Shown: positions 1 to 64,000 of the stretch, piece by piece
How positions within the stretch are numbered: position 1 is the first letter of the stretch
Layout: every line of letters begins with the position of its first letter
Assembly (NCBI RefSeq): GCF_055900595.2
Contig: NZ_JBVWEU010000002.1
Reading direction: 5' to 3' (one strand)
Origin: a plasmid
DNA length: 64,000 nt
Notes under the pieces: model-generated
What the model was told of the DNA's origin: nothing
Database searches by the model: none
Seen by the model: only the letters and a program-made list of their open reading frames with translations
Translations under genes and position numbers: made by a program

Positions 1-138
1 CAACCCAAAGTGGAAGCCATTATTGATTTCATCAATGCCAGCCAGCAACAAGGCAAACAGGCCAGCGGACTGATTACTTCACCGCAAACCATAAAAGCAG
101 CCCTGGCACATCAGAGCGGAACATGGATAACCCTTTAA
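1..138 (+). CDS. 3' terminal fragment of an unidentified gene (5' end outside window)
   Basis: Frame 1 is open from the window edge to TAA at 136-138; the next gene starts 17 bp downstream. Confidence 0.3.
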   Translation, partial: QPKVEAIIDFINASQQQGKQASGLITSPQTIKAALAHQSGTWITL

Positions 139-154
139 TTCTCTGGAGAACACA

Positions 155-544
155 ATGACTACAACACTTTTAGCCGTTAACGGAACGCTGATGCGCGGTC
201 TGGAACTCAACCCAAATATGCAAAAAGCTGGCGGTATTTTTGTCCGTGAAGACCGAACTGACGCCCATTACCGGTTATGGAGTATTAATGATCGTCATCC
301 CGGAATGATCCGCGTGAATGAAGGAGGAGCACACGTAGACGTAGAAATCTGGCAACTGCCTCTGGCCAGTTTTGCCGAACTGTTAATGAACGAACCCGAA
401 GGCCTGACCATTGGAAAAATCAAACTTGCCGATGGTAGCGAAGTACTGGGCGTACTGGCAGAAAGCTGGCTGACTGAAGGCCAGAAGGAGATTACAGCAC
501 TGGGGGGCTGGCGCAAATACACCGGGAATTTTCACACGATGTAA
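155..544 (+). CDS. small hypothetical protein, possibly gamma-glutamylcyclotransferase-like
   Basis: 129-aa ORF tightly linked upstream of the permease gene; family guess rests only on the N-terminal motif LLAVNGTLMRG. Confidence 0.4.
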   Translation: MTTTLLAVNGTLMRGLELNPNMQKAGGIFVREDRTDAHYRLWSINDRHPGMIRVNEGGAHVDVEIWQLPLASFAELLMNEPEGLTIGKIKLADGSEVLGVLAESWLTEGQKEITALGGWRKYTGNFHTM

Positions 545-569
545 CGCGCATTTATAAAGGAAACATATT

Positions 570-1790
570 ATGCGTAAAGAAGATAATATGAATACGGCAT
601 CAGGATTGCGTATTACCATGATTTTGCTGGGTATTGCCGTCACACCTGTGCTGTTGTCATCCTCAAGCCTCGGCAATCAACTTTCCAGTGGTAGTTTAAT
701 TAGCGTCGTACTATTAGGCGGCGTCATTCTGACCTTACTTTCAGCCATCACCATTAGTGTGGGAGAAAAAGCCCGCCTGCCAACATACGGTATTGTGAAA
801 TATTCATTTGGCGAAAAAGGGGCCATCGCCATTAATATTTTGATGGCTATAAGTCTGTTCGGCTGGATTGCCGTTACCGCTAATATGTTTGGTCATTCGG
901 TGCATGACTTACTGGCGCAGAATGGGATTGAAGCGCCACTGGCACTGTTAGTGGCAGCTGGTTGTGTCATTTTTGTCGCCTCTACGGCCTTTGGTTTTTC
1001 CATTCTGGGCAAAGTTGCCCAGGTCGCCGTGCCGGTTATCGCACTGGTGCTGTGTTATATACTCTATGTGGCAACCCATACCGAAGTATCAGCGCCAGCA
1101 GCGATAGCGGAGATGAGTACAGGTGTCGCCGTTTCCACCGTTGTTGGCACTATTATTGTGCTGGTTGCTACACTTCCCGACTTCGGTAGTTTTGTACATA
1201 ACCGAAAACATGCTCTGATTGCCGCAGGTATGACGTTTCTGGTTGCCTACCCTCTGCTATACTGGGCGGGTGCAACGCCGAGTGCCATTAGCGGCCAGGG
1301 CTCTTTACTGAATGCTATGGCAGTATTCGGTGCGGTTATGCCTGCAGCACTGTTGCTGATATTCGCCTGCGTCACCGGTAATGCGGGCAATATGTTCCAG
1401 GGGACGTTGGTAGTTTCCACACTGCTTAGCCGCTTTCCCAAATGGCAGATTACCGTTGCGCTGGGTATCCTTTCCGCCATCGTAGGCAGTATGGATATTA
1501 TGGCGTGGTTTATTCCGTTTCTGCTGTTCCTGGGTATCGCGACTCCCCCAGTTGCCGGAATTTATATCGCTGACTTTTTCCTTTATCGCCGTAATGGCTA
1601 TCAAGAGTCGGTGTTAACTCAGGAGTCACAGGTTAAAGTACTGACATTCGCTGCATGGATCACAGGCACAGCGGTTGGCTTTATGACCGTAAAAGGCTTA
1701 TTCACCCTGACGACGATCCCTTCAGTTGACTCCATTCTGGTGGCATGTATCGCGTATGCGATTCTCAGTCGGGCAAGTCAACACCGCTAA
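570..1790 (+). CDS. NCS1-family cytosine/purine permease (CodB-like)
   Basis: 406-aa polytopic membrane protein; length and hydrophobic-segment pattern resemble E. coli CodB as recalled. Confidence 0.65.
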   Translation: MRKEDNMNTASGLRITMILLGIAVTPVLLSSSSLGNQLSSGSLISVVLLGGVILTLLSAITISVGEKARLPTYGIVKYSFGEKGAIAINILMAISLFGWIAVTANMFGHSVHDLLAQNGIEAPLALLVAAGCVIFVASTAFGFSILGKVAQVAVPVIALVLCYILYVATHTEVSAPAAIAEMSTGVAVSTVVGTIIVLVATLPDFGSFVHNRKHALIAAGMTFLVAYPLLYWAGATPSAISGQGSLLNAMAVFGAVMPAALLLIFACVTGNAGNMFQGTLVVSTLLSRFPKWQITVALGILSAIVGSMDIMAWFIPFLLFLGIATPPVAGIYIADFFLYRRNGYQESVLTQESQVKVLTFAAWITGTAVGFMTVKGLFTLTTIPSVDSILVACIAYAILSRASQHR

Positions 1791-1867
1791 TTCCTGGGTA
1801 TACTCAGGCAATGATTACGGCTGAATCTGGAGAGATTCAGCCACTTTACCACTGACCAGGGAGCCTT

Positions 1868-2758
1868 ATGTTCATCTCAGACGAAACGATTCGAATTATT
1901 CATCTGGTCGCCAGACACCAGAACATCACCACCGCAGCCGAACAGTTAAATAAAGTCCCTTCTACTATCAGTTACACCCTGAAGAAAGCGGAAGAAACCC
2001 TGGGCGTTGAACTGTTCATTCGTAAGGGACGATATATTGAATTATCTCCGGCGGGGAGTTACTTCATCGAACATAGCAAAAATATTCTCCGCGATCTGGA
2101 TGCATTAAAGCGCAACACAGTGCTGATTCACGATGGTATTGAGCGTGAACTGACAATTGCGGTGAACAATATTATACCTGGTGATTTTCTGGTGTCATTT
2201 ATTCAAGATTTTGAACGGCAATTCACATCAACAACACTGACGGTAGATATTGAAGTATACAACGGCTGCTGGGATGCGCTGTACAGTAAACGTGCTGATC
2301 TGGTCTACGGTGCTCCTCATGCAGTACCAAGCAGTGAAGGCATCATTAGCGAACCGGTCGGACAAATAGAATGGGATTTTGTCGTCAGCCCACTTCATCC
2401 ACTGGCAGTGAAGCGGAATCCATTAGAAAATAGTGAATTGCGTCATTATCCTGCGGTTTGTATCCGGGATACCTCCGTTAACTTCCCCCCAATGCAAGCC
2501 TGGTTGTTGGAAGGACAAAAACCTATTTTTGTTCCTGACTTCGCCATGGCAATCAGCTTAATAGAACAAAACGTCGGTATTGGTTATATTCCACATCATC
2601 TGGCATTGCCGTTATTGAACAGAGGTAAATTGCTTAAAAAGCCAATGCGCGAACATAAACACGCCACCAAGTTATTTCTTGCCGCTCGTTCCGATGGTAT
2701 AGGAAAAGCCTGTCTGTGGTGCATGTCGTATTTAAGAAATAAGCAATTCATGGCGTAA
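1868..2758 (+). CDS. LysR-family transcriptional regulator (AllS-like)
   Basis: 296 aa; N-terminal HTH motif (ITTAAEQLNKVPSTISYTLKKAEETLGVELF) followed by a LysR substrate-binding domain. Confidence 0.8.
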   Translation: MFISDETIRIIHLVARHQNITTAAEQLNKVPSTISYTLKKAEETLGVELFIRKGRYIELSPAGSYFIEHSKNILRDLDALKRNTVLIHDGIERELTIAVNNIIPGDFLVSFIQDFERQFTSTTLTVDIEVYNGCWDALYSKRADLVYGAPHAVPSSEGIISEPVGQIEWDFVVSPLHPLAVKRNPLENSELRHYPAVCIRDTSVNFPPMQAWLLEGQKPIFVPDFAMAISLIEQNVGIGYIPHHLALPLLNRGKLLKKPMREHKHATKLFLAARSDGIGKACLWCMSYLRNKQFMA

Positions 2759-2976
2759 TACCATCAATACAGTGATATTGCCAGGCTCTTCCAGGGTTAT
2801 ACTGAATGCAATGATCCGAAAGGATGATGAATGGATTGATTCATACCACAAGTTTTCATTTTGACATCCTCCACGCCCTAAGGACGAGGGGTCCTGCTTC
2901 AACGGGCGGCATCCGTCATCCGCCAATACATTGAATAGCAGCAGACACCTGGTTAGGTGGAAAACAGCGCCTTATA

Positions 2977-2999
2977 TCCCCGCTGAAGGACGGGGTTTT
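2977..2999 (+). terminator. possible rho-independent terminator
   Basis: hairpin ccccg-ctgaagga-cgggg followed by TTTTA, about 220 bp downstream of the LysR gene. Confidence 0.3.
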
Positions 3000-3173
3000 A
3001 CGGTGCACGGATAAAAGGAGCATGAATGATGGAGTATGTAGAAGTATCGGAGAAAATTTGATATTCTTCTTGATAAAATGAGATTTTCTGCACATATAAG
3101 CATACAGGAGATTCATAGTACAAAAATAAAAAATCATAATAATAAACTTAAATTGACATAACTATAATCAACT

Positions 3174-3581
3174 TTGAACAGGAATATATTAATGATAAAA
3201 CAAAAGGTATTTTTCTCAGGTACTGTACTAGCTATTTTTTTATCTCTCAGCAACGTATCTTTGGCTTCCGGCCTGGATAAAAACATGCAGTCTCTTGCCA
3301 AAAGTATGAGTATTCTACAATCTTCCAATGATAAATCATCACTATTAAATGCTCTTGAAATGATGGATAAATCTGTAGATTCTTCTATGAATATTATTCC
3401 TGAAAAGATAGATGTTAATGATAAAGTTTCTGTAGATAATTATAAGGAAGAGTTAAAAAAACTACAACATGAAATCAATATTGCAAAAAAGAAAGTTGAG
3501 GACGGGAATATAGAATCATTACGTGAGTCTCTGGATAAAATGAACGATATAAAACTTGAAGGTCACCGAAAATTCAGATGA
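3174..3581 (+). CDS. cytochrome b562-family periplasmic protein (CybC-like), divergent
   Basis: 135 aa with signal peptide; alignable to cytochrome b562 including a Met near the mature N-terminus (LDKNMQSL) and a C-terminal His (EGHRKFR) at the expected heme-ligand positions; gene is AT-rich relative to its surroundings. Confidence 0.5.
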   Translation: MNRNILMIKQKVFFSGTVLAIFLSLSNVSLASGLDKNMQSLAKSMSILQSSNDKSSLLNALEMMDKSVDSSMNIIPEKIDVNDKVSVDNYKEELKKLQHEINIAKKKVEDGNIESLRESLDKMNDIKLEGHRKFR

Positions 3582-3832
3582 TCTACAAAAATAAATTTTA
3601 ATATTTAAATACGGCAATATATTTTATCATGTATTGCCGTCTTGGCGTATTCTTTCCGTTCCATTCAATTGCATCTGGCATAACAAGAGAAATAGTAGAC
3701 TCCTCATTACTGCTGTTGTATAACTGCGCACCATAATCTGCTAGACTGGCCCCCTGAATCTCCAGACAACCAATATCACTTAAATAAGTGATAGTCTTAA
3801 TACTAGTTTTTAGACTAGTCATTGGAGAGCAG

Positions 3833-4198
3833 ATGATTGATGTCTTAGGACCGGAGAAACGCAGACGGCGTACTACACAGGAAAAGATCGCTATTGTTCA
3901 GCAGAGTTTTGAACCGGGAATGACGGTCTCCCTTGTAGCCCGGCAACACGGTGTGGCAGCCAGCCAGCTATTTCTCTGGCGCAAGCAATACCAGGAGGGA
4001 AGTCTTACTGCTGTGGCCGCAGGAGAGCAGGTCGTTCCTGCCTCTGAACTTGCTGCTGCCATGAAGCAGATTAAAGAACTCCAGCGCCTGCTCGGCAAAA
4101 AAACGATGGAAAATGAACTCCTTAAAGAAGCCGTTGAATATGGGCGTGCAAAAAAGTGGATAGCGCACGCGCCCTTATTGCCCGGGGATGGGGAGTAA
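3833..4198 (+). CDS. insC: IS2 transposase OrfA (InsC)
   Basis: [40 protein letters not shown] matches IS2 InsC; the annotated ORF starts 15 codons upstream at 3788. Confidence 0.85.
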
Positions 4199-4821
4199 GC
4201 TTAGTCAGCCGTTGTCTCCGGGTGTCGCGTGCGCAGTTGCACGTCATTCTCAGACGAACCGATGACTGGAAAGATGGTCGCCGCAGCCGTCACTCCGATA
4301 ATACGGATGTGCTTCTCCGTATACACCATGTTATCGGAGAGCTGCCCACGTATGGTTATCGTCGGGTATGGGCGCTGCTTCGCAGACAGGCCGAACTTGA
4401 TGGTATGCCTGCGATCAATGCCAAACGTGTTTACCGGATCATGCGCCAGAATGCGCTGTTGCTTGAGCGAAAAACCGCTGTACCGCCATCGAAGCGGGCA
4501 CATACTGGCAAAGTGGCCGTGAAAGAAAGCAATCAACGATGGTGCTCTGACGGGTTCGAGTTCCGCTGTGATAACGGAGAAAAACTGCGAGTCACGTTCG
4601 CGCTGGACTGCTGTGACCGTGAGGCACTGTACTGGGCGGTCACTACGGGCGGCTTCGACAGTGAAACAGTACAGGACGTCATGCCAGGAGCGGTGGAACG
4701 CCGCTTCGGCAACGAGCTTCCGGCGTCTCCAGTAGAGTGGCTGACGGATAATGGTTCATGCTACCGGGCTAATGAAACACGGCAGTTTGCCCGGATGTTG
4801 GGGCTTGAACCGAAGAACACA
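4156..4821 (+). pseudogene. insD: IS2 transposase OrfB (InsD), truncated after about 222 codons
   Basis: [34 protein letters not shown] matches InsD; the frame then continues in-frame into unrelated ABC-transporter sequence. Confidence 0.8.
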
Positions 4822-5292
4822 GAGTTGAGTGCGTCTATCCTGGAGAACGTTGCTGTTGTGCCTCAAAAAGCCGTTCTGGTGCAGGGAACTATTCGTGATA
4901 ATATTCTGTATGGAACCGATGACATTCTTCCCGATGATGAACTGTTTTGCATCCTGAATTCATTAGGGTTAATTAAAGAGGACTGCGGAGAACATTTCCT
5001 TGCTTTCCTAGACCGGGATATTAATCCTCTGGGTAGTGGTTTGAGTGGTGGAGAGATCCAGCGATTATGCATAGCCCGCGCCCTAGCCCGTAAGAAAAAG
5101 ATTATCGTACTTGATGAACCCACGGCCTCTATTGGCGAAGAACTCGCGATAAAGATCATTACCTATATCCGGCAGCATTGCCCTACCGTTATTATTACAA
5201 CTCATAATCCACGAATTCTGGAGCTCGCCGATCATTTTTTTGATGGTATGTCAAAGTCTTGCGTCATTGCTGGAGAAGGCAGAGACCAATAA
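4822..5292 (+). pseudogene. 3' fragment of an ABC-transporter ATP-binding protein gene (exporter type)
   Basis: translation carries ABC signature LSGGEIQR, Walker [11 protein letters not shown] and H-loop TTHN; the 5' two-thirds of the gene is absent (replaced by IS2). Confidence 0.6.
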
Positions 5293-5493
5293 ACCACACA
5301 CGTTAATTCATTTATATCTAATCGGGGTTGTACGCCGGAAACGCCGAAATTTCCGATACAGCGAATTTGTTGATTTTTGAAGCATGTTTGGAAGGTTTTG
5401 ACGTGTACGTTTATGGTGCAGTAAGTGAGAATTTATTCGTACCAGCCATATGATACGTTACGGGCAGTGATTTTTCGCGCTAGACAGCTATTT

Positions 5494-5746
5494 GGGGTTT
5501 GGGGAGTAGTGGAACTCAAAAGGCGGTTAAGCGGTTCAATTGAATGGTCAATAACAGGTAAATCAATCTGTTGAGATCAACAACGTCGTTTGTTCCGCAA
5601 ACGGCCAGGATGAGTAAAGCCAACTTGGCCCCCCCCAAAACAGATAGCCAAGAACGCAGATTCACGATGTAAATTGGCTGGTTGATTTTTGGCTATTTAA
5701 AATGACCGCTTAACGGCGGTTATTGTTCCACTGAGCCTCAAACCCC
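5494..5746. mobile_element. Tn3-family-derived inverted-repeat miniature element (no transposase)
   Basis: 38-bp terminal inverted repeats ggggtttggggagtagtggaac...gttaag (5494-5531) and the reverse complement of ggggtttgaggctcagtggaacaataaccgccgttaag (5709-5746), closely resembling Tn3/gamma-delta 38-bp IRs, flanking about 177 bp of non-coding DNA. Confidence 0.5.
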
Positions 5747-5969
5747 GAAACCTGGATTTTTCCGCGACCAGTAACGGCGTGGGTTGTCACATAAACGACC
5801 GATTGAGTGACTGTCACTGAAACAACGATTTCTGCATCAGATTTCGTCACATAACCCGTCACCTATTCAACGTCATGCAAATCTGTCAATTACTGGCTTT
5901 GGTTACGGAATTTTCTAGGTTTTCGGCTTAGAACCCCAAATAGTCTTAACGTGGTTTATTTTCCGAATT

Positions 5970-6248
5970 TCAAGCGCCCCCCTGGATGAGCGTGATGATT
6001 ACTGGCGGACCTTTGACGTTCCAGCAAATTCCCCTGTTCCACATAGGTTTCCAGATATGACCGGTTATTTTCACGTTCGGTGTACGTGTTACAGCTGCAT
6101 TATCAATATCATCAGGGATAAAATTGTAAGATCGTGGAAAATGTTTATTCATAGCCCGGATGATGGCTGTCTGTGCATCCTTTGTTCGGGCGCGGTGTTT
6201 CCATTCACGCCAGCCATCCACCTCAGAAATAATAACAGTAATCATCAA
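5970..6248 (-). CDS. hypothetical protein
   Basis: 92-aa ORF immediately downstream of and co-oriented with the 233-aa ORF; no family recognised. Confidence 0.35.
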   Translation of the reverse strand: MMITVIISEVDGWREWKHRARTKDAQTAIIRAMNKHFPRSYNFIPDDIDNAAVTRTPNVKITGHIWKPMWNRGICWNVKGPPVIITLIQGGA

Positions 6249-6302
6249 AACCTCGTGTCGTTACTCAATTTTGATTCCATAGCGGGACAGCATTTCACAT
6301 AA

Positions 6303-7004
6303 TTATGCCCCGTTATGAATGCAGGCGTCCTTCAAATTGCTGTCCGGTGTGACAGTTTTCGATGGTTGGTTGCAACGAGCATCTTCTGTCTCTTTCATCC
6401 TGGCGTTATAACGCTGCGTGTGTTTTTCAAGTTTTGCCTGCGCATACAGCGCTTCTTCCTCCGTTACAGTTCCATGAACTTTGCCATCCAGACCATAACG
6501 CGGAGTACCTGCGACTGATATACGCTGCAGATATTTGTAACCGCCAGTAATCATCCTTACAGCACAATTCCATTCTTTTACAGTTAGTCCACACTCAGGA
6601 CTGGCCGAAATAAAAGCCATGACATCCTTTGAGATGCCTATTTTAAATGCATGATATCCCCCCTCTTCAGCCCGTAACTGAGGGAATGTTTTTTTAACAC
6701 AGTCCAGACTGTGTCGGATAAACTCATGATTCCATCTATTGTTCTTCTTTTTTTTCTTCTTCTTACGTCCTGTTTTTTTCTGTTGTTCCGGGGAACCGGC
6801 CACTGTGGCTGGTATTTCAGGAGGTAATGAGTCGGTTTTAAATTCCATTACTGGCGCTGGTTTTATATCATCAGGAACTGCCTGTACAGCATCATCCTGA
6901 TGAGAAAGAATTCGTCTTTTTTTCTTAATAATAACAACAGGTGACGGTTTCTTTGTAACACTGCCCATATACACACCTCTGCGTATCGTTAATATATAAT
7001 GCAC
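6303..7004 (-). CDS. hypothetical protein with internal poly-lysine tract
   Basis: 233-aa ORF (alternative start MGSV at 6968); KKTGRKKKKKKKNNRW tract encoded by AAG/AAA repeats including an A8 run (T8 on the plus strand at 6748-6755). Confidence 0.4.
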   Translation of the reverse strand: MHYILTIRRGVYMGSVTKKPSPVVIIKKKRRILSHQDDAVQAVPDDIKPAPVMEFKTDSLPPEIPATVAGSPEQQKKTGRKKKKKKKNNRWNHEFIRHSLDCVKKTFPQLRAEEGGYHAFKIGISKDVMAFISASPECGLTVKEWNCAVRMITGGYKYLQRISVAGTPRYGLDGKVHGTVTEEEALYAQAKLEKHTQRYNARMKETEDARCNQPSKTVTPDSNLKDACIHNGA

Positions 7005-7070
7005 GACATACAGATAGTATATATCTGAGTCGGTAAAGTCACCAACAGAAGAATAATAACATGTATTTCA

Positions 7071-7349
7071 TTACTGTTCGCGAATTATCACTCTGGATTC
7101 CTTCCTGGTGACATAAGTACAGTTATCAGGTACATCTTCCATAATAAAAGACATTGCCCCGATTTTAACATTACTTCCGATTTTCACATTTAACCCAATA
7201 ATACATGTATGGGCACCAATATCGACATTATCACCAATAACAATATAGTTTTCCCTACTGTCAGAAACCTTTTCACCAATGGTTGTATTCTGCCGTATAA
7301 TGACATTCTCACCGATATCAACATTACCATGAATGACGATTCCTGCATG
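7071..7349 (-). pseudogene. hexapeptide-repeat acetyltransferase (CysE/WcaB-like), C-terminal half
   Basis: reverse translation HAGIVIHGNVDIGENVIIRQNTTIGE...RVIIREQ* with no start codon; abuts the IS1 end at 7350. Confidence 0.6.
7341..7349. repeat. 9-bp target-site duplication tcctgcatg (left copy)
   Basis: identical 9-mer directly abuts the outward-facing IS1 ends at 7350 and 22357. Confidence 0.7.
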
Positions 7350-7630
7350 GGTAATGACTCCAACTTATTGATAGTGTTTTATGTTCAGATAATGCCCGAT
7401 GACTTTGTCATGCAGCTCCACCGATTTTGAGAACGACAGCGACTTCCGTCCCAGCCGTGCCAGGTGCTGCCTCAGGTTCAGGTTATGCCGCTCAATTCGC
7501 TGCGTATATCGCTTGCTGATTACGTGCAGCTTTCCCTTCAGGCGGGATTCATACAGCGGCCAGCCATCCGTCATCCATATCACCACGTCAAAGGGTGACA
7601 GCAGGCTCATAAGACGCCCCAGCGTCGCCA
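7350..7630 (-). mobile_element. IS1, about 280-bp fragment from the IRR end (inverted orientation)
   Basis: GGTAATGACTCCAACTTATTGATAGTG at 7350; encodes the C-terminal 88 aa of InsB on the minus strand, identical to the copy at 22079-22342; similarity ends at about 7630. Confidence 0.85.
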
Positions 7631-7639
7631 CGGAAAGAA

Positions 7640-8486
<847 letters not shown>

Positions 8487-9095
8487 TAATTACACTGTGG
8501 GTTGACGCCGGAAGAATCAGAGAACAGATACCGTTCTTACTGTAAAACGTGGCTAATATTAATTGAGCACTGCAGTGTTCAGAGCACAAAGAAGAAAAAA
8601 GATGTGTGCGAATGCCTGTAATGTGTTAAAAGAATGTTCCGCGTTTCCGGTACGCTTTTCGTAACTAACAATGCAGGGTGACGTAACGCTGGTTGTGCCG
8701 GAAACGCGTCCCTCCCCCTATCTTTCCTGTTTGGATTTGCCCCTATATTTCTGGATTATCCGACAAAACCGGCGTGAAGTATTACTCTCGTCGCCCAGCA
8801 CCATAAGGATAACGCCCATAAAATCATGAAACTTTTCTTCCAGATTGGATACAATCAGGCCGAAACGGTGATGAATATTATCCAAATCTGATGGTTCGTA
8901 GCGTTTTCAGCCCCCAGATTCTGAGTTGCCTGTAGGGATGATTTCAATTCCCGATTTGTCTATCGCATAGAGAAAAAGAATTTCATTTCTGTTCACCAGA
9001 ACCCATGTAACCCACTCCAATTCGTTATTTATCTCACTGATTGCCCTTCATTTATCTCATTGATGCACCGAAAGGTAAAACTGCCATCCGGTGCA

Positions 9096-10025
9096 TCACG
9101 CTCGATGCATCAAATCCTGATAAATCCCCGTCAGTATTCCTTGTAAGCTAAATTCTCTTTTTATCCACTGAGTGACTTGACCGCTTGCCGAATGCCTGGT
9201 TGCCAACAGCATTCGTGAATCCTGACGTGGGTTGTGGATCTGCCGTGTCACCAGCAATGACTTTTCCATCGCTTCACGCACCATATAGTCTGGCAGAAAA
9301 CCGATTCCCTCCCCCAAGATCTGGCACTGAAGCTTAGTATTAAAGTCGGGAACCAGAATCGACTCTTGCCCGTGTAACAGCCAGCCGACTTTTTTGTTTA
9401 TAGTGTTTGCAGTGTCTTCCACCATGATGTTCGGGTACAGACGTAACTGACTCTCAGAAATGGGCTCAGGAATAAACGCCAGCGGATGAGCCGGAGAAAT
9501 CGCGAACAACCAACGAATCATGCCGATTTCAATGTAATCAATTCCACCACCGTCCAGTAACGTATCGGGCGCGCCAATGGCGATATCAGCCTGGTTATTA
9601 ATGAGTGAATCCCAGACGCCATTATACACCTCTGTAGTAATAGCTATCTGGCAGGTTGGAAAGTGTTCCCTGAGCACTTGCAGAAGCCGAGCTGTATGCT
9701 GAGGGGTATACAACAGTTGATTAATACAAATGCGCACCCGGGATTTAATTCCCTGAGCGATGGCATCAACTCTACGTATGATGGAGTGGTAATCGTTGAG
9801 CAGGTCAGTTGCTTTGCAAAAAAGGTAGTGCCCGGGCTCGGTCAGCTCAATGCTACGGGTAGTTCGGGTAAAAAGCACCACGTCAAGCCCCATTTCCATA
9901 CGCTTGATAGTGTAACTAATTGCCGATGTGGTTAAGCCCAGTTCCTTCGCCGCCTTGCTGAAACTTCTATAGCGGGCAGCCATAGTAAATGCCAGTAAGT
10001 TTTCTTCCGTAAATATTGAATTCAT
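9096..10025 (-). CDS. LysR-family transcriptional regulator (YahB-like)
   Basis: HTH motif FSKAAKELGLTTSAISYTIKRMEMGLDVVLF; start placed at the internal ATG (MNSIFTEENLL) rather than the 352-aa extended ORF. Confidence 0.8.
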   Translation of the reverse strand: MNSIFTEENLLAFTMAARYRSFSKAAKELGLTTSAISYTIKRMEMGLDVVLFTRTTRSIELTEPGHYLFCKATDLLNDYHSIIRRVDAIAQGIKSRVRICINQLLYTPQHTARLLQVLREHFPTCQIAITTEVYNGVWDSLINNQADIAIGAPDTLLDGGGIDYIEIGMIRWLFAISPAHPLAFIPEPISESQLRLYPNIMVEDTANTINKKVGWLLHGQESILVPDFNTKLQCQILGEGIGFLPDYMVREAMEKSLLVTRQIHNPRQDSRMLLATRHSASGQVTQWIKREFSLQGILTGIYQDLMHRA

Positions 10026-10412
10026 CTTTCTTTCCTCTGGCGACAATACACATACACAACATGATGATTGTTGAATGTATTTGTAATTCTTATAACCGAC
10101 AATCAGTTTTGAAAAAACTAACACCGTATTTACATTTAATTTGAAGGAAATCACACATCTGAATTTTAATTACAGGCAGCTATCCGTGCTGCAGACCACC
10201 TTTATTTATATGACTGCGGATTAATGGCTAAAATATCCCCAGCTATAATAGAAATATTGCACTATATCACACTCTCTTATTATTGTTAATTTTGTTTCAA
10301 TAATTCATGGTCTAATGATGAGTAAATTTTAAATGGATGGTGCTCTATGCATTCTGTTGCTATTCTTGGCTTGTTATATTTGTAAAATCTTAAAAAGAGC
10401 AGGAGATCGATT

Positions 10413-11018
10413 ATGTCCAATAAAGAACTCATTACAGAATTTCTGCTGGCGGCAGAACAAGGTAATTCCGATGGATTAAAATCATGCCTTGATAAAAAGG
10501 TTGATATTAATGCGACTAACCGCGAGGGGCGTACTGCAATTATTATTGCCAGTCTGAATAAACATTATGACTGCGTTTCTTTATTGATTTCCGCAGGTGC
10601 TGATATTAATAAACAAGATCAAACTTGTTTTAATCCCTTCCTGATTGGCTGCCTGAATAATGATTTAACACTGTTGCGTACGGTATTACCGGCTAACCCC
10701 GACCTTAATTGCCTAACCCGTTTTGGCGGTGTTGGTATTACACCTGCCTGCGAAAAAGGCCATGTCGAGATTGTACGTGAATTGCTGATGCGTACTGATA
10801 TCAATGTCAACCATACTAATTTTGTTGGCTGGACGCCGCTCCTAGAGGCCATCGTGCTGAATGACGGCGGTGAAAAGCAGCAGGAGATCGTCAAACTGTT
10901 GCTTGAGCATGGCGCAAACCCGCACATGACGGATAAATACGGTAAAACCCCGCTGGAGCTGGCGCGAGAAAAAGGCTACCACAAAATTGCCGAGTTGCTG
11001 ATTTCGGCTGGAGCCTGA
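10413..11018 (+). CDS. ankyrin-repeat protein (YahD-like)
   Basis: 201 aa with repeated ankyrin motifs (GRTAIIIASLNKHYDCVSLLISAGADIN; GWTPLLEAIV...LLLEHGANPH; GKTPLELAREKGYHKIAELLISAGA). Confidence 0.8.
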   Translation: MSNKELITEFLLAAEQGNSDGLKSCLDKKVDINATNREGRTAIIIASLNKHYDCVSLLISAGADINKQDQTCFNPFLIGCLNNDLTLLRTVLPANPDLNCLTRFGGVGITPACEKGHVEIVRELLMRTDINVNHTNFVGWTPLLEAIVLNDGGEKQQEIVKLLLEHGANPHMTDKYGKTPLELAREKGYHKIAELLISAGA

Positions 11019-11103
11019 CAACAGGAGCACGATTATCGCTATATTATCACGGCAATCTTTTCGGGCACTAACCGCAGACTGCGCGTTTCTCACTTTTCGG
11101 GGA

Positions 11104-11952
11104 ATGGGCCAGGTTGAACAGGTTTTTTCCCATGCGGTAAATCTGTTAATACCTGAACAGCAGCGACTGCTGACGTTACTGAGTGAGGATTGTGATAACG
11201 CACCTAACAGTTGTCGTTTAGCACTGACACATTATGAAGACCTTTTTCACCCCGGTGAACAGGTCAATTTTAGCGGGTCTGGAATAACTGTTGGAAATGA
11301 TAAATGGATAGAAATAACCGGTTGTCAGATGTGGCGAATACCACGGTGGACATCTGATTCAGCAAGCCTTGCCAAAGTCGGCTGGCAGCATTGGGAAGAG
11401 TTTATCCGCCAACAACTAAGAAGCAACGACACATTATTTCTGTACCAGGGTGACAATCCATTTTATCAGGAAATTTCTCGCCAATTACTCAACCGCCGAA
11501 AAAATTTGCTGAAGGCGTTGTGTACAGGAGAAAACATCACTGCGGCAGTCAACCAGTTAATTGGTCTTGGAATAGGGCTGACGCCATCATCGGATGATTA
11601 TTTAGTAGGTTTAAGCACTATTTTATTTATTCAAGGACATCCACTAAGGAAGTATAGATACGATTTCTTAGCAGCATTACAACTTGCAGGAAATAACATA
11701 ACGCTTCTCAGCAAAATAACGTTAGAGGAAGCATTTAATCAGCGTTATCGGGAAAGAGTCGGACGGCTACTGAACCAATTTATTACTGAGCCACAACCCA
11801 TTTCTACGCAATATGTTACTGACATAAAAAATATAGGCTCAAGTTCTGGATGCGACATGCTGTATGGCATGGCGGATGCCTGCGCCCTGAGCCACAGGTC
11901 CGGAGGTAATTATGTCAATCAGGATAGTTGTAAAAAAAAACACGTATTTTGA
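11104..11952 (+). CDS. YlbF/YahE-family protein (DUF2877-like)
   Basis: 282-aa ORF overlapping the downstream FdrA-family gene by 41 nt; position and size match yahE in the E. coli yah cluster as recalled. Confidence 0.6.
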   Translation: MGQVEQVFSHAVNLLIPEQQRLLTLLSEDCDNAPNSCRLALTHYEDLFHPGEQVNFSGSGITVGNDKWIEITGCQMWRIPRWTSDSASLAKVGWQHWEEFIRQQLRSNDTLFLYQGDNPFYQEISRQLLNRRKNLLKALCTGENITAAVNQLIGLGIGLTPSSDDYLVGLSTILFIQGHPLRKYRYDFLAALQLAGNNITLLSKITLEEAFNQRYRERVGRLLNQFITEPQPISTQYVTDIKNIGSSSGCDMLYGMADACALSHRSGGNYVNQDSCKKKHVF

Positions 11953-13459
11953 TTCTGTTTCACTGATGTCTATCTCCACGCGCGCAAATAAGCTTGATGG
12001 AGTTGAGCAGGCATTTGTTGCTATGGCGACAGAGATGAATAAGGGGGTGCTGAAGAATCTCGGTCTGCTGACCCCTGAGCTGGAAGAGGCGAAAAGTGGC
12101 GATCTGATGATTGTCATTAAAGGTACCAGCGAGGAGGCGAACGAGCGGACGCTAATAGCGATTGATGAGCTGTTTGCGCATAAAGAACAGGGAGGCCAGC
12201 ACGAAGCACGCTATGCCACGATTGCCAGTGCGAAGAAGCATGCTCCAGAGAGTAATCTGGCGGTGATCTCTGTCAATGGCCTGTTTGCTGCTCGTGAAGC
12301 TCGTCAGGCACTACAAAATAACCTCAATGTTATGCTGTTTTCTGACAACGTCTCTCTTGAGGACGAGCTGGAACTCAAGCATCTGGCACATGAAAAAGGG
12401 TTGTTGATGATGGGGCCTGATTGTGGAACCGCCATCATTAACGGCGCAGCGTTGTGTTTTGGCAATGCAGTGCGTCGCGGCAACATCGGAATCATTGGTG
12501 CCTCCGGTACGGGTAGCCAGGAGCTGAGCGTACGCATTCACGAATTTGGCGGCGGGATTTCCCAGCTGATTGGGACAGGTGGACGCGATATGAGTGAAAA
12601 AATTGGCGGCCTGATGATGCTTGACGCGATTAGCATGCTGGAGGCCGATCCACAAACTGAGATCATTACGCTTATATCCAAACCTCCTGCACCAGCGGTA
12701 GCCCGTAAGGTGCTGGAACGTGCGCGCACCTGTCACAAGCCTGTGGTGGTGTGTTTCCTCGGACGTGAGTCCACCCCTGCGGATGAAGAAGGCCTACAGT
12801 TTGCCCGCGGTACTAAAGAGGCTGCCTTGAAAGCGGTACTGTTGACTGGTGTGAAAAAAGAGAGTCTGGATTTGCATCCGCTCAACTGGCAGCTGATTGA
12901 AGAGGTTCGCTCCCGTCTGACTCCACAACAAAAGTATATCCGTGGCCTGTTCTGTGGTGGCACGTTATGCGATGAAGCGATGTTTACTGCCATGGAAAAA
13001 CTCTCGGATGTGTATAGCAATATTCACCCGAATCCGGCGTTCCGCCTTACAGATCTCAACCGTAGCGTGGCGCATACCTTCCTCGATTTCGGCGATGATT
13101 ATTTTACCAACGGCAAACCACATCCGATGATCGATCCCACCAATCGCATTACCCGGCTCTTGCAGGAAGCACAGGATCCTGAAGTTGGCGTGATCGTGAT
13201 GGACTTCATTCTTGGATTTGGATCACATGAAGATCCGGTTGGAGTGATGCTGGATACAATTGTTGAAGCCAAAGAAATTGCTGCCGCAGACGGTCGCCCG
13301 CTTGAGATCCTCGGCTATGTGCTGGGAACCGACCTTGATACACCGTCGCTGAAAAAACAGTGTCAGATGTTGACCGATGCCGGGGTTATTTGGGCAAGCA
13401 GTAGCACCAACACCGGATTACTGGCACGTGAATTTATATTTAAAGGGGAGGAAGGCTGA
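11912..13459 (+). CDS. FdrA-family protein (YahF-like)
   Basis: 515 aa with CoA-ligase-like glycine-rich motifs (MMGPDCGTAIINGA, GNIGIIGASGTGSQE); length equals E. coli YahF as recalled. Confidence 0.75.
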   Translation: MSIRIVVKKNTYFDSVSLMSISTRANKLDGVEQAFVAMATEMNKGVLKNLGLLTPELEEAKSGDLMIVIKGTSEEANERTLIAIDELFAHKEQGGQHEARYATIASAKKHAPESNLAVISVNGLFAAREARQALQNNLNVMLFSDNVSLEDELELKHLAHEKGLLMMGPDCGTAIINGAALCFGNAVRRGNIGIIGASGTGSQELSVRIHEFGGGISQLIGTGGRDMSEKIGGLMMLDAISMLEADPQTEIITLISKPPAPAVARKVLERARTCHKPVVVCFLGRESTPADEEGLQFARGTKEAALKAVLLTGVKKESLDLHPLNWQLIEEVRSRLTPQQKYIRGLFCGGTLCDEAMFTAMEKLSDVYSNIHPNPAFRLTDLNRSVAHTFLDFGDDYFTNGKPHPMIDPTNRITRLLQEAQDPEVGVIVMDFILGFGSHEDPVGVMLDTIVEAKEIAAADGRPLEILGYVLGTDLDTPSLKKQCQMLTDAGVIWASSSTNTGLLAREFIFKGEEG

Positions 13460-14877
13460 TGAGCCAGACACTGTTTAATCAGCCGCTGAACGTTATTAAT
13501 GTCGGTATCGAAATGTTCAGCGATGACATGAAAAAGCAGAATGTACCGGTAACCCAACTTGACTGGACACCGCCAGGCCAAGGAAACATACAAGTGGTAA
13601 CGGCACTGGACGACATTGCCGCTTCACCACTGGCAGACAAAATTGCAGCTGCTAATCAGCTGGCGCTGGAACGCATTATCCAGTCGCATCCTGTGCTAAT
13701 TGGCTATGATCAGGCGATCAACGTCGTGCCGGGTATGACCCGTAACACTATCCTTCACGCCGGGCCGCCAATCCACTGGGAAAAAATGTGCGGCGCAATG
13801 AAGGGCGCAGTAACCGGGGCTCTGGTATTTGAAGGACTGGCGAAAGATCTGGATGATGCCGCCGAACTAGCTGCTTCAGGTGAAATCATCTTCTCTCCGT
13901 GCCACGAACATGACTGTGTCGGCTCAATGGCGGGTGTCACGTCTGCATCGATGTTTATGCACATCGTCGAGAACAAAACCTATGGAAACCGCGCATATAC
14001 CAATATGAGCGAGCAGATGGCAAAGATCCTGCGTATGGGCGCTAACGACCAGAGCGTTATAGAGCGTCTTAACTGGATGCGAGATGTACTGGGACCTATG
14101 TTGCGCGATGCTATGAAGCTGGCGGGCGAAATCGATCTGCACTTGATGTTAGCGCAGGCGCTGCATATGGGCGATGAGTGCCATAACCGCAACAACGCCG
14201 GGACGGCGCTGCTGATTCAGACGCTGACGCCGTGGATTATTCAGACTGGCTACCCTGTTGAGCAGCAGCGTGAGGTGTTCGAGTTTGTCCTCAGTAGTGA
14301 TTACTTCTCAGGACCAACATGGATGGCAATGTGTAAAGCCGCAATGGACGCTGCGCACGGCATTGAATACAGCACCGTGGTGACAACGATGGCACGCAAT
14401 GGTGTTGAGTTCGGTCTTCGTATTAGCGGTTTGCCGGGCCAGTGGTTTACCGGTCCGGCGCAGCAGGTGATTGGGCCGATGTTTGCGGGCTATAAGCTAG
14501 AGGATTCCGGACGTGATATCGGTGATAGTGCAATTACCGAAACCTACGGCGTTGGCGGTTTCGCTATGGCGACGGCACCAGCTATTGTGTCACTGGTGGG
14601 CGGAACAGTTGAGGAAGCTATTGATTTCTCACGTAAAATGAGAGAAATCACTCTCGGAGAAAACCCCAACGTCACCATTCCCCTGCTTGGTTTTATGGGC
14701 GTACCGACCGCTATCGATATTACACGTGTAGGCAGTACAGGCATTCTGCCGGTAATTAACACAGCCATTGCGCACAAAGACGCAGGGATCGGCATGATCG
14801 GCGCAGGAATTGTTCACCCGCCGTTCACTTGTTTTGAAAAGGCGATCCTCAACTGGCGTGACCACTACTGCCAATAA
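13459..14877 (+). CDS. YlbE/YahG-family protein (DUF1116-like)
   Basis: 472 aa; start codon overlaps the upstream stop (ATGA); length equals E. coli YahG as recalled. Confidence 0.7.
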   Translation: MSQTLFNQPLNVINVGIEMFSDDMKKQNVPVTQLDWTPPGQGNIQVVTALDDIAASPLADKIAAANQLALERIIQSHPVLIGYDQAINVVPGMTRNTILHAGPPIHWEKMCGAMKGAVTGALVFEGLAKDLDDAAELAASGEIIFSPCHEHDCVGSMAGVTSASMFMHIVENKTYGNRAYTNMSEQMAKILRMGANDQSVIERLNWMRDVLGPMLRDAMKLAGEIDLHLMLAQALHMGDECHNRNNAGTALLIQTLTPWIIQTGYPVEQQREVFEFVLSSDYFSGPTWMAMCKAAMDAAHGIEYSTVVTTMARNGVEFGLRISGLPGQWFTGPAQQVIGPMFAGYKLEDSGRDIGDSAITETYGVGGFAMATAPAIVSLVGGTVEEAIDFSRKMREITLGENPNVTIPLLGFMGVPTAIDITRVGSTGILPVINTAIAHKDAGIGMIGAGIVHPPFTCFEKAILNWRDHYCQ

Positions 14878-14989
14878 CAATAACCGGGGCTAACGCAGTT
14901 AGCCCCACAGTAGCGGAAAACGTTGTTTACCTTCAGGGCTGGGCGATCTCCATGATCGCAAACGATGCTTAACCTGTTAAGGAGATTCC

Positions 14990-16540
14990 ATGAACAGCAT
15001 AAAACTAGAATGGAAACGTGGTGACTGGGCGGCTTACTTTGGACTGATGACCAACAATCTGACTAACCTGCTGACAATGATGGGTCTGCTAATTTTTGTC
15101 GTCGGAATCCCTACTGAAATTGTCTATGGACGCATTGCGCCTGCCTTTGGTCTTGCAGTGCTGGCGGCCAGTGTCTGCTACTCCTGGTTTGGTCTACAGA
15201 TGGTGAAGAAAACCGGTCGTAGCGATGTAACGGCGCTGCCGTCTGGACCGAGCGCACCCTCAATCTTTACCGTGACATTCCTGGTGCTGATGCCGGTTTA
15301 TCAGCAAACCAAAGATGCCAACTTTGCTATTCAGATAGGATTGGTGTGGTGCTTTGTCGAAGCGTTGATCCTGGTCGGTGGCTCCTTCCTGGGTGAGACT
15401 ATCCGCAAGATGATCCCGCGTACAGTGCTGCTTTCTTGTCTGTCCGGACTGGGGTTATTACTGCTGGCAATGAACCCGATGCTGCAAGCGTTCGAAGCGC
15501 CGACAGTTTCTTTCATCGTCCTGTTATTGATCTTCATTAACTGGTTCGGTAAGAAGCCGATTTTTCCCCATATTCCTACCGGTTTGCTGTTGCTGATTGC
15601 TGGTACGTCCCTAGCGTGGATATCCGGTTTACAAAGCCCGGAAGACATTAAAGCGTCGATGTCTTCCTTCGGCTTCAACCCGCCGGAAATTCATGTAAGG
15701 AGCTTCCTGCAAGGTTTGCCGCACGCTCTGCCATATCTGGCTTCTGCAGTTCCTTTGGGCCTGGCTAACTACATTTTTGACCTCGAGAACATTGAAAGTG
15801 CGCACGCGGCTGGTGATGAATACAACACCCGTAAGGTCATGATGGCGAACGGCTTTGCCTCCATGCTCGGTTGCATGCTGGGTAATCCGTTCCCGGTAAC
15901 CGTATATGTTGGGCATGCAGGCTGGAAAGCTATGGGCGCTAGTATCTGCTATACCCTCGCATCAGGCATCACTATGTTCCTGGTGCCATTGTTTGGGTTG
16001 GGCGCGTTTATGCTCGCCATTATTCCCATGACTGCTATAGTGCCAATTCTGGTTTTTATCGGTGTGGTAACCGCCAATCAGGTGGTGCGAGAAACTCCTA
16101 AAGTCGAGGTTCCCGTCATTTTCATCTGTCTGTTCCCATGGGTCGCCAACTGGGCATTGACCATCGTTAACAGCGTGATGGGCGCAGCCGGAACATCCGC
16201 TGAGAAACTTGGTAGCGACCTGTTGCACAGCAAAGGCGTCTATTACGATGGACTGATGCATCTGGGAAGCGGTGCACCGCTGGCCAGCATGCTGTGGGGA
16301 TGCATTGCTATCTTTGCCATTATGAATAAGCCGCTGCGCGGGGCGATAGCTGCATCCTTTGGAGCACTGTTATCGCTGTTTGGCGTGATTCACTCCCCAG
16401 CGGTTGGCTTTGCGGAAGGCAGCTCGATTGTGTTTGTTGTGGCCTACCTGATGATGCTTGCTATGTTTGCCCTCAAGCATGTTATTGATAGCCGTGAAAC
16501 AGTGGCTGCGTCTGAGCAGGAAGAGACTAAAACGACCTGA
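14990..16540 (+). CDS. polytopic membrane permease (possibly NCS2/AzgA-like)
   Basis: 516 aa with many hydrophobic segments; sits between yahG-like and carbamate kinase genes; family assignment tentative. Confidence 0.6.
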   Translation: MNSIKLEWKRGDWAAYFGLMTNNLTNLLTMMGLLIFVVGIPTEIVYGRIAPAFGLAVLAASVCYSWFGLQMVKKTGRSDVTALPSGPSAPSIFTVTFLVLMPVYQQTKDANFAIQIGLVWCFVEALILVGGSFLGETIRKMIPRTVLLSCLSGLGLLLLAMNPMLQAFEAPTVSFIVLLLIFINWFGKKPIFPHIPTGLLLLIAGTSLAWISGLQSPEDIKASMSSFGFNPPEIHVRSFLQGLPHALPYLASAVPLGLANYIFDLENIESAHAAGDEYNTRKVMMANGFASMLGCMLGNPFPVTVYVGHAGWKAMGASICYTLASGITMFLVPLFGLGAFMLAIIPMTAIVPILVFIGVVTANQVVRETPKVEVPVIFICLFPWVANWALTIVNSVMGAAGTSAEKLGSDLLHSKGVYYDGLMHLGSGAPLASMLWGCIAIFAIMNKPLRGAIAASFGALLSLFGVIHSPAVGFAEGSSIVFVVAYLMMLAMFALKHVIDSRETVAASEQEETKTT

Positions 16541-16566
16541 ATAGCCTGCAAACGGAAGATAATTCT

Positions 16567-17529
16567 ATGAAAGAACTTGTGGTCGTTGCCATTGGTGGCA
16601 ACAGCATTATCAAAGATAACGCCAGCCAGTCGATTGAGCATCAGGCGGAGGCGGTGAAGGCCGTCGCCGATACGGTTCTGGAAATGCTGGCTTCCGATTA
16701 CGACATTGTGCTGACCCACGGCAACGGGCCGCAGGTCGGTCTGGATTTACGCCGCGCGGAGATAGCCCACGAGCGCGAAGGGCTACCCTTAACGCCGCTG
16801 GCGAACTGTGTGGCGGATACGCAAGGCGGCATTGGCTATCTGATCCAGCAGGCGCTGAACAACCGGCTGGCGCCTCACGGCGAGAAAAAAGCCGTCACCG
16901 TGGTGACTCAGGTGGAAGTGGATAAAAACGATCCGGGGTTTGTCCATCCCACCAAGCCCATCGGTGCATTCTTTAGTGAAAACCAGCGTGATGAACTACA
17001 AAAGGCAAACCCTGACTGGCGTTTTGTTGAAGATGCCGGACGGGGCTATCGCCGCGTGGTCGCCTCGCCGGAACCGAAACGTATTGTCGAAGCACCTGCC
17101 ATTAAGACTCTGATCCAGCAAGGCTTTGTGGTGATTGGCGCGGGCGGCGGTGGCATTCCGGTGGTGCGTACTGACGCAGGGGATTACCAAAGCGTGGACG
17201 CGGTTATCGACAAAGATCTCTCTAGCGCGCTACTGGCTCGCGAAATTCACGCCGACATTCTGGTGATCACCACCGGCGTGGAAAAAGTGAGTATTCATTT
17301 TGGGAAACCCAACCAGCATGCACTGGATACAGTGGATGTCCTAACGATGGCCCGTTACATGCAGGAGGGTCACTTCCCGCCTGGGAGTATGTTACCGAAG
17401 ATTCTTGCCAGTCTGGAGTTCCTGGAACGTGGAGGTAAAAGAGTGATTATCACCACGCCTGAATGCCTGTCCGCGGCACTGCGTGGCGAAACAGGCACCC
17501 ATATTATCCACTCCCAAGAGGAGACGTAA
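16567..17529 (+). CDS. carbamate kinase (ArcC/YahI-like)
   Basis: 320 aa; N-terminal motif VVVAIGGNSI and HGNGPQVG typical of carbamate kinase. Confidence 0.85.
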   Translation: MKELVVVAIGGNSIIKDNASQSIEHQAEAVKAVADTVLEMLASDYDIVLTHGNGPQVGLDLRRAEIAHEREGLPLTPLANCVADTQGGIGYLIQQALNNRLAPHGEKKAVTVVTQVEVDKNDPGFVHPTKPIGAFFSENQRDELQKANPDWRFVEDAGRGYRRVVASPEPKRIVEAPAIKTLIQQGFVVIGAGGGGIPVVRTDAGDYQSVDAVIDKDLSSALLAREIHADILVITTGVEKVSIHFGKPNQHALDTVDVLTMARYMQEGHFPPGSMLPKILASLEFLERGGKRVIITTPECLSAALRGETGTHIIHSQEET

Positions 17530-18316
17530 ATTAAGGAAAGCGACCGCCGCCGTGAATTTTTAATGTTCATTGCAGATTATCGTGGGCTGGAAATGATAAC
17601 GGTTGGGGAGTTATTGTTTAGTTGCTAAAACAGAACGATAACCAACCCCAACCGTTCTCAATTTCGAATACTATCTTTTCCATTTATCTCTGGATAGGCT
17701 TTGACGTCGTCCCTACTGAGTAAAATCCCCCTCATCATCCACCTAAAACCGATTGAAAACGGTCATTACTCTTGTGGCAAACAGGCTAAAGCCGTTCACG
17801 ATGCTTCACTTCGCACCTTATCGTAATGAACAATACTGGTATTTCCAGTTCAGTTACGCCTACCCGTCTACCGCATTCTTTGCCCTAACTACGGCATAGT
17901 TCGGGATTATATCAGCTGGCTAAAGCCTTATGCTCATCAGACCACATGACTCATTGAGCATGTTGAGGCGTTACTCAAAATCTTGCCGATTAAACATATT
18001 TCGTAATTTCTTACCCTGCACTAGCATATCATCAATACTATCGACAAACGTCAGTTGCAAATAGAGGTCACAGGGTCTGATTGATGTACTGCCAAGGCCG
18101 GGTCATGAAAGAGTTTGCCCTGTTCAAAGCTCATCGTTACGCACCGTCGTAGCCGATGCGGATACTCATCAATCCTCTGGATAGGTGAGGTGCGTAGTAG
18201 AGAAGCTCGGTCGTTTTTCGTTAATCTGAATCAGTACTGTCAACATATTCAAGTCGTTAATATGGATATGAATACCTCCTTTGACCTAGAGGTACAGATG
18301 CACTACCCCCCAAGCT

Positions 18317-18338
18317 GTCAACGACGGATGAAAAGTGG
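18317..18338 (+). repeat. orphan 22-bp copy of the IS100 left terminal repeat
   Basis: tgtcaacgacggatgaaaagtg is identical to the first 22 bp of the IS100 copy at 20039; flanking sequence is unrelated. Confidence 0.45.
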
Positions 18339-18626
18339 CTCTTCCGCAACCTGGATGGAGATTTTCATGCCAGTGGACTCATGACCCTCTGCCTGAGTAG
18401 TTCAAATCCGGCTCGACCATACATCTGGCCTTTCAGCATTTTTAGCCAATTTACATGACTTTCGACACCCCCCATTATTCCAGCGACTGCTGATTGCCTC
18501 ACATATAGCCGCAGCATCAGCTGCCATCCTTGCAGCCACGCGCCGAAGTTACCACTTTCTCGTTGCTCTTTTAACCACTCCCTCCATGGGTCCAGAAGTC
18601 CTCACTCTGGAGGCCGGGTTGACATT

Positions 18627-19439
18627 TCAGGGAATGTTCCTGAACACACCCAGAGACTGTCTGTCACACGTGATAAGCCTGTAATACGGGATAAGCCTGT
18701 AATACGGGATATTTCCCCTGAACCCACATCCCTTGTTATGTAGTGCCATAACCTCTGTCCAACGCTGATGCCGTTTTTGGCGGGTTTGCTGTTTAAGGCG
18801 TTCCGGACGACGGAGCGATGCTACAGGCACAGACAGTACTGGCTTAGGTGATTTCTTTGGTGACAACCCACTGGCAACAAGACGTATCAGAGGCATCTGT
18901 CTGTACATCATTCGTTCAGGCGCATCGCCAATATTTTTTAGCCGGTGCCATCGAGCTGCTATCTGTCTGGCCTGAGGTGCACCTTCACGTGATGCTGTCG
19001 CATAGACTCCGCCACGGTCACATGAGACAACCTGTATTTCCGGATATTTTCTGAACCAGGTCGCCAGCGTACTCTGCTCGCAACCGGGAAGCAGGACGAG
19101 GGGACGGTGAGTATAAAGATTGACGATTAACGTACCGTAATGGTAGCCCCGATGCCACGCCCACTCATCAATACCGACATGAGGCGCGCCTGACTGTTTC
19201 GTCTCCGGGGTATTAATAACCCTGCGAAGAAGAGTATCAGCACTGCAACGGAGCCCCACTGCCGTTGCTGCCTGTTTCCCGGCCTCACCTCCGGCTATTA
19301 ATCCCAGTTGATGTTGTAAATTTTGTAACACCTGTGAAGAATGCTGGGAGTGAACCGGCGAAGGGGGCAAGCGACCCGGCAAAAATTTTACGTGAACAAG
19401 CCGGGTTACGGCAGTACCAGTGGCGGACGGAAAATACAA
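18627..19439 (-). pseudogene. ISL3-family transposase, truncated/frameshifted
   Basis: motifs HVGIDEWAWHRGYHYGTLIVNL, DRGGVYA and ARWHRLKN; N-terminal region out of frame and cut by IS1 at 19631; contains an 18-bp tandem duplication at 18672-18707. Confidence 0.6.
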
Positions 19440-19685
19440 GCCATAGCGTCTGCCCTGAGCAGGGTAGATGCTGTATCCGGCGCCGACGATAACTATGAAC
19501 AGAGTCGCTACGCTTAAAGCATTCAGGACTTGTGCTGTTTTGCGTTTTCCGTGGAGATGGAGGGTTATACCGTCAGAGCTAATAATTTGTCGACTGCATC
19601 TCCATCCGCAAGGTAACTGTAGAAGTGTCTGGTGATGCTGCCAACTTACTGATTTAGTGTATGATGGTGTTTTTGAGGTGCTCCA

Positions 19686-21992
<2,307 letters not shown>

Positions 21993-22342
21993 CTAAATCG
22001 CGCCAGCGCTGGCTGTTTTACGCGTATGACAGTCTCCGGAAGACGGTTGTTGCGCACGTATTCGGTGAACGCACTATGGCGACGCTGGGGCGTCTTATGA
22101 GCCTGCTGTCACCCTTTGACGTGGTGATATGGATGACGGATGGCTGGCCGCTGTATGAATCCCGCCTGAAGGGAAAGCTGCACGTAATCAGCAAGCGATA
22201 TACGCAGCGAATTGAGCGGCATAACCTGAATCTGAGGCAGCACCTGGCACGGCTGGGACGGAAGTCGCTGTCGTTTTCAAAATCGGTGGAGCTGCATGAC
22301 AAAGTCATCGGGCATTATCTGAACATAAAACACTATCAATAA
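21993..22342 (+). pseudogene. insB: IS1 InsB, C-terminal part (split by IS100)
   Basis: resumes in frame with [15 protein letters not shown]... immediately after the IS100 right end. Confidence 0.85.
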
Positions 22343-22357
22343 GTTGGAGTCATTACC

Positions 22358-22366
22358 TCCTGCATG
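22358..22366. repeat. 9-bp target-site duplication tcctgcatg (right copy)
   Basis: immediately follows the IS1 IRR end at 22357; identical to 7341-7349. Confidence 0.7.
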
Positions 22367-22678
22367 ATGAGGTAACATGAGGCCTTTACCAATCCGCGCG
22401 CCCAGGCCGATATCACATCCATACCGTTCCATAAGTGCATTTTTTATCTTTATCGCACATTTCCTTTGTTTTTGGTTTCCAGAGATAAACATCTCATTGG
22501 CCAGGCGCCACCACATCAGAAAGCCTCGTTGTCTCTGCAACCCGTTTCTTATCAGGCGGTGTAAGACAAACTTATCCCGCATGATGACTTCGGCTTTCCA
22601 GTATTCTGACAGATTACGACTTTTACCTGACAATAAAAAGGTGGCAATATGAAAATAAGCTAATGGATTTTTCATCAT
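22358..22678 (-). pseudogene. hexapeptide-repeat acetyltransferase (CysE/WcaB-like), N-terminal half
   Basis: ORF MMKNPLAYFH...GCDIGLGARIGKGLMLPHHAG runs into the IS1 end; joins in frame with the fragment at 7071-7349 through the shared 9-bp repeat (HAG codons). Confidence 0.6.
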
Positions 22679-22781
22679 AAAAACGACCTTAAAGAATAAA
22701 GAAAATATTCTGTATTGTGGAATAAAATAACATAACTATCAGAAATACTTTTAAAGTAATATCAGTCAGCTTTAAAGATAA

Positions 22782-23069
22782 CTATCTCATTCTCTCACTG
22801 GCGAGATTATAAACGTTACTACGTTCACGTTTACCTACCGCGACAACCGCAATAATTAGCATGTCATCAATAACCTGATAGACCAGACGAAACCCCGATG
22901 CGCGAAGTTTGATTTTGTAGCAGTCTTTTAATCCACGCAGTTTTGCGGAAGGAATATGAGGATTTTCGCTGCATTTCTTTAGTTTTTTCGCAAACTGCTG
23001 TTGAATGGATTTATCCAGTTTCAGCCATTCTTTGAGCGCATCATCCCTGAATTTTACTGTATAAGTCAT
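22782..23069 (-). CDS. RelE/ParE-family toxin
   Basis: 95 aa, overlaps the upstream antitoxin gene by 4 nt; plasmid addiction-module context. Confidence 0.75.
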   Translation of the reverse strand: MTYTVKFRDDALKEWLKLDKSIQQQFAKKLKKCSENPHIPSAKLRGLKDCYKIKLRASGFRLVYQVIDDMLIIAVVAVGKRERSNVYNLASERMR

Positions 23070-23317
23070 AAATAACTGTCCAGGTCCACATCATGCAGTG
23101 GCTGATTGCTGCGTTCAGTAACCAGTTTCACCAGTTCCTGGTCATCCAGCGCATCAAGCATCCTTTCATAGAGTTCCGCAGGCACACAGTAGAATGCCGG
23201 CTGATTCCGGTTAAGAATGGCGACAGGATAACCATCTCCGGCACTGACTGTAGCCATAGGATTTTTTTTCAGTTCACTGACACTTGCACTGGTGTCAGAC
23301 AGAATGATGTTAGGCAT
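23066..23317 (-). CDS. antitoxin (RelB/StbD, Phd/YefM-like)
   Basis: 83 aa, immediately upstream of and overlapping the RelE-like gene. Confidence 0.7.
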   Translation of the reverse strand: MPNIILSDTSASVSELKKNPMATVSAGDGYPVAILNRNQPAFYCVPAELYERMLDALDDQELVKLVTERSNQPLHDVDLDSYL

Positions 23318-23336
23318 AACGTACCTTTGAGACTGT

Positions 23337-23382
23337 TTAACAAGTCTTAAAGATACCTCTGAAAGGACCGGTTAACAAGTCT
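23337..23382. promoter_or_regulatory. putative operator/promoter of the antitoxin-toxin operon
   Basis: direct repeat ttaacaagtct at 23337-23347 and 23372-23382, 20-65 bp upstream of the antitoxin start. Confidence 0.35.
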
Positions 23383-23929
23383 GTATTACTCATACTTTTG
23401 CAAATACATTTAATGCTGGTTTTATTGTTCTGATGCCGCGTGAGCGGCATGGAAGGCGGTATAATGTAGCTACATATGGCACAAGAGTAAAACCGCCGAA
23501 GCCCGGCGTAAGCCGGTACTGATTGATAGATTTCACCTTACCCATCCCCGTCCTGCTAAGCCATGCCCGCTGTCAGCCATGAGAGAGCTTATGTGCGCGG
23601 TCGGAGTGGTCCCGACGAGGGTTTACCCGAAGTCGGGGCGTATCTCCGCGTTAGCGGGCCGTTAGGGCCGCTTACGAGCGTGTACACGATACGTCCAGCC
23701 AGAAGACTGACAGCGATGACAACGTAGTTACAACATTCATAATTAAAAGCGACTCTGTTCCGGCCCTTTGGGCCGGGGCGGGGCCGCTTTTCAGTTATGA
23801 GGGAGGGGCTTTGTGGTTTCGGTTCTGCGCTGGACCGGGGTTTTCTTGGCGGTTGTATTTGAGTGTTGTAACTAAAATGGCTCCGGTCGGGGCCCGCCGC
23901 TTGCGGTGGGAGGTGCATATCTGTCTGTC

Positions 23930-24280
23930 CACAGGACAGGCAGTGAATAGGTTTTCTTTTTAAATGAATGTAATTAAGTAGTTTAAAGGAGATATAAACA
24001 GGTGTTTAAAAGATACATTGCACCCTGTAAGACTGGCGGCTGGCGCTTTATGACATGAACGGTTGTAACCTTATGGGGAAGTCCCTTGCAGTTTAATGTG
24101 GATAAGCAAAATTCCCCGTCTGTGAGGCGTGTTTTGTATCGAAAACAGGGGGGGCCGGATGCTCCAGAAGGTGGATGGTGAGGTTGTTTTTTGTATGTGG
24201 TGCTGATTTTTTGTGCACTGACGGGCTTCAGGCGTGCGAATGCCTCCGGCGCGTGCCAGATTATTCTGAGGAGGTCACTT
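23930..24280. other. IncFII-type vegetative origin (oriR) region
   Basis: AT-rich block immediately downstream of repA1 containing a DnaA box (tgtggataa at 24097-24105, TTATCCACA on the minus strand). Confidence 0.6.
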
Positions 24281-25150
24281 TCAGGGGGAAGCTGTGGCCA
24301 GCCGGCTGTAATTACGGTTACGTGACAGAATCATGCGCTCCTTCACACGACGCTCCACTTCGCGTTTTACCGCCTCACGATTGGCAGTGAAGCGCCCTTC
24401 TGAGATTTCACGTGTCAGCTGCCGTTTCACCAGGGTGACAATTTCCTGACGTTCCCTGCTTGCATCACGACGCGCACGGGCACGCTTTATTCCCCGGGAC
24501 TTAAGCTCTGTCTGGTAACTGCGGAAACGCTCACGCACAAAACGCCAGGCCTTCGCTATCAGCTCATCCATACTCAGCGCATCCAACCCCTGCTTTTTAC
24601 GCTGTCGGTTTTCCCATTCCACACGACTGCGACGCGCGGCGGCCACCGCATCCTCTGACACATCGAGGGCGGTAAACAGCGACGGTGTGAGTGTGATGTC
24701 GGTCGGAATGTTGCAGCCAATAAGTGGGTCATATTCCGTCTGGTAGGTAATCAACCCCAGCTCTGACAGAAACATCAGGGCACGGGTGGCACGGGTGATG
24801 GAGAGTTTTCCGGCAGCAGACTCCGTCGCCAGTCCGCACTCAATGGCCAGTGTGGTGATGGAGCACTGGACGCGGTTGGCCAGCGGGTCATAGTGGAAAC
24901 ACAGCCCCTGCAGCAGCGCATCAATAGCCCGTCGACGCAGCACCGGTGGCATGCGTCGACGCAGACCACGCGAACGGGCATGCGCCACATGAATGGCGAA
25001 ATCAAAACGGGAAGTGAAGCCCAGCGCCTTTTCCATCAGTTTTTCGCAGAACTTCAGCGTTCCGGCACCTTCACGGGGTGTAAACACCGGATTCGGGTTC
25101 TTTACCTGGCGGTAATACGTTTGTTGAAGATCAGCCACACCATCCTGCAC
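24281..25150 (-). CDS. repA: IncFII replication initiator RepA1
   Basis: 289 aa; [33 protein letters not shown]... through ...[14 protein letters not shown] matches R100/R1 RepA1. Confidence 0.9.
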
Positions 25151-25214
25151 TTACAATGCGCAGAAGGAGTGAGCACAGAAAGAAGTCTTGAACTTTTCCG
25201 GGCATATAGCTATA

Positions 25215-25312
25215 CTCCCCGCATAGCTGAATTGTTGGCTATGCGGTTTTATGGGGCCCCGGTAATCTTTTCGTACTCGCCAAAGTTGAAGAAGATTATC
25301 GGGGTTTTCGCT
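25215..25312 (+). ncRNA. copA: CopA-like antisense RNA of the repA1 leader
   Basis: two stem-loops on the plus strand (25220-25246 and 25257-25304); second loop contains cgccaaa and is followed by a T-run; boundaries approximate. Confidence 0.45.
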
Positions 25313-25450
25313 TTTCTGGCTCCTGTACATCCACATCAGAACCAGTTCCCTGCCACCTTATGGCGTGGCCAGCCACAAAATTCCTTAAACGATCAGCAAT
25401 CTATCACGCACACCAGAAACAGGCAAGAATGTGATGTCGCTACATTTTAG

Positions 25451-25699
25451 TTAGCTGAAAGCACTCTTCTGCTTTATCAGTTCAGCAATCATCTCAGCCT
25501 GAGTAACACCTTCAGCGTCACACATCTCCTGTAATTGCGCTTTTAACGCAGCAGGAATGAACACTCTGAGTTCTTTATGTGTGGCACGTTTTCTTGCCAG
25601 AGATGCCTGCTGACGTTCTGCAAGCGTCAGAGGATTACCTTTTCGGTATGCTCGCTTTGTACCTGATGAGGAAGTCACTGCATTTTCTGTCTGCGACAT
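25451..25699 (-). CDS. copB: replication regulatory protein RepA2 (CopB)
   Basis: 82 aa, [11 protein letters not shown]... resembles IncFII CopB. Confidence 0.8.
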
Positions 25700-25982
25700 C
25701 TCGCCTCCTCAATTCTCAAACAGGGATCGTTTCGCAGAGGATACTACAGTTTTTTGAAATCAGCGACTTGAAAGTTGTGATGATGATCTGTGTTGGCGCA
25801 CAAATCATGTCTGATTACGACCGTTTAATGTGATTTTGATGATGAAATGACTGAAAAACAGGAAATGCCTTAACATGGATGCCGGCCCCGGGCGGGACCG
25901 GCTGTTTCTGGCATGTCGGGTGTCTGCCCCTGAAATACCTCACACTTCCGGAAAGCGGGGACTTCCGTCCCCGCCCGGCAGC

Positions 25983-26132
25983 TTACTTCCGTGCTTCGTA
26001 GGCCAGAGTTACCTGCACCACTGTATTTCCCCTGTGAATATTCAGCTCACATAACCGTTCTCTGAATATCAGTGAAAAACACAACACCGTGGCGCACACG
26101 GCGAGCAGCCCGATAAGGGCATATTTCGTCAT
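25983..26132 (-). CDS. srnB: Hok/Gef-family toxin (SrnB-like)
   Basis: MTKYALIGLLAVCATVLCFSLIFRERLCELNIHRGNTVVQVTLAYEARK; an overlapping upstream reading frame (MKYLNTTDCSLF...) resembles the mok/srnB' leader. Confidence 0.75.
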   Translation of the reverse strand: MTKYALIGLLAVCATVLCFSLIFRERLCELNIHRGNTVVQVTLAYEARK

Positions 26133-26341
26133 AAACTTTGACCTCTCTGCAAAGAAGAGGCTACAATCAGTAGTGTTAAGGTACTTCATGCAGACCTCAC
26201 GAGTTAATGGATTAACGAGTGGGGTCTTCGCATTTCTGGTACCTGCGTCTTGCCTGAACCAGAAAGGCTCAGACACCCGCCGCGATAATACCACATTCCT
26301 GTCTGGTTACGACGATCTCCATGCCCCCGGTTTTTATTGCA

Positions 26342-26416
26342 GAAACGCCGGGAGCGGGGAAAACTTGCTTTTTCCCGTTTCCGGGGTTGGACAACTGAGC
26401 AACGCGAAGGCGTCAG
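26342..26416. repeat. structured repeat, copy A (hairpin plus conserved 3' tail)
   Basis: gaaacgccgg...hairpin...tttccggggttggacaactgagcaacgcgaaggcgtcag; paired with the copy at 37222-37293. Confidence 0.5.
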
Positions 26417-26915
26417 CTACGATGTTCCGGTGACTGCTGATCAGCCCCTGTTGTATTCAGCCATTCTCCGGTCATCTGCAGCAGTTTTCTGGCATCGTGG
26501 CTTCTGAGCAACGGAATACCAGCCTGCCTCAGAACCTCTTCCAGAAGAATATCCCGGCGTCTGCGTTCCGGTCGTAAATGGCTGGCATCATCCAGCTCTA
26601 CTGCTGCAACAATACTGAACGAACGCCGCTCAACGATAACCACATCAACATGCCACTGAGACACCATCCTGAATAACTGCCACCACTGGCGTGATCGTGG
26701 CCGGATATTCCCGTTCAGCTGGACGATATCCGCGACCCGTACCTGCGGACACAGATACCACCGCTGGACAGTATTCGCTCTGCATCACCGGTCCGTATAC
26801 CTGCCGTATGCAATTGCATCAGCAAAGGAGAATGCTGATTTACACTTCTGAGGATAATCCGGATAAGTAACGCTGCAATAATCAGAACAATGAGAATAAA
26901 AATAATCAACTTCAT
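26413..26915 (-). pseudogene. hypothetical protein, apparently frameshifted (two adjacent ORFs)
   Basis: ORF 26715-26915 (N-terminal hydrophobic segment) and ORF 26413-26667 lie in tandem in different frames. Confidence 0.25.
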
Positions 26916-26953
26916 TATTTATCTGCTCCTGGCAATTAATTATTGCTGAATTA

Positions 26954-27163
26954 TTACCTTACATATTTCCATATCTCTTTTGGTATCCTGTCATATAACT
27001 TTCCGGTGATTAATTCCGCTAACCGGTGGTCTGCTGCTGAATTAAATGACTCACGTTCACTGTTTGATAAACTGTCTCTGTTTTTATGAATAATTTTTTC
27101 CAGCGTATTGACTGATGAACATCGCCGTAACTGATACAGCCATTCCTGTTTTGTTTTTGCCAT
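26954..27163 (-). CDS. hypothetical protein
   Basis: 69-aa ORF in the finO-distal maintenance region. Confidence 0.3.
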   Translation of the reverse strand: MAKTKQEWLYQLRRCSSVNTLEKIIHKNRDSLSNSERESFNSAADHRLAELITGKLYDRIPKEIWKYVR

Positions 27164-27208
27164 TTTTATTCCCGCTGAGAACAGATGAATGATAGGATTG
27201 CCATCGCT

Positions 27209-27670
27209 TTATTTACGGTGCCTCCATATCCAGGGGGGAACCGGATCAGCATCTGACCAGAGCCCACGTTTTTGTTGTCTGGCTTCGTTCTGAAGGACAG
27301 GCAGCACGGGATCTGTGTTGTACTGCTCATATACCCAGGCAGCCCCGGCCCGGACCATAAACTGATTAATATTCATTCCGTCTGGTGCATAAACCTGCCC
27401 GAGAATACGACCATAACGATCTCGCTGAAAATATGTGACGGTAACCGTTTTTCCTGCGACCAGTGATTTCATCATGTCTGTTGACCACCGGCCATAATCC
27501 TGTTTCTTTTCCGGTGCATCAATATTTACCAGCCTGATCCGCACCGCCTTCCGTGAGTCCATGACCTCGATGGTATCACCGTCCAGTACACGAACAACCC
27601 GTCCATGAATATCTGCAGACAATACCGGCCATGAAAAGATAAATAATACCAGTGGAATATATTTCATCAT
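27209..27670 (-). CDS. nuc: secreted thermonuclease (staphylococcal-nuclease-like)
   Basis: signal peptide MMKYIPLVLFIFSWPVLSA; SNase motifs DGDT, NIDAPE, DRYGR. Confidence 0.8.
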   Translation of the reverse strand: MMKYIPLVLFIFSWPVLSADIHGRVVRVLDGDTIEVMDSRKAVRIRLVNIDAPEKKQDYGRWSTDMMKSLVAGKTVTVTYFQRDRYGRILGQVYAPDGMNINQFMVRAGAAWVYEQYNTDPVLPVLQNEARQQKRGLWSDADPVPPWIWRHRK

Positions 27671-27915
27671 GTTATTCTCCATATCAGATAAATGGCACCT
27701 GTATTTCAGGCATCCTGAACATTGCAGCACACAATGAATAACACCTTATTTTGTGAAATAAATCACAAAATATAAAATCACGACTTAATACGGAAAAAAC
27801 TCTGTGCTACTCAGAACTGTCCGGTCATACTGCCCGACCGGATATTAAAAAAAGCAAATCTCATAAACTCCTTTCAGCCTTCTGACTTCTGGTGTAATGA
27901 AGGCTGCTTTTTTCA

Positions 27916-28128
27916 TTACACCCTTCCCCGGCAGCGCCGGTGGCAGTGTTCAGCCTTTTTCCGGGCAAACTGCTGCCAGTCTGTCCGGGGAGCTATGCAG
28001 GCAGCCCGTCGCCATGCTTCTGCCGCTTCCATCCAGCGTCCACTGACCTCCAGAATAACGGCCCGCCCGCCGGCACGCTGGTAACGCCAGACCTGACCGT
28101 TCCGTGAACTGTTTCTGAATCCATTCAT
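27916..28128 (-). CDS. hypothetical protein
   Basis: 70-aa ORF downstream of finO. Confidence 0.3.
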   Translation of the reverse strand: MNGFRNSSRNGQVWRYQRAGGRAVILEVSGRWMEAAEAWRRAACIAPRTDWQQFARKKAEHCHRRCRGRV

Positions 28129-28263
28129 TTTTCTGCTCCTCCCTTTTAGTCGTCAGTATTATTGTGGTAAATAATTCAGTGGACTGGCTTCCTTTCGGGT
28201 ACGGAAGTTATTTCCTTTTAAGCCTTATTGTTTCAGCCTCCTCACTCTTTCGGGGAGGCCTTT

Positions 28264-28824
28264 TTATTTCTCATCAAGCACGGCCTGAAGTTCTGCCTTT
28301 ATCCGGTTCTGGCGGCGGATTTTATCCAGACGCGCTGCCGCATACGCTTCCTCCTCCTGAGAAATATGCTCCGTCACATACCCTTCCGTGTCATACCGGC
28401 AGGCACCGGCTTTCATGGCACACAGATAGCTTTCTGAACGGGTGATGGCCTTCAGCGCCCTGCGCAGTTTTTTATGCGAGAGCGGGATATTCCGCTGCGC
28501 CACGTCTTCCAGTAACACGTCCCGGATACCGCAGGCCAGAAGCCGGGGCGTGTCACCGTCAAATAATCCCGGCCACCAGGGCTTCAGGGTATTCACGGCC
28601 TCATCCAGTGAGGGCAGGTTCAGATAAATGGACAGCGCCTGTCTAGCCTGCGCTTTTTTTGCCGCCAGCTCTGCTTCCCGGGCCGCTTTCTCGGCCAGTT
28701 TCTGCTTTTTCACCTTCCATTTTGGTGGCGTGGTGACATTGATGATGGTTTTCCGGCTGCGGACAGGCGTCTCTCCTTCTGTTTTCCGCTTCAGTGTCAG
28801 TACCGGTCGTTTCTGCTCTGTCAT
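28264..28824 (-). CDS. finO: fertility inhibition protein FinO
   Basis: [25 protein letters not shown]... matches FinO; gene uninterrupted. Confidence 0.85.
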
Positions 28825-28877
28825 GCTGTGTTCTGCCTCTGACGAATCATCCTTTACGGTCAAAGATACCACACCCT

Positions 28878-29624
28878 TTACAGTGCCAGAACGCCCAGCA
28901 CAGCCAGATGGCAGGCGTAGAAAGTCGGGAAAAAATCCCCGGGCCAGAAACGGGGTAATGATTTCCCTGCACAGGACACCAGGCCAACGGTCAGCACCGT
29001 CATCACAAGGCCGGCCACCGCCGCTGTATCACTGGTGGCAAGGTTAAGCGCAGGAATCACAGTCAGCAGGCATGCAACCAGCACCAGACGTTCCGTTCTG
29101 TCTTCCGCCCGGTACAGCCGGTGACTGACTGCCAGCATCAGCAGCCCGGCAATACCGTAACTGGTGCCGGACAAAGGCCCCCACAGTGCCATCAGGAGAA
29201 TGGCCGCTGCAGTACGCCACAGACTGCGCGTTTCACACCACGTCAGCACCTGTGCCGCAACTGCAAAGGCAAACAGGATATTCCCCTCATACCAGGGAAA
29301 GCCGGCCAGATAATACGCGAACTGGGCAATCACACCCCATCCCCACAGCCGGTTAATGGCCGACTGCCGGATATGCGCATGGCGGGACAGATTCAGCCCC
29401 CACACCAGGGCAAAAAGCGGAAAGGCTCCACGCCCGGCCAGAAACATCCACGTCTGGTCCAGATGCAGAATGCGGTTTGCATGGTCCAGTACCATCAGCA
29501 CCAGTGCCACCGTTTTGATGATATCCCGCTGTCCGGGGGACCAGACCAGCAATGACTGCAACCAGGTATCGGTCCGGGCAGCCAGTGAATCGTTACGTGT
29601 CGTGTTCGTGTTATCCGTTGTCAT
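28878..29624 (-). CDS. traX: pilin acetylase TraX
   Basis: 248-aa polytopic membrane protein directly downstream of traI. Confidence 0.85.
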
Positions 29625-29643
29625 CAGCGTTTATCTTCCTGTA

Positions 29644-32600
29644 TCAGTCTCCGCCCAGGGTTTTCTCTTTCTGCAGGTCACGAACCATATCCCGCTCCAT
29701 CTGCTGCAGACGCTCCTGCAGCAGGTTTTCCCGGGCAACCTCGCGGACCGCTTCCCGTTCCCGTTGTGGTTCACGCAGTACACTCTCCGGCAGCGCGGCT
29801 TCCCGTTCAGTTATGGCAGCCCGGTCACGCTCCTGCCCGGCAATTTCCCTGACAGCCAGCTCTGTTTTGCCATCCGGCAGGTCAGGTTTGTTCTCTGCCA
29901 TTTTACGGACAATTTCATCTGCGCGGCGTTCCGTTTCACGGCGGATAGCCTCTTCAGCCTGCCGCTGTGCCAGTACCTCTGCCGTGACCGGTTCGCCATT
30001 TCCGGCACCCGGCTGGACGCTGTTGTCCGGGATATCCCCCCACACGCGGCCACCGGTGATGGCACCGGGATTCCACGGACGGCCTTCACCGGCGATTCTT
30101 ACCACCACACCACTGTCAGGATTATCACGGGCAATCCGGACGCCATCCTGCATATTATCAGCCAGCAGGCTCTCTCCGTTACGGCTGCCCTGCAGGGCCA
30201 CGAACTGCGCATCCCCGCTGCCTTTCACACGGCCTTCACCACTGAATCCCCGCAGCCCGTTTCCGTCATCCGTGGTCAGTGGGTTCAGCCAGATACCTGC
30301 TGACTTGCCGTTACGGTCAAACGCCGGCAGTGCCACATACGGCTGCGGATATTTGCGCCCCGGTGCAATAAACCGTGCAGGACTGTCTCCCCCGGCCAGC
30401 CCCGCCTGACGAAGAACGGCACGGCCTGCCGCCACGTCCCGCAGCTCCCGCGCCGTACTGAACAGCCGCTCTGCATTCATGACCTCCCGGTCCGGTTTCG
30501 GCTCAAACACATCGTGGGCCGTACCTTTCTGTACGGCATTGTTGATGGCATCCGTCCAGCCCTGACGGTTATCGGTGTACACCTGCACATGCTGCTTCAT
30601 ACGCGACAGGGCCACGTAGGCTGACTCAAAGCCGGCCATCAGTTTCCGGTTACCTTCCGTGCCTTCAAGCGCGATGGCAAAGGTTTCACTTGCCCCCTGC
30701 GCACCGTGGGCGGTGATGGCATAAGCCAGGTCAATATGTTGCTCTGCCCGCTCCTGACCGGGGCGAATCACCCGGGTCTGCTGTCCGTCCGACAGCGTGA
30801 CACTGTCACCGGAAACCGCTGTCACCGTCCAGACGCTGTTGGCCACATAGCCGCGCTCCCGATCACTCTTCGTGAAGCGCATCCGGTCACCGGTTCCCAC
30901 CCGGATGGTGTCCGGGGTGTACAGTGTGACGCCTTCAGCCACCGCCTCCCGGGGCGAAATCAGCCGCGTGTTACCTTCCGCATCCTGCAGGGTTATCAGC
31001 CCGTCATCCTTACTGATACCGGCAATCCGGTGATACGCATTATCCACCAGGACAAGTGCGTCCCGATGTGTCTCCCAGGTGGAGAGACGACGCAGTTCTC
31101 CGTCACGTATATTCGCTGTGTTCAGGACAGGCACCATGACCTGCTCTTTGCCCAGCTCACCGGCCTTTTCCCGTGCATCATGAATCATGCTGTTCAGTAC
31201 GCGCCGGTCCTCATTCAGGTGTGTGACAATCAGCGTCTGCTCCCGTGCTTCCGGTGTCCTGCCGGTATAGTCGCGGACAATGGCTTCATACAGTGTCATG
31301 GGGATATCCGGGAAAGCCTCGCCTTTCAGCATCGCCTTCTGCTGCGCTTCTGCCAGTTTCGCTTCCTGGCTGTGACTGAACTCCGTCACGGAGTGCTCCG
31401 GTGCCCATGCGCCCTCCAGACGTGGCACCTGAGACGGTTTCACGCTCTCAAGCCCGGACAGTGCCCTTTCCACATCCCGGTTAATCAGGCTGTATACCGC
31501 CTCCCGCAGTTCCGGCGTCTGACGCACAATCTCCTTCATGATGACCACATCGGCAGCACTGCGCGTCTGCTGGAGACGGAAAGGCTGACCGGGCGCGATG
31601 GCCTGCAGCTGGTCCGTGTCACCGCTGGCCACAGCCCGACCGCCACCGGCCGCAATCAGGGCGTATGCCCGTGCCATGTCGGTATTGCCCACCATTGAGC
31701 TCTCATCGAGCAGGAACAGCGTGTTGCTGAAATCCGGCGTTTCTCCGCTGCGCTGCTGCATCTGCGTGTCATGCAGAAAGGACGCCAGTGTCTGTGCATC
31801 CACGCCGGCGCTGCGCATCTCCCCGACCGCACGGTGCGTGGGGCCCAGCCCAACGACACGGGGACGCTCACTCTCCGGCAGCATGTTCACGGCTGACATC
31901 ACCGCCCGGAACTGTGTGGTCTTACCCACGCCGGCATAGCCCTGCACCACCGTGAAACGGTCGGACGTTTCCAGTATCATGCGGGTGGCGGCACGCTGTC
32001 CTGATGTCAGTTTCTCCATGAGTTCGCCAGGTACTCTCTCCATCAGCGGCGTGACCGCCTCCTTACCTTCGAGAATATGGCGAAGAATGCTCTTTTCTGC
32101 CTCATACGACGCACGGGAAACCAGCAGGCCTGTGCCATAGCCTTTTGCCACATCCACATACAGTAAATCACCGCGTTTTATCTGCGCATTGATTTCCCCT
32201 CCCAGGTCGATAAAACTGGTTCCTTCTGCAGCAAACGACTTCGCCTCTGTCAGCAGGTCCACCATGCTGAAGGCCAGGTTTTTACTTTCCAGCACAGGAA
32301 GGGCCAGATGAATAGCCTGCTGTGCCGGCGTGTGAAGCCCGGCTTTCTGCAGACTGATAGCGGTTTCCAGCAATGTCTCACCGGCACGCGCCTTTATCTG
32401 CTCAGAAACCACCGTAAAGGAGGGATGACGGGCAAGTTTTTCCGCAGTACGGGTTTCATCCAGTGAAGAATACAGCCGGACATCACGACCGCTGCGGGCC
32501 AGACCGTTCAGGGTGGCGTTGTCCATTGCCATCTGTGTGACGGAGGCAAAAACCTTCGCACTGTCGCTGACGGAATGCCCGGGCGTTTCCACCCAGCCGT

Positions 32601-34914
32601 TCTCCAGCTTCAGTGCCGTGAACGGTGAATCAGCCACAGGCAGGGTGGCCGGTTCAGCCCGCCCCGGCACAACAACCGTCATCGCATCTTCACTGACGGA
32701 TGCCACCTGCAGGCGGTCACCGCCGGAGACGCGGAGTCCGGGAATTTTCCCTGTCACCCTCAGACGCTCGCCGTCTGCCACCGGCATTTTTTCCGGCCGG
32801 AACAGCGACCAGCTGCTGTCCAGAGAAGAAATACGCACCACCTGCGTTTCACCCTGCGCATCCCGCAGGGTCAGGCTGTGACTCTGCGCCGTCACCCGGT
32901 CTATCACATAGCGGTCATGACTGCGTGTCTCCGGGTTCCACTGCTCCATCACCATTCCCGGGCGGTACATATCCCGCAGATAACGGCTCCGGCTGTCCAG
33001 CCAGACCGGTGACAGTGCCGTCATGGTCACCTCCTGATGTCCGAGCACGCCCTGTGTTTTCAGCTCACTGCGAATGGCCTGTGTCAGTATGGCCTGTTCC
33101 CGTACCCCGCTGACCTGTGCCACGCTCTCTTCTCCGGCTTTCACGCTGGCCGCAAAATCTCCTGCCAGCCGGGCATAGCGGACATTACGGTCCGGTTCAC
33201 TGATGATGGTGGCCGGTCGCTGTTCTCCCCCCTGCCAGCGATATGTGTTCACCCCGGCATCCTTCATGGCCATCAGCGCACTGCCTGTACCGGTTCGCTG
33301 CCCGCTGTCGGTTATCAGGACCTGTACGTTATGACGTGCGGCACCGTCCAGCAGGGTTAACGTCTCTTTCAGGGAGAGTTTTTCGCCCTGGTCAACGATA
33401 ACAGTACTGCCCGGCGTGAAGGCCATGCCTTCCAGCAACTGACGACGTCCGGTTATCAGCTCACCGGACAGCCGTTCATCCTGCTTCAGGTTCATCTGCG
33501 AGCGACGGTCAGCAGCGATAATCTGCACTTCCCGCCCCTGCTCCCGGGCCATCATGACCAGTTCAGCCACCCGCTCACGCTGCCCGGCTGCACCGCCCTG
33601 CCCGGACACAATGGCCAGCGACGGACGGTCCTGTGCCAGAACACTGACCGCATCGCTGTAACCAGCCGTCCGGGGGACACTTTTCTCCGGATGTACGGTC
33701 ACCCGGTTCTGTTTCATGATGTCACGACTGAGTGCCCGGACGGACAGCTCATCGAGCACATGAATTCCTGATGCGAACAGCCCCTTCTCACGGTCGAGGG
33801 GGATAAGCTGCTCACGACTGATGGTCTCATCGATACCGGCGCGTGCCCGTTCAATCACACCATTTTCCGGCGGCAGTATACCGACCGTTCTGGCCAGCAC
33901 GTCCGTGTACGTAAACTGCACTTTTCGTTCACTTAATCCGGCAATCGCCTGTGTCACCGCCTGCTGCACATCCGGCCCCTCCTGTGAAACAGCCCCGGGC
34001 GCCTGCGTGCGGGTCTCCGCACGCTGATCCGCCGCGTCACGATATGCCCGGATGTCGAACCCGGTTTCCTTCAGCGTCTGCATCCATTCAGCCATTCTGA
34101 CTTCAGGATCGACGTGCTGTTTGGATTTTCGCGTATCCAGTGCCGCCACATCCCGGGATTTCAGCGAGGCATCTTCCCCGACGGCCTCCCGGATTGCCTG
34201 TGAGCGTCCGGAAAAGGCCTCCACCGGTACGCCCGGCATCTCCCACATACCGTGCTTACCCACCACTTCGGTTTCATAGCCCAGCGCCTCAACCTGCTCT
34301 TTCAGTTTTTCCCGGTAGAGCCTGCCAAAGGCAATCTGATTAGCGTACACATTCTCAATGAACCCCGTTTTCCCCACTTTGTCACTGCTCAGTGTCTTCC
34401 ATTCGCCGTTATGCTGCGTGACATTAGCCACCACCGCATGCGTGTGTAACTGTGGTTCCTGATCGCGACTGGTGTCGTGGTTAAACAGTGCCATCACCAG
34501 ATTACCGGTCAGCACCGTTTCTGACTGTCCGTCCGTCATCACCCGTGTGGAGGCCAGCGCCTCCACCTGACGAACAGCAAAGTCCACGGCCTGGTTATGT
34601 GCATCAATCAGGCGCTTATCGCCACCTAACATGGCCATCATGGAGACACTTTTGGGGGCGGAGAAGGTCAGGTCGTAGCCGGGACGATGCCTGTTACTGC
34701 CATCCTGCATGCGGCTTAGATCCGCTCCGTCCGGCAGCCTTCCCTCCAGAAGACGGGTAAAAACATCCTTATCGACACTGCCCTGCAGTCCCAGCTGTTC
34801 AGCCCCCCTGCCGGCCCAGCGTTCTCCCATGCTGCCCAGCACATAGTAATTATCCTTGTCGGTATAATAGTTACCGGCACTTCCGGCCGATCTGACCTGC
34901 GCGATACTCATCAT
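29644..34914 (-). CDS. traI: relaxase/helicase TraI
   Basis: 1756 aa; N-terminal relaxase ([24 protein letters not shown]) and helicase domains. Confidence 0.95.
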   Translation of the reverse strand: MMSIAQVRSAGSAGNYYTDKDNYYVLGSMGERWAGRGAEQLGLQGSVDKDVFTRLLEGRLPDGADLSRMQDGSNRHRPGYDLTFSAPKSVSMMAMLGGDKRLIDAHNQAVDFAVRQVEALASTRVMTDGQSETVLTGNLVMALFNHDTSRDQEPQLHTHAVVANVTQHNGEWKTLSSDKVGKTGFIENVYANQIAFGRLYREKLKEQVEALGYETEVVGKHGMWEMPGVPVEAFSGRSQAIREAVGEDASLKSRDVAALDTRKSKQHVDPEVRMAEWMQTLKETGFDIRAYRDAADQRAETRTQAPGAVSQEGPDVQQAVTQAIAGLSERKVQFTYTDVLARTVGILPPENGVIERARAGIDETISREQLIPLDREKGLFASGIHVLDELSVRALSRDIMKQNRVTVHPEKSVPRTAGYSDAVSVLAQDRPSLAIVSGQGGAAGQRERVAELVMMAREQGREVQIIAADRRSQMNLKQDERLSGELITGRRQLLEGMAFTPGSTVIVDQGEKLSLKETLTLLDGAARHNVQVLITDSGQRTGTGSALMAMKDAGVNTYRWQGGEQRPATIISEPDRNVRYARLAGDFAASVKAGEESVAQVSGVREQAILTQAIRSELKTQGVLGHQEVTMTALSPVWLDSRSRYLRDMYRPGMVMEQWNPETRSHDRYVIDRVTAQSHSLTLRDAQGETQVVRISSLDSSWSLFRPEKMPVADGERLRVTGKIPGLRVSGGDRLQVASVSEDAMTVVVPGRAEPATLPVADSPFTALKLENGWVETPGHSVSDSAKVFASVTQMAMDNATLNGLARSGRDVRLYSSLDETRTAEKLARHPSFTVVSEQIKARAGETLLETAISLQKAGLHTPAQQAIHLALPVLESKNLAFSMVDLLTEAKSFAAEGTSFIDLGGEINAQIKRGDLLYVDVAKGYGTGLLVSRASYEAEKSILRHILEGKEAVTPLMERVPGELMEKLTSGQRAATRMILETSDRFTVVQGYAGVGKTTQFRAVMSAVNMLPESERPRVVGLGPTHRAVGEMRSAGVDAQTLASFLHDTQMQQRSGETPDFSNTLFLLDESSMVGNTDMARAYALIAAGGGRAVASGDTDQLQAIAPGQPFRLQQTRSAADVVIMKEIVRQTPELREAVYSLINRDVERALSGLESVKPSQVPRLEGAWAPEHSVTEFSHSQEAKLAEAQQKAMLKGEAFPDIPMTLYEAIVRDYTGRTPEAREQTLIVTHLNEDRRVLNSMIHDAREKAGELGKEQVMVPVLNTANIRDGELRRLSTWETHRDALVLVDNAYHRIAGISKDDGLITLQDAEGNTRLISPREAVAEGVTLYTPDTIRVGTGDRMRFTKSDRERGYVANSVWTVTAVSGDSVTLSDGQQTRVIRPGQERAEQHIDLAYAITAHGAQGASETFAIALEGTEGNRKLMAGFESAYVALSRMKQHVQVYTDNRQGWTDAINNAVQKGTAHDVFEPKPDREVMNAERLFSTARELRDVAAGRAVLRQAGLAGGDSPARFIAPGRKYPQPYVALPAFDRNGKSAGIWLNPLTTDDGNGLRGFSGEGRVKGSGDAQFVALQGSRNGESLLADNMQDGVRIARDNPDSGVVVRIAGEGRPWNPGAITGGRVWGDIPDNSVQPGAGNGEPVTAEVLAQRQAEEAIRRETERRADEIVRKMAENKPDLPDGKTELAVREIAGQERDRAAITEREAALPESVLREPQREREAVREVARENLLQERLQQMERDMVRDLQKEKTLGGD

Positions 34915-37076
34915 CAGAAATCATCTCCCGGCTCAACATCCTCCCCGCGCTCCCGGTGCACATTAATGTTCACCTCTTCACGACGCTGCATCTGCTGCTG
35001 GATGTCCGGATGATTTTCCTGTTGCCATGCCTCATAAGCGGCCATATCCACCACTTCACCGGATTCACTGATCCCGGGTGGCAGTTGCTGTTCCATCTCT
35101 TCTTCCGGTTTCATTTTCAGCTCCTGCTCGATCCCCCCTGCCGGAACATTCACACCTGAATCTGACTTCTTATCGTTGATGGCAGGAGACACCGGCTGTT
35201 GCGGCTGTTGCGGCTGTTCAGCCTGAGTCACGTCTTCTCCGGAAACAACTTCCGGCACATCCGGTTCGAAGAGGCTGGCCATCTGACGACCTTCTGCTTC
35301 CCTTGCGGCAAGTACGGCACTCAGACGGTTCTCCATTTCCGGGTTGATGTCACGCGGAATAAACTCCGGAGCGACCTTCGGACGTGCCTGATATTTCAGT
35401 GAGAGTTTTACTGCCGGATACGGTCCGGGCAGGGTGACATAACAGGTCAAATCCGGCAGAGACTGAATGTCAGAATAACTGACCAGCGTCTGGCGCTCCA
35501 TATCCTTACCGGTCGATACCCCGTCACGTACCGGATCAGCACCGTAGGAGTACTGCTCGCTGGCTTTCAGGTGCTCTTTCTCACCAATCTCACCGGCAGC
35601 GAACTCTGCAATCTTATGGCTGGGAGAACGGAAAAAGGCACGGGTGTTCATGACGTCAAACAGCGTGGCAGCCGCTTTCTCACCGTAGATATCTTCCAGC
35701 TGGGCATAGGACTGGATACCAAACACATAACAGCCACCGAACTTACGGGCTTCCGGCAGGATCTCCACCAGGTCCGGCAGTTTGTGTAACGTGGGTAGCT
35801 CATCACAGAAAAACCACACACGACGGTTACGGTTTTCTCCCATTGCCAGCAGACCACGAATGGCAATGGACAGCCACATGGAGATCACCGGCTTCAGGGA
35901 GGCATGGGTGTCGGCATTCGACGAGATAAACAGCCAGCCGTTTTTCTGATCTTCCCGGACACCCCGCATCCAGTCACGGATGGTAAAAGACTCACCGTTA
36001 TGCTCAATCCCCTGCAGGTAACGGATGGCTTTCACGTAGTTGGTCAGCACAGCACGGATGGAAATCGCCGTTTTCTCAATTTTCTCTTCCACCAGGTTGG
36101 CCGCCGGTGAATTACGCAGGAAGGTACGCAGTTTTTCGATTTTGATGGAAAGCAGTGTGTCCACCAGTTTGCTGTAGCTGCGGTTGGGGTCATTACGCAT
36201 CAGGTACGCCGCTTCCGCAAAAATGGTACGTCCTGAACCCTGCCAGAACGGGTCCTCTTTTGTGCCCATCGGGATCAGGGTATTTGCCGTATTATCAAAA
36301 TCCGGCTGTGTCAGACACTCCTTCCATAAATCCCAGGCGGCACAGCGGGCATCCAGCGGATTCAGGATCTTATCGATGGAGGGATCATAGTAACTTTTAA
36401 CAAATTCCCCTGAACGGTCATAAATCACCACCATATCACCGCGCTGACGGGCGTAGTTGGCCAGACGACGGATAACTTCCGACTTACCGGCCCCGACCGT
36501 GCCGTGCAGACAGAAGTTCTGGATTTCAGAATCCCGGATAATCGGCAGGTCGCCAATCCGGATATCGGAGTCCTTGCCGTCTTTTTTCAGCATCCGGGCA
36601 ACGTCTTTCGGATTGTCTGTCAGCTGACGACCACCTGTGACTTCATTTTCGCTCTGTTGTTTACCCTGACGCCCCAGAATCCAGGAGACAACAAAGAAGG
36701 TAATCAGGCAAATAACCAGTGCCACAACTGTGGCCAGAACGAATGCGGACCATAGCTGCTCTCCGCACCAGATCATATATTTATCATGCAGTACCTGAGC
36801 AGCATTCATCCGGAAGGTTTTGCCGTAATACTGGATCTCATAGACCGGCTGGGACTTGATTAAATCCCGCATGCCTTCCAGCGTGGTACACCACCAGTAA
36901 ATACAGCCGTTCACAAACGTCTGCCAGCTTATTTTTACCCATAAAACCAGACCAACGAGTATCCAGAAAAAAATAAACAGGCAGTAAAGCATGATATTGG
37001 CGATCTGGCTGAACATGCGGATACGCATGGACGCAATCTGACCGCCCTGGGTCATATCCTTTGCGTTAAAACTCAT
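34914..37076 (-). CDS. traD: type IV coupling protein TraD
   Basis: 720 aa with Walker A and C-terminal QQP repeats. Confidence 0.95.
35194..35219. repeat. 9-bp tandem repeat ggctgttgc (about 2.8 copies) encoding the TraD QQP repeat
   Basis: read directly in sequence; translates on the minus strand to QPQQPQQP. Confidence 0.8.
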
Positions 37077-37221
37077 GATGATATTCCGAAGAAAAAAAGT
37101 TAGTCGGACTGATTATTAATGATGAAAAGATTAATAACCGTTAAATTCCGGCTTCGCCGGCAACACTTCACGGTCGCACAAAGAATTTGCACAACCGCTC
37201 AGTGTTTTCATATTTATTTCG

Positions 37222-37293
37222 GAAACGCCGGGGAGAAATAAAATTTATTTTATTTCTTTCCGGGGTTGGACAACGAGCAAAGCGAGGCGTCAG
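37222..37293. repeat. structured repeat, copy B (hairpin plus conserved 3' tail)
   Basis: gaaacgccgg...hairpin...tttccggggttggacaacgagcaaagcgaggcgtcag in the traT-traD intergenic region. Confidence 0.5.
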
Positions 37294-37328
37294 TCAGGAG
37301 GCCGGTCAGACCAGCCTCCGGAAGATAA

Positions 37329-38060
37329 TCAGAGAATATTTGCGATTGATTTGGCCAGCTGGTCTTCGAGAACAGGCTTCGCCTCTTCAAATTTCAGGTT
37401 AACCTTGTTCGCATTTGAGACCACACGGGTCTGGTATTTATGCTGGTTACCTGTTTCAGTACTGGTCTGAATTTTCGCACCTGATGTGCCCTGACGCAGG
37501 GCGGCTACATTGTCCGTTGTCACCGTTGCCTTAGTACGCTCTGCAATCTGCACATCCGTGATCATGGTATAGTTCACATCTTCCACCATCGCATCTGCAG
37601 CCATACCCACCAGACCGGCAGCAAGGCCCACACCGAGTGTGGCACCGGCAGAACTGGAATTATATCCGGTGATACCGGCACCTAACGCTGCACCAACTGC
37701 TGCGCCTTCATAACCACGGTTCAGCCATCCCTGAGACTCCCGCAGATCCATCTTATCGGCCTTCAGCACATTCGCCTGAATCCAGTAGTAGGCTTTATCC
37801 GGAGAAGTCACCACCTGATACCCTTTTGCTTTCACAGCATCAGCAATTTTGCCCTGCAGCCCACTCATGTCTTTATCAGACGTGTTTTTGATCTGCAGAA
37901 ATACCGTGCGTTCGCTGGCGGGTTCAAGCCAGATGGTCTCACTCATCTGAGTCTTCACCTCAAGGTTACGCTTCTTGATTGCTGTGCTCATCGCACCACA
38001 CCCTGAAACGGCCAGAGTGGAACTGACCAGTGCAACCATCATCAATTTTTTTGTTTTCAT
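37329..38060 (-). CDS. traT: surface exclusion lipoprotein TraT
   Basis: [21 protein letters not shown] lipoprotein signal; start set at the internal ATG of the longer ORF. Confidence 0.9.
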
Positions 38061-38091
38061 CAAATTACCTTTATTACAAACCACAGTTTTC

Positions 38092-38607
38092 TTATCGCCT
38101 GTCATCATAGTCCTGCCAACAAGTCCCAAAAGTATTTCCTGCTGAATCAAATCCTCCATGCATAGCTAATCCTGTTGCCGGATTAGTACGATAAAAATCC
38201 ACATAATCAAAATTCACATCATCAAAATCCAGATGCAAATCTTCATTAGTTTGTTCATTTACCTGAGATTGCATCCATTCTCTTACACTTACACAACCAC
38301 TAATTCGCCTTAATTCGTATAGTGTACCAATGATAAAAACCATCAGGCTTAATAACGGAGAGAGTAAGGAAGATACTGGCATCAGTATATACCAAACGCC
38401 TTTACTGAATTTAAACTCATCCGACACATGCCGTTTTTTTCGTATTTGAGAAAATAACCATATAAACAATCCCTGCCATAGTACAATAAAGCACAGGATA
38501 AAAACTGTTTCGGCACTCCCCCAATCAGCCAGATAACAGGCAATGAACTGTATCACCGTCACCAGAGCAATATGAGCTAAATTTTTCATTATCATCTCCC
38601 CATACAA
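38092..38607 (-). CDS. traS: entry exclusion protein TraS
   Basis: small hydrophobic protein between traG and traT. Confidence 0.6.
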
Positions 38608-38609
38608 TA

Positions 38610-41432
38610 TTATTGCTTGTGCTTATCCTGATACTCCTTTGCTCTTTTCATCAGTTCCTGTGGACTGTCAGCCCCGGGCATTCTTTCCTGACCCGATTTT
38701 TCTTCATTATATTTATTATTCTGAGATAATGCCTCTGTTTTATGGTGATTTTGTAGTTCAGAATACTGTCTTCCTACAATATTTTCTTCGCCACGTATGC
38801 TGCTCTGAGTATCTCCGATATTGCCTCTGTATTCTGTGACCATATTATCAACCTGATGTTTTACATCATTACGGATATTACTGTCCTGCGTTCTTTGCTC
38901 AATAATGGCCTGATGCCCCTGATGATCAGCAATAATATCCTGGCTGCCACCCCCCGAAGGTACGCTCTCCATTCCTTTACCGATGTCCCCACGGGATTCA
39001 CGCCAGGCATTATCAACACCAGGCTGCACCTGTTCCTGAACAAAAGACCACGCCATAGCCCGACGGCGTTCTGCAATCTCCGGGGAACTGGTGTTTGTCA
39101 GAATAGCTTCGGCATCCTGCGGCGCGTGTTTCATCACATACTGTGCAAACTGTTGCGACAGGTCTTCACTCATCTGCCCACTCATGCTTTCAGTACGGGA
39201 TGCCATTTCAGCATATTCATGGCTGCGGGTCATATTCGTCGTGTACTGGTCGTAACTCTGTTTTGCTGAGTTCAGGGCTGCAGACAGCTGGTCCACACGG
39301 GAATCGGCATTATTGTCCGTATGGCTGCCGGATTCACTGACCTTGCGACTGGTAAAGTAATCGCTGGCCTCTTTAAAGTCTTGTGTAGCCCTGGCATCGA
39401 TATCATGGCGAGCATCATGGCTGGCCCGTGAACCACTGCTGGCCTGATGCGCATCCTCATCACTCCAGTCAATACTTGCCCGACCACCACCTCTAACACC
39501 TACGCCACCACCAACACCAAGAATTTTAGGTTTAACCCCCCATTCAGCATGAGCATCGCCATACATCCCCGCAGAACCTCTCGTACTTCTTGATGCCAGT
39601 TCTCTTGTCGCCTGCTCATTACTGATATTATGCGCCTTCGCATAGCTTTCCACTGCGCTGCGCATACGGCTGGCCATCATGGAGTCCTGTGCACTCATCG
39701 TGCTGTCAGCACCACCGGTGACAGAATCACTGCTCCCCCGGTTAGAACCAAACTGACTGAGCGAGTTCCAGGCACTGGCAATACTGCTGCTGAACCCATG
39801 CAGGGCGCTTTCTGCTCTGTTCGACGCCTCCCGGGCCATTTCCTGTTGTGCCGCCGCAATCTGACGCGTTGCATTGATACCGACCGGTAAACGGGACATC
39901 GCCCCGCTCGCATCCATCACCATATTACCGTCACGGGTCTGTGTGGCGGTTGCGCCACTGCCGGTCTGGTACATCATCTGACCAAACGACGTGGTGCTGT
40001 TGGTGCTCCAGCTGAATCCGTTCACGTTTTCCGTCTGCATGTTGCCGTAGGAGTAATTACCGTCAACCACACTACCTGCCGCACTGGCAGTCGGGCTGAT
40101 AGCAGAGGAAGCGAAATGGCTGTACACACTGGAAAATCCGGCCCCGAGTCCCCTGACCATCATCCAGGATAATGGCGGGATCATCATGGAAAGATACCCG
40201 GCAGTGGAAGCCAGATCGGAGTATTTCAGCTGTATCTGTGAAATTTCCGAGAGCACCACCGGTGCACCATTCTGCTTCGCATAAAATGTCATGGCGCTGT
40301 TCAGAATGGCGTACAACATTGGCCATGACTGCAACCACATCAGGGCAAACACATAGCCTTTCAGGACGGACAGCGTCAGTTTGTTGAAGACAGCCGCCAG
40401 TACCAGAAGCGGGAAAATACCGATGGCGATCCCCGTCAGGATGGTCTGCGTCATGGGCAGTGTCCGCATCGCCACATGACCGATGGAGACATGTGCCAGA
40501 CGTTGCTTCTCCATCGATGACGTGGTGGCCAGATTCACCAGGCTGGCTGAATCACCATTACGCGCGGCATAACTGGTGATCCCCTCCTTCAGCGCATTGA
40601 TGGTGACATTCTGGCGGATGATCTGGCTGGCTGATTTACTTGAGCCATAGAAGTAACTGTAACTGTCGCCAATCAGCGTACTGAACAACAGGTTCGGATC
40701 AGGGCGTCCACCAAATAGCTGCTGGGCATAATAATGCCAGGTTTTTCCGCCACTCTGTGTATCCAGATTCAGCTTGTCTTTCAGCGAAACCGACGCGTCC
40801 TTACAGGTCACGAAATTATTATTGCTGTCATAAACGCCCCGTAGCGGACTGGGGCGGGAAAAAATCAGCGTGTAGGGATCAGCGGAGGCCATCAGCTCCT
40901 CCAGCGTGTATTTGTGGTTCAGGTAAATATCCCCCATCACGCAGTTCTGCACATAATCCTGGAAAAGATTGGCGATTTCCGGATTGCGGGACAAAAAGTC
41001 GGTGCTTTTTGATACCAGTTCTGCGCCAAACAGCATCCCCGTTTTGCTGTAGGTGACACTGTCCGGTTGCGTGAAGATCATCTCGTAACTGGCCACCATT
41101 GCATGCCCGATACGGGTCGTCAGTGAAAGTGGCATCGCCAGTCCGACCGGCACATTATCCACCCGGTGAACTTTGACCAGGTCACTGTTATCAATAATCT
41201 GCACCGATGTGCGGACATTAACCAGCAGGCTGATAAGCACAAACACGGCCACCCAGCCCAGCAAATCCATCACGTTGTGCCGCTGTACCCACATTACGGC
41301 CACCGCGAGAACAGACAATGTGAGCGCAATTTTTTCAATGGAATCCCACGTCCGGGTCCCCATAAAGGCGGCAATGGCATTCAGGTTATTCCGCAACCAC
41401 TCACCACCGGCAATCACATAAACTTCATTCAC
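38610..41432 (-). CDS. traG: mating-pair stabilisation protein TraG
   Basis: 940 aa; position and size. Confidence 0.9.
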   Translation of the reverse strand: MNEVYVIAGGEWLRNNLNAIAAFMGTRTWDSIEKIALTLSVLAVAVMWVQRHNVMDLLGWVAVFVLISLLVNVRTSVQIIDNSDLVKVHRVDNVPVGLAMPLSLTTRIGHAMVASYEMIFTQPDSVTYSKTGMLFGAELVSKSTDFLSRNPEIANLFQDYVQNCVMGDIYLNHKYTLEELMASADPYTLIFSRPSPLRGVYDSNNNFVTCKDASVSLKDKLNLDTQSGGKTWHYYAQQLFGGRPDPNLLFSTLIGDSYSYFYGSSKSASQIIRQNVTINALKEGITSYAARNGDSASLVNLATTSSMEKQRLAHVSIGHVAMRTLPMTQTILTGIAIGIFPLLVLAAVFNKLTLSVLKGYVFALMWLQSWPMLYAILNSAMTFYAKQNGAPVVLSEISQIQLKYSDLASTAGYLSMMIPPLSWMMVRGLGAGFSSVYSHFASSAISPTASAAGSVVDGNYSYGNMQTENVNGFSWSTNSTTSFGQMMYQTGSGATATQTRDGNMVMDASGAMSRLPVGINATRQIAAAQQEMAREASNRAESALHGFSSSIASAWNSLSQFGSNRGSSDSVTGGADSTMSAQDSMMASRMRSAVESYAKAHNISNEQATRELASRSTRGSAGMYGDAHAEWGVKPKILGVGGGVGVRGGGRASIDWSDEDAHQASSGSRASHDARHDIDARATQDFKEASDYFTSRKVSESGSHTDNNADSRVDQLSAALNSAKQSYDQYTTNMTRSHEYAEMASRTESMSGQMSEDLSQQFAQYVMKHAPQDAEAILTNTSSPEIAERRRAMAWSFVQEQVQPGVDNAWRESRGDIGKGMESVPSGGGSQDIIADHQGHQAIIEQRTQDSNIRNDVKHQVDNMVTEYRGNIGDTQSSIRGEENIVGRQYSELQNHHKTEALSQNNKYNEEKSGQERMPGADSPQELMKRAKEYQDKHKQ

Positions 41433-42805
41433 AGCGTGCTCCCTCCGAAGTGATAGTTGTTCTGGTAACGACTGAGCATGCGGGCGGAAAGCTGCTGACG
41501 CATGTAGCTCATCTGACGATCGACGACCAGCAGCGCATCCTGCTGTACCTGCACCTGTGACTGAAACGCCGCAATCTGCCGGGTGGCATCATTCATGTTG
41601 TCGTTAATATGTTCGATAACTGCTTCGTCATAATTTCCTGTGGCCACCATCGCCCGGGCCTGCTGTATCAGCTCCTGAATGTACTGCAGCAGGATGTCGT
41701 AACCGATATAGTCCGTCAGCTGGTAAATCATACTGTTGGAAACACCGAGCATTTGCGGGTCAACCAGGTATTTGAAGACGGGGATGGTGGTACTGGAAAT
41801 AAAGCCTTTTTCCTTGTCATCCAGAGGCGTGTCACTGACCGCCTTGTTCTGAATGCTGGCCAGAAGTTTAGTAATCTGAGACTTCAGTGCATTATCCCGG
41901 CTGATGGTCACCGGTGTGTCTGCCACCACTTTCAGGCATTTATCAGAATCGTTGCAGTGATAAATTTTTGCTGTGCCGCCTTCCATCATGACCCGGATAA
42001 TTGAGCGGTCAGTGGTTCTGGCTGACAAGGGTGTGATTTCGCCGTTAGGACCAAACACCAGTGAGCCGGTCAACGTCATCACAAACTCTTTCAGCTCTTT
42101 GTTGCCGTCAAACATTCTGTTTTTGGAAAGCGCATTCCACATGATGTTGATGTTTTTGGTCACCCGCTCCTTATCCTTGTCGCTGGCTTTATCCCTGACA
42201 CTGTCAGATTTCCCGCCAACGGTACATCCCTGCCGGGAAGCCGCCCAGTCAGCAAAAATATTGCTCTCACCGGCAATGTCCTGACAGACTTTCTGCTGGG
42301 ACACCTGCGTCCGGGGGAAAAGCCCGCCGATAATCCCCTGTGCCGCCTGGCAGGAACTGAGGTTCATACTGTTAATGTCGCTTGCCATTTTCTGCAGGAA
42401 GTCTTTTGCGGTTTTGATTTCCGGCACCGTTGTCTGCAGGGCAAGGTCAAAAAAGTAACCGGCAGCATTGCTCATAATCTGCTTAACAAAACGCTGCAGC
42501 TGCTCGCCATTAATAAAACTGAACGAGCCGAGATAAGCGTCGATGCCGCCACATCCGGCATTGATATCCGGCAGCGTCATGGAAATCAGCTGAACATTTT
42601 TGACCTGAGTACGGGCATACAGGGAGCCACCGTAAGCATAACCGGCGGCCTGCCCCTGCCAGACGCCCGGCTGTGTGGTATTGGAGGCGAAGCCCAGCTT
42701 GTTAAAGAACTGATTCATGTCGCTGTTCACATCCGCTGACGCTGCGGGTGTGACCGTCAGTAAAGCAGCACAAAGAACCAGAAGAGGTTTAATGCGTGGC
42801 ATCAT
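41429..42805 (-). CDS. traH: pilus assembly protein TraH
   Basis: 458 aa with signal peptide; position and size. Confidence 0.9.
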   Translation of the reverse strand: MMPRIKPLLVLCAALLTVTPAASADVNSDMNQFFNKLGFASNTTQPGVWQGQAAGYAYGGSLYARTQVKNVQLISMTLPDINAGCGGIDAYLGSFSFINGEQLQRFVKQIMSNAAGYFFDLALQTTVPEIKTAKDFLQKMASDINSMNLSSCQAAQGIIGGLFPRTQVSQQKVCQDIAGESNIFADWAASRQGCTVGGKSDSVRDKASDKDKERVTKNINIMWNALSKNRMFDGNKELKEFVMTLTGSLVFGPNGEITPLSARTTDRSIIRVMMEGGTAKIYHCNDSDKCLKVVADTPVTISRDNALKSQITKLLASIQNKAVSDTPLDDKEKGFISSTTIPVFKYLVDPQMLGVSNSMIYQLTDYIGYDILLQYIQELIQQARAMVATGNYDEAVIEHINDNMNDATRQIAAFQSQVQVQQDALLVVDRQMSYMRQQLSARMLSRYQNNYHFGGSTL

Positions 42806-43197
42806 TCTTGCCCTCCCTTAATTTGTTCTCCCGGCGCATACGACATTTCAGCAGGAATATCCCGATATTTCCGTCCAGTCCTGCGGCTGTAATATATTTC
42901 AGACACCGAAATCCATCCCACAATTGCCCCCACAAAAAACACAACAGAAACAGAAAAGGTAAGGCACAGCGAAACGACAATTTCTACAGGGCTGGCGGGA
43001 TAAAAAAGCCCCTGATGGATAAAGGGGATATTCAGGCTGACGATTATTCCCGTCGCGATGCCGGATATTCCGGCAATGAGTAACACCACCTGCTTATTTC
43101 GCACCTTTTTTTCCTCCGTACATCTGCAGAACGGTATCCATCCGCGCCATAAAACCGGCGGCATCCGTTGCCCCCTGTAAAAGCGGTAATGCCTCAA
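42802..43197 (-). CDS. TrbF-like (or TrbJ-like) transfer protein
   Basis: small membrane ORF between trbB and traH; only one ORF occupies the slot that holds trbJ and trbF in F. Confidence 0.45.
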   Translation of the reverse strand: MRHYRFYRGQRMPPVLWRGWIPFCRCTEEKKVRNKQVVLLIAGISGIATGIIVSLNIPFIHQGLFYPASPVEIVVSLCLTFSVSVVFFVGAIVGWISVSEIYYSRRTGRKYRDIPAEMSYAPGEQIKGGQE

Positions 43198-43639
43198 GCG
43201 TGTTGACGTTGACCAGGAAGGTGGTCGGTGTGGCCACCGGGATATTCGGGAAGAAGGTCTGCATCACGTCCGGTGGCACCGGTAATGCTTCCGGAAAGGC
43301 GGTATCCCCCTGACCATCCAGGGTGTAGGGAAAAACGGAAAAGCCGTACTGCTGTGCCAACTGCTTCAGTACCGGGTCAAACTGGTGACAGTAAGGGCAA
43401 TGCCCCTGCATAAACAGCACCACCTTCCAGTCGGCCAGGTTAACCTGCCTGCCGTTGCTGAGGCGGAACCAGCGGGGGGCCGGCTTTTCTGTCCTGGCTG
43501 ACGTGTCTGCTGCCGGTTGTGCAGGCTGCGCGGCCATACCCTGCGGATTCCAGAGTCGCTCTATTTCATCCCGGGTGGAGGCCTGCACACCTGTGGCCAT
43601 CATCAACAAAATGACCGGCAGTAAGTTAGTGAGAGACAT
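43094..43639 (-). CDS. trbB: thioredoxin-like transfer protein TrbB
   Basis: 181 aa with signal peptide and a CPYC thioredoxin motif. Confidence 0.8.
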   Translation of the reverse strand: MSLTNLLPVILLMMATGVQASTRDEIERLWNPQGMAAQPAQPAADTSARTEKPAPRWFRLSNGRQVNLADWKVVLFMQGHCPYCHQFDPVLKQLAQQYGFSVFPYTLDGQGDTAFPEALPVPPDVMQTFFPNIPVATPTTFLVNVNTLEALPLLQGATDAAGFMARMDTVLQMYGGKKGAK

Positions 43640-43910
43640 GTCCGCCCTCCTGCTGCTCTGCCATCATGGCCTGTTGCCTGGCTTCCAGTGCCTCACGCTC
43701 TTCCCGGCTGACACGGGCAATCCATGCATCCAGCACCTGGTATGCGCCGAACAGCACAAGGATGGCCGCAATCAACTCCGCCAGAAAAAAAGCCATCCAG
43801 GGTTTGCTGTAAACAAGACGGGCGACGATATGAAACCAGACACCCAGGGAAAATACCCACATTCCCGTAATATCAAGCCGGGGTAAAGAGAATCTGCGTT
43901 TACTTATCAT
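43626..43910 (-). CDS. traQ: pilin chaperone TraQ
   Basis: 94-aa membrane protein; position and size. Confidence 0.8.
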   Translation of the reverse strand: MISKRRFSLPRLDITGMWVFSLGVWFHIVARLVYSKPWMAFFLAELIAAILVLFGAYQVLDAWIARVSREEREALEARQQAMMAEQQEGGHVSH

Positions 43911-44028
43911 GTTAAACTCCGGTTATTATTTACATGAGAGTATTTATGTCTGTAATATTCGCGTTTGTGTGATATTAATCAGATCAACCTCATTATTTTG
44001 TATGGTTTTTATTACCGTTTTATATGAC

Positions 44029-44376
44029 TTAGCCTGTCATAAGCCCCCTTATAAAAAACCACATCACTCCGGACCATACTGATGACAACATAATACAGAT
44101 AAATATTCTTCTGAACCCGTCGAAGCTCGTAACGTTCGGTAATGAGCCAATAACCATTGGAACAACCATTGCTGCGCCCTGATTCATAATTGCACCACAC
44201 AGAAACCAGAGACTGGCAGTCAGCACATATAAACACGCGATATTAATAACAAGGAAAACCAGTGAGCTCAGGAGAAACATTTTCCTGTCATTACGCTCAG
44301 AAAAGAAATAACCGGCAATAATGACAAATATTAACAGAACAACACCTGTAAACAGTTTCAAATAATCTTCACTCAT
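44029..44376 (-). CDS. trbA: TrbA
   Basis: 115-aa membrane protein between traF and traQ. Confidence 0.65.
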   Translation of the reverse strand: MSEDYLKLFTGVVLLIFVIIAGYFFSERNDRKMFLLSSLVFLVINIACLYVLTASLWFLCGAIMNQGAAMVVPMVIGSLPNVTSFDGFRRIFICIMLSSVWSGVMWFFIRGLMTG

Positions 44377-44391
44377 AAATCAAATCCGCGA

Positions 44392-45165
44392 TTAAAAATT
44401 GGGTTTAAAATCTTCAGAAACGTTCAGGAATTGTTTTGCCAGGTCGTCCTGCGAAATAAAGCCGTATGATAACGGGCGAACACTGCCCTGTTTCGGGTCA
44501 ACCAGCATCATGGCCGGGAAATATTTCACGCCGAGGCGCTGCGCCTGCCCCTGGTCAGTCCGGGAATCCGGCAACAGCGGATTAATCACACCATCCACGG
44601 AAACGGGAATAACACTCAGACCATAGGTATCCCTGAAGCCATTAATGACCTGCGCCAGCTGCCCGTCGATGGGGTCCTGCCCCCGGTAAAAGAACATGAT
44701 GCCGTAGTGTTCAGCCAGTTTCGCAATGGCCTGTCGCTGCTGCACCTGGTCTGCCGCCAGCTGGTTCCGGACCGTGCCGTTGTAATGGCTGTACTGCAGG
44801 TTATAGTCCAGTTCGGGATGCGCCAGCATGGCTTTTTTGGCGCTCATGGTGAAAAGCCCGGCCTGCTGAGTCCAGTAATTCTGCAGCCGGAAATATTTCA
44901 CAAAATTATCCACGCCGGGATACAGAATGGCTTCGTACAGCGCCCGCTTTGTTGCCGTCTGCAGTGCGGCCAGTTTCTGCATAATGTCCGGCTCCTGACG
45001 GGGGGCTGCAGGTACTGGTTTATTTTCTTTTTCCTTCGGATTTATTTTCTCGTTATACCACTGCCAGCCTGCATCTTTTCCTGACGCCGGAAAAATAAAG
45101 CAGCAGAGTAACAGTGGCAGTAATGCTTTATTCATCTTCATTCCTTTCATCACTTTTTCTTTCAT
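44392..45165 (-). CDS. traF: pilus assembly protein TraF
   Basis: 257 aa with signal peptide; position and size. Confidence 0.9.
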   Translation of the reverse strand: MKEKVMKGMKMNKALLPLLLCCFIFPASGKDAGWQWYNEKINPKEKENKPVPAAPRQEPDIMQKLAALQTATKRALYEAILYPGVDNFVKYFRLQNYWTQQAGLFTMSAKKAMLAHPELDYNLQYSHYNGTVRNQLAADQVQQRQAIAKLAEHYGIMFFYRGQDPIDGQLAQVINGFRDTYGLSVIPVSVDGVINPLLPDSRTDQGQAQRLGVKYFPAMMLVDPKQGSVRPLSYGFISQDDLAKQFLNVSEDFKPNF

Positions 45166-45355
45166 CAGGTTTCTGCAGGTCAGTCAGGGCAGAAAAACAA
45201 AAATACAGAATAAACAGGAGCACACCGGAGTAAAAAATAACGAAAGCAGCAGCAAGTATCTCACCTGCAGTGGTTTCTTTTACCGTATCCCACGACCAGA
45301 TAATTACCGGGGAAATGACAATCGCTGTAATCAAAAGCCGGATGCGTATTCTCAT
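45128..45355 (-). CDS. trbE: TrbE
   Basis: 75-aa membrane protein (MRIRIRLLITAIVISPVIIWSW) overlapping the traF start. Confidence 0.7.
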   Translation of the reverse strand: MRIRIRLLITAIVISPVIIWSWDTVKETTAGEILAAAFVIFYSGVLLFILYFCFSALTDLQKPDERKSDERNEDE

Positions 45356-45442
45356 GAAAGGAGATCACTCAATAACTTCCATCGAGATCGGGTAATAACG
45401 GCGTTTTTCAAGGTAGTTGTCGCCTTTTGTAATAAAATTACG

Positions 45443-46348
45443 TTATGCCGCTTCTTTTTCTGGATTCAGATAAACTGCCTGAATGAGTTCCCAGTCACGC
45501 AACTGTTTGCTCCAGCGCTCAGGATGACGTTTGCGAGCTTCGCGATAAACTTTTTTTCTGGCTTCCAGTATTTGTGCGTCAATTCCGCGATGGCGTTCAT
45601 CCGGAGTAACATACTTAATACCGCTGTGCTTGTGTTCCAGGTTGTACCATCGCGTGAACTTGCTTAACCAACTTCTGGCTTCATCTATGGTTCGAAAACC
45701 ATTCTCTGGCCACCATGGACAATACTTAATCGTCCGGAAGAGCGATTCGGAATAAGGGTTATCATTGCTGACCCGGGGACGGGAATAAGAACTTAATACG
45801 CCAAGCGCGTACATTTTTGCCAGTAACGTACAACTGCGCATTGGTCCTCCGTTATCAGAATGAAGCACGAGATTGCGGGATGAACATTTTTCATTCCATA
45901 CAGCACGTTGAAGCAGTTCTGCCGCATACTGCCCAGATTCTTTCGTAAATACTTCGGCAGCAATAATTTTTCGGCTATAAATATCGACGATCATATAGAG
46001 ATAAAAATGCTGCCCCTTAACCCACGATGGGATATAACTAATATCCCAGCTCCACACCTGGTTGGGGGCTACAGCTTTGAGTACTTCAGGCCGCTTATAT
46101 TGGTGTTCACGGGTTCTCCTTGTCAGTTGGTTAGCTGATTTTAATACGCGATAAAAAGTTGATTCTGACGCGATATAAACCCCTCTGTCGGCAAGAGTCG
46201 GAACAATAATATTCGGAGACAATGATGCAAACTCCGGAGAATTGCATACATCAAGTATTCTTAATCTTTCTGTTTCTGACAGTTTATTCCCCGGGGTACG
46301 CCTTGATGCACCTGGTCTCTGATCTGTATGAACCACACCACCCTGCAT
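45443..46348 (-). CDS. IS3-family transposase OrfB (integrase core)
   Basis: 301 aa with DDE-type motifs; frame is open upstream of the first Met, consistent with frameshift fusion to orfA. Confidence 0.75.
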   Translation of the reverse strand: MQGGVVHTDQRPGASRRTPGNKLSETERLRILDVCNSPEFASLSPNIIVPTLADRGVYIASESTFYRVLKSANQLTRRTREHQYKRPEVLKAVAPNQVWSWDISYIPSWVKGQHFYLYMIVDIYSRKIIAAEVFTKESGQYAAELLQRAVWNEKCSSRNLVLHSDNGGPMRSCTLLAKMYALGVLSSYSRPRVSNDNPYSESLFRTIKYCPWWPENGFRTIDEARSWLSKFTRWYNLEHKHSGIKYVTPDERHRGIDAQILEARKKVYREARKRHPERWSKQLRDWELIQAVYLNPEKEAA

Positions 46349-46467
46349 CCAACGTTGAAGTGTTCTGACTGAAATACCAATACACTGGCAGGCTTGTGTT
46401 TTTCTCGCTCCTGAACTGACAGCCTCGCTGACCAGATTAATAATCTTCTGCCGCTCTGGAAGAGGAG

Positions 46468-47013
46468 TCAGCCTTCCTCGCTGTTGTCCCAGAGGGCATT
46501 GAACTTTTCCCTTAACATCAAAAGAGCAGCTGCTTCCGCCAGAGCTTTATCTTTACGGAGAAGTTCTTTTTCCAGTTCCCGTAACTGGGTCTTTGCTTCG
46601 CGTAATTCTTTATCAGCACGGCGACTTTCTGCCATTTTCATTTCATGAGCCTGAATGGATATAGCTCTCCATTCTTTAACTTGCTCAACAAATAACCCCA
46701 TTCTCCGACAATAATCAGCCAGTTCCATTTCAGATAATGTTGCAGTTTCAATTACAACAGAAAATCGTCGCTCCGGTGTCCATTCATTTCCATCGACAGA
46801 AGATATTTTTTCATTTTCAGGTAACAGGCCTTGTTGCACCAGTTCAAGTCTCCATCTTGCTATTACTGAAGGGCTCAGGTCCAGTTTACGAGCAATATGC
46901 CGTATGGACCAACTATAAGGTGGTAATAACCAGGTAACACCTTGTTCTTTTATATCAATTGGTACTGCATGTGCGGGCATAGTCTCTCTCCTGTGTAAAA
47001 ATCTAGGCGACAA
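46468..47013 (-). CDS. IS3-family transposase OrfA
   Basis: 181 aa (likely start MPAHAV at 46980); DNA-binding N-terminus and C-terminal coiled coil. Confidence 0.7.
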   Translation of the reverse strand: MSPRFLHRRETMPAHAVPIDIKEQGVTWLLPPYSWSIRHIARKLDLSPSVIARWRLELVQQGLLPENEKISSVDGNEWTPERRFSVVIETATLSEMELADYCRRMGLFVEQVKEWRAISIQAHEMKMAESRRADKELREAKTQLRELEKELLRKDKALAEAAALLMLREKFNALWDNSEEG

Positions 47014-47172
47014 CTATGCTGACACAGGGGGATAACATTTGAACAGATCGCTGAATAACATCGATGGAGATCACTTTTGACTCATTTTGTTATTCAGTGA
47101 TCTCCATCAATGTTATTGGAACTTCACAGGTGTGTTGATCTGTATCTTTTGCCATTCCGGTAAAGGATACCT

Positions 47173-48714
47173 ATGCCAACAGTTCCAATTTCTATGAGAA
47201 AACTTAAAGAAATTCTTAGGCTTAAATACGGTGTTGGACTCAGCCATCGACAAATTGGTCGTAGTCTTGCAATCTCCCCTTCCGTTGTATCCAGATATGC
47301 TAATCGGGCGGCTCAACTTGGCATAAAGCAGTGGCCCTTACCTACAGGATGGGATGATACAAAACTAAAACATGCGTTCCTTCAGACCCAGGTTAAGATG
47401 AAGAAGCACTCTCTGCCTGACTGGGCTACAGTACACCGGGAACTGCGTAATAAATGCGTGACGCTGCAGCTACTCTGGGAAGAATACTGTGAGCGTAATC
47501 CAGGCGGTTTTTACAGCTATAACCATTACTGCCGGATGTACCGTGAATGGCTCAAAACCACTTCACCATCAATGCGTCAGGTACATAAAGCTGGCGAAAA
47601 ACTTTTCGTTGATTACTGTGGACCTACCGTTGGCGTTACCGACCCTGAGACCGGAGAAATAAGAACTGCTCAGGTCATCGTAGCTGTTCTCGGGGCATCA
47701 AGTTACACATGGGCAGAGGCCACCTGGTCTCAGCAGCTTGAAGACTGGGTGATGAGTCATGTTCGCTGCTTCCAGTGGTTGGGTGGCGTTCCTGAACTTG
47801 TTGTTCCGGACAATCTGAAAAGCGCCACATCCAGGGCATGTAAGTATGATCCTGACGTTAACCCTACCTACCAGCAGATGCTTGAGCATTATAATGTCGC
47901 AGTTTTGCCTGCGCGGCCACGTAAACCGAAAGATAAAGCCAAAGCTGAAGTTGGCGTTCAGGTTGTTGAACGCTGGATCATGGCCCGAATCAGGCATGAG
48001 ATCTTCTACAGCCTTGCATCGCTTAATCAGCGCATTCGGGAGTTGCTGGAAAGACTGAATAACAAAATAATGCAGAAGTTGGGTTATTCACGTGCAGAAC
48101 TCTTCATCCAGCTTGATAAACCCGCACTGAAGCCTCTTCCTGAAGCCAGTTACAGTTACACCCTGGTGAAGAAAGTCAGAGTTCATGCCGATTACCACGT
48201 GGAAATCGACAAACATTACTACTCGGTTCCATGTTCGCTGTTAGGCCAGCAACTGGAAGCATGGATCTCCGGAGAACTGGTAAGACTCTTCAATCAGGGG
48301 CAGGAGGTTGCTGTGCACCCGCGCAAGCGTACTTATGGCTACAGTACCCGCAACGAGCACATGCCTGAAGCTCATCGACAGCATGCCACCTGGACGCCAG
48401 AGCGTCTTCTGGAATGGGCGGGGCACATAGGCAGTGAAACTCATAGTTATGTGCTTCATATACTGAACTCTCGTCCACATCCGGAACAAAGCTATCGCTT
48501 CTGCCTTGGACTCCTGAACCTTCATAAAAAATACAGTAAAGCCAGACTTAATGCAGCATGTGCAAGAGCTCTGAAAACAAAGGTATGGCGTCTGTCAGGT
48601 ATTAAATCGATCCTGGAAAAAGGTCTGGATAAACAACCTGTTCAGGATCCAAAACCAGATCTGTTATCCACGATGGAACACGAAAACGTACGCGGCAGTG
48701 AGTATTACCACTGA
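47173..48714 (+). CDS. istA: IS21-family transposase IstA
   Basis: 513 aa; N-terminal HTH and DDE core. Confidence 0.85.
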   Translation: MPTVPISMRKLKEILRLKYGVGLSHRQIGRSLAISPSVVSRYANRAAQLGIKQWPLPTGWDDTKLKHAFLQTQVKMKKHSLPDWATVHRELRNKCVTLQLLWEEYCERNPGGFYSYNHYCRMYREWLKTTSPSMRQVHKAGEKLFVDYCGPTVGVTDPETGEIRTAQVIVAVLGASSYTWAEATWSQQLEDWVMSHVRCFQWLGGVPELVVPDNLKSATSRACKYDPDVNPTYQQMLEHYNVAVLPARPRKPKDKAKAEVGVQVVERWIMARIRHEIFYSLASLNQRIRELLERLNNKIMQKLGYSRAELFIQLDKPALKPLPEASYSYTLVKKVRVHADYHVEIDKHYYSVPCSLLGQQLEAWISGELVRLFNQGQEVAVHPRKRTYGYSTRNEHMPEAHRQHATWTPERLLEWAGHIGSETHSYVLHILNSRPHPEQSYRFCLGLLNLHKKYSKARLNAACARALKTKVWRLSGIKSILEKGLDKQPVQDPKPDLLSTMEHENVRGSEYYH

Positions 48715-48725
48715 TACGGGATCCA

Positions 48726-49475
48726 ATGATGAATCATCTTTACGAACAACTGACCGCACTTAAACTCACCGGCTTCCGTGATGCGCTTAAAAAGCAACTT
48801 GCTCAGCCGGGCACATACCAGGAGCTGGGCTTCGAAGAACGCCTGTCATTACTGACAGCAGAAGAACTAACCTGCCGTGAAAACAGGAAGGCAGAGCGTC
48901 TGATCAAACATGCACGGTTCAGACTTAATGCTGAGTTATCAAAGCTGGATTATCGTAACAATAGAGGGCTGGACAGGGCCCTCATCCGTTCACTCAGTCA
49001 GGGAAACTGGTTAACCCTGAAACAAAATATTTTACTGACCGGGGCCACCGGCAGCGGTAAAACGTTCCTGGCATGTGCACTTGGTCATAATGCCTGCCGA
49101 CAGGGATACAAGGTCTACTATTATCGCCTTAAAGCGCTGATGGAACAGTGCTATCAGGGGCATGCTGATGGAAGATACAGCAAACTTTTGACCAGGCTGA
49201 ATAATAGCGATCTGCTGCTTCTGGATGACTGGGGGCTGGAACCTCTCTCATCAGAACAGCGTAGCGACCTGCTGGAAATAGTGGATCTGATGTACCAACG
49301 AGGCTCAATCATCGTAGTGAGCCAGTTGCCGGTGGAAAACTGGTACAAAATGATCGGAGACTCCACACATGCGGATGCCATCCTAGATCGACTGGTTCAT
49401 GGCAGTATCAAGATCGAACTTAAAGGAGAATCAATGCGGAAAATACAATCTCCGTTGACCGAAGGAGATCAGTGA
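48726..49475 (+). CDS. istB: IS21-family helper ATPase IstB
   Basis: 249 aa with Walker A GATGSGKTF and Walker B LLLLDDWG. Confidence 0.85.
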   Translation: MMNHLYEQLTALKLTGFRDALKKQLAQPGTYQELGFEERLSLLTAEELTCRENRKAERLIKHARFRLNAELSKLDYRNNRGLDRALIRSLSQGNWLTLKQNILLTGATGSGKTFLACALGHNACRQGYKVYYYRLKALMEQCYQGHADGRYSKLLTRLNNSDLLLLDDWGLEPLSSEQRSDLLEIVDLMYQRGSIIVVSQLPVENWYKMIGDSTHADAILDRLVHGSIKIELKGESMRKIQSPLTEGDQ

Positions 49476-49634
49476 AGGTAATTTAAAAACGGTTCTGTGA
49501 AAGTGACACGAACCGATCTCCATCGATGTTACTCACCGATCTCCTTCACGGTAATACGCACCGGATAAGAAAATCAATAAAACGGTTCGACGTGAATATG
49601 ACTTTCATCATTTTCCCCGGTTATTTTCCCTACC

Positions 49635-51443
49635 TTACTGTCCTGCCTGTTTCAGCTGGTCAGCAATCTGCTCTTTCACTTTCTGCGTCAGAACACCACT
49701 GTCCGGGATTTTCTGGTTATTCATCAGGTCTTCGTAGAAGTTAGTGAAATCCAGTCTGTCGAACTGAATTTTCTGCAGCTCATCAACCGTAATCCCCCGA
49801 CAGTCAGGATGCTTCGCACTGCCAAAACTGATACGCAGCTGTCCGTTGCGCCCCTGCTGCTGGACTATCTGCGCCAGCTTCGAATCAAACTGACAGTAAC
49901 TGCGTTTTTTCTCCAGGCAGACACCCAGCACTTTCTTCGAACAGAACTCTCCGACACTGACGGTCAGTTTGTTTGATTTTGCTTTAGCCAGGGCTTTTTC
50001 ATCACTGCTGCATTTGGCCAGCCCGATGTCCTGTCCCCAGCCGCTGTCCTTACAGCAGTTGCTGTATCCGGCTGCAGCCTTCTTACAAAATTTCGCCTGA
50101 CCGGTGAAAGCACGGACATCCACCCCGTTCAGCGCCGCAACATCCTTACCTGCTGCGGCCAGTGCCGCCAGCTGAGAAACGGCTTCGGCAAAATCATTAC
50201 TCTTCCCGCTCTGAGCCTTATCGCATTCGCCATCGAGACAGAAGACGTCTCCCCCACAGACCATCACTTTCCCGGATGTTTTTGACTCACAGGAGTACGT
50301 GGCATATTCATGCAGACAGGCACCTTCTTCGGAGTAAAAGGCACACTGGTGTGACACCAGGGTACAGGCTGGATTGTCGGTGTAGGTCTGACAGGTTCCC
50401 TTGTCTGCTGACTGTGTGACATACGTGTCCCGGTATGCCCAGCAGCTCTGGTACATGCTGTATGACTGACCGTCTTTCACCAGCGTCCTGTTCCCGCCAG
50501 CCTCCGTACATTCTGTTTTTGTCAGTTTCCCCAGCTCCTTGCTGAACGGGCAGCTTTCAGACCAGACAACATACGGGGTGTACGAGGCTTTTTTTACCCT
50601 GACAACCAGACGCAGCTTCATTGCCGTATGACGTTTGAATTTTGTATTCCCGACCCGGACGGGGTGAGATGACGTAAAAGCAACACCGGCAGTCAGTGTT
50701 TTCTGTACTGGTGTAAATGAGGCATCTGCTGAGTATTTGGCATTCCAGCTCAGTGGGGTTCCCAGTACTGTAATTGTCATAGGTACACTCTTCTGCAGGT
50801 AAGTACGACTCCAGCTGTAATGCGCATCGACAATTTCACCGGTAACGGGAGAGGTAATGGAGACAACATACTGACCATTCACTTCACGTGCAGGTAGCTG
50901 ACTCATTTCATACTCCAGCGTCCGGGTTTCCCATGTGGTACTCCCCTGCAGCTCCATACGGGCAGTTCGTGTGCAGTACTGCTCCACCTGTAAATCCCGC
51001 TCACAGGTGTAATTCGTGTATTCACTCCGGCTAATCTCCTGCGCACTGCACTGCTGCCCGGTGTTTCCCACAATGCTGTCAGCCCGGTTCACCACATCCC
51101 TGCCGGTCTGGATAAACGGTGCATCCGGTGAAAGAATGTCTTTCGGCTTGTTCATGAATGACTCTGTGATGGTTTTTCCGGTTTCACCGGTCGCCCATTC
51201 CGTGGTGCCGTCATTTTTCAGGCCGCCATCCCCGCCGGCAGTCACGCCACCGTAGTATTTTGTCTCGTCCGGATTCGCGTTATAGCCGGGGATACTCTCC
51301 TGTGGCTTAAAGCCCTGAATACTGCTGCTTCCCTGTCCTTTGATCTGGTGAGCAAAATCAGAGCCGGCCCGGTAATCACTGTTGCTGTCAGCCTGTGCCA
51401 TGCCGGCAACCAGAGCCAGTATCAGAGGTAAAATACGTTTCAT
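49635..51443 (-). CDS. traN: mating-pair stabilisation outer-membrane protein TraN
   Basis: 602 aa, cysteine-rich, with signal peptide. Confidence 0.9.
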   Translation of the reverse strand: MKRILPLILALVAGMAQADSNSDYRAGSDFAHQIKGQGSSSIQGFKPQESIPGYNANPDETKYYGGVTAGGDGGLKNDGTTEWATGETGKTITESFMNKPKDILSPDAPFIQTGRDVVNRADSIVGNTGQQCSAQEISRSEYTNYTCERDLQVEQYCTRTARMELQGSTTWETRTLEYEMSQLPAREVNGQYVVSITSPVTGEIVDAHYSWSRTYLQKSVPMTITVLGTPLSWNAKYSADASFTPVQKTLTAGVAFTSSHPVRVGNTKFKRHTAMKLRLVVRVKKASYTPYVVWSESCPFSKELGKLTKTECTEAGGNRTLVKDGQSYSMYQSCWAYRDTYVTQSADKGTCQTYTDNPACTLVSHQCAFYSEEGACLHEYATYSCESKTSGKVMVCGGDVFCLDGECDKAQSGKSNDFAEAVSQLAALAAAGKDVAALNGVDVRAFTGQAKFCKKAAAGYSNCCKDSGWGQDIGLAKCSSDEKALAKAKSNKLTVSVGEFCSKKVLGVCLEKKRSYCQFDSKLAQIVQQQGRNGQLRISFGSAKHPDCRGITVDELQKIQFDRLDFTNFYEDLMNNQKIPDSGVLTQKVKEQIADQLKQAGQ

Positions 51444-52081
51444 TTCCCGGAATCTCCTTTCCCTGCCAGTAAATCATGAGCCACCTGCCGGCAGTCACCC
51501 GTGGCGGCCACTTTCTCCAGCGCCTGGCCGACCCGCAGGTTTCCCCGGATGATGTCGTATCCCTGACTGCAGAACACCACCAGTGCCGGTACACTGCGAA
51601 TGCCGTACTGTGAAAACAGCGTCGGGTCGATCTGAACACCATCAGTCGCGCCGTCTTTCACCAGGGACAGCACGGCTTCAGCGGTGGTCTTCAGGTCATT
51701 GTTCACCATGCCCCGCAGTGTGGCGGGTATACCGTAGTGCCGGGTTTCGCCCAGCATTCGTTTCAGCCCCTCTTCGGAAATGGAAAACGACACAAAATAC
51801 AGAGCACCCTGCCGGGGTTTCCCGTCCTGCGAAGCCTGCTGTTTACGAACCAGCTCATCCAGGAAATGGTTATCTGAACGCTGAAGGGGGTTTTCCAGCA
51901 CCTGCTTCTCCGCCCAGGCTTTCAGCTGATGGTCAGGTTTTTCACGCAGTTGTCTGCTTAAATTTTCCTGCTGCTTCAGGAACTGGCGGTTTTCAGGAGT
52001 GTTCACGTTTTCTGACGCCATAACCGCCCCGTTCAGCATCATCAGCAGTGCTGCCAGAAATTTCATACTCAGCTTCATCAT
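51440..52081 (-). CDS. trbC: TrbC
   Basis: 213 aa with signal peptide; position and size. Confidence 0.85.
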   Translation of the reverse strand: MMKLSMKFLAALLMMLNGAVMASENVNTPENRQFLKQQENLSRQLREKPDHQLKAWAEKQVLENPLQRSDNHFLDELVRKQQASQDGKPRQGALYFVSFSISEEGLKRMLGETRHYGIPATLRGMVNNDLKTTAEAVLSLVKDGATDGVQIDPTLFSQYGIRSVPALVVFCSQGYDIIRGNLRVGQALEKVAATGDCRQVAHDLLAGKGDSGK

Positions 52082-52086
52082 TCACC

Positions 52087-53079
52087 TCACAGGAAGACAC
52101 AGTTACGTTTACGCCACATCAGGTAGCCGAAGTTTTTCTTTGTGTTGGGCGGATTTTTCCCGGTTTCCCAGCGGGTCACGCTGCGCCCGAACGGGTGGCA
52201 CTGTCCGCTGTCCGGATACATATTCACCATCTGGTAACGCCAGCGTTCTTTGGGCAGGATTGGGGACGGATATTCATTACAGACGGCGTTATTTTTCCCG
52301 ATGGTTTCCATAATCATGCCCTGACGGTGCAGCTTGAACGCCATGCGTTCACTGACCAGCAGGGAGGACTGCAACGGACTGGACTCATTACTCACCCAGC
52401 CATTGAACGGGTACATACTTCCCTGCGAACCGGCACACCAGAACAGAACATCGAGAGGCATATTAAAGGCGCTGGCAATCGCATCTGCTGCGCAGGCTCC
52501 CTGTGCTATCGGATTGGCAAAGATGACAGCTTCCGGATTGAGAATGGTGGTCAGGCTGCTGTCCGTCCAGGTGGGGTCGATTTCAGAAAGATAAGCGATA
52601 TCCAGGTCACCACCTTCCAGACAGCCCAGCGATGTGATGATGTTAAGCCAGTACGTCAGCGGGTATTTGTACCAGTGAACGTGATAGAACGCCCCGTTCA
52701 CCTGCTTCTCATCCTTTTTCGCCGTTCCCTGTGCCGTTTTACCAAAAGCCGGCAGGCTGAAGCCCAGGTTAACCATGCATCCCGGTGATCGGGTGACGTC
52801 CGTCAGCGCCATCGGCTCCCAGTAACCAATGGCCAGCCCGATACGCCTGAACAGCGGCGGCGGTGCCGGACAAATCTGAATGGGCATCGACGGGTTCGCC
52901 GTGTCGGGGACCTTACCCTGACTGACTTTGATACTGCCCAGCGAGAGCGGGAAAATACAGCTCCAGCAGATATCCGTGATCGGGTTTACAAAACGCCCCT
53001 CACAGGCAGAATCCGCAGACGCTGCAGGGACATGACCGGCGAGAAGGAATAACATCAGCAGCCACAGGCTTCGCTTCAT
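52087..53079 (-). CDS. traU: TraU
   Basis: 330 aa with signal peptide; position and size. Confidence 0.9.
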   Translation of the reverse strand: MKRSLWLLMLFLLAGHVPAASADSACEGRFVNPITDICWSCIFPLSLGSIKVSQGKVPDTANPSMPIQICPAPPPLFRRIGLAIGYWEPMALTDVTRSPGCMVNLGFSLPAFGKTAQGTAKKDEKQVNGAFYHVHWYKYPLTYWLNIITSLGCLEGGDLDIAYLSEIDPTWTDSSLTTILNPEAVIFANPIAQGACAADAIASAFNMPLDVLFWCAGSQGSMYPFNGWVSNESSPLQSSLLVSERMAFKLHRQGMIMETIGKNNAVCNEYPSPILPKERWRYQMVNMYPDSGQCHPFGRSVTRWETGKNPPNTKKNFGYLMWRKRNCVFL

Positions 53080-53708
53080 TTTCTGCCCTCCTCTGCCGGA
53101 ATAAATTCCACCTTCAGGAAGCGATCGCCGGGAACGGCGCTCACCCGTGCCGGGACCTGATCAATGCCGAGGCGCTGGCAGAGCACACCGTTCTGGTCAA
53201 AGTAAACACGGCTGTCCAGAGACTTCTGCATCTCCGGGATACTGCCCTGCACGAGGATAATTTTGCTCTCCAGTGTGGGCGGCGTCTGGCGTTTCATCCA
53301 GGCCACCTGCGCCGGATCATCGCCATTGATGAAATACAGCGTCTGGTTAAAAGGAACATACTGCAGCGGATTCATCACTTCACCCTGACGGGCAAACACC
53401 CGCCCTTCGTTATCCCGGATATCCGCAGCCAGTCTGACGGACGGGTCAAACAACCGGCTGCCGTATTTCTCCGTGCGTCCGATACCGGGCACGGCAGGGG
53501 GCCGCAGACTGTTGCGGATCACCCGCTCCTTAAAGGCATCCATTTTCCGGCCCATCTCACCGGACTGCTCCAGTGCCGTCAGGCGCTGCATGATCACCGT
53601 CAGCATGTCCGGCTCCTTTACCGGCCACAGATCGCCCCAGGTACCAAGATCGGCGGCGGCCACACTCTGCCCCCATATCAGCAGGGCAATCAGCCCCCGG
53701 CATCTCAT
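53076..53708 (-). CDS. traW: TraW
   Basis: start set at MRCRGLIALLIWGQSVAA (signal peptide) inside the longer annotated ORF. Confidence 0.85.
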   Translation of the reverse strand: MRCRGLIALLIWGQSVAAADLGTWGDLWPVKEPDMLTVIMQRLTALEQSGEMGRKMDAFKERVIRNSLRPPAVPGIGRTEKYGSRLFDPSVRLAADIRDNEGRVFARQGEVMNPLQYVPFNQTLYFINGDDPAQVAWMKRQTPPTLESKIILVQGSIPEMQKSLDSRVYFDQNGVLCQRLGIDQVPARVSAVPGDRFLKVEFIPAEEGRK

Positions 53709-54091
53709 GGCTCCGCCCTCATTCGCCGGGCGATATCCTGCTGGATTTCCCGGGTGATATCCGGAGCCCCCTGTACCACGGCAGGCGACACCAGAATGAC
53801 CGCGTGGTGTTTCTGCTGCCATGCCTGCAGGCTGGCTTCCAGTGCCGTGTTAAAACGCGCTGAAAGGGCTTTTGACTGTACTTCTGACAGTTGTTTCTGA
53901 CTGGCGCTGTCAAAAAACGCATCCACGGTCTGTTTCATGTTGAAGGCGGCAGTCACCGGTGCGTTCAGTCTGACAATGCCGTAACTGATGGCTGCGTTCA
54001 GTAACACCATTGCCAGGCATCCCGGCACCGTCCACCACCAGTGGCTGCGTCGACGGGCTGTAACGTCAGTCGTTTTTTGCGTTGTGGTCAT
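53705..54091 (-). CDS. trbI: TrbI
   Basis: 128-aa membrane protein between traC and traW. Confidence 0.8.
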   Translation of the reverse strand: MTTTQKTTDVTARRRSHWWWTVPGCLAMVLLNAAISYGIVRLNAPVTAAFNMKQTVDAFFDSASQKQLSEVQSKALSARFNTALEASLQAWQQKHHAVILVSPAVVQGAPDITREIQQDIARRMRAEP

Positions 54092-56718
54092 GCAACACTC
54101 CTGTATTTCTCATGTTCTTCCAGCCAGGCTTCCAGCGAAGCCATCTCCGGCCCTGACTTCTTCCACGCCAGCTGCCACACCGCCTCATGAATACTCAGCC
54201 CCTCTTTACGTTTCTGCTGCACAAACTCAAAATCCGGGCCGTCAGAGCTGTACATGGCGCGGCTTAACGGGTCCACAAACAGGCGGTGCCAGGAGGAATG
54301 GTTTTCCACCTGCAGCAGGAAGGAACTGAACCACTGATCTTTGGCCGCACCGAACTTACCAATCATGTCACGCTGCAGTGGCAGGAACTGGTCCGGATAC
54401 AGCTGGTTGTATTTCGCGAACTCCTTCGCACTCTGTTTGAGGATAATTTTGTAGGAGGAGTTACCCCATGCTGCACGGGCCGCACTGGAGGCCTTGTCAG
54501 AGTCAAAGTCGACGATGTTCTGTGTGATGGTGATATAGGCACCGGTATGACGGCGGGCGGTACGGTAGCCTTTCTCAATAAATTCACCGACCTTGTGATT
54601 TTTGAAGTCCAGCAGACGCCAGCCTTCATCAATGACGTTCAGTTTCTTGAGGTTACGCGGCGTGCGGTACATCCGGTTCTCAATGTAAATGATAAGGCTG
54701 AACATCACCGCAACCAGCAGGGATGGACGGTCTTCCAGTCCGCCCAGCTCCAGCACCACCATTTTCGCATCATCCCGCAGGGACGGCTCATCGGAGTTGA
54801 AATACTGGCCATAAGTGCCGTTAGCAGTGTACTGGTCAAGCAGCACAATCATTTCGTCCAGACGGCTGCGGATGGTCGGTGATTCGGCATACTGCTCGCT
54901 GTCACTGGCGTTTTTCAGGAAATCCACCACGTCATCAATACGTGCCCTGTTCTCTTTGGCCAGCCATGATGCCCTGACTGCCTGCAGCAGCAGACCTTCA
55001 TGCACTTCATCCAGGTTACCGTTGGGGCTGGCCATCACCGACAGCTGGTCGCGGACACGCTCCGCTGACTGGTCAATATCGGTGATGTTCGCAAACGGGT
55101 TAAAGCGCAGGGTTTCACCGTCCAGATATACGCCCCCCATGTTCTCACACAGGGACTTGTAGCCATCCCCCATGTCGAACACCACGGCAAAGCCCCCGGA
55201 GTCCAGCACGCTGCGGATAAGTGGCTGTATCAGCCCGGTTTTACCGGCCCCGGAGGTGCCACAGACCGCCATGTTATAGTTGGTGTTATTCATCCCCCGG
55301 AAGAAAATATCGATAAACGCCAGCTGGTTACGGTAGGTGGGTGCCAGCAGACCTGCCGGTGTCAGGGGGTTATCCGCCACTAACGGCATCAGGTTGGCCA
55401 CATTAAAGCTCTCTGCGCGCTGTACCACTCCGGCCTCTTTCAGCTGTTTAAACAACCCTTTCCCGGCCATAAAGGGCAGACAGGTCAGGAAATTGCGCAT
55501 GTGGTTAAAGCGCGGTGAAATCAGCTCAAAACCGTTTTTACGGAAGCTGTTCAGGATGTCCTGCTCCACTTCCAGTGCCGTTTCATTATTGTCCTTGCAG
55601 AAGGCTGTGATGTTGAGGAAGTAGGACACGACAGAGGACTGACCGGAGCCCAGCCGCTGACGCAGTTCCCCCCACTCCTTCGCCTCTTTCTCCACGGACG
55701 GAAACCATTTGGCATAGGAGGTCTTCGACTTTTTCTCCAGGTCCATGTACTTCAGGTTGGCTTCGCTGTGGGTTTTCACCTGGTCTTCCACCACCAGAGT
55801 CAGCGTCAGGATGAACGGACAGGAGATGGACAGTTCCGGGTTCAGCAGGTTGCTGTAGTTGTCGGCCATGTTCCACAGGAAGGCGATTTCCGGGTTACGG
55901 GCCAGATGGAAATTCAGGATGCGGGCCGTGCTGTTCCTGCCGTTCTCACGCAGGCCCAGCGTCAGGTAATCAGCCCGGACTTTCAGGTCAAAACTGTCCT
56001 CCACACACTGATAATTCAGATCAGAATACGGGTCCAGCTGACGTCTTTTCGGGTACAGGGAGTCCGGGTTATGGTTAATCATCTCCCCGACAATATCGAT
56101 AAAGGCCTGTGCATCCACCGTCTGTGTGGTGATACTGGCCCCCTGTAACGACGCCCGGATGATTTTCACCAGGTTTTCCATTTCCAGAATGTCGGCCCGG
56201 CTTTTTTTCTTCGAAGGAGAACAGTACGAGATAAACACCCGGTAATGGCGCAGGGTCAGGGGCAGATTCATCCCCTCCGGCAGCGGAAACTGTGTCGCTG
56301 CCGCTTTCATATAATAGGCCCGGGTAATGGCGTTAAACCGTTCAGCCTGTTCACCTGACCAGGAGAACTCACGCAGCCCGTATTCAATCCTGTCACCAAC
56401 CAGCTGACTGGACATCAGATGGATACACAACGGAATACCGCGCGGCAGTTTGGTGCGCAGCATGTGATCGAGGGCCTCCACAATGGACTCATTCGCCCCA
56501 TTGATGGGAATGGCTTCCAGCATAAAGCCCATCGTGGTGTCATTCATGAACAGACCGGATTCCTGGTTGTAATCACGATACGGCAGCAGACGGCTGAACT
56601 GCGGGAAGCTCATTTCGCCCAGCACTTCATTGGCCTTTGCTGATTCGTCAGGCAGTTTCAGTGCTGTGACGAGGGAGTTAACCGCCTGAGTGACGGCCTC
56701 AAGTGGGTTATTACTCAT
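54088..56718 (-). CDS. traC: pilus assembly ATPase TraC (VirB4-like)
   Basis: 876 aa with Walker A GTSGAGKT. Confidence 0.95.
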   Translation of the reverse strand: MSNNPLEAVTQAVNSLVTALKLPDESAKANEVLGEMSFPQFSRLLPYRDYNQESGLFMNDTTMGFMLEAIPINGANESIVEALDHMLRTKLPRGIPLCIHLMSSQLVGDRIEYGLREFSWSGEQAERFNAITRAYYMKAAATQFPLPEGMNLPLTLRHYRVFISYCSPSKKKSRADILEMENLVKIIRASLQGASITTQTVDAQAFIDIVGEMINHNPDSLYPKRRQLDPYSDLNYQCVEDSFDLKVRADYLTLGLRENGRNSTARILNFHLARNPEIAFLWNMADNYSNLLNPELSISCPFILTLTLVVEDQVKTHSEANLKYMDLEKKSKTSYAKWFPSVEKEAKEWGELRQRLGSGQSSVVSYFLNITAFCKDNNETALEVEQDILNSFRKNGFELISPRFNHMRNFLTCLPFMAGKGLFKQLKEAGVVQRAESFNVANLMPLVADNPLTPAGLLAPTYRNQLAFIDIFFRGMNNTNYNMAVCGTSGAGKTGLIQPLIRSVLDSGGFAVVFDMGDGYKSLCENMGGVYLDGETLRFNPFANITDIDQSAERVRDQLSVMASPNGNLDEVHEGLLLQAVRASWLAKENRARIDDVVDFLKNASDSEQYAESPTIRSRLDEMIVLLDQYTANGTYGQYFNSDEPSLRDDAKMVVLELGGLEDRPSLLVAVMFSLIIYIENRMYRTPRNLKKLNVIDEGWRLLDFKNHKVGEFIEKGYRTARRHTGAYITITQNIVDFDSDKASSAARAAWGNSSYKIILKQSAKEFAKYNQLYPDQFLPLQRDMIGKFGAAKDQWFSSFLLQVENHSSWHRLFVDPLSRAMYSSDGPDFEFVQQKRKEGLSIHEAVWQLAWKKSGPEMASLEAWLEEHEKYRSVA

Positions 56719-56843
56719 ATGAGTATTCCTTAGTGCGTTTAAAAAAGGAAAATATCAGTCTGTGGCCGTGGATATATCACGCAGTGCCATTCCTGAAACC
56801 ACAGCACAAATAAGAGATGGAGGCTTTTAACAGGAAACCAGGA

Positions 56844-57233
56844 TTAACGTTCCTTTACTGAATGAGCATCATTTAATGCCTGAATTTGTTTTTCGCGAAT
56901 CTTATTGCGCTCATTTTCTCTTACCCGTTTCACCTCTGCCATTTCGTTTCTTTCTCTACACGCTGATGCAAGCTCTTTTGCCTTACCAAGACTTAAAGGT
57001 TCAGGCTGATAATCAGATGTGTCAGACTTAATAGCTTCCTTAAATGCTTCTGCTGCACAGGGGATATCCTGTGTAATCTCTGTCAGTTGTTCTGGTGTTG
57101 CAGGTTGTTGCTCAAGGTAGTCATTGTAAAAAAGACCACATATCAACATAGCCATAACGCCAACAAATATAAAAGCCAGAACAGATTTTAAATATATCGA
57201 CTTCATTTCATTTTCCTTCGAAGCAGTAAGCAC
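56844..57233 (-). CDS. hypothetical membrane-anchored protein (between traR and traC)
   Basis: 129-aa ORF; possible start MKSIYLKSVLAFIFVGVMAMLICGLF (signal/TM); lower GC than flanking tra genes. Confidence 0.45.
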   Translation of the reverse strand: MLTASKENEMKSIYLKSVLAFIFVGVMAMLICGLFYNDYLEQQPATPEQLTEITQDIPCAAEAFKEAIKSDTSDYQPEPLSLGKAKELASACRERNEMAEVKRVRENERNKIREKQIQALNDAHSVKER

Positions 57234-57452
57234 TCATTGCCCACCACCATTCAGTGTTTCCATCACGTTGTTCAAAGGTTCATTTGTTTTAACTTCAATA
57301 CATTCCCCTGTATTTCCAAAGCCCCTGCCTCCGTGTGCTTCGATTGTCCGAAGAACCTGCACGCATACGTCCGTATTTGGCATGGGAGTAACATTCCAGC
57401 TTCCGCCACCGTTAATATTTTTTATCAGCACAAGAAAAATAAAGGTATGCAT
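57234..57452 (-). CDS. hypothetical small protein (between traR and traC)
   Basis: 72-aa ORF abutting the downstream ORF. Confidence 0.35.
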   Translation of the reverse strand: MHTFIFLVLIKNINGGGSWNVTPMPNTDVCVQVLRTIEAHGGRGFGNTGECIEVKTNEPLNNVMETLNGGGQ

Positions 57453-57531
57453 TCTTTATTACCGCCTGTTAAATATTAATCACTGAATATCCCTTCAGTT
57501 AACTTATGAGGTCATAAAACACTGCAGATTC

Positions 57532-58008
57532 TCATTCGGATTTATTCTCTTCAGTAAACTTCCGGATGGTATCCTGTTCACGCTGACGGGTGGCAGACTC
57601 CTGCATTGCATCCACTTTCTCCTGCCAGAGACGCCGGATATCCTGTTCATCCCGACCAGTCAGTTTTTTACCGGACAACAAACGGTTAAGCAGTTCCTGT
57701 CTCGCATCCGGTACGTCTTCAGTCAGACGCATAAGCTGAAGCAGGCTCTGACGGCTGAGGACCATGCGTGATTCCTCCGGTACGCTGTAATAATTAAAAA
57801 TACGACTGAATACCCCACAACAGCAGGCAACGGACAGGCACAGGGATTTCAGATACAGGCCAGAAACACAGAATGTGGCAACACCACAAAGAATAGCTAT
57901 AACTAAAAAGCCCTTACCCAGCGCCATACACAAAGAACCCTGTTTTCTGGATATCCGCTCATGCTCATCCAGAATAAAATCTATTTTTTCATTTTCTGAT
58001 TTATGCAT
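57532..58008 (-). CDS. hypothetical membrane protein (between traR and traC)
   Basis: about 158-171 aa with a central hydrophobic segment and charged C-terminal coiled coil; overlaps the traR 3' end. Confidence 0.45.
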   Translation of the reverse strand: MHKSENEKIDFILDEHERISRKQGSLCMALGKGFLVIAILCGVATFCVSGLYLKSLCLSVACCCGVFSRIFNYYSVPEESRMVLSRQSLLQLMRLTEDVPDARQELLNRLLSGKKLTGRDEQDIRRLWQEKVDAMQESATRQREQDTIRKFTEENKSE

Positions 58009-58222
58009 AGTGTTTCCTCTGCCTTTCCTGATACGCCTGACATTCAACGCACAACGTCACACCGGGAAATATTTTCCGCCGGGCTTCCGGAATAGGATTT
58101 CCGCATGCTTCACAGAGATAAACAGGAATACCATGAGCATTTATTTTCTGGCGTATCCGGTTTATTCCTGTCATGGTCAGTTGTTCTGTCACTGAATATG
58201 CTTCATCGACTTCATCACTCAC
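58001..58222 (-). CDS. traR: TraR (DksA-like zinc-finger protein)
   Basis: 73 aa with C4 zinc finger CEACGNPIP...CVECQ. Confidence 0.9.
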   Translation of the reverse strand: MSDEVDEAYSVTEQLTMTGINRIRQKINAHGIPVYLCEACGNPIPEARRKIFPGVTLCVECQAYQERQRKHYA

Positions 58223-58356
58223 GGAATATTCCTCCCGACATGTTCTGACACGCTACCGCCCATCCCTTTTCACGCACAGGGCACTCGTTTTACAGGCAGA
58301 TTTTGAATACAGAAAGCCCGCCGGCATTGCCGGCTGATATACAACTTCAGGGCCAG

Positions 58357-58872
58357 TTAATTAATACGTGGTTTTCCCCACGCAGACGGTTTAATAACAA
58401 AAAACACGCTGGATGGCTGATGATAAACATCCTGATTATCAATATAAGGCGCTATCCATAATGCTGCCGTCTGCTCACCCGTTCTTAGCGGACGGGGAGG
58501 CGTTACCGGCGCAACTGAACTGACCGGGACAACCGTTTTCACTTCCCGGGCTGCAGTAAACAGCGGGCGAGGTGTCAGCAGTTTCTGCTCCGGAAGTGTC
58601 GTCACCGCAGGTCTGCTGCCGGACGGAGTGGTTGCGGTGATGGTCTGCACCGGCATTGTCCGGAAGTTCCCTTCAGCCAGGCGCGGCAGTGATGCCGCAA
58701 CCGGCTTTGCTTCTGAGGACTGCTCCAGTTTTTTGGCCTTCTCATTGGCCTGCTCCATCGTCATACAGGTATCGGATGTGGTGGCGTTACACTCAAATTC
58801 CGTATTTGTTCCTGCGCAGCCGGAAAGTAATAAGGTTCCCAGCAGAGGAATAAATAAAGAAATCTGTTTCAT
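58357..58872 (-). CDS. traV: pilus assembly lipoprotein TraV
   Basis: 171 aa with lipoprotein signal LLLSGCAG. Confidence 0.9.
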   Translation of the reverse strand: MKQISLFIPLLGTLLLSGCAGTNTEFECNATTSDTCMTMEQANEKAKKLEQSSEAKPVAASLPRLAEGNFRTMPVQTITATTPSGSRPAVTTLPEQKLLTPRPLFTAAREVKTVVPVSSVAPVTPPRPLRTGEQTAALWIAPYIDNQDVYHQPSSVFFVIKPSAWGKPRIN

Positions 58873-59237
58873 TGCCCTTCTCCTTTTTTATTACTCCCCA
58901 CAACAGCAGAAATTAACTCTGCTGTCAGATTTGTTTTCCCTGCACAGGGATGTCCGGAGACCACTGTATTTCCCGGAGAAGAAAATAAGCTCATCGACAT
59001 TCCCTTCTTCATCACACCGACAGCAGCCATATTAAAATTGTGCGGCAATGATTCAGAACTGAACTCCTTCGGAGCAGGAAGAACTATTTTTGTGGTGCAG
59101 TTACTGAGAACAGCATGCATAAAATCATCTGATACGTTTTTATCCGGCACAACGCGGGCTGTAATAACATTAATATTACGCATGTTCATTTTTATCTCCG
59201 TTGCCTCTGTTTGTTCGGTCATCAGGGAAATAAACAT
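58869..59237 (-). CDS. TrbG/TrbD-region ORF
   Basis: 122-aa ORF in the traP-traV interval where F carries trbD and trbG; exact start uncertain. Confidence 0.35.
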   Translation of the reverse strand: MFISLMTEQTEATEIKMNMRNINVITARVVPDKNVSDDFMHAVLSNCTTKIVLPAPKEFSSESLPHNFNMAAVGVMKKGMSMSLFSSPGNTVVSGHPCAGKTNLTAELISAVVGSNKKGEGQ

Positions 59238-59766
59238 GGCATTTCCTGATTTTTCCCGGCAGGGAAGCGTCTTCCGTATAAACGTCCTTCAGATATTCAT
59301 CTGCGGTTACCACCCGGATACATTTCATTTTTCCGGGCAGCACCGGATATTTCCCGGTGATCGCTGCCAGCGAGACATACATCAGTGCCAGTGTTGCCCA
59401 TAATGCGGTGACCAGTTGCATCAGTGACCGGTCAGTCTCCCTGACATAATCTGCAGCATCAGCCGCGCGGTAATGGCAGATATCCTGTATTTCTGATCTG
59501 CCTGAAGAATCAGAGGAAGAAAACCAGCATTCACTGACCGGGAACTGTCCGGCAGGTGCTGTTTGTCTTACGAAGTTAATCTCCTTAACCAGTAATTTCC
59601 CCGGCGTGGTGTTGTCCTTCCATAAAACAAACAGAGCCATCAGGGCCATTGTGGCCAGTGGCAGAATGACGGTGTACTTCAGACACCAGAACAGTCCTCG
59701 CAGAACCCGGGCGACAACATACCGGGCGGCATGGCACGCCTGACGGGACGACATATTATTTGCCAT
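59176..59766 (-). CDS. traP: TraP
   Basis: 196-aa membrane protein downstream of traB. Confidence 0.8.
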   Translation of the reverse strand: MANNMSSRQACHAARYVVARVLRGLFWCLKYTVILPLATMALMALFVLWKDNTTPGKLLVKEINFVRQTAPAGQFPVSECWFSSSDSSGRSEIQDICHYRAADAADYVRETDRSLMQLVTALWATLALMYVSLAAITGKYPVLPGKMKCIRVVTADEYLKDVYTEDASLPGKIRKCHVYFPDDRTNRGNGDKNEHA

Positions 59767-61183
59767 CGTTGCCCCCTCCCTGGCTGCCGGACATAAACTG
59801 CTGCGGATTCAGGTTGCCCAGCTGCTTCAGCATCTGGTCAGTATTAAAGCCGTTAAGATGACTTTCAGCCGATGGCGGAACAGGAACCGGACTTTCCGGA
59901 TTGTCTTCTTCCGCTCTGCTCTGCGTGCGTTCCAGCGCCATCTCTTCCACGGTTTTCAGCTGGAAGCCGTCCTGGAACACCACGGTCACTTCGTTGCCCG
60001 CACCAATCGGTATCACCGGGTGATACTGTTCGGCACGTTTGATGTAGTAGTCACTGAGCGTCTGTGCGGCTTTCGATGCGCCGCCACCGATACCCATTTT
60101 CAGGACATCACCAGCCCCGTAAGCGGCTGTGGCACCCAGCCCGACAGCCGGCTGGGAAGCGCGCTCCATTCCCTGACCGATACCGTCAACAAATCCCGCG
60201 CCCCATGCCCAGCCGAGGATTTTGCCGTTACGCATCACCACTTCGCCCTTGATACCGTTTTTACCCCGGAAGCTGACATGCCCCTTAATCGGCATATCAA
60301 TGGTTTTGCCGTCCTTCAGGCAGCTGATATTGCGGGTGCGTACAATGGCACGTTCACTGGACACATCCCCCCAGGCTTCCAGCCCCACAAAACATCCCGT
60401 TGCGTCATACGTTTTGCTGTTCGGCATTTCCACCAGACCGGTGATACGCAGCTGCATCGGCACCGTGGATTCATTACCGGTGACTGAGGCATTGGCATCC
60501 GCTCCTTCAATCAGCATGGCTTTCGCAAAACTTCCTGACGGAATGTACGGCAGTGATGGTCCCTGTTTTCCCTCATTACGGGTGAACACCTTACGCTGTA
60601 TCCGGTTAGGCACCGGTACAGACTGGTACGTCACCTGCGGTGGTGGCGTGACACCATTACCTGGATAAAACGCCGTCGGCGGTGGAACAGCAACGCTGCC
60701 CTGCGGCGGGAAAGATACGGGTGTGTTTCCTGGCTGTGGTTCGCCTTCCGGGCCGGGCGGTGAGGCTGGCGTCTGCGGTACTGGCTCACCGGTCGCGGTG
60801 ACAGGATTTGCACCCAGGGCTTTCACCTGCTCTGCCAGTGCAGCATTGTCCTGTCCCAGCTTTTCAATACGACGCTGGTCATCACCGCGCTGTTTGTTCA
60901 GGACATCCAGCTCACGACGGATTTCCTCATACTGCTTCTGCATCTGTGCTGCCGTCACCTGCATCTCTGTGGTGGCATGCTGACGCACCTTGTCATCAAA
61001 GGTCGTATCCACCACACCGGTCATATCCGGCACAGGCTCCTGTTCAGCCACGGCTTCACCGTTACCGGACATGTCCACATCAGACAGATACAGTGCCCCA
61101 CCAATCGCGGAGGCTGCACCGACAACCACAATCCCCAGCCACAGGTACTGCTTGCGTTTCACAATGGTATTGATACTGGCCAT
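59756..61183 (-). CDS. traB: TraB (VirB10-like)
   Basis: 475 aa with N-terminal TM segment and proline-rich linker. Confidence 0.9.
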   Translation of the reverse strand: MASINTIVKRKQYLWLGIVVVGAASAIGGALYLSDVDMSGNGEAVAEQEPVPDMTGVVDTTFDDKVRQHATTEMQVTAAQMQKQYEEIRRELDVLNKQRGDDQRRIEKLGQDNAALAEQVKALGANPVTATGEPVPQTPASPPGPEGEPQPGNTPVSFPPQGSVAVPPPTAFYPGNGVTPPPQVTYQSVPVPNRIQRKVFTRNEGKQGPSLPYIPSGSFAKAMLIEGADANASVTGNESTVPMQLRITGLVEMPNSKTYDATGCFVGLEAWGDVSSERAIVRTRNISCLKDGKTIDMPIKGHVSFRGKNGIKGEVVMRNGKILGWAWGAGFVDGIGQGMERASQPAVGLGATAAYGAGDVLKMGIGGGASKAAQTLSDYYIKRAEQYHPVIPIGAGNEVTVVFQDGFQLKTVEEMALERTQSRAEEDNPESPVPVPPSAESHLNGFNTDQMLKQLGNLNPQQFMSGSQGGGNDGK

Positions 61184-61911
61184 CAGTTGCCCTCCCCGTC
61201 ACGGATGACATACACATCCATGCGCGCACCTGCCAGTAACTGGCTGGCAGGCTGGCTGAACATCACGGCACGGGTTCCCGGCTGCCAGAAATCACTTTCC
61301 CGGATATTCAGGGCAGACAGCGTTTTATTTTCCACGGCAAAGCGGACCATCTTCAGGTGATTCCCCGTCCATACGGCATCTGCCACTGAAGACAGCCCCG
61401 CCGGGGCCTGCAGGGTTTCCTTTGTCACCGGGACCTGATACCAGCCTGCGGGTAATTTTCCGCCACGGACGGCCTGGCTGATGGTCACAAGCAGGGATTC
61501 GTAAGGCGTGGACGTTTCCCACGCACCGGCTTCTTCTCCGGTTCCGCGCAGGTCACTGACCAGCTGAATGGTACGCCCCGCGCCTTCACGGGGAACGGCC
61601 TGAATGGAAAGATTCAGACCACGTTCTGTTTCCAGAATGAACGTAAAGGGCTTTTTGTTGACGGTGGCCACCACCACACCGCCGGAGGCGGTCTGCTCAT
61701 TATTGGTCAGGGCACCATCCAGACTGTTCACGGCGATAATCCGGTCACCGGGAACGGTAAACAGATTCGGGCTGGTATTGCTGATGGCAATACTGGCCTG
61801 ACCACCGTTCACCATTGGCACCACGGTGGGGGCCAGCGTACCTGTACCGGCCATCACGCTGCAGGAAAAAAACAGGCTGCCGAATATTATTGCCGTATTA
61901 TTTTTTCTCAT
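61183..61911 (-). CDS. traK: TraK (secretin-like)
   Basis: 242 aa with signal peptide. Confidence 0.9.
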
Positions 61912-62464
61912 CGTCTGTTTCCCCGAAATTATCCAGCCAGGTCACCCCGTTTTCCCGCTTCAGAATAAGGATGTAATGTTTGATATCAGTGAAAGGTTTT
62001 GAATCACCAATCCAGGTTTTAAGCACACCACGAATTTCCACACGGCCATACTGAGGCCAGACACGAACACTGGTCTGGAAAAAGGCTGAGTTCACGTTAT
62101 CGTTTTTAATACGCTTCGCTTCTTCAGCCAGAATAACTTTCATCTGGTTCTGTGCGCCCGGGCGGATATATTGCAGAAGCGCCTGATGTGAGGCATCGAC
62201 GGTTTCTGATGAAACATTCAGACGGAGGGCAATAAATGACAGCGCCATCTGCTGTAAATAAGAGGCGTCGGCACTGTTCTGTGACACGGCAAAGGGAGCA
62301 TTAAATGCCATTGGCGTCACGGCAGTGCGTTGCTCATTCTGAAGACGGTAGTTATTCACCCCCTGAATGACGTTAACAGAGAGGCTGAGAACAATAAGCA
62401 CTGACATAAATATAAAGGCGATGGCCATTACACGACTGGTACTTAAACGGGCACCGTGTTCCAT
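61898..62464 (-). CDS. traE: TraE
   Basis: 188 aa with N-terminal TM segment. Confidence 0.9.
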
Positions 62465-62485
62465 ATAACAATCCTGGTATCAGTT

Positions 62486-62797
62486 CTATTTAATCCACTG
62501 CCGGAAACACGAATCGGGAACATTATGAAAAATACCGCGCAGCAGGGCTGTTGGCATATACCAGTAAATCAGGTCACGTAACCAGGAACTGCCCCGCCCT
62601 TTTTTCAGTTTTTTAATCCCGAAATAAACCAGAACCGCTGCACCAATACCGAACAGATATTTCGATGTTGTGATACCCCAGCCAATACAGATTGCTGCGG
62701 GGATCAGTTCATCCAGTGGCAGGCCAAACCAGCGGCTCTGGTTGGTCAGTGTTTCCGGGAAACGATATTTCTTAAGTTTATTCTCGTCTCCCGACAT
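62486..62797 (-). CDS. traL: TraL
   Basis: small membrane protein [31 protein letters not shown]. Confidence 0.85.
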
Positions 62798-62811
62798 CGT
62801 TTTATTTCCTG

Positions 62812-63171
62812 TCAGAGGCCAACGACGGCCATACCCACAGCAATAAATACAGAGATGATGGCAAAACCGGCCAGGAACTTGACGTTTTTGGTCATCATGT
62901 ACATGACAGCACCGACCAGAACTTCAGCCAGAACAACCCATTTAACAACACTGGAGTCCTTACCGAAGGTCGCCTTAACCGTGGTGTTACCGCTTGCCAT
63001 CAGGTCCTGGCCCTGTGCTGCCATTGCCAGTTGCGGGAAGAACATCATCAGAACAGCAGCCGGGATCACAGCGCGAGCCAGGCGAAGCATATTCAGACGA
63101 GTGAATTTAGAAAAAAACGATTTCTTTTTGACGGGCGCAGAAGCACCCTGAACACTTAAAACAGCATTCAT
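62812..63171 (-). CDS. traA: F-type propilin TraA
   Basis: 119 aa; [35 protein letters not shown]... leader and mature pilin. Confidence 0.95.
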
Positions 63172-63203
63172 AAGTTACCTCAATTTCGGATAAATGAATA
63201 AAA

Positions 63204-63605
63204 CTAGAGTGTATTAAATGTTATATCTTCCTCTTTATCTGCCTCCCTGAATATCTCCGAGTTATAAAAATCAGGAAACTTGATCAAATGATCAATAACT
63301 CTGTCTGCAGCCTCATCTGTTTTACACCATCCACTACGATTTTTGGCTGCAATAAGTAGCTGGTTAGTTTCATCATCCAGACGCATTGTCAGATACTTAA
63401 CCAGCGACTTACCATAGATATTCCCTGCCCTGTTAAACTTTGGATAGCGGTGAAGATGATCTTTAAGTCTTATTACTGCCTCAAACGATCGACTTCTTCC
63501 GCTTCTGTTACTTGCCTCAATTAATAGACTTTCCACATCTACAGGTAATTTTAGTTTTACCATCTTACCTGTTGCAGAACGTGTACCAAATCTTTTCAAT
63601 AACAC
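63204..63605 (-). CDS. traY: relaxosome accessory protein TraY (ribbon-helix-helix)
   Basis: 133 aa with two RHH-like repeats. Confidence 0.85.
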   Translation of the reverse strand: MLLKRFGTRSATGKMVKLKLPVDVESLLIEASNRSGRSRSFEAVIRLKDHLHRYPKFNRAGNIYGKSLVKYLTMRLDDETNQLLIAAKNRSGWCKTDEAADRVIDHLIKFPDFYNSEIFREADKEEDITFNTL

Positions 63606-63697
63606 CTCCCGCTGTTTATCTTCTGGTTACCACTTATGTTTGCAGAATAATCAGAAAAGGTAAATAGACGGAAAGTCTATATTTTATTAACACTTTA

Positions 63698-64000
63698 TTA
63701 ACGCGTATTTATGATACACATAGCCTTCTCGTACAAATAATGAATAAACTTTTTATTGTAGAGTAAGATGATTAACTCATCTTTATTAGAAACAGAGAAG
63801 TAGTCGCATATCAGAGATGCGTGTTTCTTTGATGTGGAGATGGATATTTTTAATATTCTTGCTATAGCATTATGACTGATTCCGGTGCTATATAAGTAAA
63901 AGACATCATTTACATATGATGATACAGAAGAATCATCACTCATTCTTCTGATTATATTTCTGATATCATCACTGACAATCGTTTTTTGATTATAACTGTC
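63698..64000 (-). CDS. traJ: transfer activator TraJ, C-terminal part (5' end beyond window)
   Basis: reading frame stays open upstream of the annotated Met to the window edge (..DSYNQKTIVSDDIRNIIRRMSDDSS..). Confidence 0.8.
   Translation of the reverse strand, partial: DSYNQKTIVSDDIRNIIRRMSDDSSVSSYVNDVFYLYSTGISHNAIARILKISISTSKKHASLICDYFSVSNKDELIILLYNKKFIHYLYEKAMCIINTR

What the first reader, a model, noticed from the sequence alone, without database searches (positions are those of the whole stretch)
9096..17529. Carbamate-kinase / FdrA-YlbE-YlbF-family catabolic cluster carried as plasmid cargo
The cargo between the IS1 copies is a compact unit: divergent LysR regulator, ankyrin-repeat protein, three overlapping genes of the FdrA/YlbE/YlbF type, a 516-aa permease and a carbamate kinase. 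In E. coli the paralogous fdrA-ylbE-ylbF set beside carbamate kinase has, as I recall, been linked to oxamate transcarbamylase in anaerobic allantoin breakdown, so this looks like a carbamoyl-phosphate-yielding pathway for an unknown imported substrate. Its native flanks are replaced by IS debris on both sides. An ankyrin-repeat protein in the operon is unusual.
Basis: partly seen in the sequence, partly recalled or inferred. Interest (0 to 1): 0.65.

Follow-up and report, generated by a model that had tools for sequence, protein, structure and literature searches.

The report
Plasmid-borne yah-type carbamoyl-phosphate catabolic module
An IS1 transposon has moved a complete seven-gene module from a Citrobacter-like chromosome onto conjugative E. 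coli plasmids common in poultry; the module most likely imports a urea-derivative and splits it into carbamoyl phosphate to make ATP and ammonia, but its substrate is still unknown.

Summary
Window 9096-17529 holds a divergent LysR regulator, a 201-aa ankyrin protein, AllH-, AllF(FdrA)- and AllG(YlbE)-family genes, a 516-aa membrane protein and a carbamate kinase. All are intact. The window continues into an IncFII/F-transfer backbone.

It is not E. coli's own yah locus. It is a "permease-type" yah module, 88% identical in DNA to Citrobacter portucalensis, and it is cut 11 codons into the downstream deaminase gene yahJ. It sits inside a 15-kb IS1-bounded unit with a 9-bp target duplication (TCCTGCATG). 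At least 60 related plasmids carry the uninterrupted target gene.

The module, ankyrin gene included, is conserved from Enterobacterales to Bacillales (YahG 77%, permease 71% identity). The permease belongs to no Pfam or NCBIfam family and has the 7+7-helix UraA/SLC26 fold. In 75 complete loci it never co-occurs with YahC.

AllFGH was shown in 2024 to be oxamic transcarbamylase. By analogy, the module should phosphorolyse an imported ureide to carbamoyl phosphate, which the kinase converts to ATP. No experiment addresses the yah paralogue or the plasmid copy. This is a new variant of a known kind, of moderate interest.

The parts
7341..7349 (.). Left copy of the 9-bp target-site duplication TCCTGCATG
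   Evidence: Read directly. The same 9-mer occurs at 22358-22366. Uninterrupted target genes in other plasmids carry a single copy.
7350..7630 (-). Left IS1, a 281-nt remnant whose outer end is IRR (ggtaatgactccaac). The rest was lost in a 625-bp deletion relative to p135-3 and pR2-2.
   Evidence: Inverted repeat with 22077-22357, 99%. Alignment to L011 and L001. Sequence.
7780..8410 (+). IS3-family transposase fragment: IS debris between the left IS1 and the cargo
   Evidence: RefSeq annotation of the identical plasmid pR2-2, transferred by offset. ORFs.
9052..17563 (+). Captured chromosomal segment, collinear with the Citrobacter freundii-complex yah locus
   Evidence: One blastn HSP of 8522 nt, 88.2% identical to C. 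portucalensis L015 5594-14110. Identity to six other Citrobacter freundii-complex loci is 82-86% (78% to Citrobacter sp. NCU1).
9096..10025 (-). LysR-type regulator (YahB-like), transcribed divergently from the operon
   Evidence: Best NCBIfam hits are AllS (268 bits) and PunR (230 bits), both below cut-off. 84% aa identity to E. coli YahB and 88% to Citrobacter. dN/dS 0.12.
10026..10412 (.). Divergent control region with motifs conserved from Providencia to Aeromonas. It includes the LysR-type palindrome ATTGTTaA-N7-TcAAtAAT at 10282-10304, a second ATTGTTGAA half-site at 10067-10086, and TTGCTATTCT at 10357-10366.
   Evidence: MAFFT alignment of nine intergenic regions. Coordinates. Binding was not tested.
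10413..11018 (+). Ankyrin-repeat protein (YahD-like, 201 aa, no signal peptide), first gene of the operon
   Evidence: Ankyrin hits in NCBIfam and PDB. Present in 75 of 75 complete yah-type loci. 63% identical in Brevibacillus. dN/dS 0.09.
11104..11952 (+). YahE-like protein, AllH (DUF2877) family
   Evidence: Pfam PF11392, E 2e-22. It is the least conserved member: 52% identity to E. coli YahE and 27% to Brevibacillus. Undetectable in 23 of 75 loci.
11912..13459 (+). YahF-like protein, AllF/FdrA family (succinyl-CoA-synthetase-alpha-like fold without the catalytic histidine)
   Evidence: NCBIfam NF004760, 490 bits, above the 433 cut-off. PDB 3dmy FdrA, E 1e-83. 38% identity to K-12 AllF. The GHAGA loop is absent, and the motif GDDxFTxGKPHPMIDP is shared with AllF.
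13459..14877 (+). YahG-like protein, AllG (DUF1116) family. Its N-terminal ~50 residues correspond to the C-terminus of AllF.
   Evidence: Pfam PF06545, E 6e-90. PDB 3clq, 643 bits. 46% identity to K-12 AllG. Residues 12-53 match AllF 513-554. dN/dS 0.03.
14885..14907 (+). GC-rich 9-bp-stem hairpin just after the yahG stop, in the 112-nt spacer before the permease gene
   Evidence: spacer z-score -2.1. Function not tested.
14990..16540 (+). 516-aa membrane transporter of an uncatalogued family with the 7+7-helix UraA/SLC26 fold. It is the presumed importer, or substrate/product exchanger, of the module.
   Evidence: No Pfam or NCBIfam hit for it, or for any of 23 relatives. No PDB sequence hit. 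AF2 model pLDDT 79, pTM 0.76, with short strands in TM3 and TM10. Foldseek matches SVCT1, BicA, SLC26Dg, UraA, UapA and AZG at E 1e-7 to 1e-5 and 10-17% identity. It lay next to yahF/yahG in all 10 places inspected from 7 look-ups and in 62 of 75 complete loci.
16567..17529 (+). Carbamate kinase (YahI-like)
   Evidence: NCBIfam PRK12352, 629 bits against a cut-off of 266. The arcC equivalog model scores 346, just under its 358 cut-off. 93% identity to E. coli YahI, 38% to AllK.
17530..17563 (+). Remnant of yahJ (cytosine-deaminase-like amidohydrolase): the first 11 codons only, then the junction with IS debris
   Evidence: tblastn of YahJ residues 1-11. The end of collinearity with Citrobacter lies 34 nt into its yahJ. 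Sequence.
18365..19586 (-). Frameshifted ISL3-family transposase gene, preceded by a further transposase fragment at about 18102-18309: IS debris on the right of the cargo
   Evidence: pR2-2 annotation transferred by offset. ORF 18627-19439.
19631..22357 (+). Right IS1 (19631-20039 plus 21993-22357, inner end IRL, outer end IRR), interrupted by IS100 (about 20040-21992)
   Evidence: blastn against L011 and L001. Sequences. istA/istB annotation.
22358..22366 (.). Right copy of the 9-bp target-site duplication TCCTGCATG. It is followed by the N-terminal half of the interrupted serine-acetyltransferase-like gene (to about 22678, minus strand). The C-terminal half lies left of 7350.
   Evidence: The joined flanks match intact genes over 734 of 734 nt at 99.3-99.6%.

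Best explanation
The segment is a complete 'permease-type' yah module under LysR control.

**Origin (shown).** It came from a Citrobacter-like chromosome. It was inserted into an IncF plasmid as the cargo of a 15-kb IS1 composite transposon.

**Mechanism (inferred).**
1. The 516-aa 7+7-helix transporter takes up an extracellular ureide. This is an N-carbamoyl compound, probably an N-acyl-urea related to oxalurate.
2. A complex of YahE, YahF and YahG cleaves it with phosphate into carbamoyl phosphate plus the de-carbamoylated product. These are paralogues of the oxamic transcarbamylase subunits AllH, AllF and AllG. The ankyrin protein YahD probably acts as a fourth subunit or assembly factor.
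3. The carbamate kinase transfers the phosphate to ADP. Each molecule of substrate therefore yields one ATP, one NH3 and one CO2.
4. The product may leave through the same transporter, as in the arginine and agmatine deiminase pathways.

**Accessory deaminase.** In the donor a cytosine-deaminase-like enzyme, YahJ, probably converts an amino or imino precursor into the ureide. The plasmid copy lost it. It should therefore use only the ureide itself, as the natural deaminase-less modules of Aeromonas and Janthinobacterium do.

**Substrate.** Its identity is not established. My split is about 0.5 for a ureide other than oxalurate, 0.2 for exogenous oxalurate, and the rest for the other rivals.
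For: **Shown here**
- Family assignments of all enzymes.
- 38-46% identity to K-12 AllF, AllG and AllK.
- The shared motif GDDxFTxGKPHPMIDP.
- All seven ORFs are intact, with dN/dS of 0.03-0.19 against Citrobacter.
- The same six-gene operon plus LysR, without any hydrolase, stands alone in Aeromonas and Janthinobacterium.
- The transporter has the UraA/SLC26 fold.
- The transporter was found beside yahF/yahG wherever it was looked up: Enterobacter, Brevibacillus, Aeromonas, Janthinobacterium, Pasteurella, Bosea and Avibacterium.
- Accessory deaminases of two unrelated folds (Amidohydro_3 and CDA) sit at the same place in different phyla.
- The regulators are AllS-like LysR or PucR, the purine and ureide catabolism types.
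- In Avibacterium, a yah-type and a second AllFG-type cluster share a single carbamate kinase.
- Mobilisation is supported by the 9-bp duplication, the empty sites and the Citrobacter collinearity.

**From the literature**
- AllF, AllG and AllH together convert oxalurate and phosphate to oxamate and carbamoyl phosphate.
- AllK is the coupled catabolic carbamate kinase (PMC11326118, PMC9843812).
Against: - No experiment exists for any yah gene or for the plasmid copy. E. coli yahC, yahE, yahG, yahH, yahI and yahJ are still listed among the uncharacterised y-ome genes (PMC11551758). YahB is still a candidate regulator only.
- In K-12, single allF, allG or allH mutants make no oxamate although yahDEFG-yahI is intact. 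Either yah is not induced under those conditions or it does not act on oxalurate.
- YahE is undetectable in 23 of 75 loci, whereas AllH is needed for full oxamic transcarbamylase activity. Subunit requirements therefore differ.
- The FdrA family lacks the succinyl-CoA-synthetase phosphohistidine, so the chemistry of carbamoyl-phosphate formation is not understood.
- The role proposed for the ankyrin protein rests on co-occurrence alone.
- Near-identity of all E. coli copies (at least 99%) shows recent spread, not selection for function on the plasmid.
Confidence: 0.65

Rival explanations
1. It is a second oxamic transcarbamylase system. It has the same chemistry and the same substrate (oxalurate) as AllFGH-AllK, but is dedicated to scavenging external oxalurate, for example from oxidised uric acid or parabanate, through its own importer.
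For: - Homology to AllFGH and AllK.
- The regulator's best model is AllS.
- In Brevibacillus the module includes an allantoin-permease-like NCS1 transporter and a PucR regulator.
- Streptococci are reported to induce oxamate transcarbamylase and a dedicated carbamate kinase on oxalurate or parabanate (references 78 and 79 cited in PMC6022934).
- Carriage is enriched in poultry isolates, whose excreta contain uric acid (the latter from my own knowledge): 18 of 30 sampled E. coli records and 12 of 19 plasmids with a stated host.
Against: - Identity to AllF and AllG is only 38-46%. AllH is not detectable by BLAST.
- E. coli and Citrobacter keep both systems side by side.
- K-12 allF, allG and allH mutants make no oxamate despite an intact yah operon.
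- The accessory deaminases and the ankyrin subunit have no counterpart in the all system.
- The Enterococcus-like cluster holding PDB 3clq has neither ankyrin, nor this permease, nor an adjacent kinase. It therefore does not tie the yah type to the biochemically studied streptococcal pathway.
Confidence: 0.2
2. The module runs in the biosynthetic direction. The kinase makes carbamoyl phosphate from carbamate and ATP. YahDEFG carbamoylates an amide or amine. The membrane protein exports the product.
For: The AllFGH reaction is reversible and was assayed from oxamate plus carbamoyl phosphate. Carbamate-kinase-like enzymes can act anabolically in some organisms (PMC6022934).
Against: - AllFGH has a very high Km for oxamate, 36.9 mM.
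- The regulators are catabolic types: AllS-like LysR and PucR.
- The module is linked to deaminases and to nucleobase or allantoin-type importers.
- No biosynthetic genes are nearby in any of the loci examined.
Confidence: 0.07
3. As annotated, YahF is an acyl-CoA synthetase and the cluster activates a carboxylic acid to its CoA ester. The carbamate kinase is incidental.
For: RefSeq names the gene 'acyl-CoA synthetase FdrA'. The CoA_binding and Ligase_CoA domains are detected. There is similarity to succinyl-CoA synthetase alpha, E 1e-17 to 1e-6.
Against: - The catalytic phosphohistidine loop (GHAGA in SucD) is replaced in YahF, AllF and the cluster-2 FdrA.
- No beta (ATP-grasp) subunit is encoded.
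- AllF together with AllG and AllH has demonstrated transcarbamylase activity (PMC11326118).
- A carbamate kinase gene lies in or beside the module in the loci sampled across phyla, the Enterococcus-like L095 excepted.
Confidence: 0.03
4. The cluster is a passenger with no function on the plasmid. It was trapped between insertion sequences, crippled by loss of yahJ, and spread only because the plasmid lineage is successful.
For: - yahJ is truncated to 11 codons.
- All E. coli copies are at least 99% identical, so there has been little time for selection or decay.
- The surrounding region is a patchwork of IS fragments.
Against: - All seven ORFs and the conserved control region are intact.
- Natural modules without the deaminase exist.
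- The same plasmids also carry a second carbamoyl-phosphate-type cluster, and the two types are adjacent in Avibacterium. This suggests the combination is useful.
Confidence: 0.05

Closest known systems
Oxamic transcarbamylase AllF-AllG-AllH with carbamate kinase AllK of E. coli (allantoin regulon; Kim & Kim 2022, 2024)
   Same: Both have three adjacent genes of the FdrA, DUF1116 and DUF2877 families followed by a carbamate kinase. They share the motif GDDxFTxGKPHPMIDP and lack the succinyl-CoA-synthetase catalytic histidine. The predicted outcome is the same: carbamoyl phosphate, then ATP plus NH3 plus CO2.
   Different: - Identity is only 38% (F), 46% (G) and 38% (kinase). The H subunit is recognisable only by profile.
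- Gene order is H-F-G rather than F-G-H.
- A ~50-residue segment sits on the N-terminus of YahG rather than the C-terminus of AllF.
- There is an extra, universally linked ankyrin protein.
- The module has its own transporter and its own LysR regulator.
- It is not embedded among allantoin genes.
- K-12 yah does not substitute for all mutants.
Chromosomal yahB-yahC-yahD-yahE-yahF-yahG-(yahH)-yahI-yahJ locus of E. coli K-12 (uncharacterised y-ome cluster)
   Same: The gene families and order match for regulator, ankyrin, E, F, G and kinase. Amino-acid identities are 84, 72, 52, 83, 90 and 93%.
   Different: - The plasmid copy has the 516-aa transporter where K-12 has the REP-filled yahH spacer.
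- It lacks yahC (DUF1097) and keeps only 11 codons of yahJ.
- It groups with Citrobacter freundii-complex loci (YahG 96%), not with Escherichia.
- Across 75 loci the transporter and yahC are mutually exclusive.
Arginine deiminase and agmatine deiminase pathways (deiminase, catabolic transcarbamylase, carbamate kinase, antiporter)
   Same: The logic is the same. An optional deamination creates a ureido group, phosphorolysis gives carbamoyl phosphate, a carbamate kinase makes ATP, and a dedicated membrane carrier is present.
   Different: The carbamoyl-transfer enzyme is not of the ATCase/OTCase fold. The deaminases are of cytosine-deaminase or CDA type, not the guanidino-modifying fold. The carrier is of the UraA/SLC26 fold. 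The substrate is unknown.
Second AllFGH-like cluster of the tkt1 island of APEC O1 / GR29 of BEN2908 (cysteine hydrolase, DUF2877, FdrA, DUF1116, ArcC, AH_C-like protein, NCS1 permease, LysR)
   Same: It has the same three enzyme families plus a carbamate kinase. It is carried on the same plasmids about 6.3 kb upstream, with its tail at window 1-2758. It is adjacent to a yah-type cluster in Avibacterium.
   Different: Identity is 34-48%. It has no ankyrin protein. It has an isochorismatase-type hydrolase and an allophanate-hydrolase C-terminal-like protein, and an NCS1 rather than a 7+7 transporter.
IS1 composite transposons (e.g. Tn9, from my own knowledge)
   Same: Two IS1 copies bracket the cargo. 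There is a 9-bp target duplication, and uninterrupted target sites exist in related plasmids.
   Different: The IS1 copies are inverted with IRR outward. One is now truncated (in this window) and the other is split by IS100, so the unit is probably no longer mobile. The cargo is metabolic rather than resistance.

Membership tests
AllFGH-type carbamoyltransferase (oxamic transcarbamylase family) | Three adjacent genes of the AllF (HMA_AllF_N + CoA_binding + Ligase_CoA), AllG (PF06545) and AllH (PF11392) families | tested here: met
   Domain lists of orthologues.
AllFGH-type carbamoyltransferase (oxamic transcarbamylase family) | Adjacent catabolic carbamate kinase | tested here: met
   PRK12352, 629 bits against a cut-off of 266. 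The kinase is linked in all complete loci.
AllFGH-type carbamoyltransferase (oxamic transcarbamylase family) | Orthology to E. coli AllF/G/H (same substrate expected) | tested here: not met
   Identity is 38-46% and AllH is not found by BLAST. E. coli carries both sets. K-12 all mutants are not rescued by yah.
AllFGH-type carbamoyltransferase (oxamic transcarbamylase family) | Enzymatic conversion of oxalurate plus phosphate to oxamate plus carbamoyl phosphate | not testable with these tools
   Needs purified YahD/E/F/G and an enzyme assay.
E. coli yah locus | Synteny yahB / yahD-E-F-G / yahI with high identity | tested here: met
   52-93% aa identity in the same order.
E. coli yah locus | Presence of yahC and yahJ, and no gene between yahG and yahI | tested here: not met
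   No yahC. yahJ is reduced to 11 codons. A 516-aa transporter lies between yahG and yahI.
IS1 composite transposon | Two IS1 copies bracketing the cargo | tested here: met
   The left copy is complete in pR2-2 and p135-3 and truncated here.
IS1 composite transposon | 9-bp direct target duplication at the outer ends, and existence of the empty site | tested here: met
   TCCTGCATG at 7341-7349 and 22358-22366. The joined flanks match intact genes over 734 of 734 nt in at least 60 plasmids.
NCS2/AzgA 'xanthine permease' (name given in some records) | Match to the family profile (Pfam PF00860 or an NCBIfam permease model) | tested here: not met
   No Pfam hit even at E 10 for the protein or for any of 23 relatives. 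No NCBIfam hit. No PDB sequence hit with a profile.
NCS2/AzgA 'xanthine permease' (name given in some records) | 7+7 inverted-repeat transporter fold with short strands in TM3 and TM10 | tested here: met
   AF2 model, pLDDT 79. Foldseek probability is 1.0 to SVCT1, UraA, UapA and AZG, but equally to SLC26-type BicA, SLC26Dg and prestin. The superfamily is assigned; the family is not.
Succinyl-CoA-synthetase-like acyl-CoA synthetase (RefSeq name of FdrA) | Catalytic phosphohistidine loop (GHAGA) | tested here: not met
   Alignment with E. coli SucD shows the loop replaced in YahF, AllF and the cluster-2 FdrA.
LysR-type regulator AllS | Score above the curated equivalog cut-off | tested here: not met
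   268 bits against a cut-off of 372. It is AllS-like but not AllS.

The most novel reading that the evidence does not exclude
The yah-type module is a distinct, phylogenetically widespread ATP-yielding ureide fermentation and scavenging pathway whose substrate is not oxalurate.

- Its carbamoyltransferase needs a cytoplasmic ankyrin-repeat protein as a fourth subunit.
- Its 516-aa carrier founds a new transporter family within the UraA/SLC26 superfamily and works as a substrate/product exchanger.
- DUF1097 (YahC) is its functional replacement in Escherichia.

Carried together with the second AllFG-type cluster on poultry-associated IncF plasmids, it would give E. coli access to uric-acid-derived or related ureides in the bird gut.
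Probability: 0.25. Interest if true: 0.75.

Novelty: new variant of a known kind. Interest (0 to 1): 0.5.

Why it matters
The identification of AllFGH in 2024 closed a 60-year orphan enzyme. It also exposed a family of multi-subunit carbamoyltransferases with no resemblance to classical transcarbamylases. E. coli carries a paralogous set (yah) that is still in the uncharacterised y-ome.

The plasmid copy is the most tractable form of that set.
- It is a self-contained 8.5-kb unit with its own regulator and its own importer, which K-12 lacks. It can therefore be moved into a clean background and screened for gain of function on ureide panels.
- It points to three further unknowns that could be solved together. 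One is a metabolic role for a bacterial ankyrin protein. The second is a transporter family absent from Pfam and NCBIfam. The third is a candidate function for DUF1097 (YahC).
- It occurs in 141 of 5,426 complete E. coli genomes (2.6%), mostly on conjugative IncF plasmids from poultry. It is often accompanied by a second carbamoyl-phosphate-type cluster. This may matter for nitrogen and energy economy of avian E. coli.

None of this changes a major paradigm, hence the moderate score.

Tried and rejected
1. **Enterococcus lead.** PDB 3clq is 69% identical to YahG, and streptococci have a biochemically known oxalurate pathway. The contig encoding the 3clq sequence (L095) has PucR, AllH, AllF, AllG and an unrelated 393-aa membrane protein. 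It has no ankyrin gene, no adjacent kinase and no 516-aa carrier. It does not tie the yah type to oxalurate.
2. **Riboswitch as a ligand clue.** No Rfam family reached threshold upstream of the operon in the window or in six loci from five genera. The only match in the window region was a sub-threshold isrC hit at 7771-7853 in IS debris, and the matches in the loci were tRNAs and one rRNA.
3. **Remnants of yahC, yahJ or the carrier.** Nothing remains of yahC. Only 11 codons of yahJ remain on the plasmid. No trace of the carrier is left in the E. coli yahG-yahI spacer.
4. **Sequence-level classification of the carrier.** Pfam on the single protein and on 23 relatives, NCBIfam, and a PDB profile search all gave nothing. 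Only fold comparison worked.
5. **A single-IS1 intermediate.** NZ_CP141225.1 looked like one. Its IS1 lies about 50 bp away from the TCCTGCATG site and is an independent insertion.
6. **Literature.** I found no paper on the plasmid cluster, on YahB targets, or on any yah enzyme. The library does not cover most subscription journals.
7. **Promoter and terminator scans.** Consensus scans were at chance level. I relied on cross-genus conservation of the control region instead.

Full report
**1. What is in the sequence**

Between 9096 and 17529 the window carries seven intact genes.

| Coordinates | Strand | Product |
|---|---|---|
| 9096-10025 | - | LysR-type regulator, read divergently from the operon |
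| 10413-11018 | + | 201-aa ankyrin-repeat protein |
| 11104-11952 | + | 282-aa AllH/DUF2877 protein |
| 11912-13459 | + | 515-aa AllF/FdrA protein |
| 13459-14877 | + | 472-aa AllG/DUF1116 protein |
| 14990-16540 | + | 516-aa membrane protein |
| 16567-17529 | + | 320-aa carbamate kinase |

Profile searches confirm the families:
- Pfam AllH, E 2e-22.
- Pfam AllG, E 6e-90.
- NCBIfam FdrA subfamily, 490 bits against a cut-off of 433.
- Carbamate kinase PRK12352, 629 bits against a cut-off of 266.
- The regulator scores best against AllS (268 bits) and PunR (230 bits), both below cut-off.

The membrane protein matches nothing in Pfam, even at E 10, and nothing in NCBIfam.

**2. Plasmid context and how the cluster got there**

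The 8.4-kb stretch is 99.9-100% identical in about 70 PLSDB plasmids. Nearly all are conjugative IncF plasmids of E. coli, and five are from Klebsiella. It covers at least 80% of the query in 139 of 5,426 complete E. coli genomes.

Window 21220-63357 is collinear with the IncFII repA, hok, finO and F-type tra region of plasmid pR2-2.

The cargo lies between two inverted IS1 copies.
- The left copy survives here only as a 281-nt remnant (7350-7630). A 625-bp deletion relative to p135-3 and pR2-2 removed the rest.
- The right copy (19631-20039 plus 21993-22357) is split by IS100.
- Both outer ends are IRR. Each is abutted by the same 9-mer, TCCTGCATG, at 7341-7349 and 22358-22366.
- The flanks are the two halves of one serine-acetyltransferase-like gene.

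I joined the flanks with a single copy of the 9-mer. The join matches an uninterrupted gene as one piece, 734 of 734 nt at 99.3-99.6%, in at least 60 other IncF plasmids such as NC_011754.1. This is the signature of one IS1 composite-transposon insertion. An apparent single-IS1 intermediate (NZ_CP141225.1) proved to be an independent insertion about 50 bp away.

**3. Where the cargo came from**

A scan of 100,044 species genomes with YahG put the Citrobacter freundii complex on top, at 96% aa identity. Window 9052-17563 aligns as one block with C. portucalensis at 88.2% nt identity.

- The block ends 44 bp past the regulator's stop.
- On the other side it ends 34 nt into the next Citrobacter gene. 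That gene is the 460-aa cytosine-deaminase-like amidohydrolase YahJ.
- Only the first 11 codons of yahJ remain on the plasmid.
- Beyond both ends lie IS3-family, ISL3-family and other transposase fragments.

All seven genes show dN/dS of 0.03-0.19 against Citrobacter.

E. coli's own yah locus is a more distant relative, at about 82% nt over yahE-G and yahI. Amino-acid identities are 84, 72, 52, 83, 90 and 93%. It has no gene for the 516-aa protein. K-12 has instead the REP-filled yahH spacer (PMC11551758), with no detectable remnant.

The carrier gene occurs in only 141 of 5,426 E. coli genomes, always at 99% identity or more. It is on plasmids in 105 places and on chromosomes in 45. Eighteen of 30 evenly sampled records were from poultry. 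This may reflect the plasmid lineage rather than selection for the cluster.

**4. Anatomy of the module across bacteria**

Look-ups of the carrier's relatives always landed beside yahF/yahG-type genes. The organisms were Enterobacter, Brevibacillus, Aeromonas, Janthinobacterium, Pasteurella, Bosea and Avibacterium.

Conservation is striking. Against Brevibacillus the identities are YahG 77%, carrier 71%, YahF 67%, ankyrin 63%, kinase 57% and YahE 27%.

In 75 complete loci:
- The ankyrin gene is always present. In Bosea it forms the N-terminal half of a 410-aa protein.
- The carrier (62 loci) and the small membrane protein YahC/DUF1097 (13 loci: Escherichia, Kluyvera, Raoultella and others) never occur together. 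This suggests one replaces the other.
- YahE is undetectable in 23 loci, from the Enterobacter, Leclercia, Lelliottia and Silvania lineages and from Avibacterium (which has a distal AllH).

Aeromonas and Janthinobacterium carry exactly the plasmid's gene set with no deaminase. The truncated plasmid unit therefore corresponds to a naturally occurring minimal module.

Where a deaminase is present it is Amidohydro_3 (YahJ) in proteobacteria and a 152-aa CDA-fold enzyme in Brevibacillus. Brevibacillus also adds an allantoin-permease-like NCS1 transporter and a PucR regulator.

The control region keeps motifs conserved from Providencia to Aeromonas. They include the palindrome at 10282-10304.

**5. 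The individual proteins**

*The carrier.* A model built on 23 relatives has pLDDT 79 and pTM 0.76. It shows the short strands in TM3 and TM10 typical of the 7+7 inverted-repeat fold. Foldseek finds SVCT1, UraA, UapA and AZG (NCS2/AzgA type) and BicA, SLC26Dg and prestin (SulP type) about equally, at E 1e-7 to 1e-5 and 10-17% identity. Pfam recognises none of the 23 relatives, and a PDB profile search finds nothing. The label 'xanthine permease' in some records is therefore unsupported. The superfamily is clear, but neither the family nor the substrate class (nucleobase or anion) is.

*YahF.* It is 38% identical to AllF. Like AllF, it lacks the phosphohistidine loop of succinyl-CoA synthetase alpha, and it shares the motif GDDxFTxGKPHPMIDP. 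This argues against the name 'acyl-CoA synthetase'.

*YahG.* It is 46% identical to AllG. Its N-terminal ~50 residues correspond to the C-terminus of AllF. The same segment is a separate 77-aa ORF in an Enterococcus-like locus. Such a migrating segment hints that the F and G subunits contact each other.

**6. How it most likely works**

Kim and Kim showed two things about the all system. AllF, AllG and AllH together convert oxalurate and phosphate to oxamate and carbamoyl phosphate. AllK then makes ATP (PMC11326118, PMC9843812).

The yah module has the same three families plus a kinase, an importer, and no hydrolase in its minimal form. I infer the following steps.
1. It takes up a ready-made ureide.
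2. It phosphorolyses the ureide to carbamoyl phosphate.
3. It harvests one ATP and one ammonia per molecule.

Optional deaminases would feed amino or imino precursors into the pathway. This is formally like the arginine and agmatine deiminase pathways.

The family assignments, synteny and mobilisation are shown. The chemistry, the direction, the role of the ankyrin protein and the transport are inferred. I give the general mechanism a confidence of 0.65.

Oxalurate itself is a possible substrate (0.2). Evidence against it:
- Identity to the all proteins is low.
- Both systems coexist in E. coli and Citrobacter.
- The accessory genes are distinct.
- K-12 allF, allG and allH mutants produce no oxamate although yah is intact.

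A biosynthetic direction, a CoA-ligase function, and a functionless passenger are less likely. The reasons are given in the rival explanations.

**7. Comparison with what is known, and novelty**

The yah genes are annotated everywhere but remain uncharacterised. Most are listed in the 2024 y-ome survey. YahB is only a candidate regulator. I found no paper on the plasmid copy.

The finding is therefore not a new kind of system. It is a new variant of the AllFGH and carbamate kinase type, with a fourth conserved (ankyrin) component, an uncatalogued carrier, and a documented transfer from a Citrobacter-like chromosome to IncF plasmids by an IS1 composite.

Its main value is practical. It is a portable, self-sufficient version of an open y-ome problem.

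**8. Verdict**

Interest is 0.5.

Noticed in passing
window 1-2758 (full cluster in L013 15976-24154): This is the tail of a second, different AllFGH-like and carbamate kinase cluster. It comprises the arcC 3' end (1-138), an allophanate-hydrolase-C-terminal-like 129-aa protein (155-544), an NCS1 'cytosine' permease (570-1790) and a LysR gene (1868-2758). Upstream on sister plasmids lie a cysteine hydrolase, DUF2877, FdrA and DUF1116. It is the cluster of the tkt1 island of APEC O1 and GR29 of BEN2908. It is 34-48% identical to the yah-type proteins.
   Followed up: partly
L100 (Avibacterium paragallinarum) 4487-18721: A yah-type set (LysR, ankyrin, F, G, 506-aa carrier) is directly followed by a cluster-2-type set (LysR, isochorismatase, F, G, AH_C, NCS1). 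Only one AllH gene and one carbamate kinase gene serve both. This mirrors the co-carriage of the two clusters on the E. coli plasmids.
   Followed up: partly
75 complete yah-type loci (L002-L100): The 516-aa carrier (62 loci) and YahC/DUF1097 (13 loci) are mutually exclusive. This suggests DUF1097 is an alternative transporter for the same substrate.
   Followed up: partly
L003, L004, L037, L044 and related Enterobacter, Leclercia, Lelliottia and Silvania loci: The AllH-like gene yahE is missing; only about 107 bp separate the ankyrin gene from yahF. All other genes are intact. AllH is required for full oxamic transcarbamylase activity in E. coli.
   Followed up: partly
window 13459-13620 (YahG residues ~5-54); L012 12220-12348; L095 9751-9984: A ~50-residue segment is the N-terminus of YahG, the C-terminus of AllF, and a free-standing 77-aa ORF in the Enterococcus-like locus. 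It has moved across the F/G gene boundary.
   Followed up: partly
window 7631 (junction): A 625-bp deletion relative to p135-3 and pR2-2 removed most of the left IS1 and about 140 bp beyond it. This copy of the composite element can no longer transpose as a unit.
   Followed up: yes
window 20040-21992: IS100 (istA/istB) is inserted into the right IS1.
   Followed up: partly
L101 (NZ_CP141225.1) 3400-4167: An independent single IS1 insertion lies about 50 bp from the TCCTGCATG site, in the same serine-acetyltransferase-like gene of another plasmid (typed IncK2/Z, with an IncFII-family repA nearby). The gene seems to be an IS1 target hot spot.
   Followed up: yes
window 14885-14907: A GC-rich hairpin with a 9-bp stem lies immediately after the yahG stop, in the spacer before the carrier gene. 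It has no U-tract on the coding strand.
   Followed up: partly
L008 2635-2787 and L009 3602-3809: tRNA gene pairs lie directly beside the yah-type module in Aeromonas and Janthinobacterium. Together with 70-85% protein identity across phyla, this suggests the module travels horizontally.
   Followed up: no
L014 (E. coli strain 104 chromosome) 6791-20731: This is a chromosomal copy of the same cluster, with the same inner IS debris and the right IS1. The left flank is different (sodC, ABC transporter) and has no left IS1. It is one of 45 chromosomal places. How these arose was not worked out.
   Followed up: no
window 22680-25000: A RelE/Phd toxin-antitoxin pair and the IncFII repA-tap-copB replicon lie immediately to the right of the insertion site.
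   Followed up: no

What the first reader, a model, noticed from the sequence alone, without database searches (positions are those of the whole stretch)
18317..18338. Orphan IS100 terminal repeat 1.7 kb from the intact IS100
A 22-bp sequence identical to the IS100 left terminus occurs alone at 18317-18338, between the carbamate kinase gene and the ISL3 remnant. It is probably the scar of an IS100-mediated deletion, which could explain the loss of genes downstream of the carbamate kinase.
Basis: partly seen in the sequence, partly recalled or inferred. Interest (0 to 1): 0.3.

Follow-up and report, generated by a model that had tools for sequence, protein, structure and literature searches.

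The report
IS100 tip severed by IS-hunting ISL3
The lone 22-base copy of an IS100 end is real, but it is there because a second kind of jumping gene (ISEc38, ISL3 family) inserts specifically into the ends of IS100-type elements, probably using a DNA-binding module copied from their transposase, and cuts off their last 21 bases.

Summary

It is not the scar of an IS100-mediated deletion. It abuts the terminal repeat of a degenerate ISEc38-like ISL3 element (18337-19630). Nearly every ISEc38-like copy examined elsewhere is flanked, exactly 21 nt outside its own repeat, by the tip of an IS21-family element, and in three cases both tips are identical to a specific partner (IS100, two ISSen3 variants).

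Three independent intermediates show the mechanism. The 1722-bp ISL3 core inserts into the IS100/ISSen3 terminal repeat and duplicates 8 bp, positions 14-21. These form the AT-rich spacer between the two blocks bound by IstA.

The ISEc38 transposase carries a ~120-aa insertion in its DDE domain. This insertion is homologous to the N-terminal tandem HTH of IstA (profile against the PDB: IS5376 IstA, E 9e-30). The module and the IS21-end association recur in relatives from Actinobacteria and Acidobacteria; cyanobacterial relatives carry the module, and one shows TGT-type flanks.

I infer that the module directs the targeting, and that the IS100 body here was lost by recombination between ISEc38 copies. 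I found no published description in the library searched.

The parts
18316..18336 (+). Orphan outer 21 nt of an IS100 right end (IRR tip, TGTCAACGACGGATGAAAAGT). It holds the TGT tip and the outer GC-rich block, but not the GATCCAC block or the IS100 body.
   Evidence: It is identical to 20039-20059 of the intact IS100. The same 21-mer abuts ISEc38 cores in L002, L005, L006, L114 and L115.
18329..18336 (+). The target octamer TGAAAAGT (IS100 end positions 14-21). This AT-rich spacer is duplicated when the ISL3 core inserts; only the outer copy survives here.
   Evidence: In the single-hit intermediate L111 the core is followed by TGAAAAGT and then GATCCACTT, the IS100 IRR interior. The equivalent IRL case, L108-110, shows GCAATAGT on both sides of the core.
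18337..18359 (+). ISL3-type terminal inverted repeat of the ISEc38-like core (GGCTCTTCCGCAACCTGGATGGA), at the end next to the 3' end of the transposase gene.
   Evidence: It aligns with the core ends of all relatives.
18337..19630 (-). Degenerate ISEc38-like ISL3 core. Core positions 1722-1510 lie at 18337-18550, core 1163-1509 is deleted, and core 1162-100 lies at 18549-19630. It is frameshifted. Its transposase-5' end (core 1-99 plus the outer 21-mer) has been removed by IS1.
   Evidence: blastn against the intact 1722-bp core from plasmid M8 gave 90.7-92.0% identity. PGAP calls it 'ISL3 family transposase, frameshifted' in the near-identical p1ColV5155.
17840..18315 (+). Left flank: decayed N-terminal remnant of a different ISL3-family transposase gene (approximate limits).
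   Evidence: A stitched translation matches Pfam DDE_Tnp_ISL3 at 25.2 bits against a cut-off of 23. PGAP annotates a 'transposase' pseudogene at 18102-18309.
19631..22357 (+). IS1 (768 bp) that truncates the ISL3 core and is itself interrupted by the intact IS100.
   Evidence: Sequence reading; annotation of p1ColV5155.
20039..21992 (-). Intact IS100 (istA 20884-21906, istB 20105-20887) with a 5-bp target duplication, CTAAA (20034-20038 and 21993-21997). It is the source of the reference copy of the 22-mer and is not physically linked to the orphan tip.
16567..17559 (+). Carbamate kinase gene (yahI paralogue) and the last 30 bp that still align with the native chromosomal yahI-yahJ locus. The break in homology is at about 17559.

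Best explanation
The 22-mer is the outermost 21 nt of the right end of an IS100 copy that once sat here.

Shown: an ISEc38-type element is a classical 1722-bp ISL3-family insertion sequence with GGCTCTTCC-type inverted repeats. It inserts site-specifically into the terminal repeats of IS100/ISSen3-type IS21-family elements and duplicates 8 bp, positions 14-21 of the IS end. That octamer is the AT-rich spacer between the two GC-rich blocks of the terminal repeat, which IstA binds with its two N-terminal HTH domains. The insertion splits the IS21-type end into an outer 21-mer and the rest.

Inferred: the targeting is done by a ~120-aa insertion in the ISL3 DDE domain that is homologous to the tandem HTH head of IstA. 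In effect the ISL3 transposase carries a copy of its victim's end-recognition module.

Inferred: the IS100 body and the inner copy of the octamer were later lost. The likely route is recombination between ISL3 cores sitting in two IS100 ends, or intramolecular transposition into the second end. This leaves 'composites': 21-mer, core, inverted 21-mer, with the former IS100's 5-bp target duplication outside.

In this lineage the untruncated relative (L002) has IRR-type tips at both ends, no target duplication and unrelated flanks. That is what recombination between two composites would give. In the window, IS1 then removed the far end.
For: 1. Matches to independent ISEc38 copies stop exactly at the outer edge of the 21-mers.
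2. The core is 1721-1723 bp in nearly all full-length enterobacterial relatives and never has a target duplication at its own boundary inside composites. Five independent composites have a 5-bp duplication just outside the 21-mers: CATGG, GCTCC, GGTGC, GTTTC and TGGTG. IS100 in the window also makes 5 bp.
3. The outer 21-mers match both ends of a specific IS21-family partner exactly in three pairs: ISEc38 with IS100, the C. amalonaticus element with ISSen3-like L101, and the E. asburiae element with ISSen3 L102.
4. Single-hit intermediates exist. L108-110 read IS100 1-21, core, GCAATAGT, then IS100 22-440. L106/107 show the same in an ISSen3-like IRL, with GCAAAACT. L111 (E. coli SMBL chromosome) has the core followed by TGAAAAGT and IS100 from its IRR side.
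5. In plasmid M8, three 100%-identical cores lie in IS100 shells, with the core in both orientations relative to the shell. Two of the copies are reciprocal products of an inversion.
6. The transposase is under purifying selection, dN/dS 0.07-0.13.
7. Transposase residues 301-389 align with IS100 IstA 9-101 at 33% identity, E 2e-11. The only PDB sequence hits of the whole protein are IS5376 IstA, E 1.6e-10. A profile of 25 diverse modules hits IstA residues 4-109 at E 9e-30. Foldseek's top four PDB hits for the predicted module are IstA chains.
8. The module interrupts the Pfam DDE_Tnp_ISL3 profile: positions 1-133 match residues 160-293 and positions 117-240 match residues ~414-534.
9. IstA HTH-1 and HTH-2 bind the two conserved blocks flanking a ~10-bp AT-rich spacer (PMC10122671).
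10. Distant relatives carry the module. Several sit in IS21-like ends or next to istA, with 8-bp duplications or TGT-21-mers: L040, L044, L046, L049, L050, L053, L089.
Against: - No experiment shows that the module binds IS21 ends; the targeting role is inferred from homology and geometry.
- No double-hit IS100, with a core in each end, was found, so the route from single hit to composite is not documented.
- Single hits are rare in complete E. coli genomes: 1 IRR-type and 0 IRL-type in 5426.
- The M8 copy with the CATGG duplication has only empty sites in related plasmids and never an IS100 there. A one-step arrival of the whole composite would explain that more simply.
- No genome retains an IS100 at the window site.
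- A few relatives (L022, L036) have flanks that I could not recognise as IS21 ends.
- My list of 21-mers was selected by eye for TGT starts.
Confidence: 0.8

Rival explanations
1. Trans-mobilisation: the unit 21-mer + ISL3 core + 21-mer behaves as a mini-IS100. It is moved as a whole by IstA/IstB supplied by resident IS100 copies, making 5-bp duplications. The orphan tip in the window would then be one end of such a hitch-hiker. This could operate in addition to the targeted insertion.
For: The 5-bp duplications lie outside the 21-mers, as for IS100. Plasmid M8 has three composites but no IS100, and related plasmids have only an empty site at the CATGG copy. An IS100 inserted exactly against a composite's 21-mer, with its duplication ACAGC being the 5 bp flanking the tip, suggests that the tip is still seen by the IS100 machinery.
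Against: The 21-mers lack the second conserved block (GATCCAC) and the inner repeat that the IstA tetramer engages (PMC10122671). The core lies in both orientations within the shell among identical copies in one plasmid. Single-hit intermediates and inherited duplications explain the data without this model. Purifying selection on the ISL3 transposase is unexpected for a passive passenger.
Confidence: 0.15
2. Native ends: the 21-mers are the true outer ends of this ISL3 clade. The ISL3 transposase cleaves at the TGT tips and makes 5-bp duplications, and the resemblance to IS100 is secondary.
For: BLAST matches between copies include the 21-mers. The divergence of the 21-mers roughly tracks the divergence of the cores.
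Against: Single hits show the core alone inserting with an 8-bp duplication. Exact identity to both ends of three different IS21-family partners cannot arise by co-divergence. The arrangement of IRR-type and IRL-type tips around the core varies: A/B, B/A, A/A and B/B. The 21-mer pattern is part of the repeated L1/L2 structure of IS21-family ends.
Confidence: 0.04
3. One reading: the 22-mer is the scar of an IS100-mediated adjacent deletion, which removed the genes downstream of the carbamate kinase.
For: An intact IS100 lies 1.7 kb away. There is no target duplication at the tip and the flanks are unrelated.
Against: The tip abuts an ISL3 inverted repeat at exactly the position seen in all other ISEc38 copies. 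The nearby IS100 is a separate insertion in IS1 with its own intact duplication. Homology to the native yah locus ends 757 bp further left. The junction pre-dates this plasmid and occurs on chromosomes.
Confidence: 0.02

Closest known systems
IS4321 / IS5075 (IS1111 group of the IS110 family), which insert at a fixed position in the 38-bp terminal inverted repeats of Tn21-family transposons
   Same: An insertion sequence whose preferred target is the terminal inverted repeat of another, unrelated transposable element. It inserts at one fixed position and thereby disables that end. These papers appeared.
   Different: Those elements use a DEDD recombinase guided by a non-coding seekRNA/bridge RNA (PMC11187229, abstract seen). 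Here the enzyme is a DDE ISL3-family transposase making a classical 8-bp duplication. The proposed targeting device is a protein module homologous to the victim's own transposase DNA-binding head.
ISEc38 and the ISL3 family as generally described (from my own knowledge of ISfinder: GGCTCTT-type repeats, 8-bp duplications)
   Same: The core in the window is about 91-92% identical to the intact ISEc38-type core. The protein has Zn_ribbon_ISL3 and DDE_Tnp_ISL3. The core makes 8-bp duplications.
   Different: The long-transposase subfamily (about 500-570 aa) has a ~120-aa IstA-like tandem-HTH insertion inside the DDE domain and is found in IS21-family ends. The 28 papers mentioning ISEc38 in the searched library appear to cite it only in mobile-element surveys, judging from the 20 listed titles and abstracts, which I did not read in full.
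IS21-family transposase IstA (IS5376 structures 8b4h and 8q4d; IS100 IstA)
   Same: The module shares the HTH-1, linker and HTH-2 architecture and sequence (E 9e-30 for the profile). Three of the four IS5376 DNA-contact residues named in PMC10122671 (R31, T92, K95) align with R, T and R in ISEc38, the same residues as in IS100 IstA.
   Different: In IstA the module is N-terminal to an rve-type DDE domain and recognises the element's own ends as donor. In the ISL3 protein it is embedded in a different DDE fold and would recognise someone else's ends as target.
Solo IS ends, mini-IS and MITE-like derivatives of IS100
   Same: The window holds only a terminal fragment of IS100. True mini-IS100 derivatives do exist: a 47-bp one with duplication GACAG in about 515 E. 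coli genomes, and a 69-bp one.
   Different: The orphan tip here is not an internal-deletion derivative. It ends precisely at position 21, where the ISL3 core begins.

Membership tests
IS100 (IS21 family) terminal repeat | Sequence identity to an IS100 end, starting with the TG tip | tested here: met
   21 (22) of 21 (22) nt are identical to the IRR of the intact IS100 in the window.
IS100 (IS21 family) terminal repeat | Continuation into the second conserved block (GATCCAC), the inner repeat and istB/istA | tested here: not met
   After position 21 or 22 the sequence is the ISL3 repeat GGCTCTTCC. There are no other IS100 pieces in the window.
IS100 (IS21 family) terminal repeat | 5-bp target duplication flanking the element | tested here: not met
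   The untruncated relative L002 has CAAGC on one side and TTTGT on the other. The feature is met in five other composites.
ISL3 family (ISEc38-like) | DDE_Tnp_ISL3 transposase with an N-terminal ISL3 zinc ribbon | tested here: met
   For the intact relative, Pfam gives DDE_Tnp_ISL3 at 125 bits and Zn_ribbon_ISL3 at 28.7 bits. The window copy is a pseudogene 90.7-92.0% identical in DNA.
ISL3 family (ISEc38-like) | GGCTCTT-type terminal inverted repeats | tested here: met
   18337-18359 in the window; both ends in L002, L005 and others.
ISL3 family (ISEc38-like) | 8-bp target duplication at the core ends | tested here: met
   L108-110 GCAATAGT, L040 GTTTTTCA, L049 CAGATTAG, L053 ACGTAATT. It cannot be seen in the window, where the inner copy and the far end are gone.
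IR-targeting insertion sequences of the IS1111/IS110 type (IS4321, IS5075) | DEDD recombinase and RNA-guided target choice | tested here: not met
   The protein is a DDE ISL3 transposase. No guide RNA was looked for. The resemblance is functional only.
IstA-type tandem HTH DNA-binding module | Sequence and fold homology to IstA residues ~1-105 (HTH-1, linker, HTH-2) | tested here: met
   E 2e-11 pairwise, 1.6e-10 against the PDB and 9e-30 with a profile. The AF2 model has pLDDT 85.7 and its top Foldseek hits are IstA chains.
IstA-type tandem HTH DNA-binding module | Binding to the two conserved blocks of IS21-family terminal repeats | not testable with these tools
   This needs EMSA or footprinting. 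The only support is that the insertion point is the spacer between the blocks.

The most novel reading that the evidence does not exclude
A phylogenetically widespread ISL3 subfamily has captured the tandem-HTH end-recognition head of IS21-family transposases inside its own DDE domain. The module gives 2962 cluster representatives at E<=1e-3, an upper bound that may include IstA-type proteins; the nine sampled top hits with a Pfam transposase match were all ISL3-type. Module-bearing relatives occur in Proteobacteria, Actinobacteria, Cyanobacteria, Acidobacteria and Chloroflexi. The subfamily uses the module to home into, split and inactivate IS21-family ends. This would be a natural case of re-targeting a transposase by domain capture, and of one insertion sequence specialising as a parasite or killer of another. 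The orphan 21-mers it leaves behind are widespread: IS100 end sequences match in 4373 of 5426 E. coli genomes, a count that includes intact IS100 ends.
Probability: 0.55. Interest if true: 0.75.

Novelty: new variant of a known kind. Interest (0 to 1): 0.58.

Why it matters
For this window the practical message is modest. The lone IS100 end is an old, inherited by-product of nested insertion sequences, not evidence of a local IS100-driven deletion. It says nothing about why the yah-like cluster is truncated.

The wider message is more interesting.
- 'ISEc38' hits in E. coli genome surveys are nearly always embedded in the remains of an IS100. Annotators who see 21-nt IS100 tips on both sides of an ISL3 element should read them as a signature of targeted insertion.
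- If the IstA-like module is what directs the insertion, it is a natural example of giving a DDE transposase a new, precise target by inserting a foreign DNA-binding module into the catalytic domain. That is of interest for engineering targeted transposases.
- One IS family systematically disabling another could affect IS21/IS100 copy-number dynamics, for example on virulence and resistance plasmids.

Tried and rejected
1. My first idea, after seeing the inverted 21-mer at the far end in L002, was that the 21-mers belong to the ISL3 element or form a mini-IS100 moved by IstAB. I downgraded this once single-hit intermediates with 8-bp duplications were found.
2. A viral-contig scan with the 17-nt pattern AGTGGYTCTTCCGCAAC gave only chance hits in unrelated coding repeats.
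3. I tested whether the ISL3 inverted repeat mimics IS100 subterminal sequence. The only match was a 9-nt one (ATCTCCACC), with p about 0.004-0.016 before correction for 48 tests, which is not significant.
4. I searched for an intact IS100 at the window site. None was found in 5426 genomes.
5. I tested occupancy of the M8 CATGG site. Only empty sites and the composite were found, never IS100, so this does not separate the models.
6. I tested whether the two flanks of the L002 element are contiguous elsewhere. They are not. The right flank is the interior of an IS481-family element; the left flank is found only in this island/plasmid context.
7. The search for homologous proteins with the module returned only short fragments of the same elements and said nothing about IstA.
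8. The top 150 hits of the exhaustive HMMER search appear to be mainly ISL3-type proteins or fragments, so the share of IstA among the 2962 hits was not measured.
9. L112 looked like an IRL single hit but is an IS26 truncation of IS100 at position 14/15.
10. Literature searches found no description of ISL3 insertion into IS21-family ends. The library lacks most subscription journals and ISfinder, so prior description cannot be excluded.

Full report
**Observation.** The 22-mer TGTCAACGACGGATGAAAAGTG occurs exactly twice in the window, at 18316-18337 and 20039-20060. No shuffle gave a match. The second copy is the outermost end of an intact 1954-bp IS100 (20039-21992; istB 20105-20887 and istA 20884-21906 on the minus strand). 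This IS100 is inserted in IS1 (19631-22357) with a 5-bp duplication, CTAAA. By convention this is the right end (IRR). The other end reads TGTCACGAACGGTGCAATAGTGATCCAC. The window is a ColV/ColBM-type E. coli plasmid, about 99.5% identical to p1ColV5155 over the region.

**What abuts the 22-mer.**
- From 18337 the sequence is a typical ISL3-family inverted repeat (GGCTCTTCCGCAACC). It is followed by a frameshifted ISL3 transposase pseudogene on the minus strand, which IS1 cuts off at 19630/19631.
- To the left, about 17840-18315 is a decayed remnant of a different ISL3-family transposase (Pfam DDE_Tnp_ISL3 at 25.2 bits against a cut-off of 23 on a stitched translation).
- The same flank + 22-mer + ISL3 arrangement is present at >=99% identity in 147 records from 142 complete E. 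coli genomes, including 46 chromosomal places. The junction therefore pre-dates this plasmid.

**The first surprise.**
- In a chromosomal island copy where IS1 is absent (L002), the far end of the ISL3 element is followed by an inverted copy of the same 21-mer.
- BLAST of that element against 5426 complete E. coli genomes matched ISEc38-like copies in 3381 genomes at about 93% identity. The matches stop exactly at the outer edges of the 21-mers.
- An intact copy on plasmid M8 (L005) has the IS100 IRR 21-mer at one end and the exact IS100 IRL 21-mer at the other, with a 5-bp direct repeat, CATGG, outside them.

**Relatives in other genera.**
- A genome-contig scan with the ISEc38 transposase gave 78 loci.
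- In the full-length enterobacterial relatives (74-91% aa identity) with both ends in the locus, the core between the GG.TCTTCC repeats is 1721-1723 bp in all but a few (1701-1734 bp).
- Most are flanked, exactly 21 nt outside, by TGT-starting 21-mers of an IRR-like type (A) or an IRL-like type (B).
- Five independent A/B composites have a 5-bp duplication outside the 21-mers, and none has a duplication at the core boundary.
- A/A and B/B composites (L002; L021, L034) have no duplication.
- A distant classical relative (L049) has an 8-bp duplication directly at its core ends.

**Whose 21-mers are they?**
- I fetched IS100 relatives by tblastn with IstA.
- An ISSen3-like element (IstA 90% identical) has IRL TGTTACCAACGGTGCGAAAGT and IRR TGTCAACGACGGGTAAAAAGT. 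These match both 21-mers of the Citrobacter amalonaticus ISL3 element exactly.
- A second ISSen3 (85%) matches both 21-mers of the Enterobacter asburiae element exactly.
- IS100 matches ISEc38.
- ISKpn7, ISEc57 and a Pantoea element have homologous 21-mers followed by GACCCAC-type blocks. Their inner repeats share the A-rich stretch and that block.
- So the 21-mers are native IS21-family end structure, and each ISL3 element carries the tips of its local partner.

**The mechanism of association.**
- I predicted that, if the ISL3 core inserts into IS21-type ends, intermediates should exist with the core followed by a short duplication and GATCCA.
- A pattern scan of metagenome contigs found five such contigs.
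- In L108-110 the order is flank, IS100 positions 1-21, the 1722-bp core (99.9% identical to ISEc38), GCAATAGT (a second copy of IS100 positions 14-21), then IS100 22-440.
- L106/107 show the same in an ISSen3-like IRL, with GCAAAACT.
- Among complete E. coli genomes, one chromosome (strain SMBL, L111) has the core followed by TGAAAAGT and IS100 entered from its IRR side. No IRL-type case was found.
- The core is thus an ordinary ISL3 element making 8-bp duplications, with a very strong preference for positions 14-21 of IS21-family terminal repeats.
- In two relatives the core sits after the A-rich stretch of a second, inner repeat unit instead (L023, L029).

**From single hit to the composite seen here (inference).**
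- Removing the IS100 body and the inner octamer leaves 21-mer, core, inverted 21-mer, with the old IS100's 5-bp duplication outside.
- This could occur by recombination between two cores in the two ends of one IS100, or by intramolecular transposition into the second end.
- Plasmid M8 supports independent movement of the core. It has three 100%-identical cores in IS100 shells, and the core orientation relative to the shell differs between them.
- Two of the M8 copies are reciprocal products of an inversion. Their flanks pair up to restore duplications ATTAC and TCCCGG.
- Recombination between composites with opposite core orientation predicts A/A and B/B products without duplications, as observed, including L002 and the window.
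- I found no double-hit IS100. The M8 CATGG site is only ever empty in related plasmids. Movement of whole composites by IstA/IstB therefore cannot be excluded.

**Why this target?**
- The ISEc38 transposase (539 aa) has Zn_ribbon_ISL3 and a DDE_Tnp_ISL3 domain split by a ~120-aa insertion: profile positions 1-133 match residues 160-293 and positions 117-240 match residues ~414-534.
- Residues 301-389 align with IS100 IstA residues 9-101 at 33% identity, E 2e-11.
- The only sequence hits of the whole protein in the PDB are the IS5376 IstA structures 8q4d and 8b4h (E 1.6e-10; residues 302-398 against IstA 10-107).
- A profile built from 25 diverse modules hits IstA 4-109 at E 9e-30.
- An AlphaFold model of the module (pLDDT 85.7) is two three-helix units. 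Its top four Foldseek hits in the PDB are IstA chains, followed by other bipartite domains such as Pax, Tc3 and Mos1.
- According to PMC10122671, IstA residues 1-39 (HTH-1) and 55-104 (HTH-2) bind two conserved GC-rich blocks of each terminal repeat. A linker sits in the minor groove of the ~10-bp AT-rich spacer between them.
- In IS100 the end reads TGT-CAACGACGG / ATGAAAAGT / GATCCAC. The duplicated octamer is that spacer.
- IstA contact residues R31, T92 and K95 align with R, T and R in the ISL3 module, as in IS100 IstA. K32 is not conserved.
- I therefore propose, as inference, that the captured module docks the ISL3 transpososome on IS21-family repeats and places the staggered cuts across the spacer.

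**Breadth.**
- The module is present in the long ISL3 relatives retrieved that tblastn could test, 30-38% identical to the IS100 IstA N-terminus.
- An exhaustive HMMER search gave 2962 cluster representatives at E<=1e-3 and 381 at E<=1e-10. Of ten sampled, nine had a Pfam transposase-type match and all nine were ISL3-type.
- Distant elements repeat the pattern. Rhodococcus L040 has duplication GTTTTTCA in TGTCGGCGGACATGAAAAAC. Rhodococcus L053 has ACGTAATT in a repeated unit next to istA. Bryobacteraceae L049 has CAGATTAG next to istA.
- Composites with TGT-21-mers occur in L044, L046, L050 and L089 and, less cleanly, in L051. L054 has TGT-starting 20-mers at both ends. One-sided TGT-mers occur in L057, L068, L072 and L083.
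- The transposase is under purifying selection, dN/dS 0.07-0.13.

The native yahI-yahJ locus aligns with the window only over 16567-17559, at 89-91% identity. The loss of yahJ and beyond therefore lies 757 bp left of the 21-mer, next to unidentified sequence and the older ISL3 remnant. No genome keeps an IS100 at the window site. A rearrangement did occur at the ISEc38 element: there is no duplication and the flanks are unrelated. It is best explained by recombination between ISEc38 copies.

**Novelty and limits.**
- Insertion sequences that target the terminal repeats of other transposons are known (IS4321/IS5075 in Tn21-family repeats), but they use RNA-guided DEDD enzymes.
- I found no description of an ISL3 subfamily targeting IS21-family ends, or of an IstA-like module in ISL3 transposases. 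The library is incomplete and ISfinder could not be consulted.
- Shown: the association, the insertion position, the 8-bp duplication, and the module's homology.
- Inferred: the module's role in targeting, and the route by which the IS100 body is lost.

Noticed in passing
L099 (NZ_CM132215.1) 569-2549: An intact IS100 is inserted exactly against the IRR-type 21-mer of the conserved chromosomal ISEc38 composite. Its 5-bp duplication, ACAGC, is the 5 bp that flank the tip in strain S88 (ACATC there). The arrangement IS100 IRL, 5 bp, 21-mer looks like an IS21-type tandem junction and suggests that orphan tips still attract IS100.
   Followed up: partly
L098 (NZ_CP020514.1) 2501-2547; L100 2501-2569: There is a 47-bp mini-IS100 (IRR 1-26 fused to IRL tip, equal to 21 + GATCC + 21) with duplication GACAG, inside an IS3-family/HTH gene. 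About 515 E. coli genomes have a full-length match to the fused-tips query. A separate 69-bp mini-IS100 lies on a plasmid.
   Followed up: partly
L114 29885-31606 and L115 5983-7704 (plasmid NZ_CP019954.1): Two ISEc38 composites have exchanged flanks by an inversion. Pairing their flanks restores duplications ATTAC (inside an ISEc12-type istA) and TCCCGG, which at 6 bp is one more than usual for IS100.
   Followed up: yes
window 18661-18696: An 18-bp tandem duplication (CTGTAATACGGGATAAGC-like) lies inside the ISL3 pseudogene. It is absent from the chromosomal copy L002.
   Followed up: no
window 17591-17663: An 18-nt inverted repeat (89% complementary, 37-nt loop) lies just after the point where homology to the native yahI-yahJ locus ends (about 17559). 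The origin of the sequence at 17560-17840 is unidentified.
   Followed up: no
window 8000-17529 (by homology with L001-L003): The yah-like cluster (LysR regulator, ankyrin, DUF2877, fdrA, DUF1116, a 516-aa protein, carbamate kinase) occurs both on ColV-type plasmids and on chromosomal islands, with the same downstream IS junction. In the chromosomes the genes are intact; on p1ColV5155 several are pseudogenes.
   Followed up: partly
L112 (NZ_CP058575.1) about 4490-4510: An IS26 end abuts IS100 at position 14/15, the same spacer used by ISEc38. This is probably coincidence.
   Followed up: no
P0090 (388 aa): The top representative hit carries an IstA-like N-terminal HTH (residues 9-40) and, further on, the ISEc38-type module (residues 221-344). 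It may be a chimeric ORF called across an IS100::ISEc38 junction.
   Followed up: no
L081 (Serratia sp. AKBS12) 1349-1953: A C-terminal fragment of an ISEc38-like transposase lies directly next to the last 51 codons of an IS100-type istB (98% identical). This is another rearranged IS100/ISL3 junction.
   Followed up: no

Follow-up and report, generated by a model that had tools for sequence, protein, structure and literature searches.

The question raised by this locus is whether the maintenance functions clustered within 3.5 kb of a 64-kb stretch of plasmid DNA (64,000 nucleotides, hereafter the window) form a complete replicon, to which family this replicon belongs, and what can be said of the modules that flank it. 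The first-pass annotation had recorded an IncFII replicon of the expected layout, its maintenance functions lying in a cluster; this reading is upheld, since in-silico typing stays within IncFII. By sequence comparison, the 3.5 kb unit is very probably a complete basic replicon of the RepFIIA type (IncFII, RST allele F64) accompanied by two adjoining post-segregational killing modules. An IncFII replicon unit with two addiction systems is confirmed to be of an already known kind, and this one is ordinary, since 601 of 5426 complete E. coli genomes (about one in nine) have the arrangement in full; so do at least 997 PLSDB plasmids.

Family, RNA and alignment searches recovered, in place, every element that the annotation had listed; it had, however, no entry for the Tap leader or for the two Ter sites. 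All genes of the unit are on the minus strand, and the CopA RNA is on the plus strand:

22782..23069, minus: RelE-family mRNA-interferase toxin gene, 95 aa (PDB, TIGR02385, Pfam)
23066..23317, minus: Phd/YefM-like antitoxin gene, 83 aa, with a 4-nt overlap with the toxin start (weak Pfam match, PGAP name)
23331-23347 and 23366-23382, no strand: two 17-nt direct repeats, 15/17 identical, with a spacing of 35 nt (repeat search)
23725..23738, minus: Ter-like site, putatively Tus-binding, GAATGTTGTAACTA (matches GNRNGTTGTAAYKA)
23861..23874, plus: second Ter-like site, GAGTGTTGTAACTA, in the opposite orientation to the other one (matches the same Ter consensus)
23950..24110, minus: oriR, DnaA box and AT-rich region (homology to R100; boundaries approximate)
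24281..25138, minus: repA1, replication initiator, 285 aa, GTG start, full length (R100 alignment, TIGR03474, PF02387)
25131..25205, minus: tap (repA6) leader peptide, 24 aa (TIGR03475, R100 comparison)
25188..25313, plus: CopA antisense RNA gene, RNA at 25223-25313 (Rfam RF00042)
25451..25699, minus: copB (repA2), third allele, encoding an 82-aa RHH repressor of the repA promoter (PF10723, NF010256)
25870..26299, minus: srnB toxin locus (homology to F srnB, PF01848, RF01794)
26138..26245, plus: candidate SrnC (Sok-like) antisense RNA, about 70 nt (promoter match, hairpin fold; ends inferred)

The scores exceed the curated cut-offs for RepA1, Tap, CopB, RelE, CopA, the hok-leader RNA and Hok. 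RepA1, which had been read as full length, is indeed so: all 285 of its 285 residues align with R100 RepA1 with no gap and 94% identity, and it scores 574 bits with TIGR03474 incFII_RepA (cutoff 446.9), 606 bits with NF010313 (cutoff 478) and 89.5 bits with PF02387 (threshold 22.9). Tap, identical to R100 Tap at 23 of 24 positions (the R100 peptide ends ...WCD), scores 56.8 bits with TIGR03475 against a cutoff of 35.05, and the 3' end of its gene, counting the stop codon, shares 8 nt with the start of repA1, an overlap that is conserved. The CopA-like antisense RNA matches RF00042 over model positions 1-92 of 92 at 97.9 bits (gathering score 60) and folds into two hairpins (-34.7 kcal/mol, z=-4.1), downstream of a promoter-like TTGAAC-17-TATACT (25188-25216) that stops 7 nt short of the start of the RNA. 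On the CopT side, the Rfam models PK-repZ and PK-repBA stay under their gathering scores (28.9 vs 44 and 19.8 vs 45 bits); these matches are due to the related target hairpin of IncI/IncB, and no pseudoknot is claimed. CopB is recognized by PF10723 (E=4.4e-34) and by NF010256 (138 bits, cutoff 87).

Downstream of repA1, oriR carries the expected DnaA box, TTATCCACA at 24097-24105, which is the only copy in the 64-kb window; a lone 9-mer of this sequence is not significant by itself, at least one copy being present in 44 of 100 shuffles. The AT-rich region lies at about 23950-24017. Together with the some 870 nt downstream of repA1, oriR is about 97% identical to R100, and its AT-rich core (alignment columns 271-412 downstream of repA1) is 100% identical. 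Beyond it, the Ter consensus GNRNGTTGTAAYKA has two matches in the window for 0.05 expected, and the cores of both sites are conserved in R100; in R1, the ter/Tus complex adjoins oriR (PMC4999828). The architecture of RepFIIA—copB, antisense CopA, tap overlapping repA1 and oriR downstream—is thus found entire, and sequence comparison detected no frameshift, truncation or insertion in copB, copA, tap, repA1 or oriR.

Sequence identity, family membership, intactness and type are established here; we infer all activities, those of copy control and replication by homology to R1/R100. In such a scheme copB and repA1 would be co-transcribed from the copB promoter, while a stronger internal repA promoter would be repressed by CopB. 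The constitutive antisense CopA would kiss CopT in the repA leader via its stem-loop II, and this kissing would block the translation of the 24-aa Tap; as repA1 translation is coupled to that of tap through the 8-nt overlap, CopA would therefore set the level of RepA1, and with it copy number and incompatibility. The cis-acting RepA1 would then work at oriR, some 170 nt further downstream, together with DnaA bound to the one DnaA box. The predicted replication is unidirectional, its forks perhaps confined by the inverted pair of Ter/Tus sites by oriR. The consensus promoter scan found 4 sites, to be compared with 3.7 in shuffled sequence, which is no enrichment, and it missed the minus-strand promoters PcopB, PrepA, PsrnB and that of the toxin-antitoxin pair; the promoter calls are for these reasons given no statistical weight and the four minus-strand promoters, since they escaped the scan, are placed by homology only.

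Close relatives carry other replicons, for example FIB in p1517k, and replication could be driven by one other than the intact unit described here. It is conceivable, but rather unlikely, that the replicon described here is intact in sequence yet secondary or silent, an FIB or FIA replicon outside the window driving replication and leaving it free to drift and recombine. In this direction, FIB accompanies this FII allele in other plasmids (p1517k is F64:A-:B27), the allele is rare, with an identical amplicon in 9 PLSDB records, and the unit is a mosaic. On the other hand, copB, copA, tap, repA1 and oriR are all undamaged, and no further replicon is present in the 64-kb window, where a single CopA match and, by self-comparison, no second copy were found. 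The region types its host plasmid as an IncFII-family member of allele F64 with an intact replicon, which matters little beyond annotation.

Typing bears on the family itself. Both published FII primers, whose sequences were confirmed in PMC11312129, match the window exactly and once each, giving an in-silico product of 261 bp; p1517k (MW800638), published as F64:A-:B27, has the same amplicon at 100% identity. The published FIC PBRT primers match plasmid F exactly; neither finds a site in the window within 3 mismatches. CopA leads to the same distinction: it is identical to that of R100 at 86 of 91 positions, with all 5 differences outside stem-loop II, which is itself identical, whereas only 77 of 91 positions are shared with the RepFIC CopA of F and 10 of the 14 differences fall inside stem-loop II. 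Nothing in this typing places repA1 outside IncFII, the observation that could have overturned the first reading. That the replicon would instead be RepFIC (IncFIC, truncated in F), its intact repA1 being the complete version of the F remnant, is highly improbable. The srnB locus adjoining it upstream is of the F type and absent from R100, and MOB-suite labels pB771, a plasmid 100% identical to the unit, 'IncFIA,IncFIB,IncFIC'; but the FIC primer sites and the F-type CopA stem-loop II, both features of RepFIC, are missing from the window, the FII amplicon equals that of a published F64 plasmid, and the names of MOB-suite labels are unreliable. We discount the 'IncFIC' label of pB771 because MOB-suite calls R100 'IncFIA', and the A-negative p1517k 'IncFIA' too. 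The practical lesson is that the MOB-suite labels found in PLSDB ('IncFIC', 'IncFIA') should not be equated with PBRT/pMLST designations.

Stem-loops I and II of CopA are identical to those of R100, from which a shared specificity of the CopA/CopT kissing, and with it incompatibility with IncFII reference plasmids, is predicted. CopB is only 59-60% identical in amino acids to the alleles of F and R100, although its 23 N-terminal residues are nearly invariant (22/23), and the repA-promoter region is only 78-85% identical to its R100 and F counterparts; because of both divergences, the matching of CopB to its operator is assumed. We regard it as speculative, and improbable on balance, that the variant copB and the diverged repA-promoter region constitute a distinct class of CopB/operator specificity, uncoupled from CopA-based incompatibility. 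If so, the F64 replicon would escape cross-repression by the CopB of co-resident IncFII plasmids and yet be CopA-incompatible with R100.

Upstream of copB, a Hok/SrnB-type toxin with its leader frame had been noted, and both are present. The toxin ORF (25983-26132) is extended at its N-terminus, in frame, by the 68-aa leader frame (25983-26189, starting at 26189), and a 3' fold-back element lies at 25918-25926. The toxin scores 36 bits with PF01848 (threshold 22) and has the same accession as in plasmid F, WP_001312851.1; between about 26299 and copB, the entire locus shares about 98% identity with F. The right edge previously given to the region, 26294, corresponds only to where a mechanical 103-aa ORF begins with GTG, and the homology to F srnB reaches about 26299. 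An extended -10-like TGGTATTAT at 26285-26293 precedes an mRNA predicted from about 26278, the minimum free energy fold of which pairs the 5' GGGUGUCUG with the 3' CAGACACCC (-185.8 kcal/mol, z=-8.3). The mRNA strand scores 94.5 bits with RF01794 (threshold 59); it is the strand of the toxin mRNA, not the antisense strand, that the Rfam 'sok' model matches. For the candidate SrnC, a promoter-like TTGACC-18-TACAAT at 26138-26167 matches the consensus at 10 of 12 positions, and the RNA, complementary to the region of the leader-frame start codon, folds into a hairpin (-31.5 kcal/mol, z=-6.1). Of the features of Hok/Gef type I toxin-antitoxin systems (srnB/srnC subtype), toxin ORF, leader frame and fold-back mRNA are thus found, with the antisense promoter and hairpin at the level of consensus. 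This locus may produce a stable toxin mRNA inhibited by its fold-back, the leader frame being silenced by a short-lived SrnC antisense RNA.

On the other side of oriR, the RelE/antitoxin pair and its upstream direct repeats are also as first described. The toxin matches E. coli RelE in PDB over residues 1-93 (E=1e-29), passes the NCBIfam model TIGR02385 RelE_StbE (35.3 bits, cutoff 27.9) and keeps K52, K54, R61, R81 and Y87 in the alignment to E. coli RelE, which we take to be the catalytic or active-site residues of that enzyme. That it might be a gyrase poison of the ParE type and not a RelE mRNase, as the ParE_toxin name of its best Pfam model (PF05016, E=1.5e-15) and the PGAP label 'RelE/ParE family' in the PLSDB table could evoke, is hardly credible, as PF05016 spans both the RelE and ParE branches, nothing but E. 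coli RelE is matched in PDB, with active-site residues kept, the cut-off of the RelE_StbE subfamily is passed and the current RefSeq annotation reads 'RelE family toxin'.

The antitoxin falls below the curated thresholds of all families tried: its best Pfam family is PhdYeFM_antitox (PF02604; E=3.5e-5, 23.9 bits, under the 29.8 threshold), a YafN-like model matches it weakly (41 bits, cutoff 99), and the PDB sequence search returned no match. The PGAP name of the identical protein WP_001132900.1 is Phd/YefM family antitoxin, and the antitoxin is identical in 91%-identity relatives. The module therefore resembles the chromosomal RelBE of E. coli and plasmid StbDE-type modules by its toxin, aligned with E. 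coli RelE from end to end, the catalytic residues being kept; it differs from RelBE by an antitoxin that is not RelB-like but weakly, below thresholds, Phd/YefM/YafN-like. StbDE-type modules associate a RelE toxin with an antitoxin of Phd/YefM fold, and the window toxin passes the RelE_StbE model. Upstream of the start codon of the antitoxin gene, at a distance of 14-65 nt, the two 17-nt repeats each contain an imperfect palindrome centred on GTTAAC and are a candidate autoregulatory operator. The Phd/YefM-like antitoxin would neutralise RelE, a ribosome-dependent mRNase, and probably represses its own synthesis via these two repeats; in cells that lose the plasmid, SrnB and RelE would both be set free.

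Compared with known plasmids, the unit is, on the sequence evidence, a mosaic: an F-like srnB, a third copB allele, an R100-like copA-repA1-oriR and a variable toxin-antitoxin slot. Mosaicism of this sort is well known among IncF plasmids. With the RepFIIA of R100/NR1 (and R1) the unit shares the order copB(repA2)-copA-tap(repA6)-repA1-oriR-Ter and the strand logic, besides the close identity of RepA1, Tap and CopA and the conserved oriR, DnaA box and Ter cores. R100 differs by its CopB (60% identical in protein), by the absence of srnB from the interval that separates the DUF2726 gene from copB, and by carrying pemIK after the origin region, where the window has phd/relE. Plasmid F (reference NC_002483, bases 1-50000, half of F, being compared) has srnB at the same place, directly upstream of copB, and the same toxin protein; unlike in the window, its repA1 is cut off after tap by a Tn1000-type transposon, no remainder of repA1 or oriR being found within those bases, and its CopA stem-loop II and copB allele are its own.

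Close relatives are p1517k_F64:A-:B27 (MW800638) and pB771_128330 (NZ_CP120558.1), which have the same RepA, Tap, CopB and Hok accessions and the same FII amplicon. The identity of pB771 to the window is 100% over all 3513 bases of the unit; it differs by lacking a 4.2-kb IS block present in the tra region of the window, and a PLSDB search with the IS-bearing tra segment returned no record with the same junctions. A second matching place is reported for pB771 and its relatives, at a position other than in the window. In p1517k, by contrast, oriR is followed by a yacA-type antitoxin where the window has phd/relE. The unit illustrates the exchange of modules that is customary in IncF maintenance regions, exchangeable toxin-antitoxin slot included.

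In the replicon region the genes all lie on the minus strand, with CopA on the plus strand, as found by reading the region and listing its ORFs. In order of transcription the features are:

about 26299 to 25870, minus strand: Hok-family toxin locus, transcribed first
25451-25699, minus strand: copB
25223-25313, plus strand: CopA antisense RNA
25131-25205, minus strand: tap leader peptide
24281-25138, minus strand: repA1
about 23950-24110, minus strand: oriR
23861-23874 (plus strand) and 23725-23738 (minus strand): two inverted Ter sites
23331-23382: direct-repeat pair
23066-23317, minus strand: antitoxin
22782-23069, minus strand: RelE toxin, transcribed last

The first-pass annotation had listed these replicon and maintenance elements as an expected arrangement; the listing is confirmed and that reading supported, the tap peptide and the Ter sites being absent from its list. 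Its main point, a full-length repA1, holds because the product scores 574 bits on the curated incFII_RepA equivalog model (cut-off 446.9) and aligns without gaps, over all 285 residues and at 94% identity, with RepA1 of R100, the IncFII prototype. Tap differs from that of R100 at one residue and passes its own equivalog model (56.8 bits, cut-off 35.05); the 3' end of tap overlaps the GTG start of repA1 by 8 nt, an overlap that would couple repA1 translation to tap. The CopA-like antisense RNA and copB are also present. CopA covers the full length of Rfam RF00042 (97.9 bits, gathering score 60), its fold shows both of the hairpins expected (z=-4.1), and a promoter-like TTGAAC-17-TATACT stops 7 nt short of it. 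CopB matches PF10723 (E=4e-34) and NF010256 (138 bits against 87).

Downstream of repA1 the sequence is ~97% identical to R100 over ~870 nt, with a block of 100% identity at the AT-rich origin core. The proposed oriR with a DnaA box agrees with this stretch, which holds the sole copy of TTATCCACA in the window, although one 9-mer is not significant by itself against chance. Just past oriR the Ter consensus is matched twice, in inverted orientation (0.05 matches expected by chance); both sites are kept in R100, and they fit the ter/Tus complex described beside oriR in R1 (PMC4999828). The GC-rich stretch between oriR and the toxin-antitoxin promoter also contains a 109-aa ORF (23589-23918, minus strand), not annotated by PGAP. 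It is doubtful as a real gene, and may be the historical 'repA4' ORF of R100.

Its sequence makes the downstream toxin a genuine RelE, as first called: its PDB matches are to E. coli RelE only (E=1e-29), K52, K54, R61, R81 and Y87 are kept in the alignment to that protein, and its score on the RelE_StbE subfamily model is above the cut-off. The antitoxin, whose gene overlaps that of RelE by 4 nt, is Phd/YefM/YafN-like, yet scores under every curated threshold, so that its placement in this family is tentative. Of the "direct-repeat operator" the repeats stand, as two 17-mers identical at 15 of 17 positions and 35 nt apart, each with an imperfect palindrome centred on GTTAAC (by our estimate, a chance of about 1e-3 for such a pair in a 161-nt region); we regard the pair as a candidate operator.

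The Hok/SrnB-type toxin and its leader frame are likewise recovered. From ~26299 down to copB the locus shares ~98% identity with the srnB locus of plasmid F, and the toxin has the accession of the F protein. The 68-aa frame, which starts at 26189, is in frame with the 49-aa toxin ORF and extends it. The Rfam model named 'sok' aligns (94.5 bits against 59) to the mRNA strand, over the stretch between the putative 5' end and the start of the toxin, and therefore marks the leader, not the antisense RNA. On the plus strand lies a candidate SrnC antisense RNA, with a promoter match of 10/12 at 26138-26167, a strong hairpin (z=-6.1) and complementarity to the start codon of the leader. In the predicted mRNA fold (z=-8.3) the 5' GGGUGUCUG pairs with the 3' CAGACACCC at 25918-25926, in this model the inhibitory fold-back that characterises mRNAs of the hok family.

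Replicon typing outside IncFII had been named as the refuting result; the direct tests all indicate FII. The published FII RST primers each match once, exactly, giving a 261-bp product, whereas the published FIC PBRT primers, which match F exactly, find no site here at up to 3 mismatches. Five of the 91 positions of CopA differ from R100, none of them in stem-loop I or II; against F RepFIC, a replicon remnant, 14 positions differ, 10 of them within stem-loop II. We assign FII allele 64 from sequence identity, because the amplicon and the RepA, Tap, CopB and Hok accessions are those of p1517k, typed F64:A-:B27 by pMLST (PMC8072826). The MOB-suite label 'IncFIA,IncFIB,IncFIC' of the 100% identical pB771 (NZ_CP120558.1) does not refute IncFII, since MOB-suite also mislabels R100 (NC_002134.1, 'IncFIA') and the A-negative p1517k (NZ_MW800638.1, 'IncFIA,IncFIB,IncFIC'); its replicon labels in PLSDB do not follow PBRT or pMLST names.

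By these comparisons the unit is a mosaic whose modules have different nearest relatives. The copA-tap-repA1-oriR-Ter block resembles that of R100, which lacks srnB, whereas srnB resembles that of F; copB is a third allele, at 59-60% protein identity to each of the F and R100 alleles, with a nearly invariant N-terminus. Such divergence concentrated in copB between otherwise near-identical IncFII replicons is not new, having long been described for R1 and R100. The toxin-antitoxin slot past the origin is exchangeable, with pemIK in R100, yacA in p1517k and phd/relE here.

The whole 3.5-kb arrangement occurs in one piece in 601 of 5426 complete E. coli genomes (partial matches in 4188) and in at least 997 PLSDB plasmids; this replicon system is already known. 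The exact allele combination is rare (≥99% identity in 5 PLSDB and 6 RefSeq records; identical FII amplicon in 9 PLSDB records), which is ordinary allelic diversity. A second, partial match to the query is reported in NZ_CP120558.1 and relatives; self-comparison gave none inside the window.

Conservation, intactness and family membership are read here from sequence, and every activity of the mechanism would follow by homology: the textbook R1/R100 copy-control circuit (CopB repression, CopA-CopT kissing, Tap coupling, cis-acting RepA1) with Tus arrest, and two post-segregational killing systems, with RelE cleavage, SrnB killing and antitoxin autoregulation. This replicon may be the active one, or a secondary one in a multi-replicon plasmid, and its sequence is compatible with both.

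Elsewhere in the window we located:

19631-20039 and 21993-22367: pieces of IS1
20884-21906: istA of IS100
27834-28019, plus strand: Rfam AS-pc02 (178 bits)
31989-32065, plus strand: Rfam AS-traI
40628-40713, plus strand: Rfam AS-traG
45443-47013, minus strand: IS3-family ORFs
47173-49475, plus strand: ISEc12/IS21-family istAB

The IS1 (19631-22367) is seemingly split by insertion of IS100 (IS21 family), and its end is ~415 bp away from the stop codon of relE. On the other side, the DUF2726 gene (26342-26800), intact in R100 (196 aa), is broken: ~80 bp are missing relative to R100 near 26759-26765, leaving only an 84-aa ORF (26413-26667). The three antisense-RNA families, all above their gathering scores, lie in the leading/transfer region. 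Between trbE/traF and traN there is an insertion-sequence block of ~4.2 kb (45343-49561) that pB771, otherwise nearly identical, lacks; the junctions of this block recur in no PLSDB record. Compared with pB771, the window lacks ~83 nt at 35193-35218, in traD, where the alignment breaks with an overlap of 26 nt; we would guess at a difference in repeat number. Both traI (29644-34914, 1756 aa) and traD (720 aa) are intact ORFs.

Follow-up and report, generated by a model that had tools for sequence, protein, structure and literature searches.

A module of about 75 nt occurs twice in the 64,000-nt stretch of plasmid DNA analysed here (the window), and both copies belong to an element that is widespread in the backbone of F-like (MOBF/MPF-F) plasmids from Enterobacterales. 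Comparison across the family supports selection on the hairpin structure, as opposed to a chance repeat, and the pattern of base pairs retained shows that selection to preserve pairing acts on the + strand alone. Our best reading, a tentative one, is that the module may be a single-stranded DNA signal on the transferred strand; it is probably not merely an ordinary transcription terminator.

Scanning the whole window with a covariance model, without filters, returned exactly two copies, both on the + strand: copy A (103 bits, E = 1e-29, model positions 1–75) and copy B (64 bits, E = 2e-17). No third copy was found in the window at E < 0.1, other than a reverse-strand echo of the same hairpins. 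The initial annotation had placed both correctly (Table 1), with copy A between a hok-like gene and a frameshifted open reading frame and copy B between traT and traD. Its description of a common outer sequence and tail is likewise borne out, GAAACGCCGG, CCGGGGTTGGACAAC and AGGCGTCAG being present in both copies, and the 18-mer TTTCCGGGGTTGGACAAC occurs twice against 0.05 occurrences expected by chance. The inner stems are unlike (GAGCGGGGAAAA/TTTTTCCCGTTT versus GGAGAAATAAAA/TTTTATTTCTTT), yet, as was also claimed, both form hairpins: each is a continuous 16-pair helix with AAC/GTT closing and one G.G mismatch, with fold z-scores of −4.0 and −4.3, and none of 200 shuffles folded equally well. 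Similarity between the copies ends sharply on both sides, so they are not parts of a larger duplication.

Table 1. Coordinates of the two module copies, their parts and the overlapping stop codon.
Feature	Position	Strand	Description	Basis
Copy A, whole module	26342..26416	+	75 nt: GAAACG, hairpin, GGTTGGACAAC, TGAGCAACGCGAAGGCGTCAG	covariance model, sequence
Copy A, hairpin HP1	26344..26388	+	19 pairs; one G.G mismatch; three G.T pairs on + strand	fold, pair list
Copy A, HP1 loop	26364-26368	+	CTTGC	
Copy A, linker and tail	26389..26416	+	GGACAAC...AGGCGTCAG; small ACGC/GCGT hairpin	folds
TGA stop of frameshifted DUF2726 gene	26413..26415	-	inside the module's terminal GGCGTCAG	ORF 26413-26667, - strand
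Copy B, whole module	37222..37293	+	72 nt, traT-traD spacer	covariance model
Copy B, hairpin HP1	37224..37267	+	19 pairs; two G.T pairs on + strand	fold, pair list
Copy B, HP1 loop	37244-37247	+	TTTA	
Copy B, linker and tail	37268..37293	+	GGACAACGAGCAAAGCGAGGCGTCAG	sequence

In the module, a 19-pair hairpin is joined to two conserved stretches, a linker that stays unpaired (GGTTGGAYAAC) and the end AGGCGTCAG; in Klebsiella-type copies this end makes a second hairpin (GACGCC-N7-GGCGTC). The bases of these two hairpins are alike (RACGCC/GGSGTY). A metagenome scan combined with the plasmids gave 28 distinct cores in 66 core-plus-flank combinations, and 34 distinct variants from plasmids and metagenomes were aligned to the covariance model. 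In this set, 97.5% of stem cells are paired, compared with 87.5% in shuffles and 45–75% when the partners are slid. Changes on both sides of a pair affect 9 of the 19 stem pairs (68 cells), giving a covariation score of 0.382 against 0.181 for shuffles, none of 500 of which reached the observed value. The end AGGCGTCAG, which the search pattern did not demand, is invariant in all 34 variants, and linker and end are kept even in the most divergent copies (L141, 11056-11131; L204, 7726-7804). Two natural variants lack the hairpin and retain the tail (L008 and L010), while in two others (L003 and L007) C-C replaces the T-T of the copy B hairpin, producing a perfect palindrome. A contig scan with the 15-mer CCGGGGTTGGACAAC returned 120 loci, nearly all due to chance; five were real (L017, L023, L060, L070 and L071).

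The initial annotation had taken the pair for a selected RNA or DNA structure, proposing a covariance model, a search of F-like plasmids and folding of both strands as checks, and naming as contrary outcomes an unconserved hairpin or two copies within one duplicated segment. Pairing and covariation across the 34 sequences agree with its view; the hairpin is kept in thousands of homologous plasmids, and neither contrary outcome was found. The module is present in 63% of complete E. coli genomes, at a median of two per genome, and 6,229 of its 6,284 places in these genomes are on plasmids, the remaining 55 being chromosomal; PLSDB contains more than 8,000 places. Individual plasmids carry one to three copies, always at the same two backbone positions. 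None was found in phages. Neither copy is overlapped by an Rfam 15 match at gathering score or at E ≤ 10, and literature searches for traT–traD terminators, ssi sites and the sequence itself located the module in no searchable paper. Copy B is 100% identical in the F plasmid (NC_002483.1), which carries copy B only; CP057201.1 has lost the copy B hairpin and is still typed as conjugative; and Klebsiella IncFIIK plasmids are without copy B. The module is, on these cases, dispensable. Its plasmid-only distribution, with only the 55 chromosomal places, led us to reject a REP/BIME, MITE, PATE or IS200/IS605-derived element, and, apart from a 5-bp ACGCC/GGCGT match, the module shows no inverted repeat at its ends.

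The two strands are not equivalent. The + strand folds better in all 32 of the variants compared, with means of −35.5 versus −26.8 kcal/mol under RNA parameters and −20.7 versus −15.5 under DNA parameters; the RNA folds of the window's own copies give −38.4 versus −26.9 kcal/mol for copy A and −28.7 versus −19.3 kcal/mol for copy B. MFE stems contain 52 G.U pairs and no A.C mismatches on the + strand, compared with no G.U pairs and at least 24 A.C mismatches on the − strand, where the copy B hairpin has an AA/CC internal loop at the site of its + strand G.T pairs. On the model alignment of the 34 variants, the + strand reading yields 57 G.T against 2 A.C, a G.T count that strand-biased C→T change on an often single-stranded T-strand could inflate. 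At several stem positions G-C, G.T and A-T are all found and A.C never; as either order of change requires the same pair of mutations, this points to selection over simple mutation bias. When the whole window was folded in sliding segments, the one over copy A had the largest + strand preference among those that fold strongly (−14.1 kcal/mol), although such a scan is mostly uninformative on asymmetry because picking the better strand itself creates it.

The + strand is antisense to every flanking gene. In a near-identical plasmid of the same orientation, the F nick site (GCAAAAACTTGTTTTTGCGTGGGGTGT|GGTGCTTTT) lies on the + strand, and the leading-region genes of that plasmid are co-oriented with tra; the position of this nick site identifies the + strand as the one nicked at oriT and transferred 5'→3'. 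Where copies A and B share a locus, they are always in direct orientation. Backbone genes nearly all point one way, and orientation by itself thus leaves location on the T-strand and location antisense to genes inseparable.

Copy A follows a hok/sok (srnB-type) module (hok CDS 25983-26132) and adjoins a DUF2726 gene, while the traT–traD spacer that holds copy B is 252 bp long. The TGA that ends the frameshifted DUF2726 gene within the module serves in other plasmids as the stop of intact DUF2726 genes and of at least four further genes, all unrelated; the genes ending on the TGA in GGCGTCAG, at least five of them unrelated, include DUF2726, FinO, a 102-aa family, a 337-aa protein and a 188-aa protein, and the reading frame is always xxC-TGA. 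More generally, a − strand gene has its stop codon 0–50 nt ahead of the module in at least 12 gene contexts. Its borders are sharp, with at least 12 unrelated right flanks and at least eight left flanks beginning at the same nucleotide. Left flanks are shuffled, whereas module variants stay with their upstream gene. Gene–module–gene–module arrays occur (L141 and L204), and in L209, the simplest plasmid, finO closes the tra region and the module comes immediately after it. Promoter and terminator scans made no call at either copy on either strand, and no trans-pairing partner for the linker or the end was found within the window. The one-strand selection, the antisense and transferred status of the + strand, and the abutment on stop codons all go beyond the initial annotation.

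Under the reading that we tentatively prefer, the module would act as folded single-stranded DNA on the incoming T-strand: SSB would be unable to melt it, and a host or plasmid protein would recognize the folded form. The most likely role would be single-strand initiation (priming) or a similar processing signal. Priming at copy A would send DNA synthesis straight back over hok-copB-repA-oriR, and priming at copy B would send it over traD-traI-traX-finO; on the gene strand, the module may in addition attenuate transcription. Linker and end conservation, for which a plain terminator has no need, speaks for a single-stranded DNA signal, and two features of the Frpo/ssi type, location on the T-strand and preferential folding from it, were both found. 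A known T-strand signal, the Frpo-like 330-nt leading-region hairpin, prefers the same strand as the module (−101 kcal/mol for + versus −92 for −). Against this reading, the 20-nt arms contain no −35/−10 boxes such as those of Frpo, the primase (DnaG) CTG is not conserved across variants and is absent from copy B, and the PriA-type AAGCGG occurs in one variant only (u5). The module also sits outside the leading region, its place 0–50 nt past − strand stops is where a terminator would be expected, and it is dispensable. A resemblance to oriT was rejected. Only AAAACTTG(C)TTTT aligns with the TraI binding and nick sequence GTGGGGTGT|GGTGC, at a score of 21 that falls below the highest-scoring windows; and 12 of 13 apex bases align with the oriT inverted repeat and nick (AAAACTTGTTTTT ... 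GGGGTGTGG), which we attribute to chance. The module's covariance model does not pick up oriT.

The main rival, to which we give a somewhat lower probability and which we regard as unlikely on balance, is a leaky intrinsic terminator or 3' stabilizing hairpin of − strand mRNAs. Copy B after traT would limit read-through into traD and traI, and copy A would end tra-distal transcripts and shield hok and copB-repA from read-through. The position past stop codons in at least 12 contexts, the arrays and the placement directly after finO in L209 all favour this idea, as does a GC-rich stem base (CCCCGG/CCGGCG) followed by a conserved CGUUUC. Terminator activities around traS and traT of F are moreover reported (Jalajakumari et al. 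1987, J Mol Biol 198:1; reference 69 in PMC9849209). A GC-rich hairpin past a stop is thus present, but the other marks of an intrinsic terminator are not: the U-tract in CGUUUC(C/U) is short, with 3–5 U where about five or more in eight are expected, and pairing is not maintained on the − strand, whose A.C mismatches fall exactly at the + strand G.U sites. In all 32 variants the − strand stem is the weaker one, by about 9 kcal/mol on average, the opposite of the outcome expected from selection on an mRNA fold, and transcription-linked deamination of the non-template strand would give the opposite wobble bias. The terminator scan called neither copy.

Selection on the + strand fold would suit a structured 3' module of antisense RNAs, an explanation we find improbable. 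Such RNAs, Sok-like or FinP-like, would start in the 5' region of the next gene, opposite hok, copB, nuc or traD, and the hairpin, spacer and second hairpin would form their end or stabilize them. The size of about 75 nt and the two hairpins with a spacer recall FinP and RepX; antisense RNAs are known in the backbone, AS-traI, AS-traG, AS-pc02 and CopA being found in the window; and about 200 nt upstream of copy A, the + strand carries the Sok promoter. However, the many unrelated left flanks have no + strand promoter in common, in the commonest contexts neither hairpin is followed by a U-tail, and no Rfam family matches even at E ≤ 10. By eye, there is a slight, non-independent trend towards U-richness after the second hairpin on the + strand, which is not convincing. 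In pSLT RIP-seq data, traT gave about 8–16 TPM in controls, 14–23 in the FinO pull-down and 25–36 in the ProQ pull-down, far below the 130–250-fold enrichment of FinP and RepX; in the lack of marked traT enrichment in these tables, we rejected a FinO/ProQ ligand, and the IesR-1 antisense RNA of pSLT was set aside as a different locus. The sharp borders on both sides, the unrelated genes ending in a common frame on one TGA, the variants travelling with the upstream gene and the arrays recall instead an attC-like recombination or cassette-junction site at which gene-plus-module units are exchanged at the module ends; strand-specific folding fits too, and GTTGGAC matches the attC core GTTRRRY. 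This is very improbable nonetheless, as GTTGGAC has no partner RYYYAAC core (the module's 5' end is GAAACGCC), no integrase or other recombinase lies beside the arrays in the flanks inspected, there are no target-site duplications, and plasmids have only one to three copies at the same two positions. The common reading frame is also explicable by selection against read-through of the hairpin. A bolder version has a slimmer chance still: an attC-like single-stranded site that might mark gene-plus-module cassettes in the variable finO-to-replicon region and be folded and cut or joined, on the strand transferred in conjugation, by a putative enzyme. It would explain both the nucleotide-sharp borders and the sharing of the module's TGA by at least five unrelated genes.

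In E. coli, Klebsiella, Salmonella and Shigella, resistance and virulence genes are carried mainly by F-like plasmids. We know of no primase in IncF plasmids, nor of an account of how the bulk of the plasmid is converted to duplex in the recipient. Should the module indeed work as single-stranded DNA on the transferred strand, it would provide the first case of a T-strand signal conserved outside the leading region and offer a handle on that conversion. If it is a terminator instead, it would be an unusual and testable case in which the fold of the opposite strand is conserved. On either reading, the G.T/A.C asymmetry supplies ready-made separation-of-function mutations.

Among known systems, the traT-distal terminator region of F (Jalajakumari et al. 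1987) occupies the same place as copy B, a stem-loop between traT and traD; the spacer holds three hairpins, and the one assayed need not be copy B. A terminator accounts neither for the strand asymmetry nor for the presence of a second copy, the conservation of linker and end, or the covariation seen across the family. FinP and RepX share with the module a length of about 75 nt, two stem-loops, a short spacer and a strand antisense to plasmid genes; the module differs in its lack of a detected promoter, 3' U-tail or Rfam match and in not being among the reported pSLT FinO ligands. REP/BIME and other small intergenic palindromic repeats are also short, GC-rich, repeated hairpins just past stop codons, but the module is rarely chromosomal (55 of 6,284 places), lacks target-site duplications and has no RAYT or TnpA link. 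Like attC, it keeps structure while sequence varies, sits at gene 3' ends where it often holds the stop codon, folds from one specific single strand and occurs in arrays; unlike attC, it has no paired R''/R' core sites and no integrase, and is limited to one to three copies at fixed backbone positions. Frpo is a hairpin of about 330 nt in the leading region that rebuilds −35 and −10 boxes (PMC9849209), whereas the module, located in the tra region and beside the replicon, has a hairpin of 45 nt that contains no promoter boxes. What the module has in common with Frpo and ssi signals (Masai & Arai; Couturier et al. 2023, PMC9849209) is location on the transferred strand and better folding there, together with, as a candidate property for the module, activity restricted to the form folded from one strand.

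The module, a 72–75-nt element that opens with GAAACG and continues through a 19-pair hairpin and the linker GGTTGGAYAAC to a conserved end, is a real, conserved, strand-specific structured element of F-like plasmid backbones. The initial annotation had described two copies with compensatory stem changes and had suggested a selected RNA or DNA structure. Both copies, A on the replicon side and B in the traT–traD spacer, were confirmed to the base: they align over about 75 nt, sharing GAAACGCCGG, CCGGGGTTGGACAAC and AGGCGTCAG; the 18-mer TTTCCGGGGTTGGACAAC occurs twice versus 0.05 expected; and a covariance model run without filters over the 64 kb returned these copies and no others.

The window comes from an IncF (F-like) plasmid whose tra operon lies on the − strand. 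By megablast, stretches of it are 100% identical in E. coli plasmids, p135-3 and p1517k among them, and the annotation of these plasmids supplied the feature map. The interval from hha to traD holds a thermonuclease gene, finO, traX and traI. Because the window stops at traA (about 63.0 kb), it does not include oriT. The DUF2726 gene, here split by a frameshift, is intact (189–196 aa) in many related plasmids. Two 281-nt inverted repeats, 99% complementary and separated by 14.4 kb, are probably IS or transposon ends around a cargo segment. Rfam matches to pHK01 antisense RNAs suggest that the tra region may be transcribed in antisense in this backbone as well.

Features of the window (strand where given)
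Feature	Position	Strand	Remark
281-nt inverted repeats	7350-7630 / 22077-22357		
GGTGTGGTGCTTT 13-mer	15341-15353	+	
copA	25223-25313	+	Rfam CopA
hok	25983-26132	-	
sok	26120-26278	-	Rfam family match
copy A	26342-26416	+	
DUF2726 gene	about 26413-26915	-	frameshifted; ORFs 26413-26667 and 26715-26915
hha	26954-27163	-	
AS-pc02	27834-28019	+	Rfam match
AS-traI	31989-32065	+	Rfam match
traD start	37076	-	
26-codon ORF	37131-37211	-	
copy B	37222-37293	+	
GGAGGC-N11-GCCTCC hairpin	37297-37319		
traT	37329-38060	-	
AS-traG	40628-40713	+	Rfam match

BLAST with 86–91-nt segments matched more than 5000 plasmid records from Escherichia, Klebsiella, Salmonella, Shigella, Citrobacter, Enterobacter and Serratia. 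The module was present in 3406 of 5426 complete E. coli genomes, at 6284 places (median 2 per genome), 6229 of them on plasmids. Phage searches gave no matches and Rfam no family, even at E ≤ 10; neither Rfam nor the literature searchable here yielded an account of the module as a family. The F plasmid has copy B at 100% identity and no copy A; a third version of the inner stem, GGTGACAAAAT/ATTTTGTTACA, occurs in R100-like plasmids (L006), and Klebsiella IncFIIK plasmids have the A-position copy only, with an unrelated hairpin in their traT–traD spacer. Scanning metagenomes with GAAACGCCGG-N20-45-CCGGGGTTGGACAAC yielded 120 loci which, pooled with the plasmid loci, comprise 28 distinct cores and 66 core-plus-flank combinations. 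This pattern made two anchor strings invariant by design in most of the sample; the unforced conservation lies in AGGCGTCAG and, in the divergent copies of loci L141 and L204, also in GTTGGAYAAC. The model finds both of these outside the scan pattern: L204 7726-7804, with the perfect outer stem CCGGCGTT, and L141 11056-11131, starting AAAACGCTGG. A weak model match (13 bits, E 0.05) in the traX–traI interval of a pKpQIL-like Klebsiella plasmid (L253 22816-22883) runs hairpin, GACAA, GCGCGTCAG, with the TCA of GCGCGTCAG forming the traI stop codon; it is possibly a distant relative.

In ungapped A-type sequences (16), paired cells make up 97.7%, versus 43–73% with slid partners. In 34 distinct sequences, whose alignment was fitted to the model and is thereby biased toward structure, 97.5% of cells pair, versus 87.5% shuffled and 45–75% slid; two-sided changes affect 9 of 19 pairs and 68 cells. 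Covariation scores 0.382 versus 0.181, with 0 of 500 shuffles as high. Alignment-free folding recovers the same helix in every variant. Together, pairing, covariation and these folds show that the hairpin is a selected structure, as initially proposed.

The + strand folds better in all 32 variants, with means of −35.5 versus −26.8 kcal/mol (RNA parameters) and −20.7 versus −15.5 kcal/mol (DNA parameters). Its minimum-free-energy stems hold 537 Watson–Crick pairs, 52 G.U and no A.C, while in those of the − strand the identical 537 pairs are joined by 24 or more A.C mismatches and G.U is absent. By raw counts, G.T outnumbers A.C by 57 to 2 in the model alignment, an excess to which strand-biased C-to-T change, on a strand that is frequently single-stranded, could add. 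Several positions show G-C, G.T and A-T, with A.C absent. Since either route from G-C to A-T needs the identical two mutations, the absence of A.C as an intermediate points to selection on pairing of the + strand.

This strand is antisense to all genes flanking the module, and is the transferred T-strand: F transfer has an established polarity, beginning with the nicked 5′ end and taking the leading region before the rest, and in the near-identical plasmid NZ_MW800638.1, oriented like the window, an inverted repeat and nick site of F type (GCAAAAACTTGTTTTTGCGTGGGGTGT|GGTGCTTTT) stand on the + strand. Leading-region psiB and ssb there share the tra orientation. Loci that hold both A and B have them in direct orientation. 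On the transferred strand of the window, within a hypothetical-protein CDS, the 13-mer GGTGTGGTGCTTT exactly matches the 3′ half of the nick core of F oriT, GTGGGGTGT|GGTGCTTT (about 0.002 chance matches expected).

Module borders are sharp, with unrelated sequence directly before GAAACG and directly after GGCGTCAG (at least 8 left and 12 right flanks compared). The A position is conserved, with the module as the final element ahead of the replicon side, where hok/sok, a PLD-family nuclease or copB–repA follows. Upstream lie finO directly (L209), DUF2726, a 102-aa family, 337-, 188-, 72- and 110-aa proteins or a DsbC/G-like protein, whose stop codons precede the module by 0–50 nt, except for one case at 123 nt. 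The TGA within GGCGTCAG serves as stop codon, always as xxC-TGA, in at least five unrelated families (DUF2726, the L209 FinO, and the 102-, 337- and 188-aa proteins), and appears from ORF coordinates and hand translation to do so for the 72-aa gene of L178. The module is not essential, since F lacks copy A, a clean deletion between TTTATTTC direct repeats removed the copy B hairpin from CP057201.1 (L008 1360-1600), which is still typed conjugative, and Salmonella pHL21A (L010 1340-1650) retains only the copy B tail, with an additional 160-aa ORF between traT and traD.

Two further elements adjoin copy B. The GGAGGC-N11-GCCTCC hairpin, about 10 nt past the traT stop and ahead of copy B, is kept in R100-like plasmids apart from a single change in the loop; it may be mRNA-sense, because in locus L247 one A.C on the + strand is G.U on the mRNA strand. 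The 26-codon ORF MKTLSGCANSLCDREVLPAKPEFNGY, between copy B and traD, is also present in pHL21A, where the overlapping CACTTCACGG/CCGTGAAGTG form a perfect 10-bp inverted repeat.

We tentatively favour a single-stranded DNA signal on the T-strand, the reading that agrees with the strand results in all contexts. Complementary-strand synthesis would, as a best guess, be primed at copy A back over the replicon and at copy B over traD–finO. The module's position would favour a role on the gene strand, as a leaky terminator or an mRNA 3′ stabilising hairpin, and terminator activity near traT of F is reportedly on record, going by a study's title; however, the fold under selection is that of the opposite strand, the U-tract is weak, neither copy was called by a terminator scan, and the conserved linker and end would be unneeded. 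We consider this main rival reading rather unlikely.

An antisense RNA module made from the + strand would share the selected strand, but the many left flanks hold no common promoter, there is no U-tail, and traT is not prominent in FinO or ProQ pull-downs from pSLT; we consider it improbable. Loci L141 and L204 hold gene–module–gene–module arrays, module variants track the upstream gene and left flanks are shuffled; that the module is a recombination or cassette junction seems very improbable. These readings are not mutually exclusive.

Among known systems, intrinsic terminators differ in their U-tract and sense-strand pairing, both tested, and Frpo, the ssDNA promoter of the F leading region, in its promoter boxes and leading-region location. 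The leading region of NZ_MW800638.1 contains a hairpin of about 330 nt (L252 3781-4150) typical of Frpo-type promoters, which folds to −101 kcal/mol when read as the T-strand, against −92 for its complement (DNA parameters). It is a known kind of T-strand signal, and its strand preference in this orientation has the same sign as the module's, if modestly. The module likewise lacks, among the features tested, the motifs of G4-type and PriA-type ssi, the paired core sites and integrase of attC, the chromosomal dispersal of REP/MITE elements and the defining features of TraI nick sites. By analogy, it appears to work most like a strand-specific ssDNA hairpin signal, in a location like that of a terminator.
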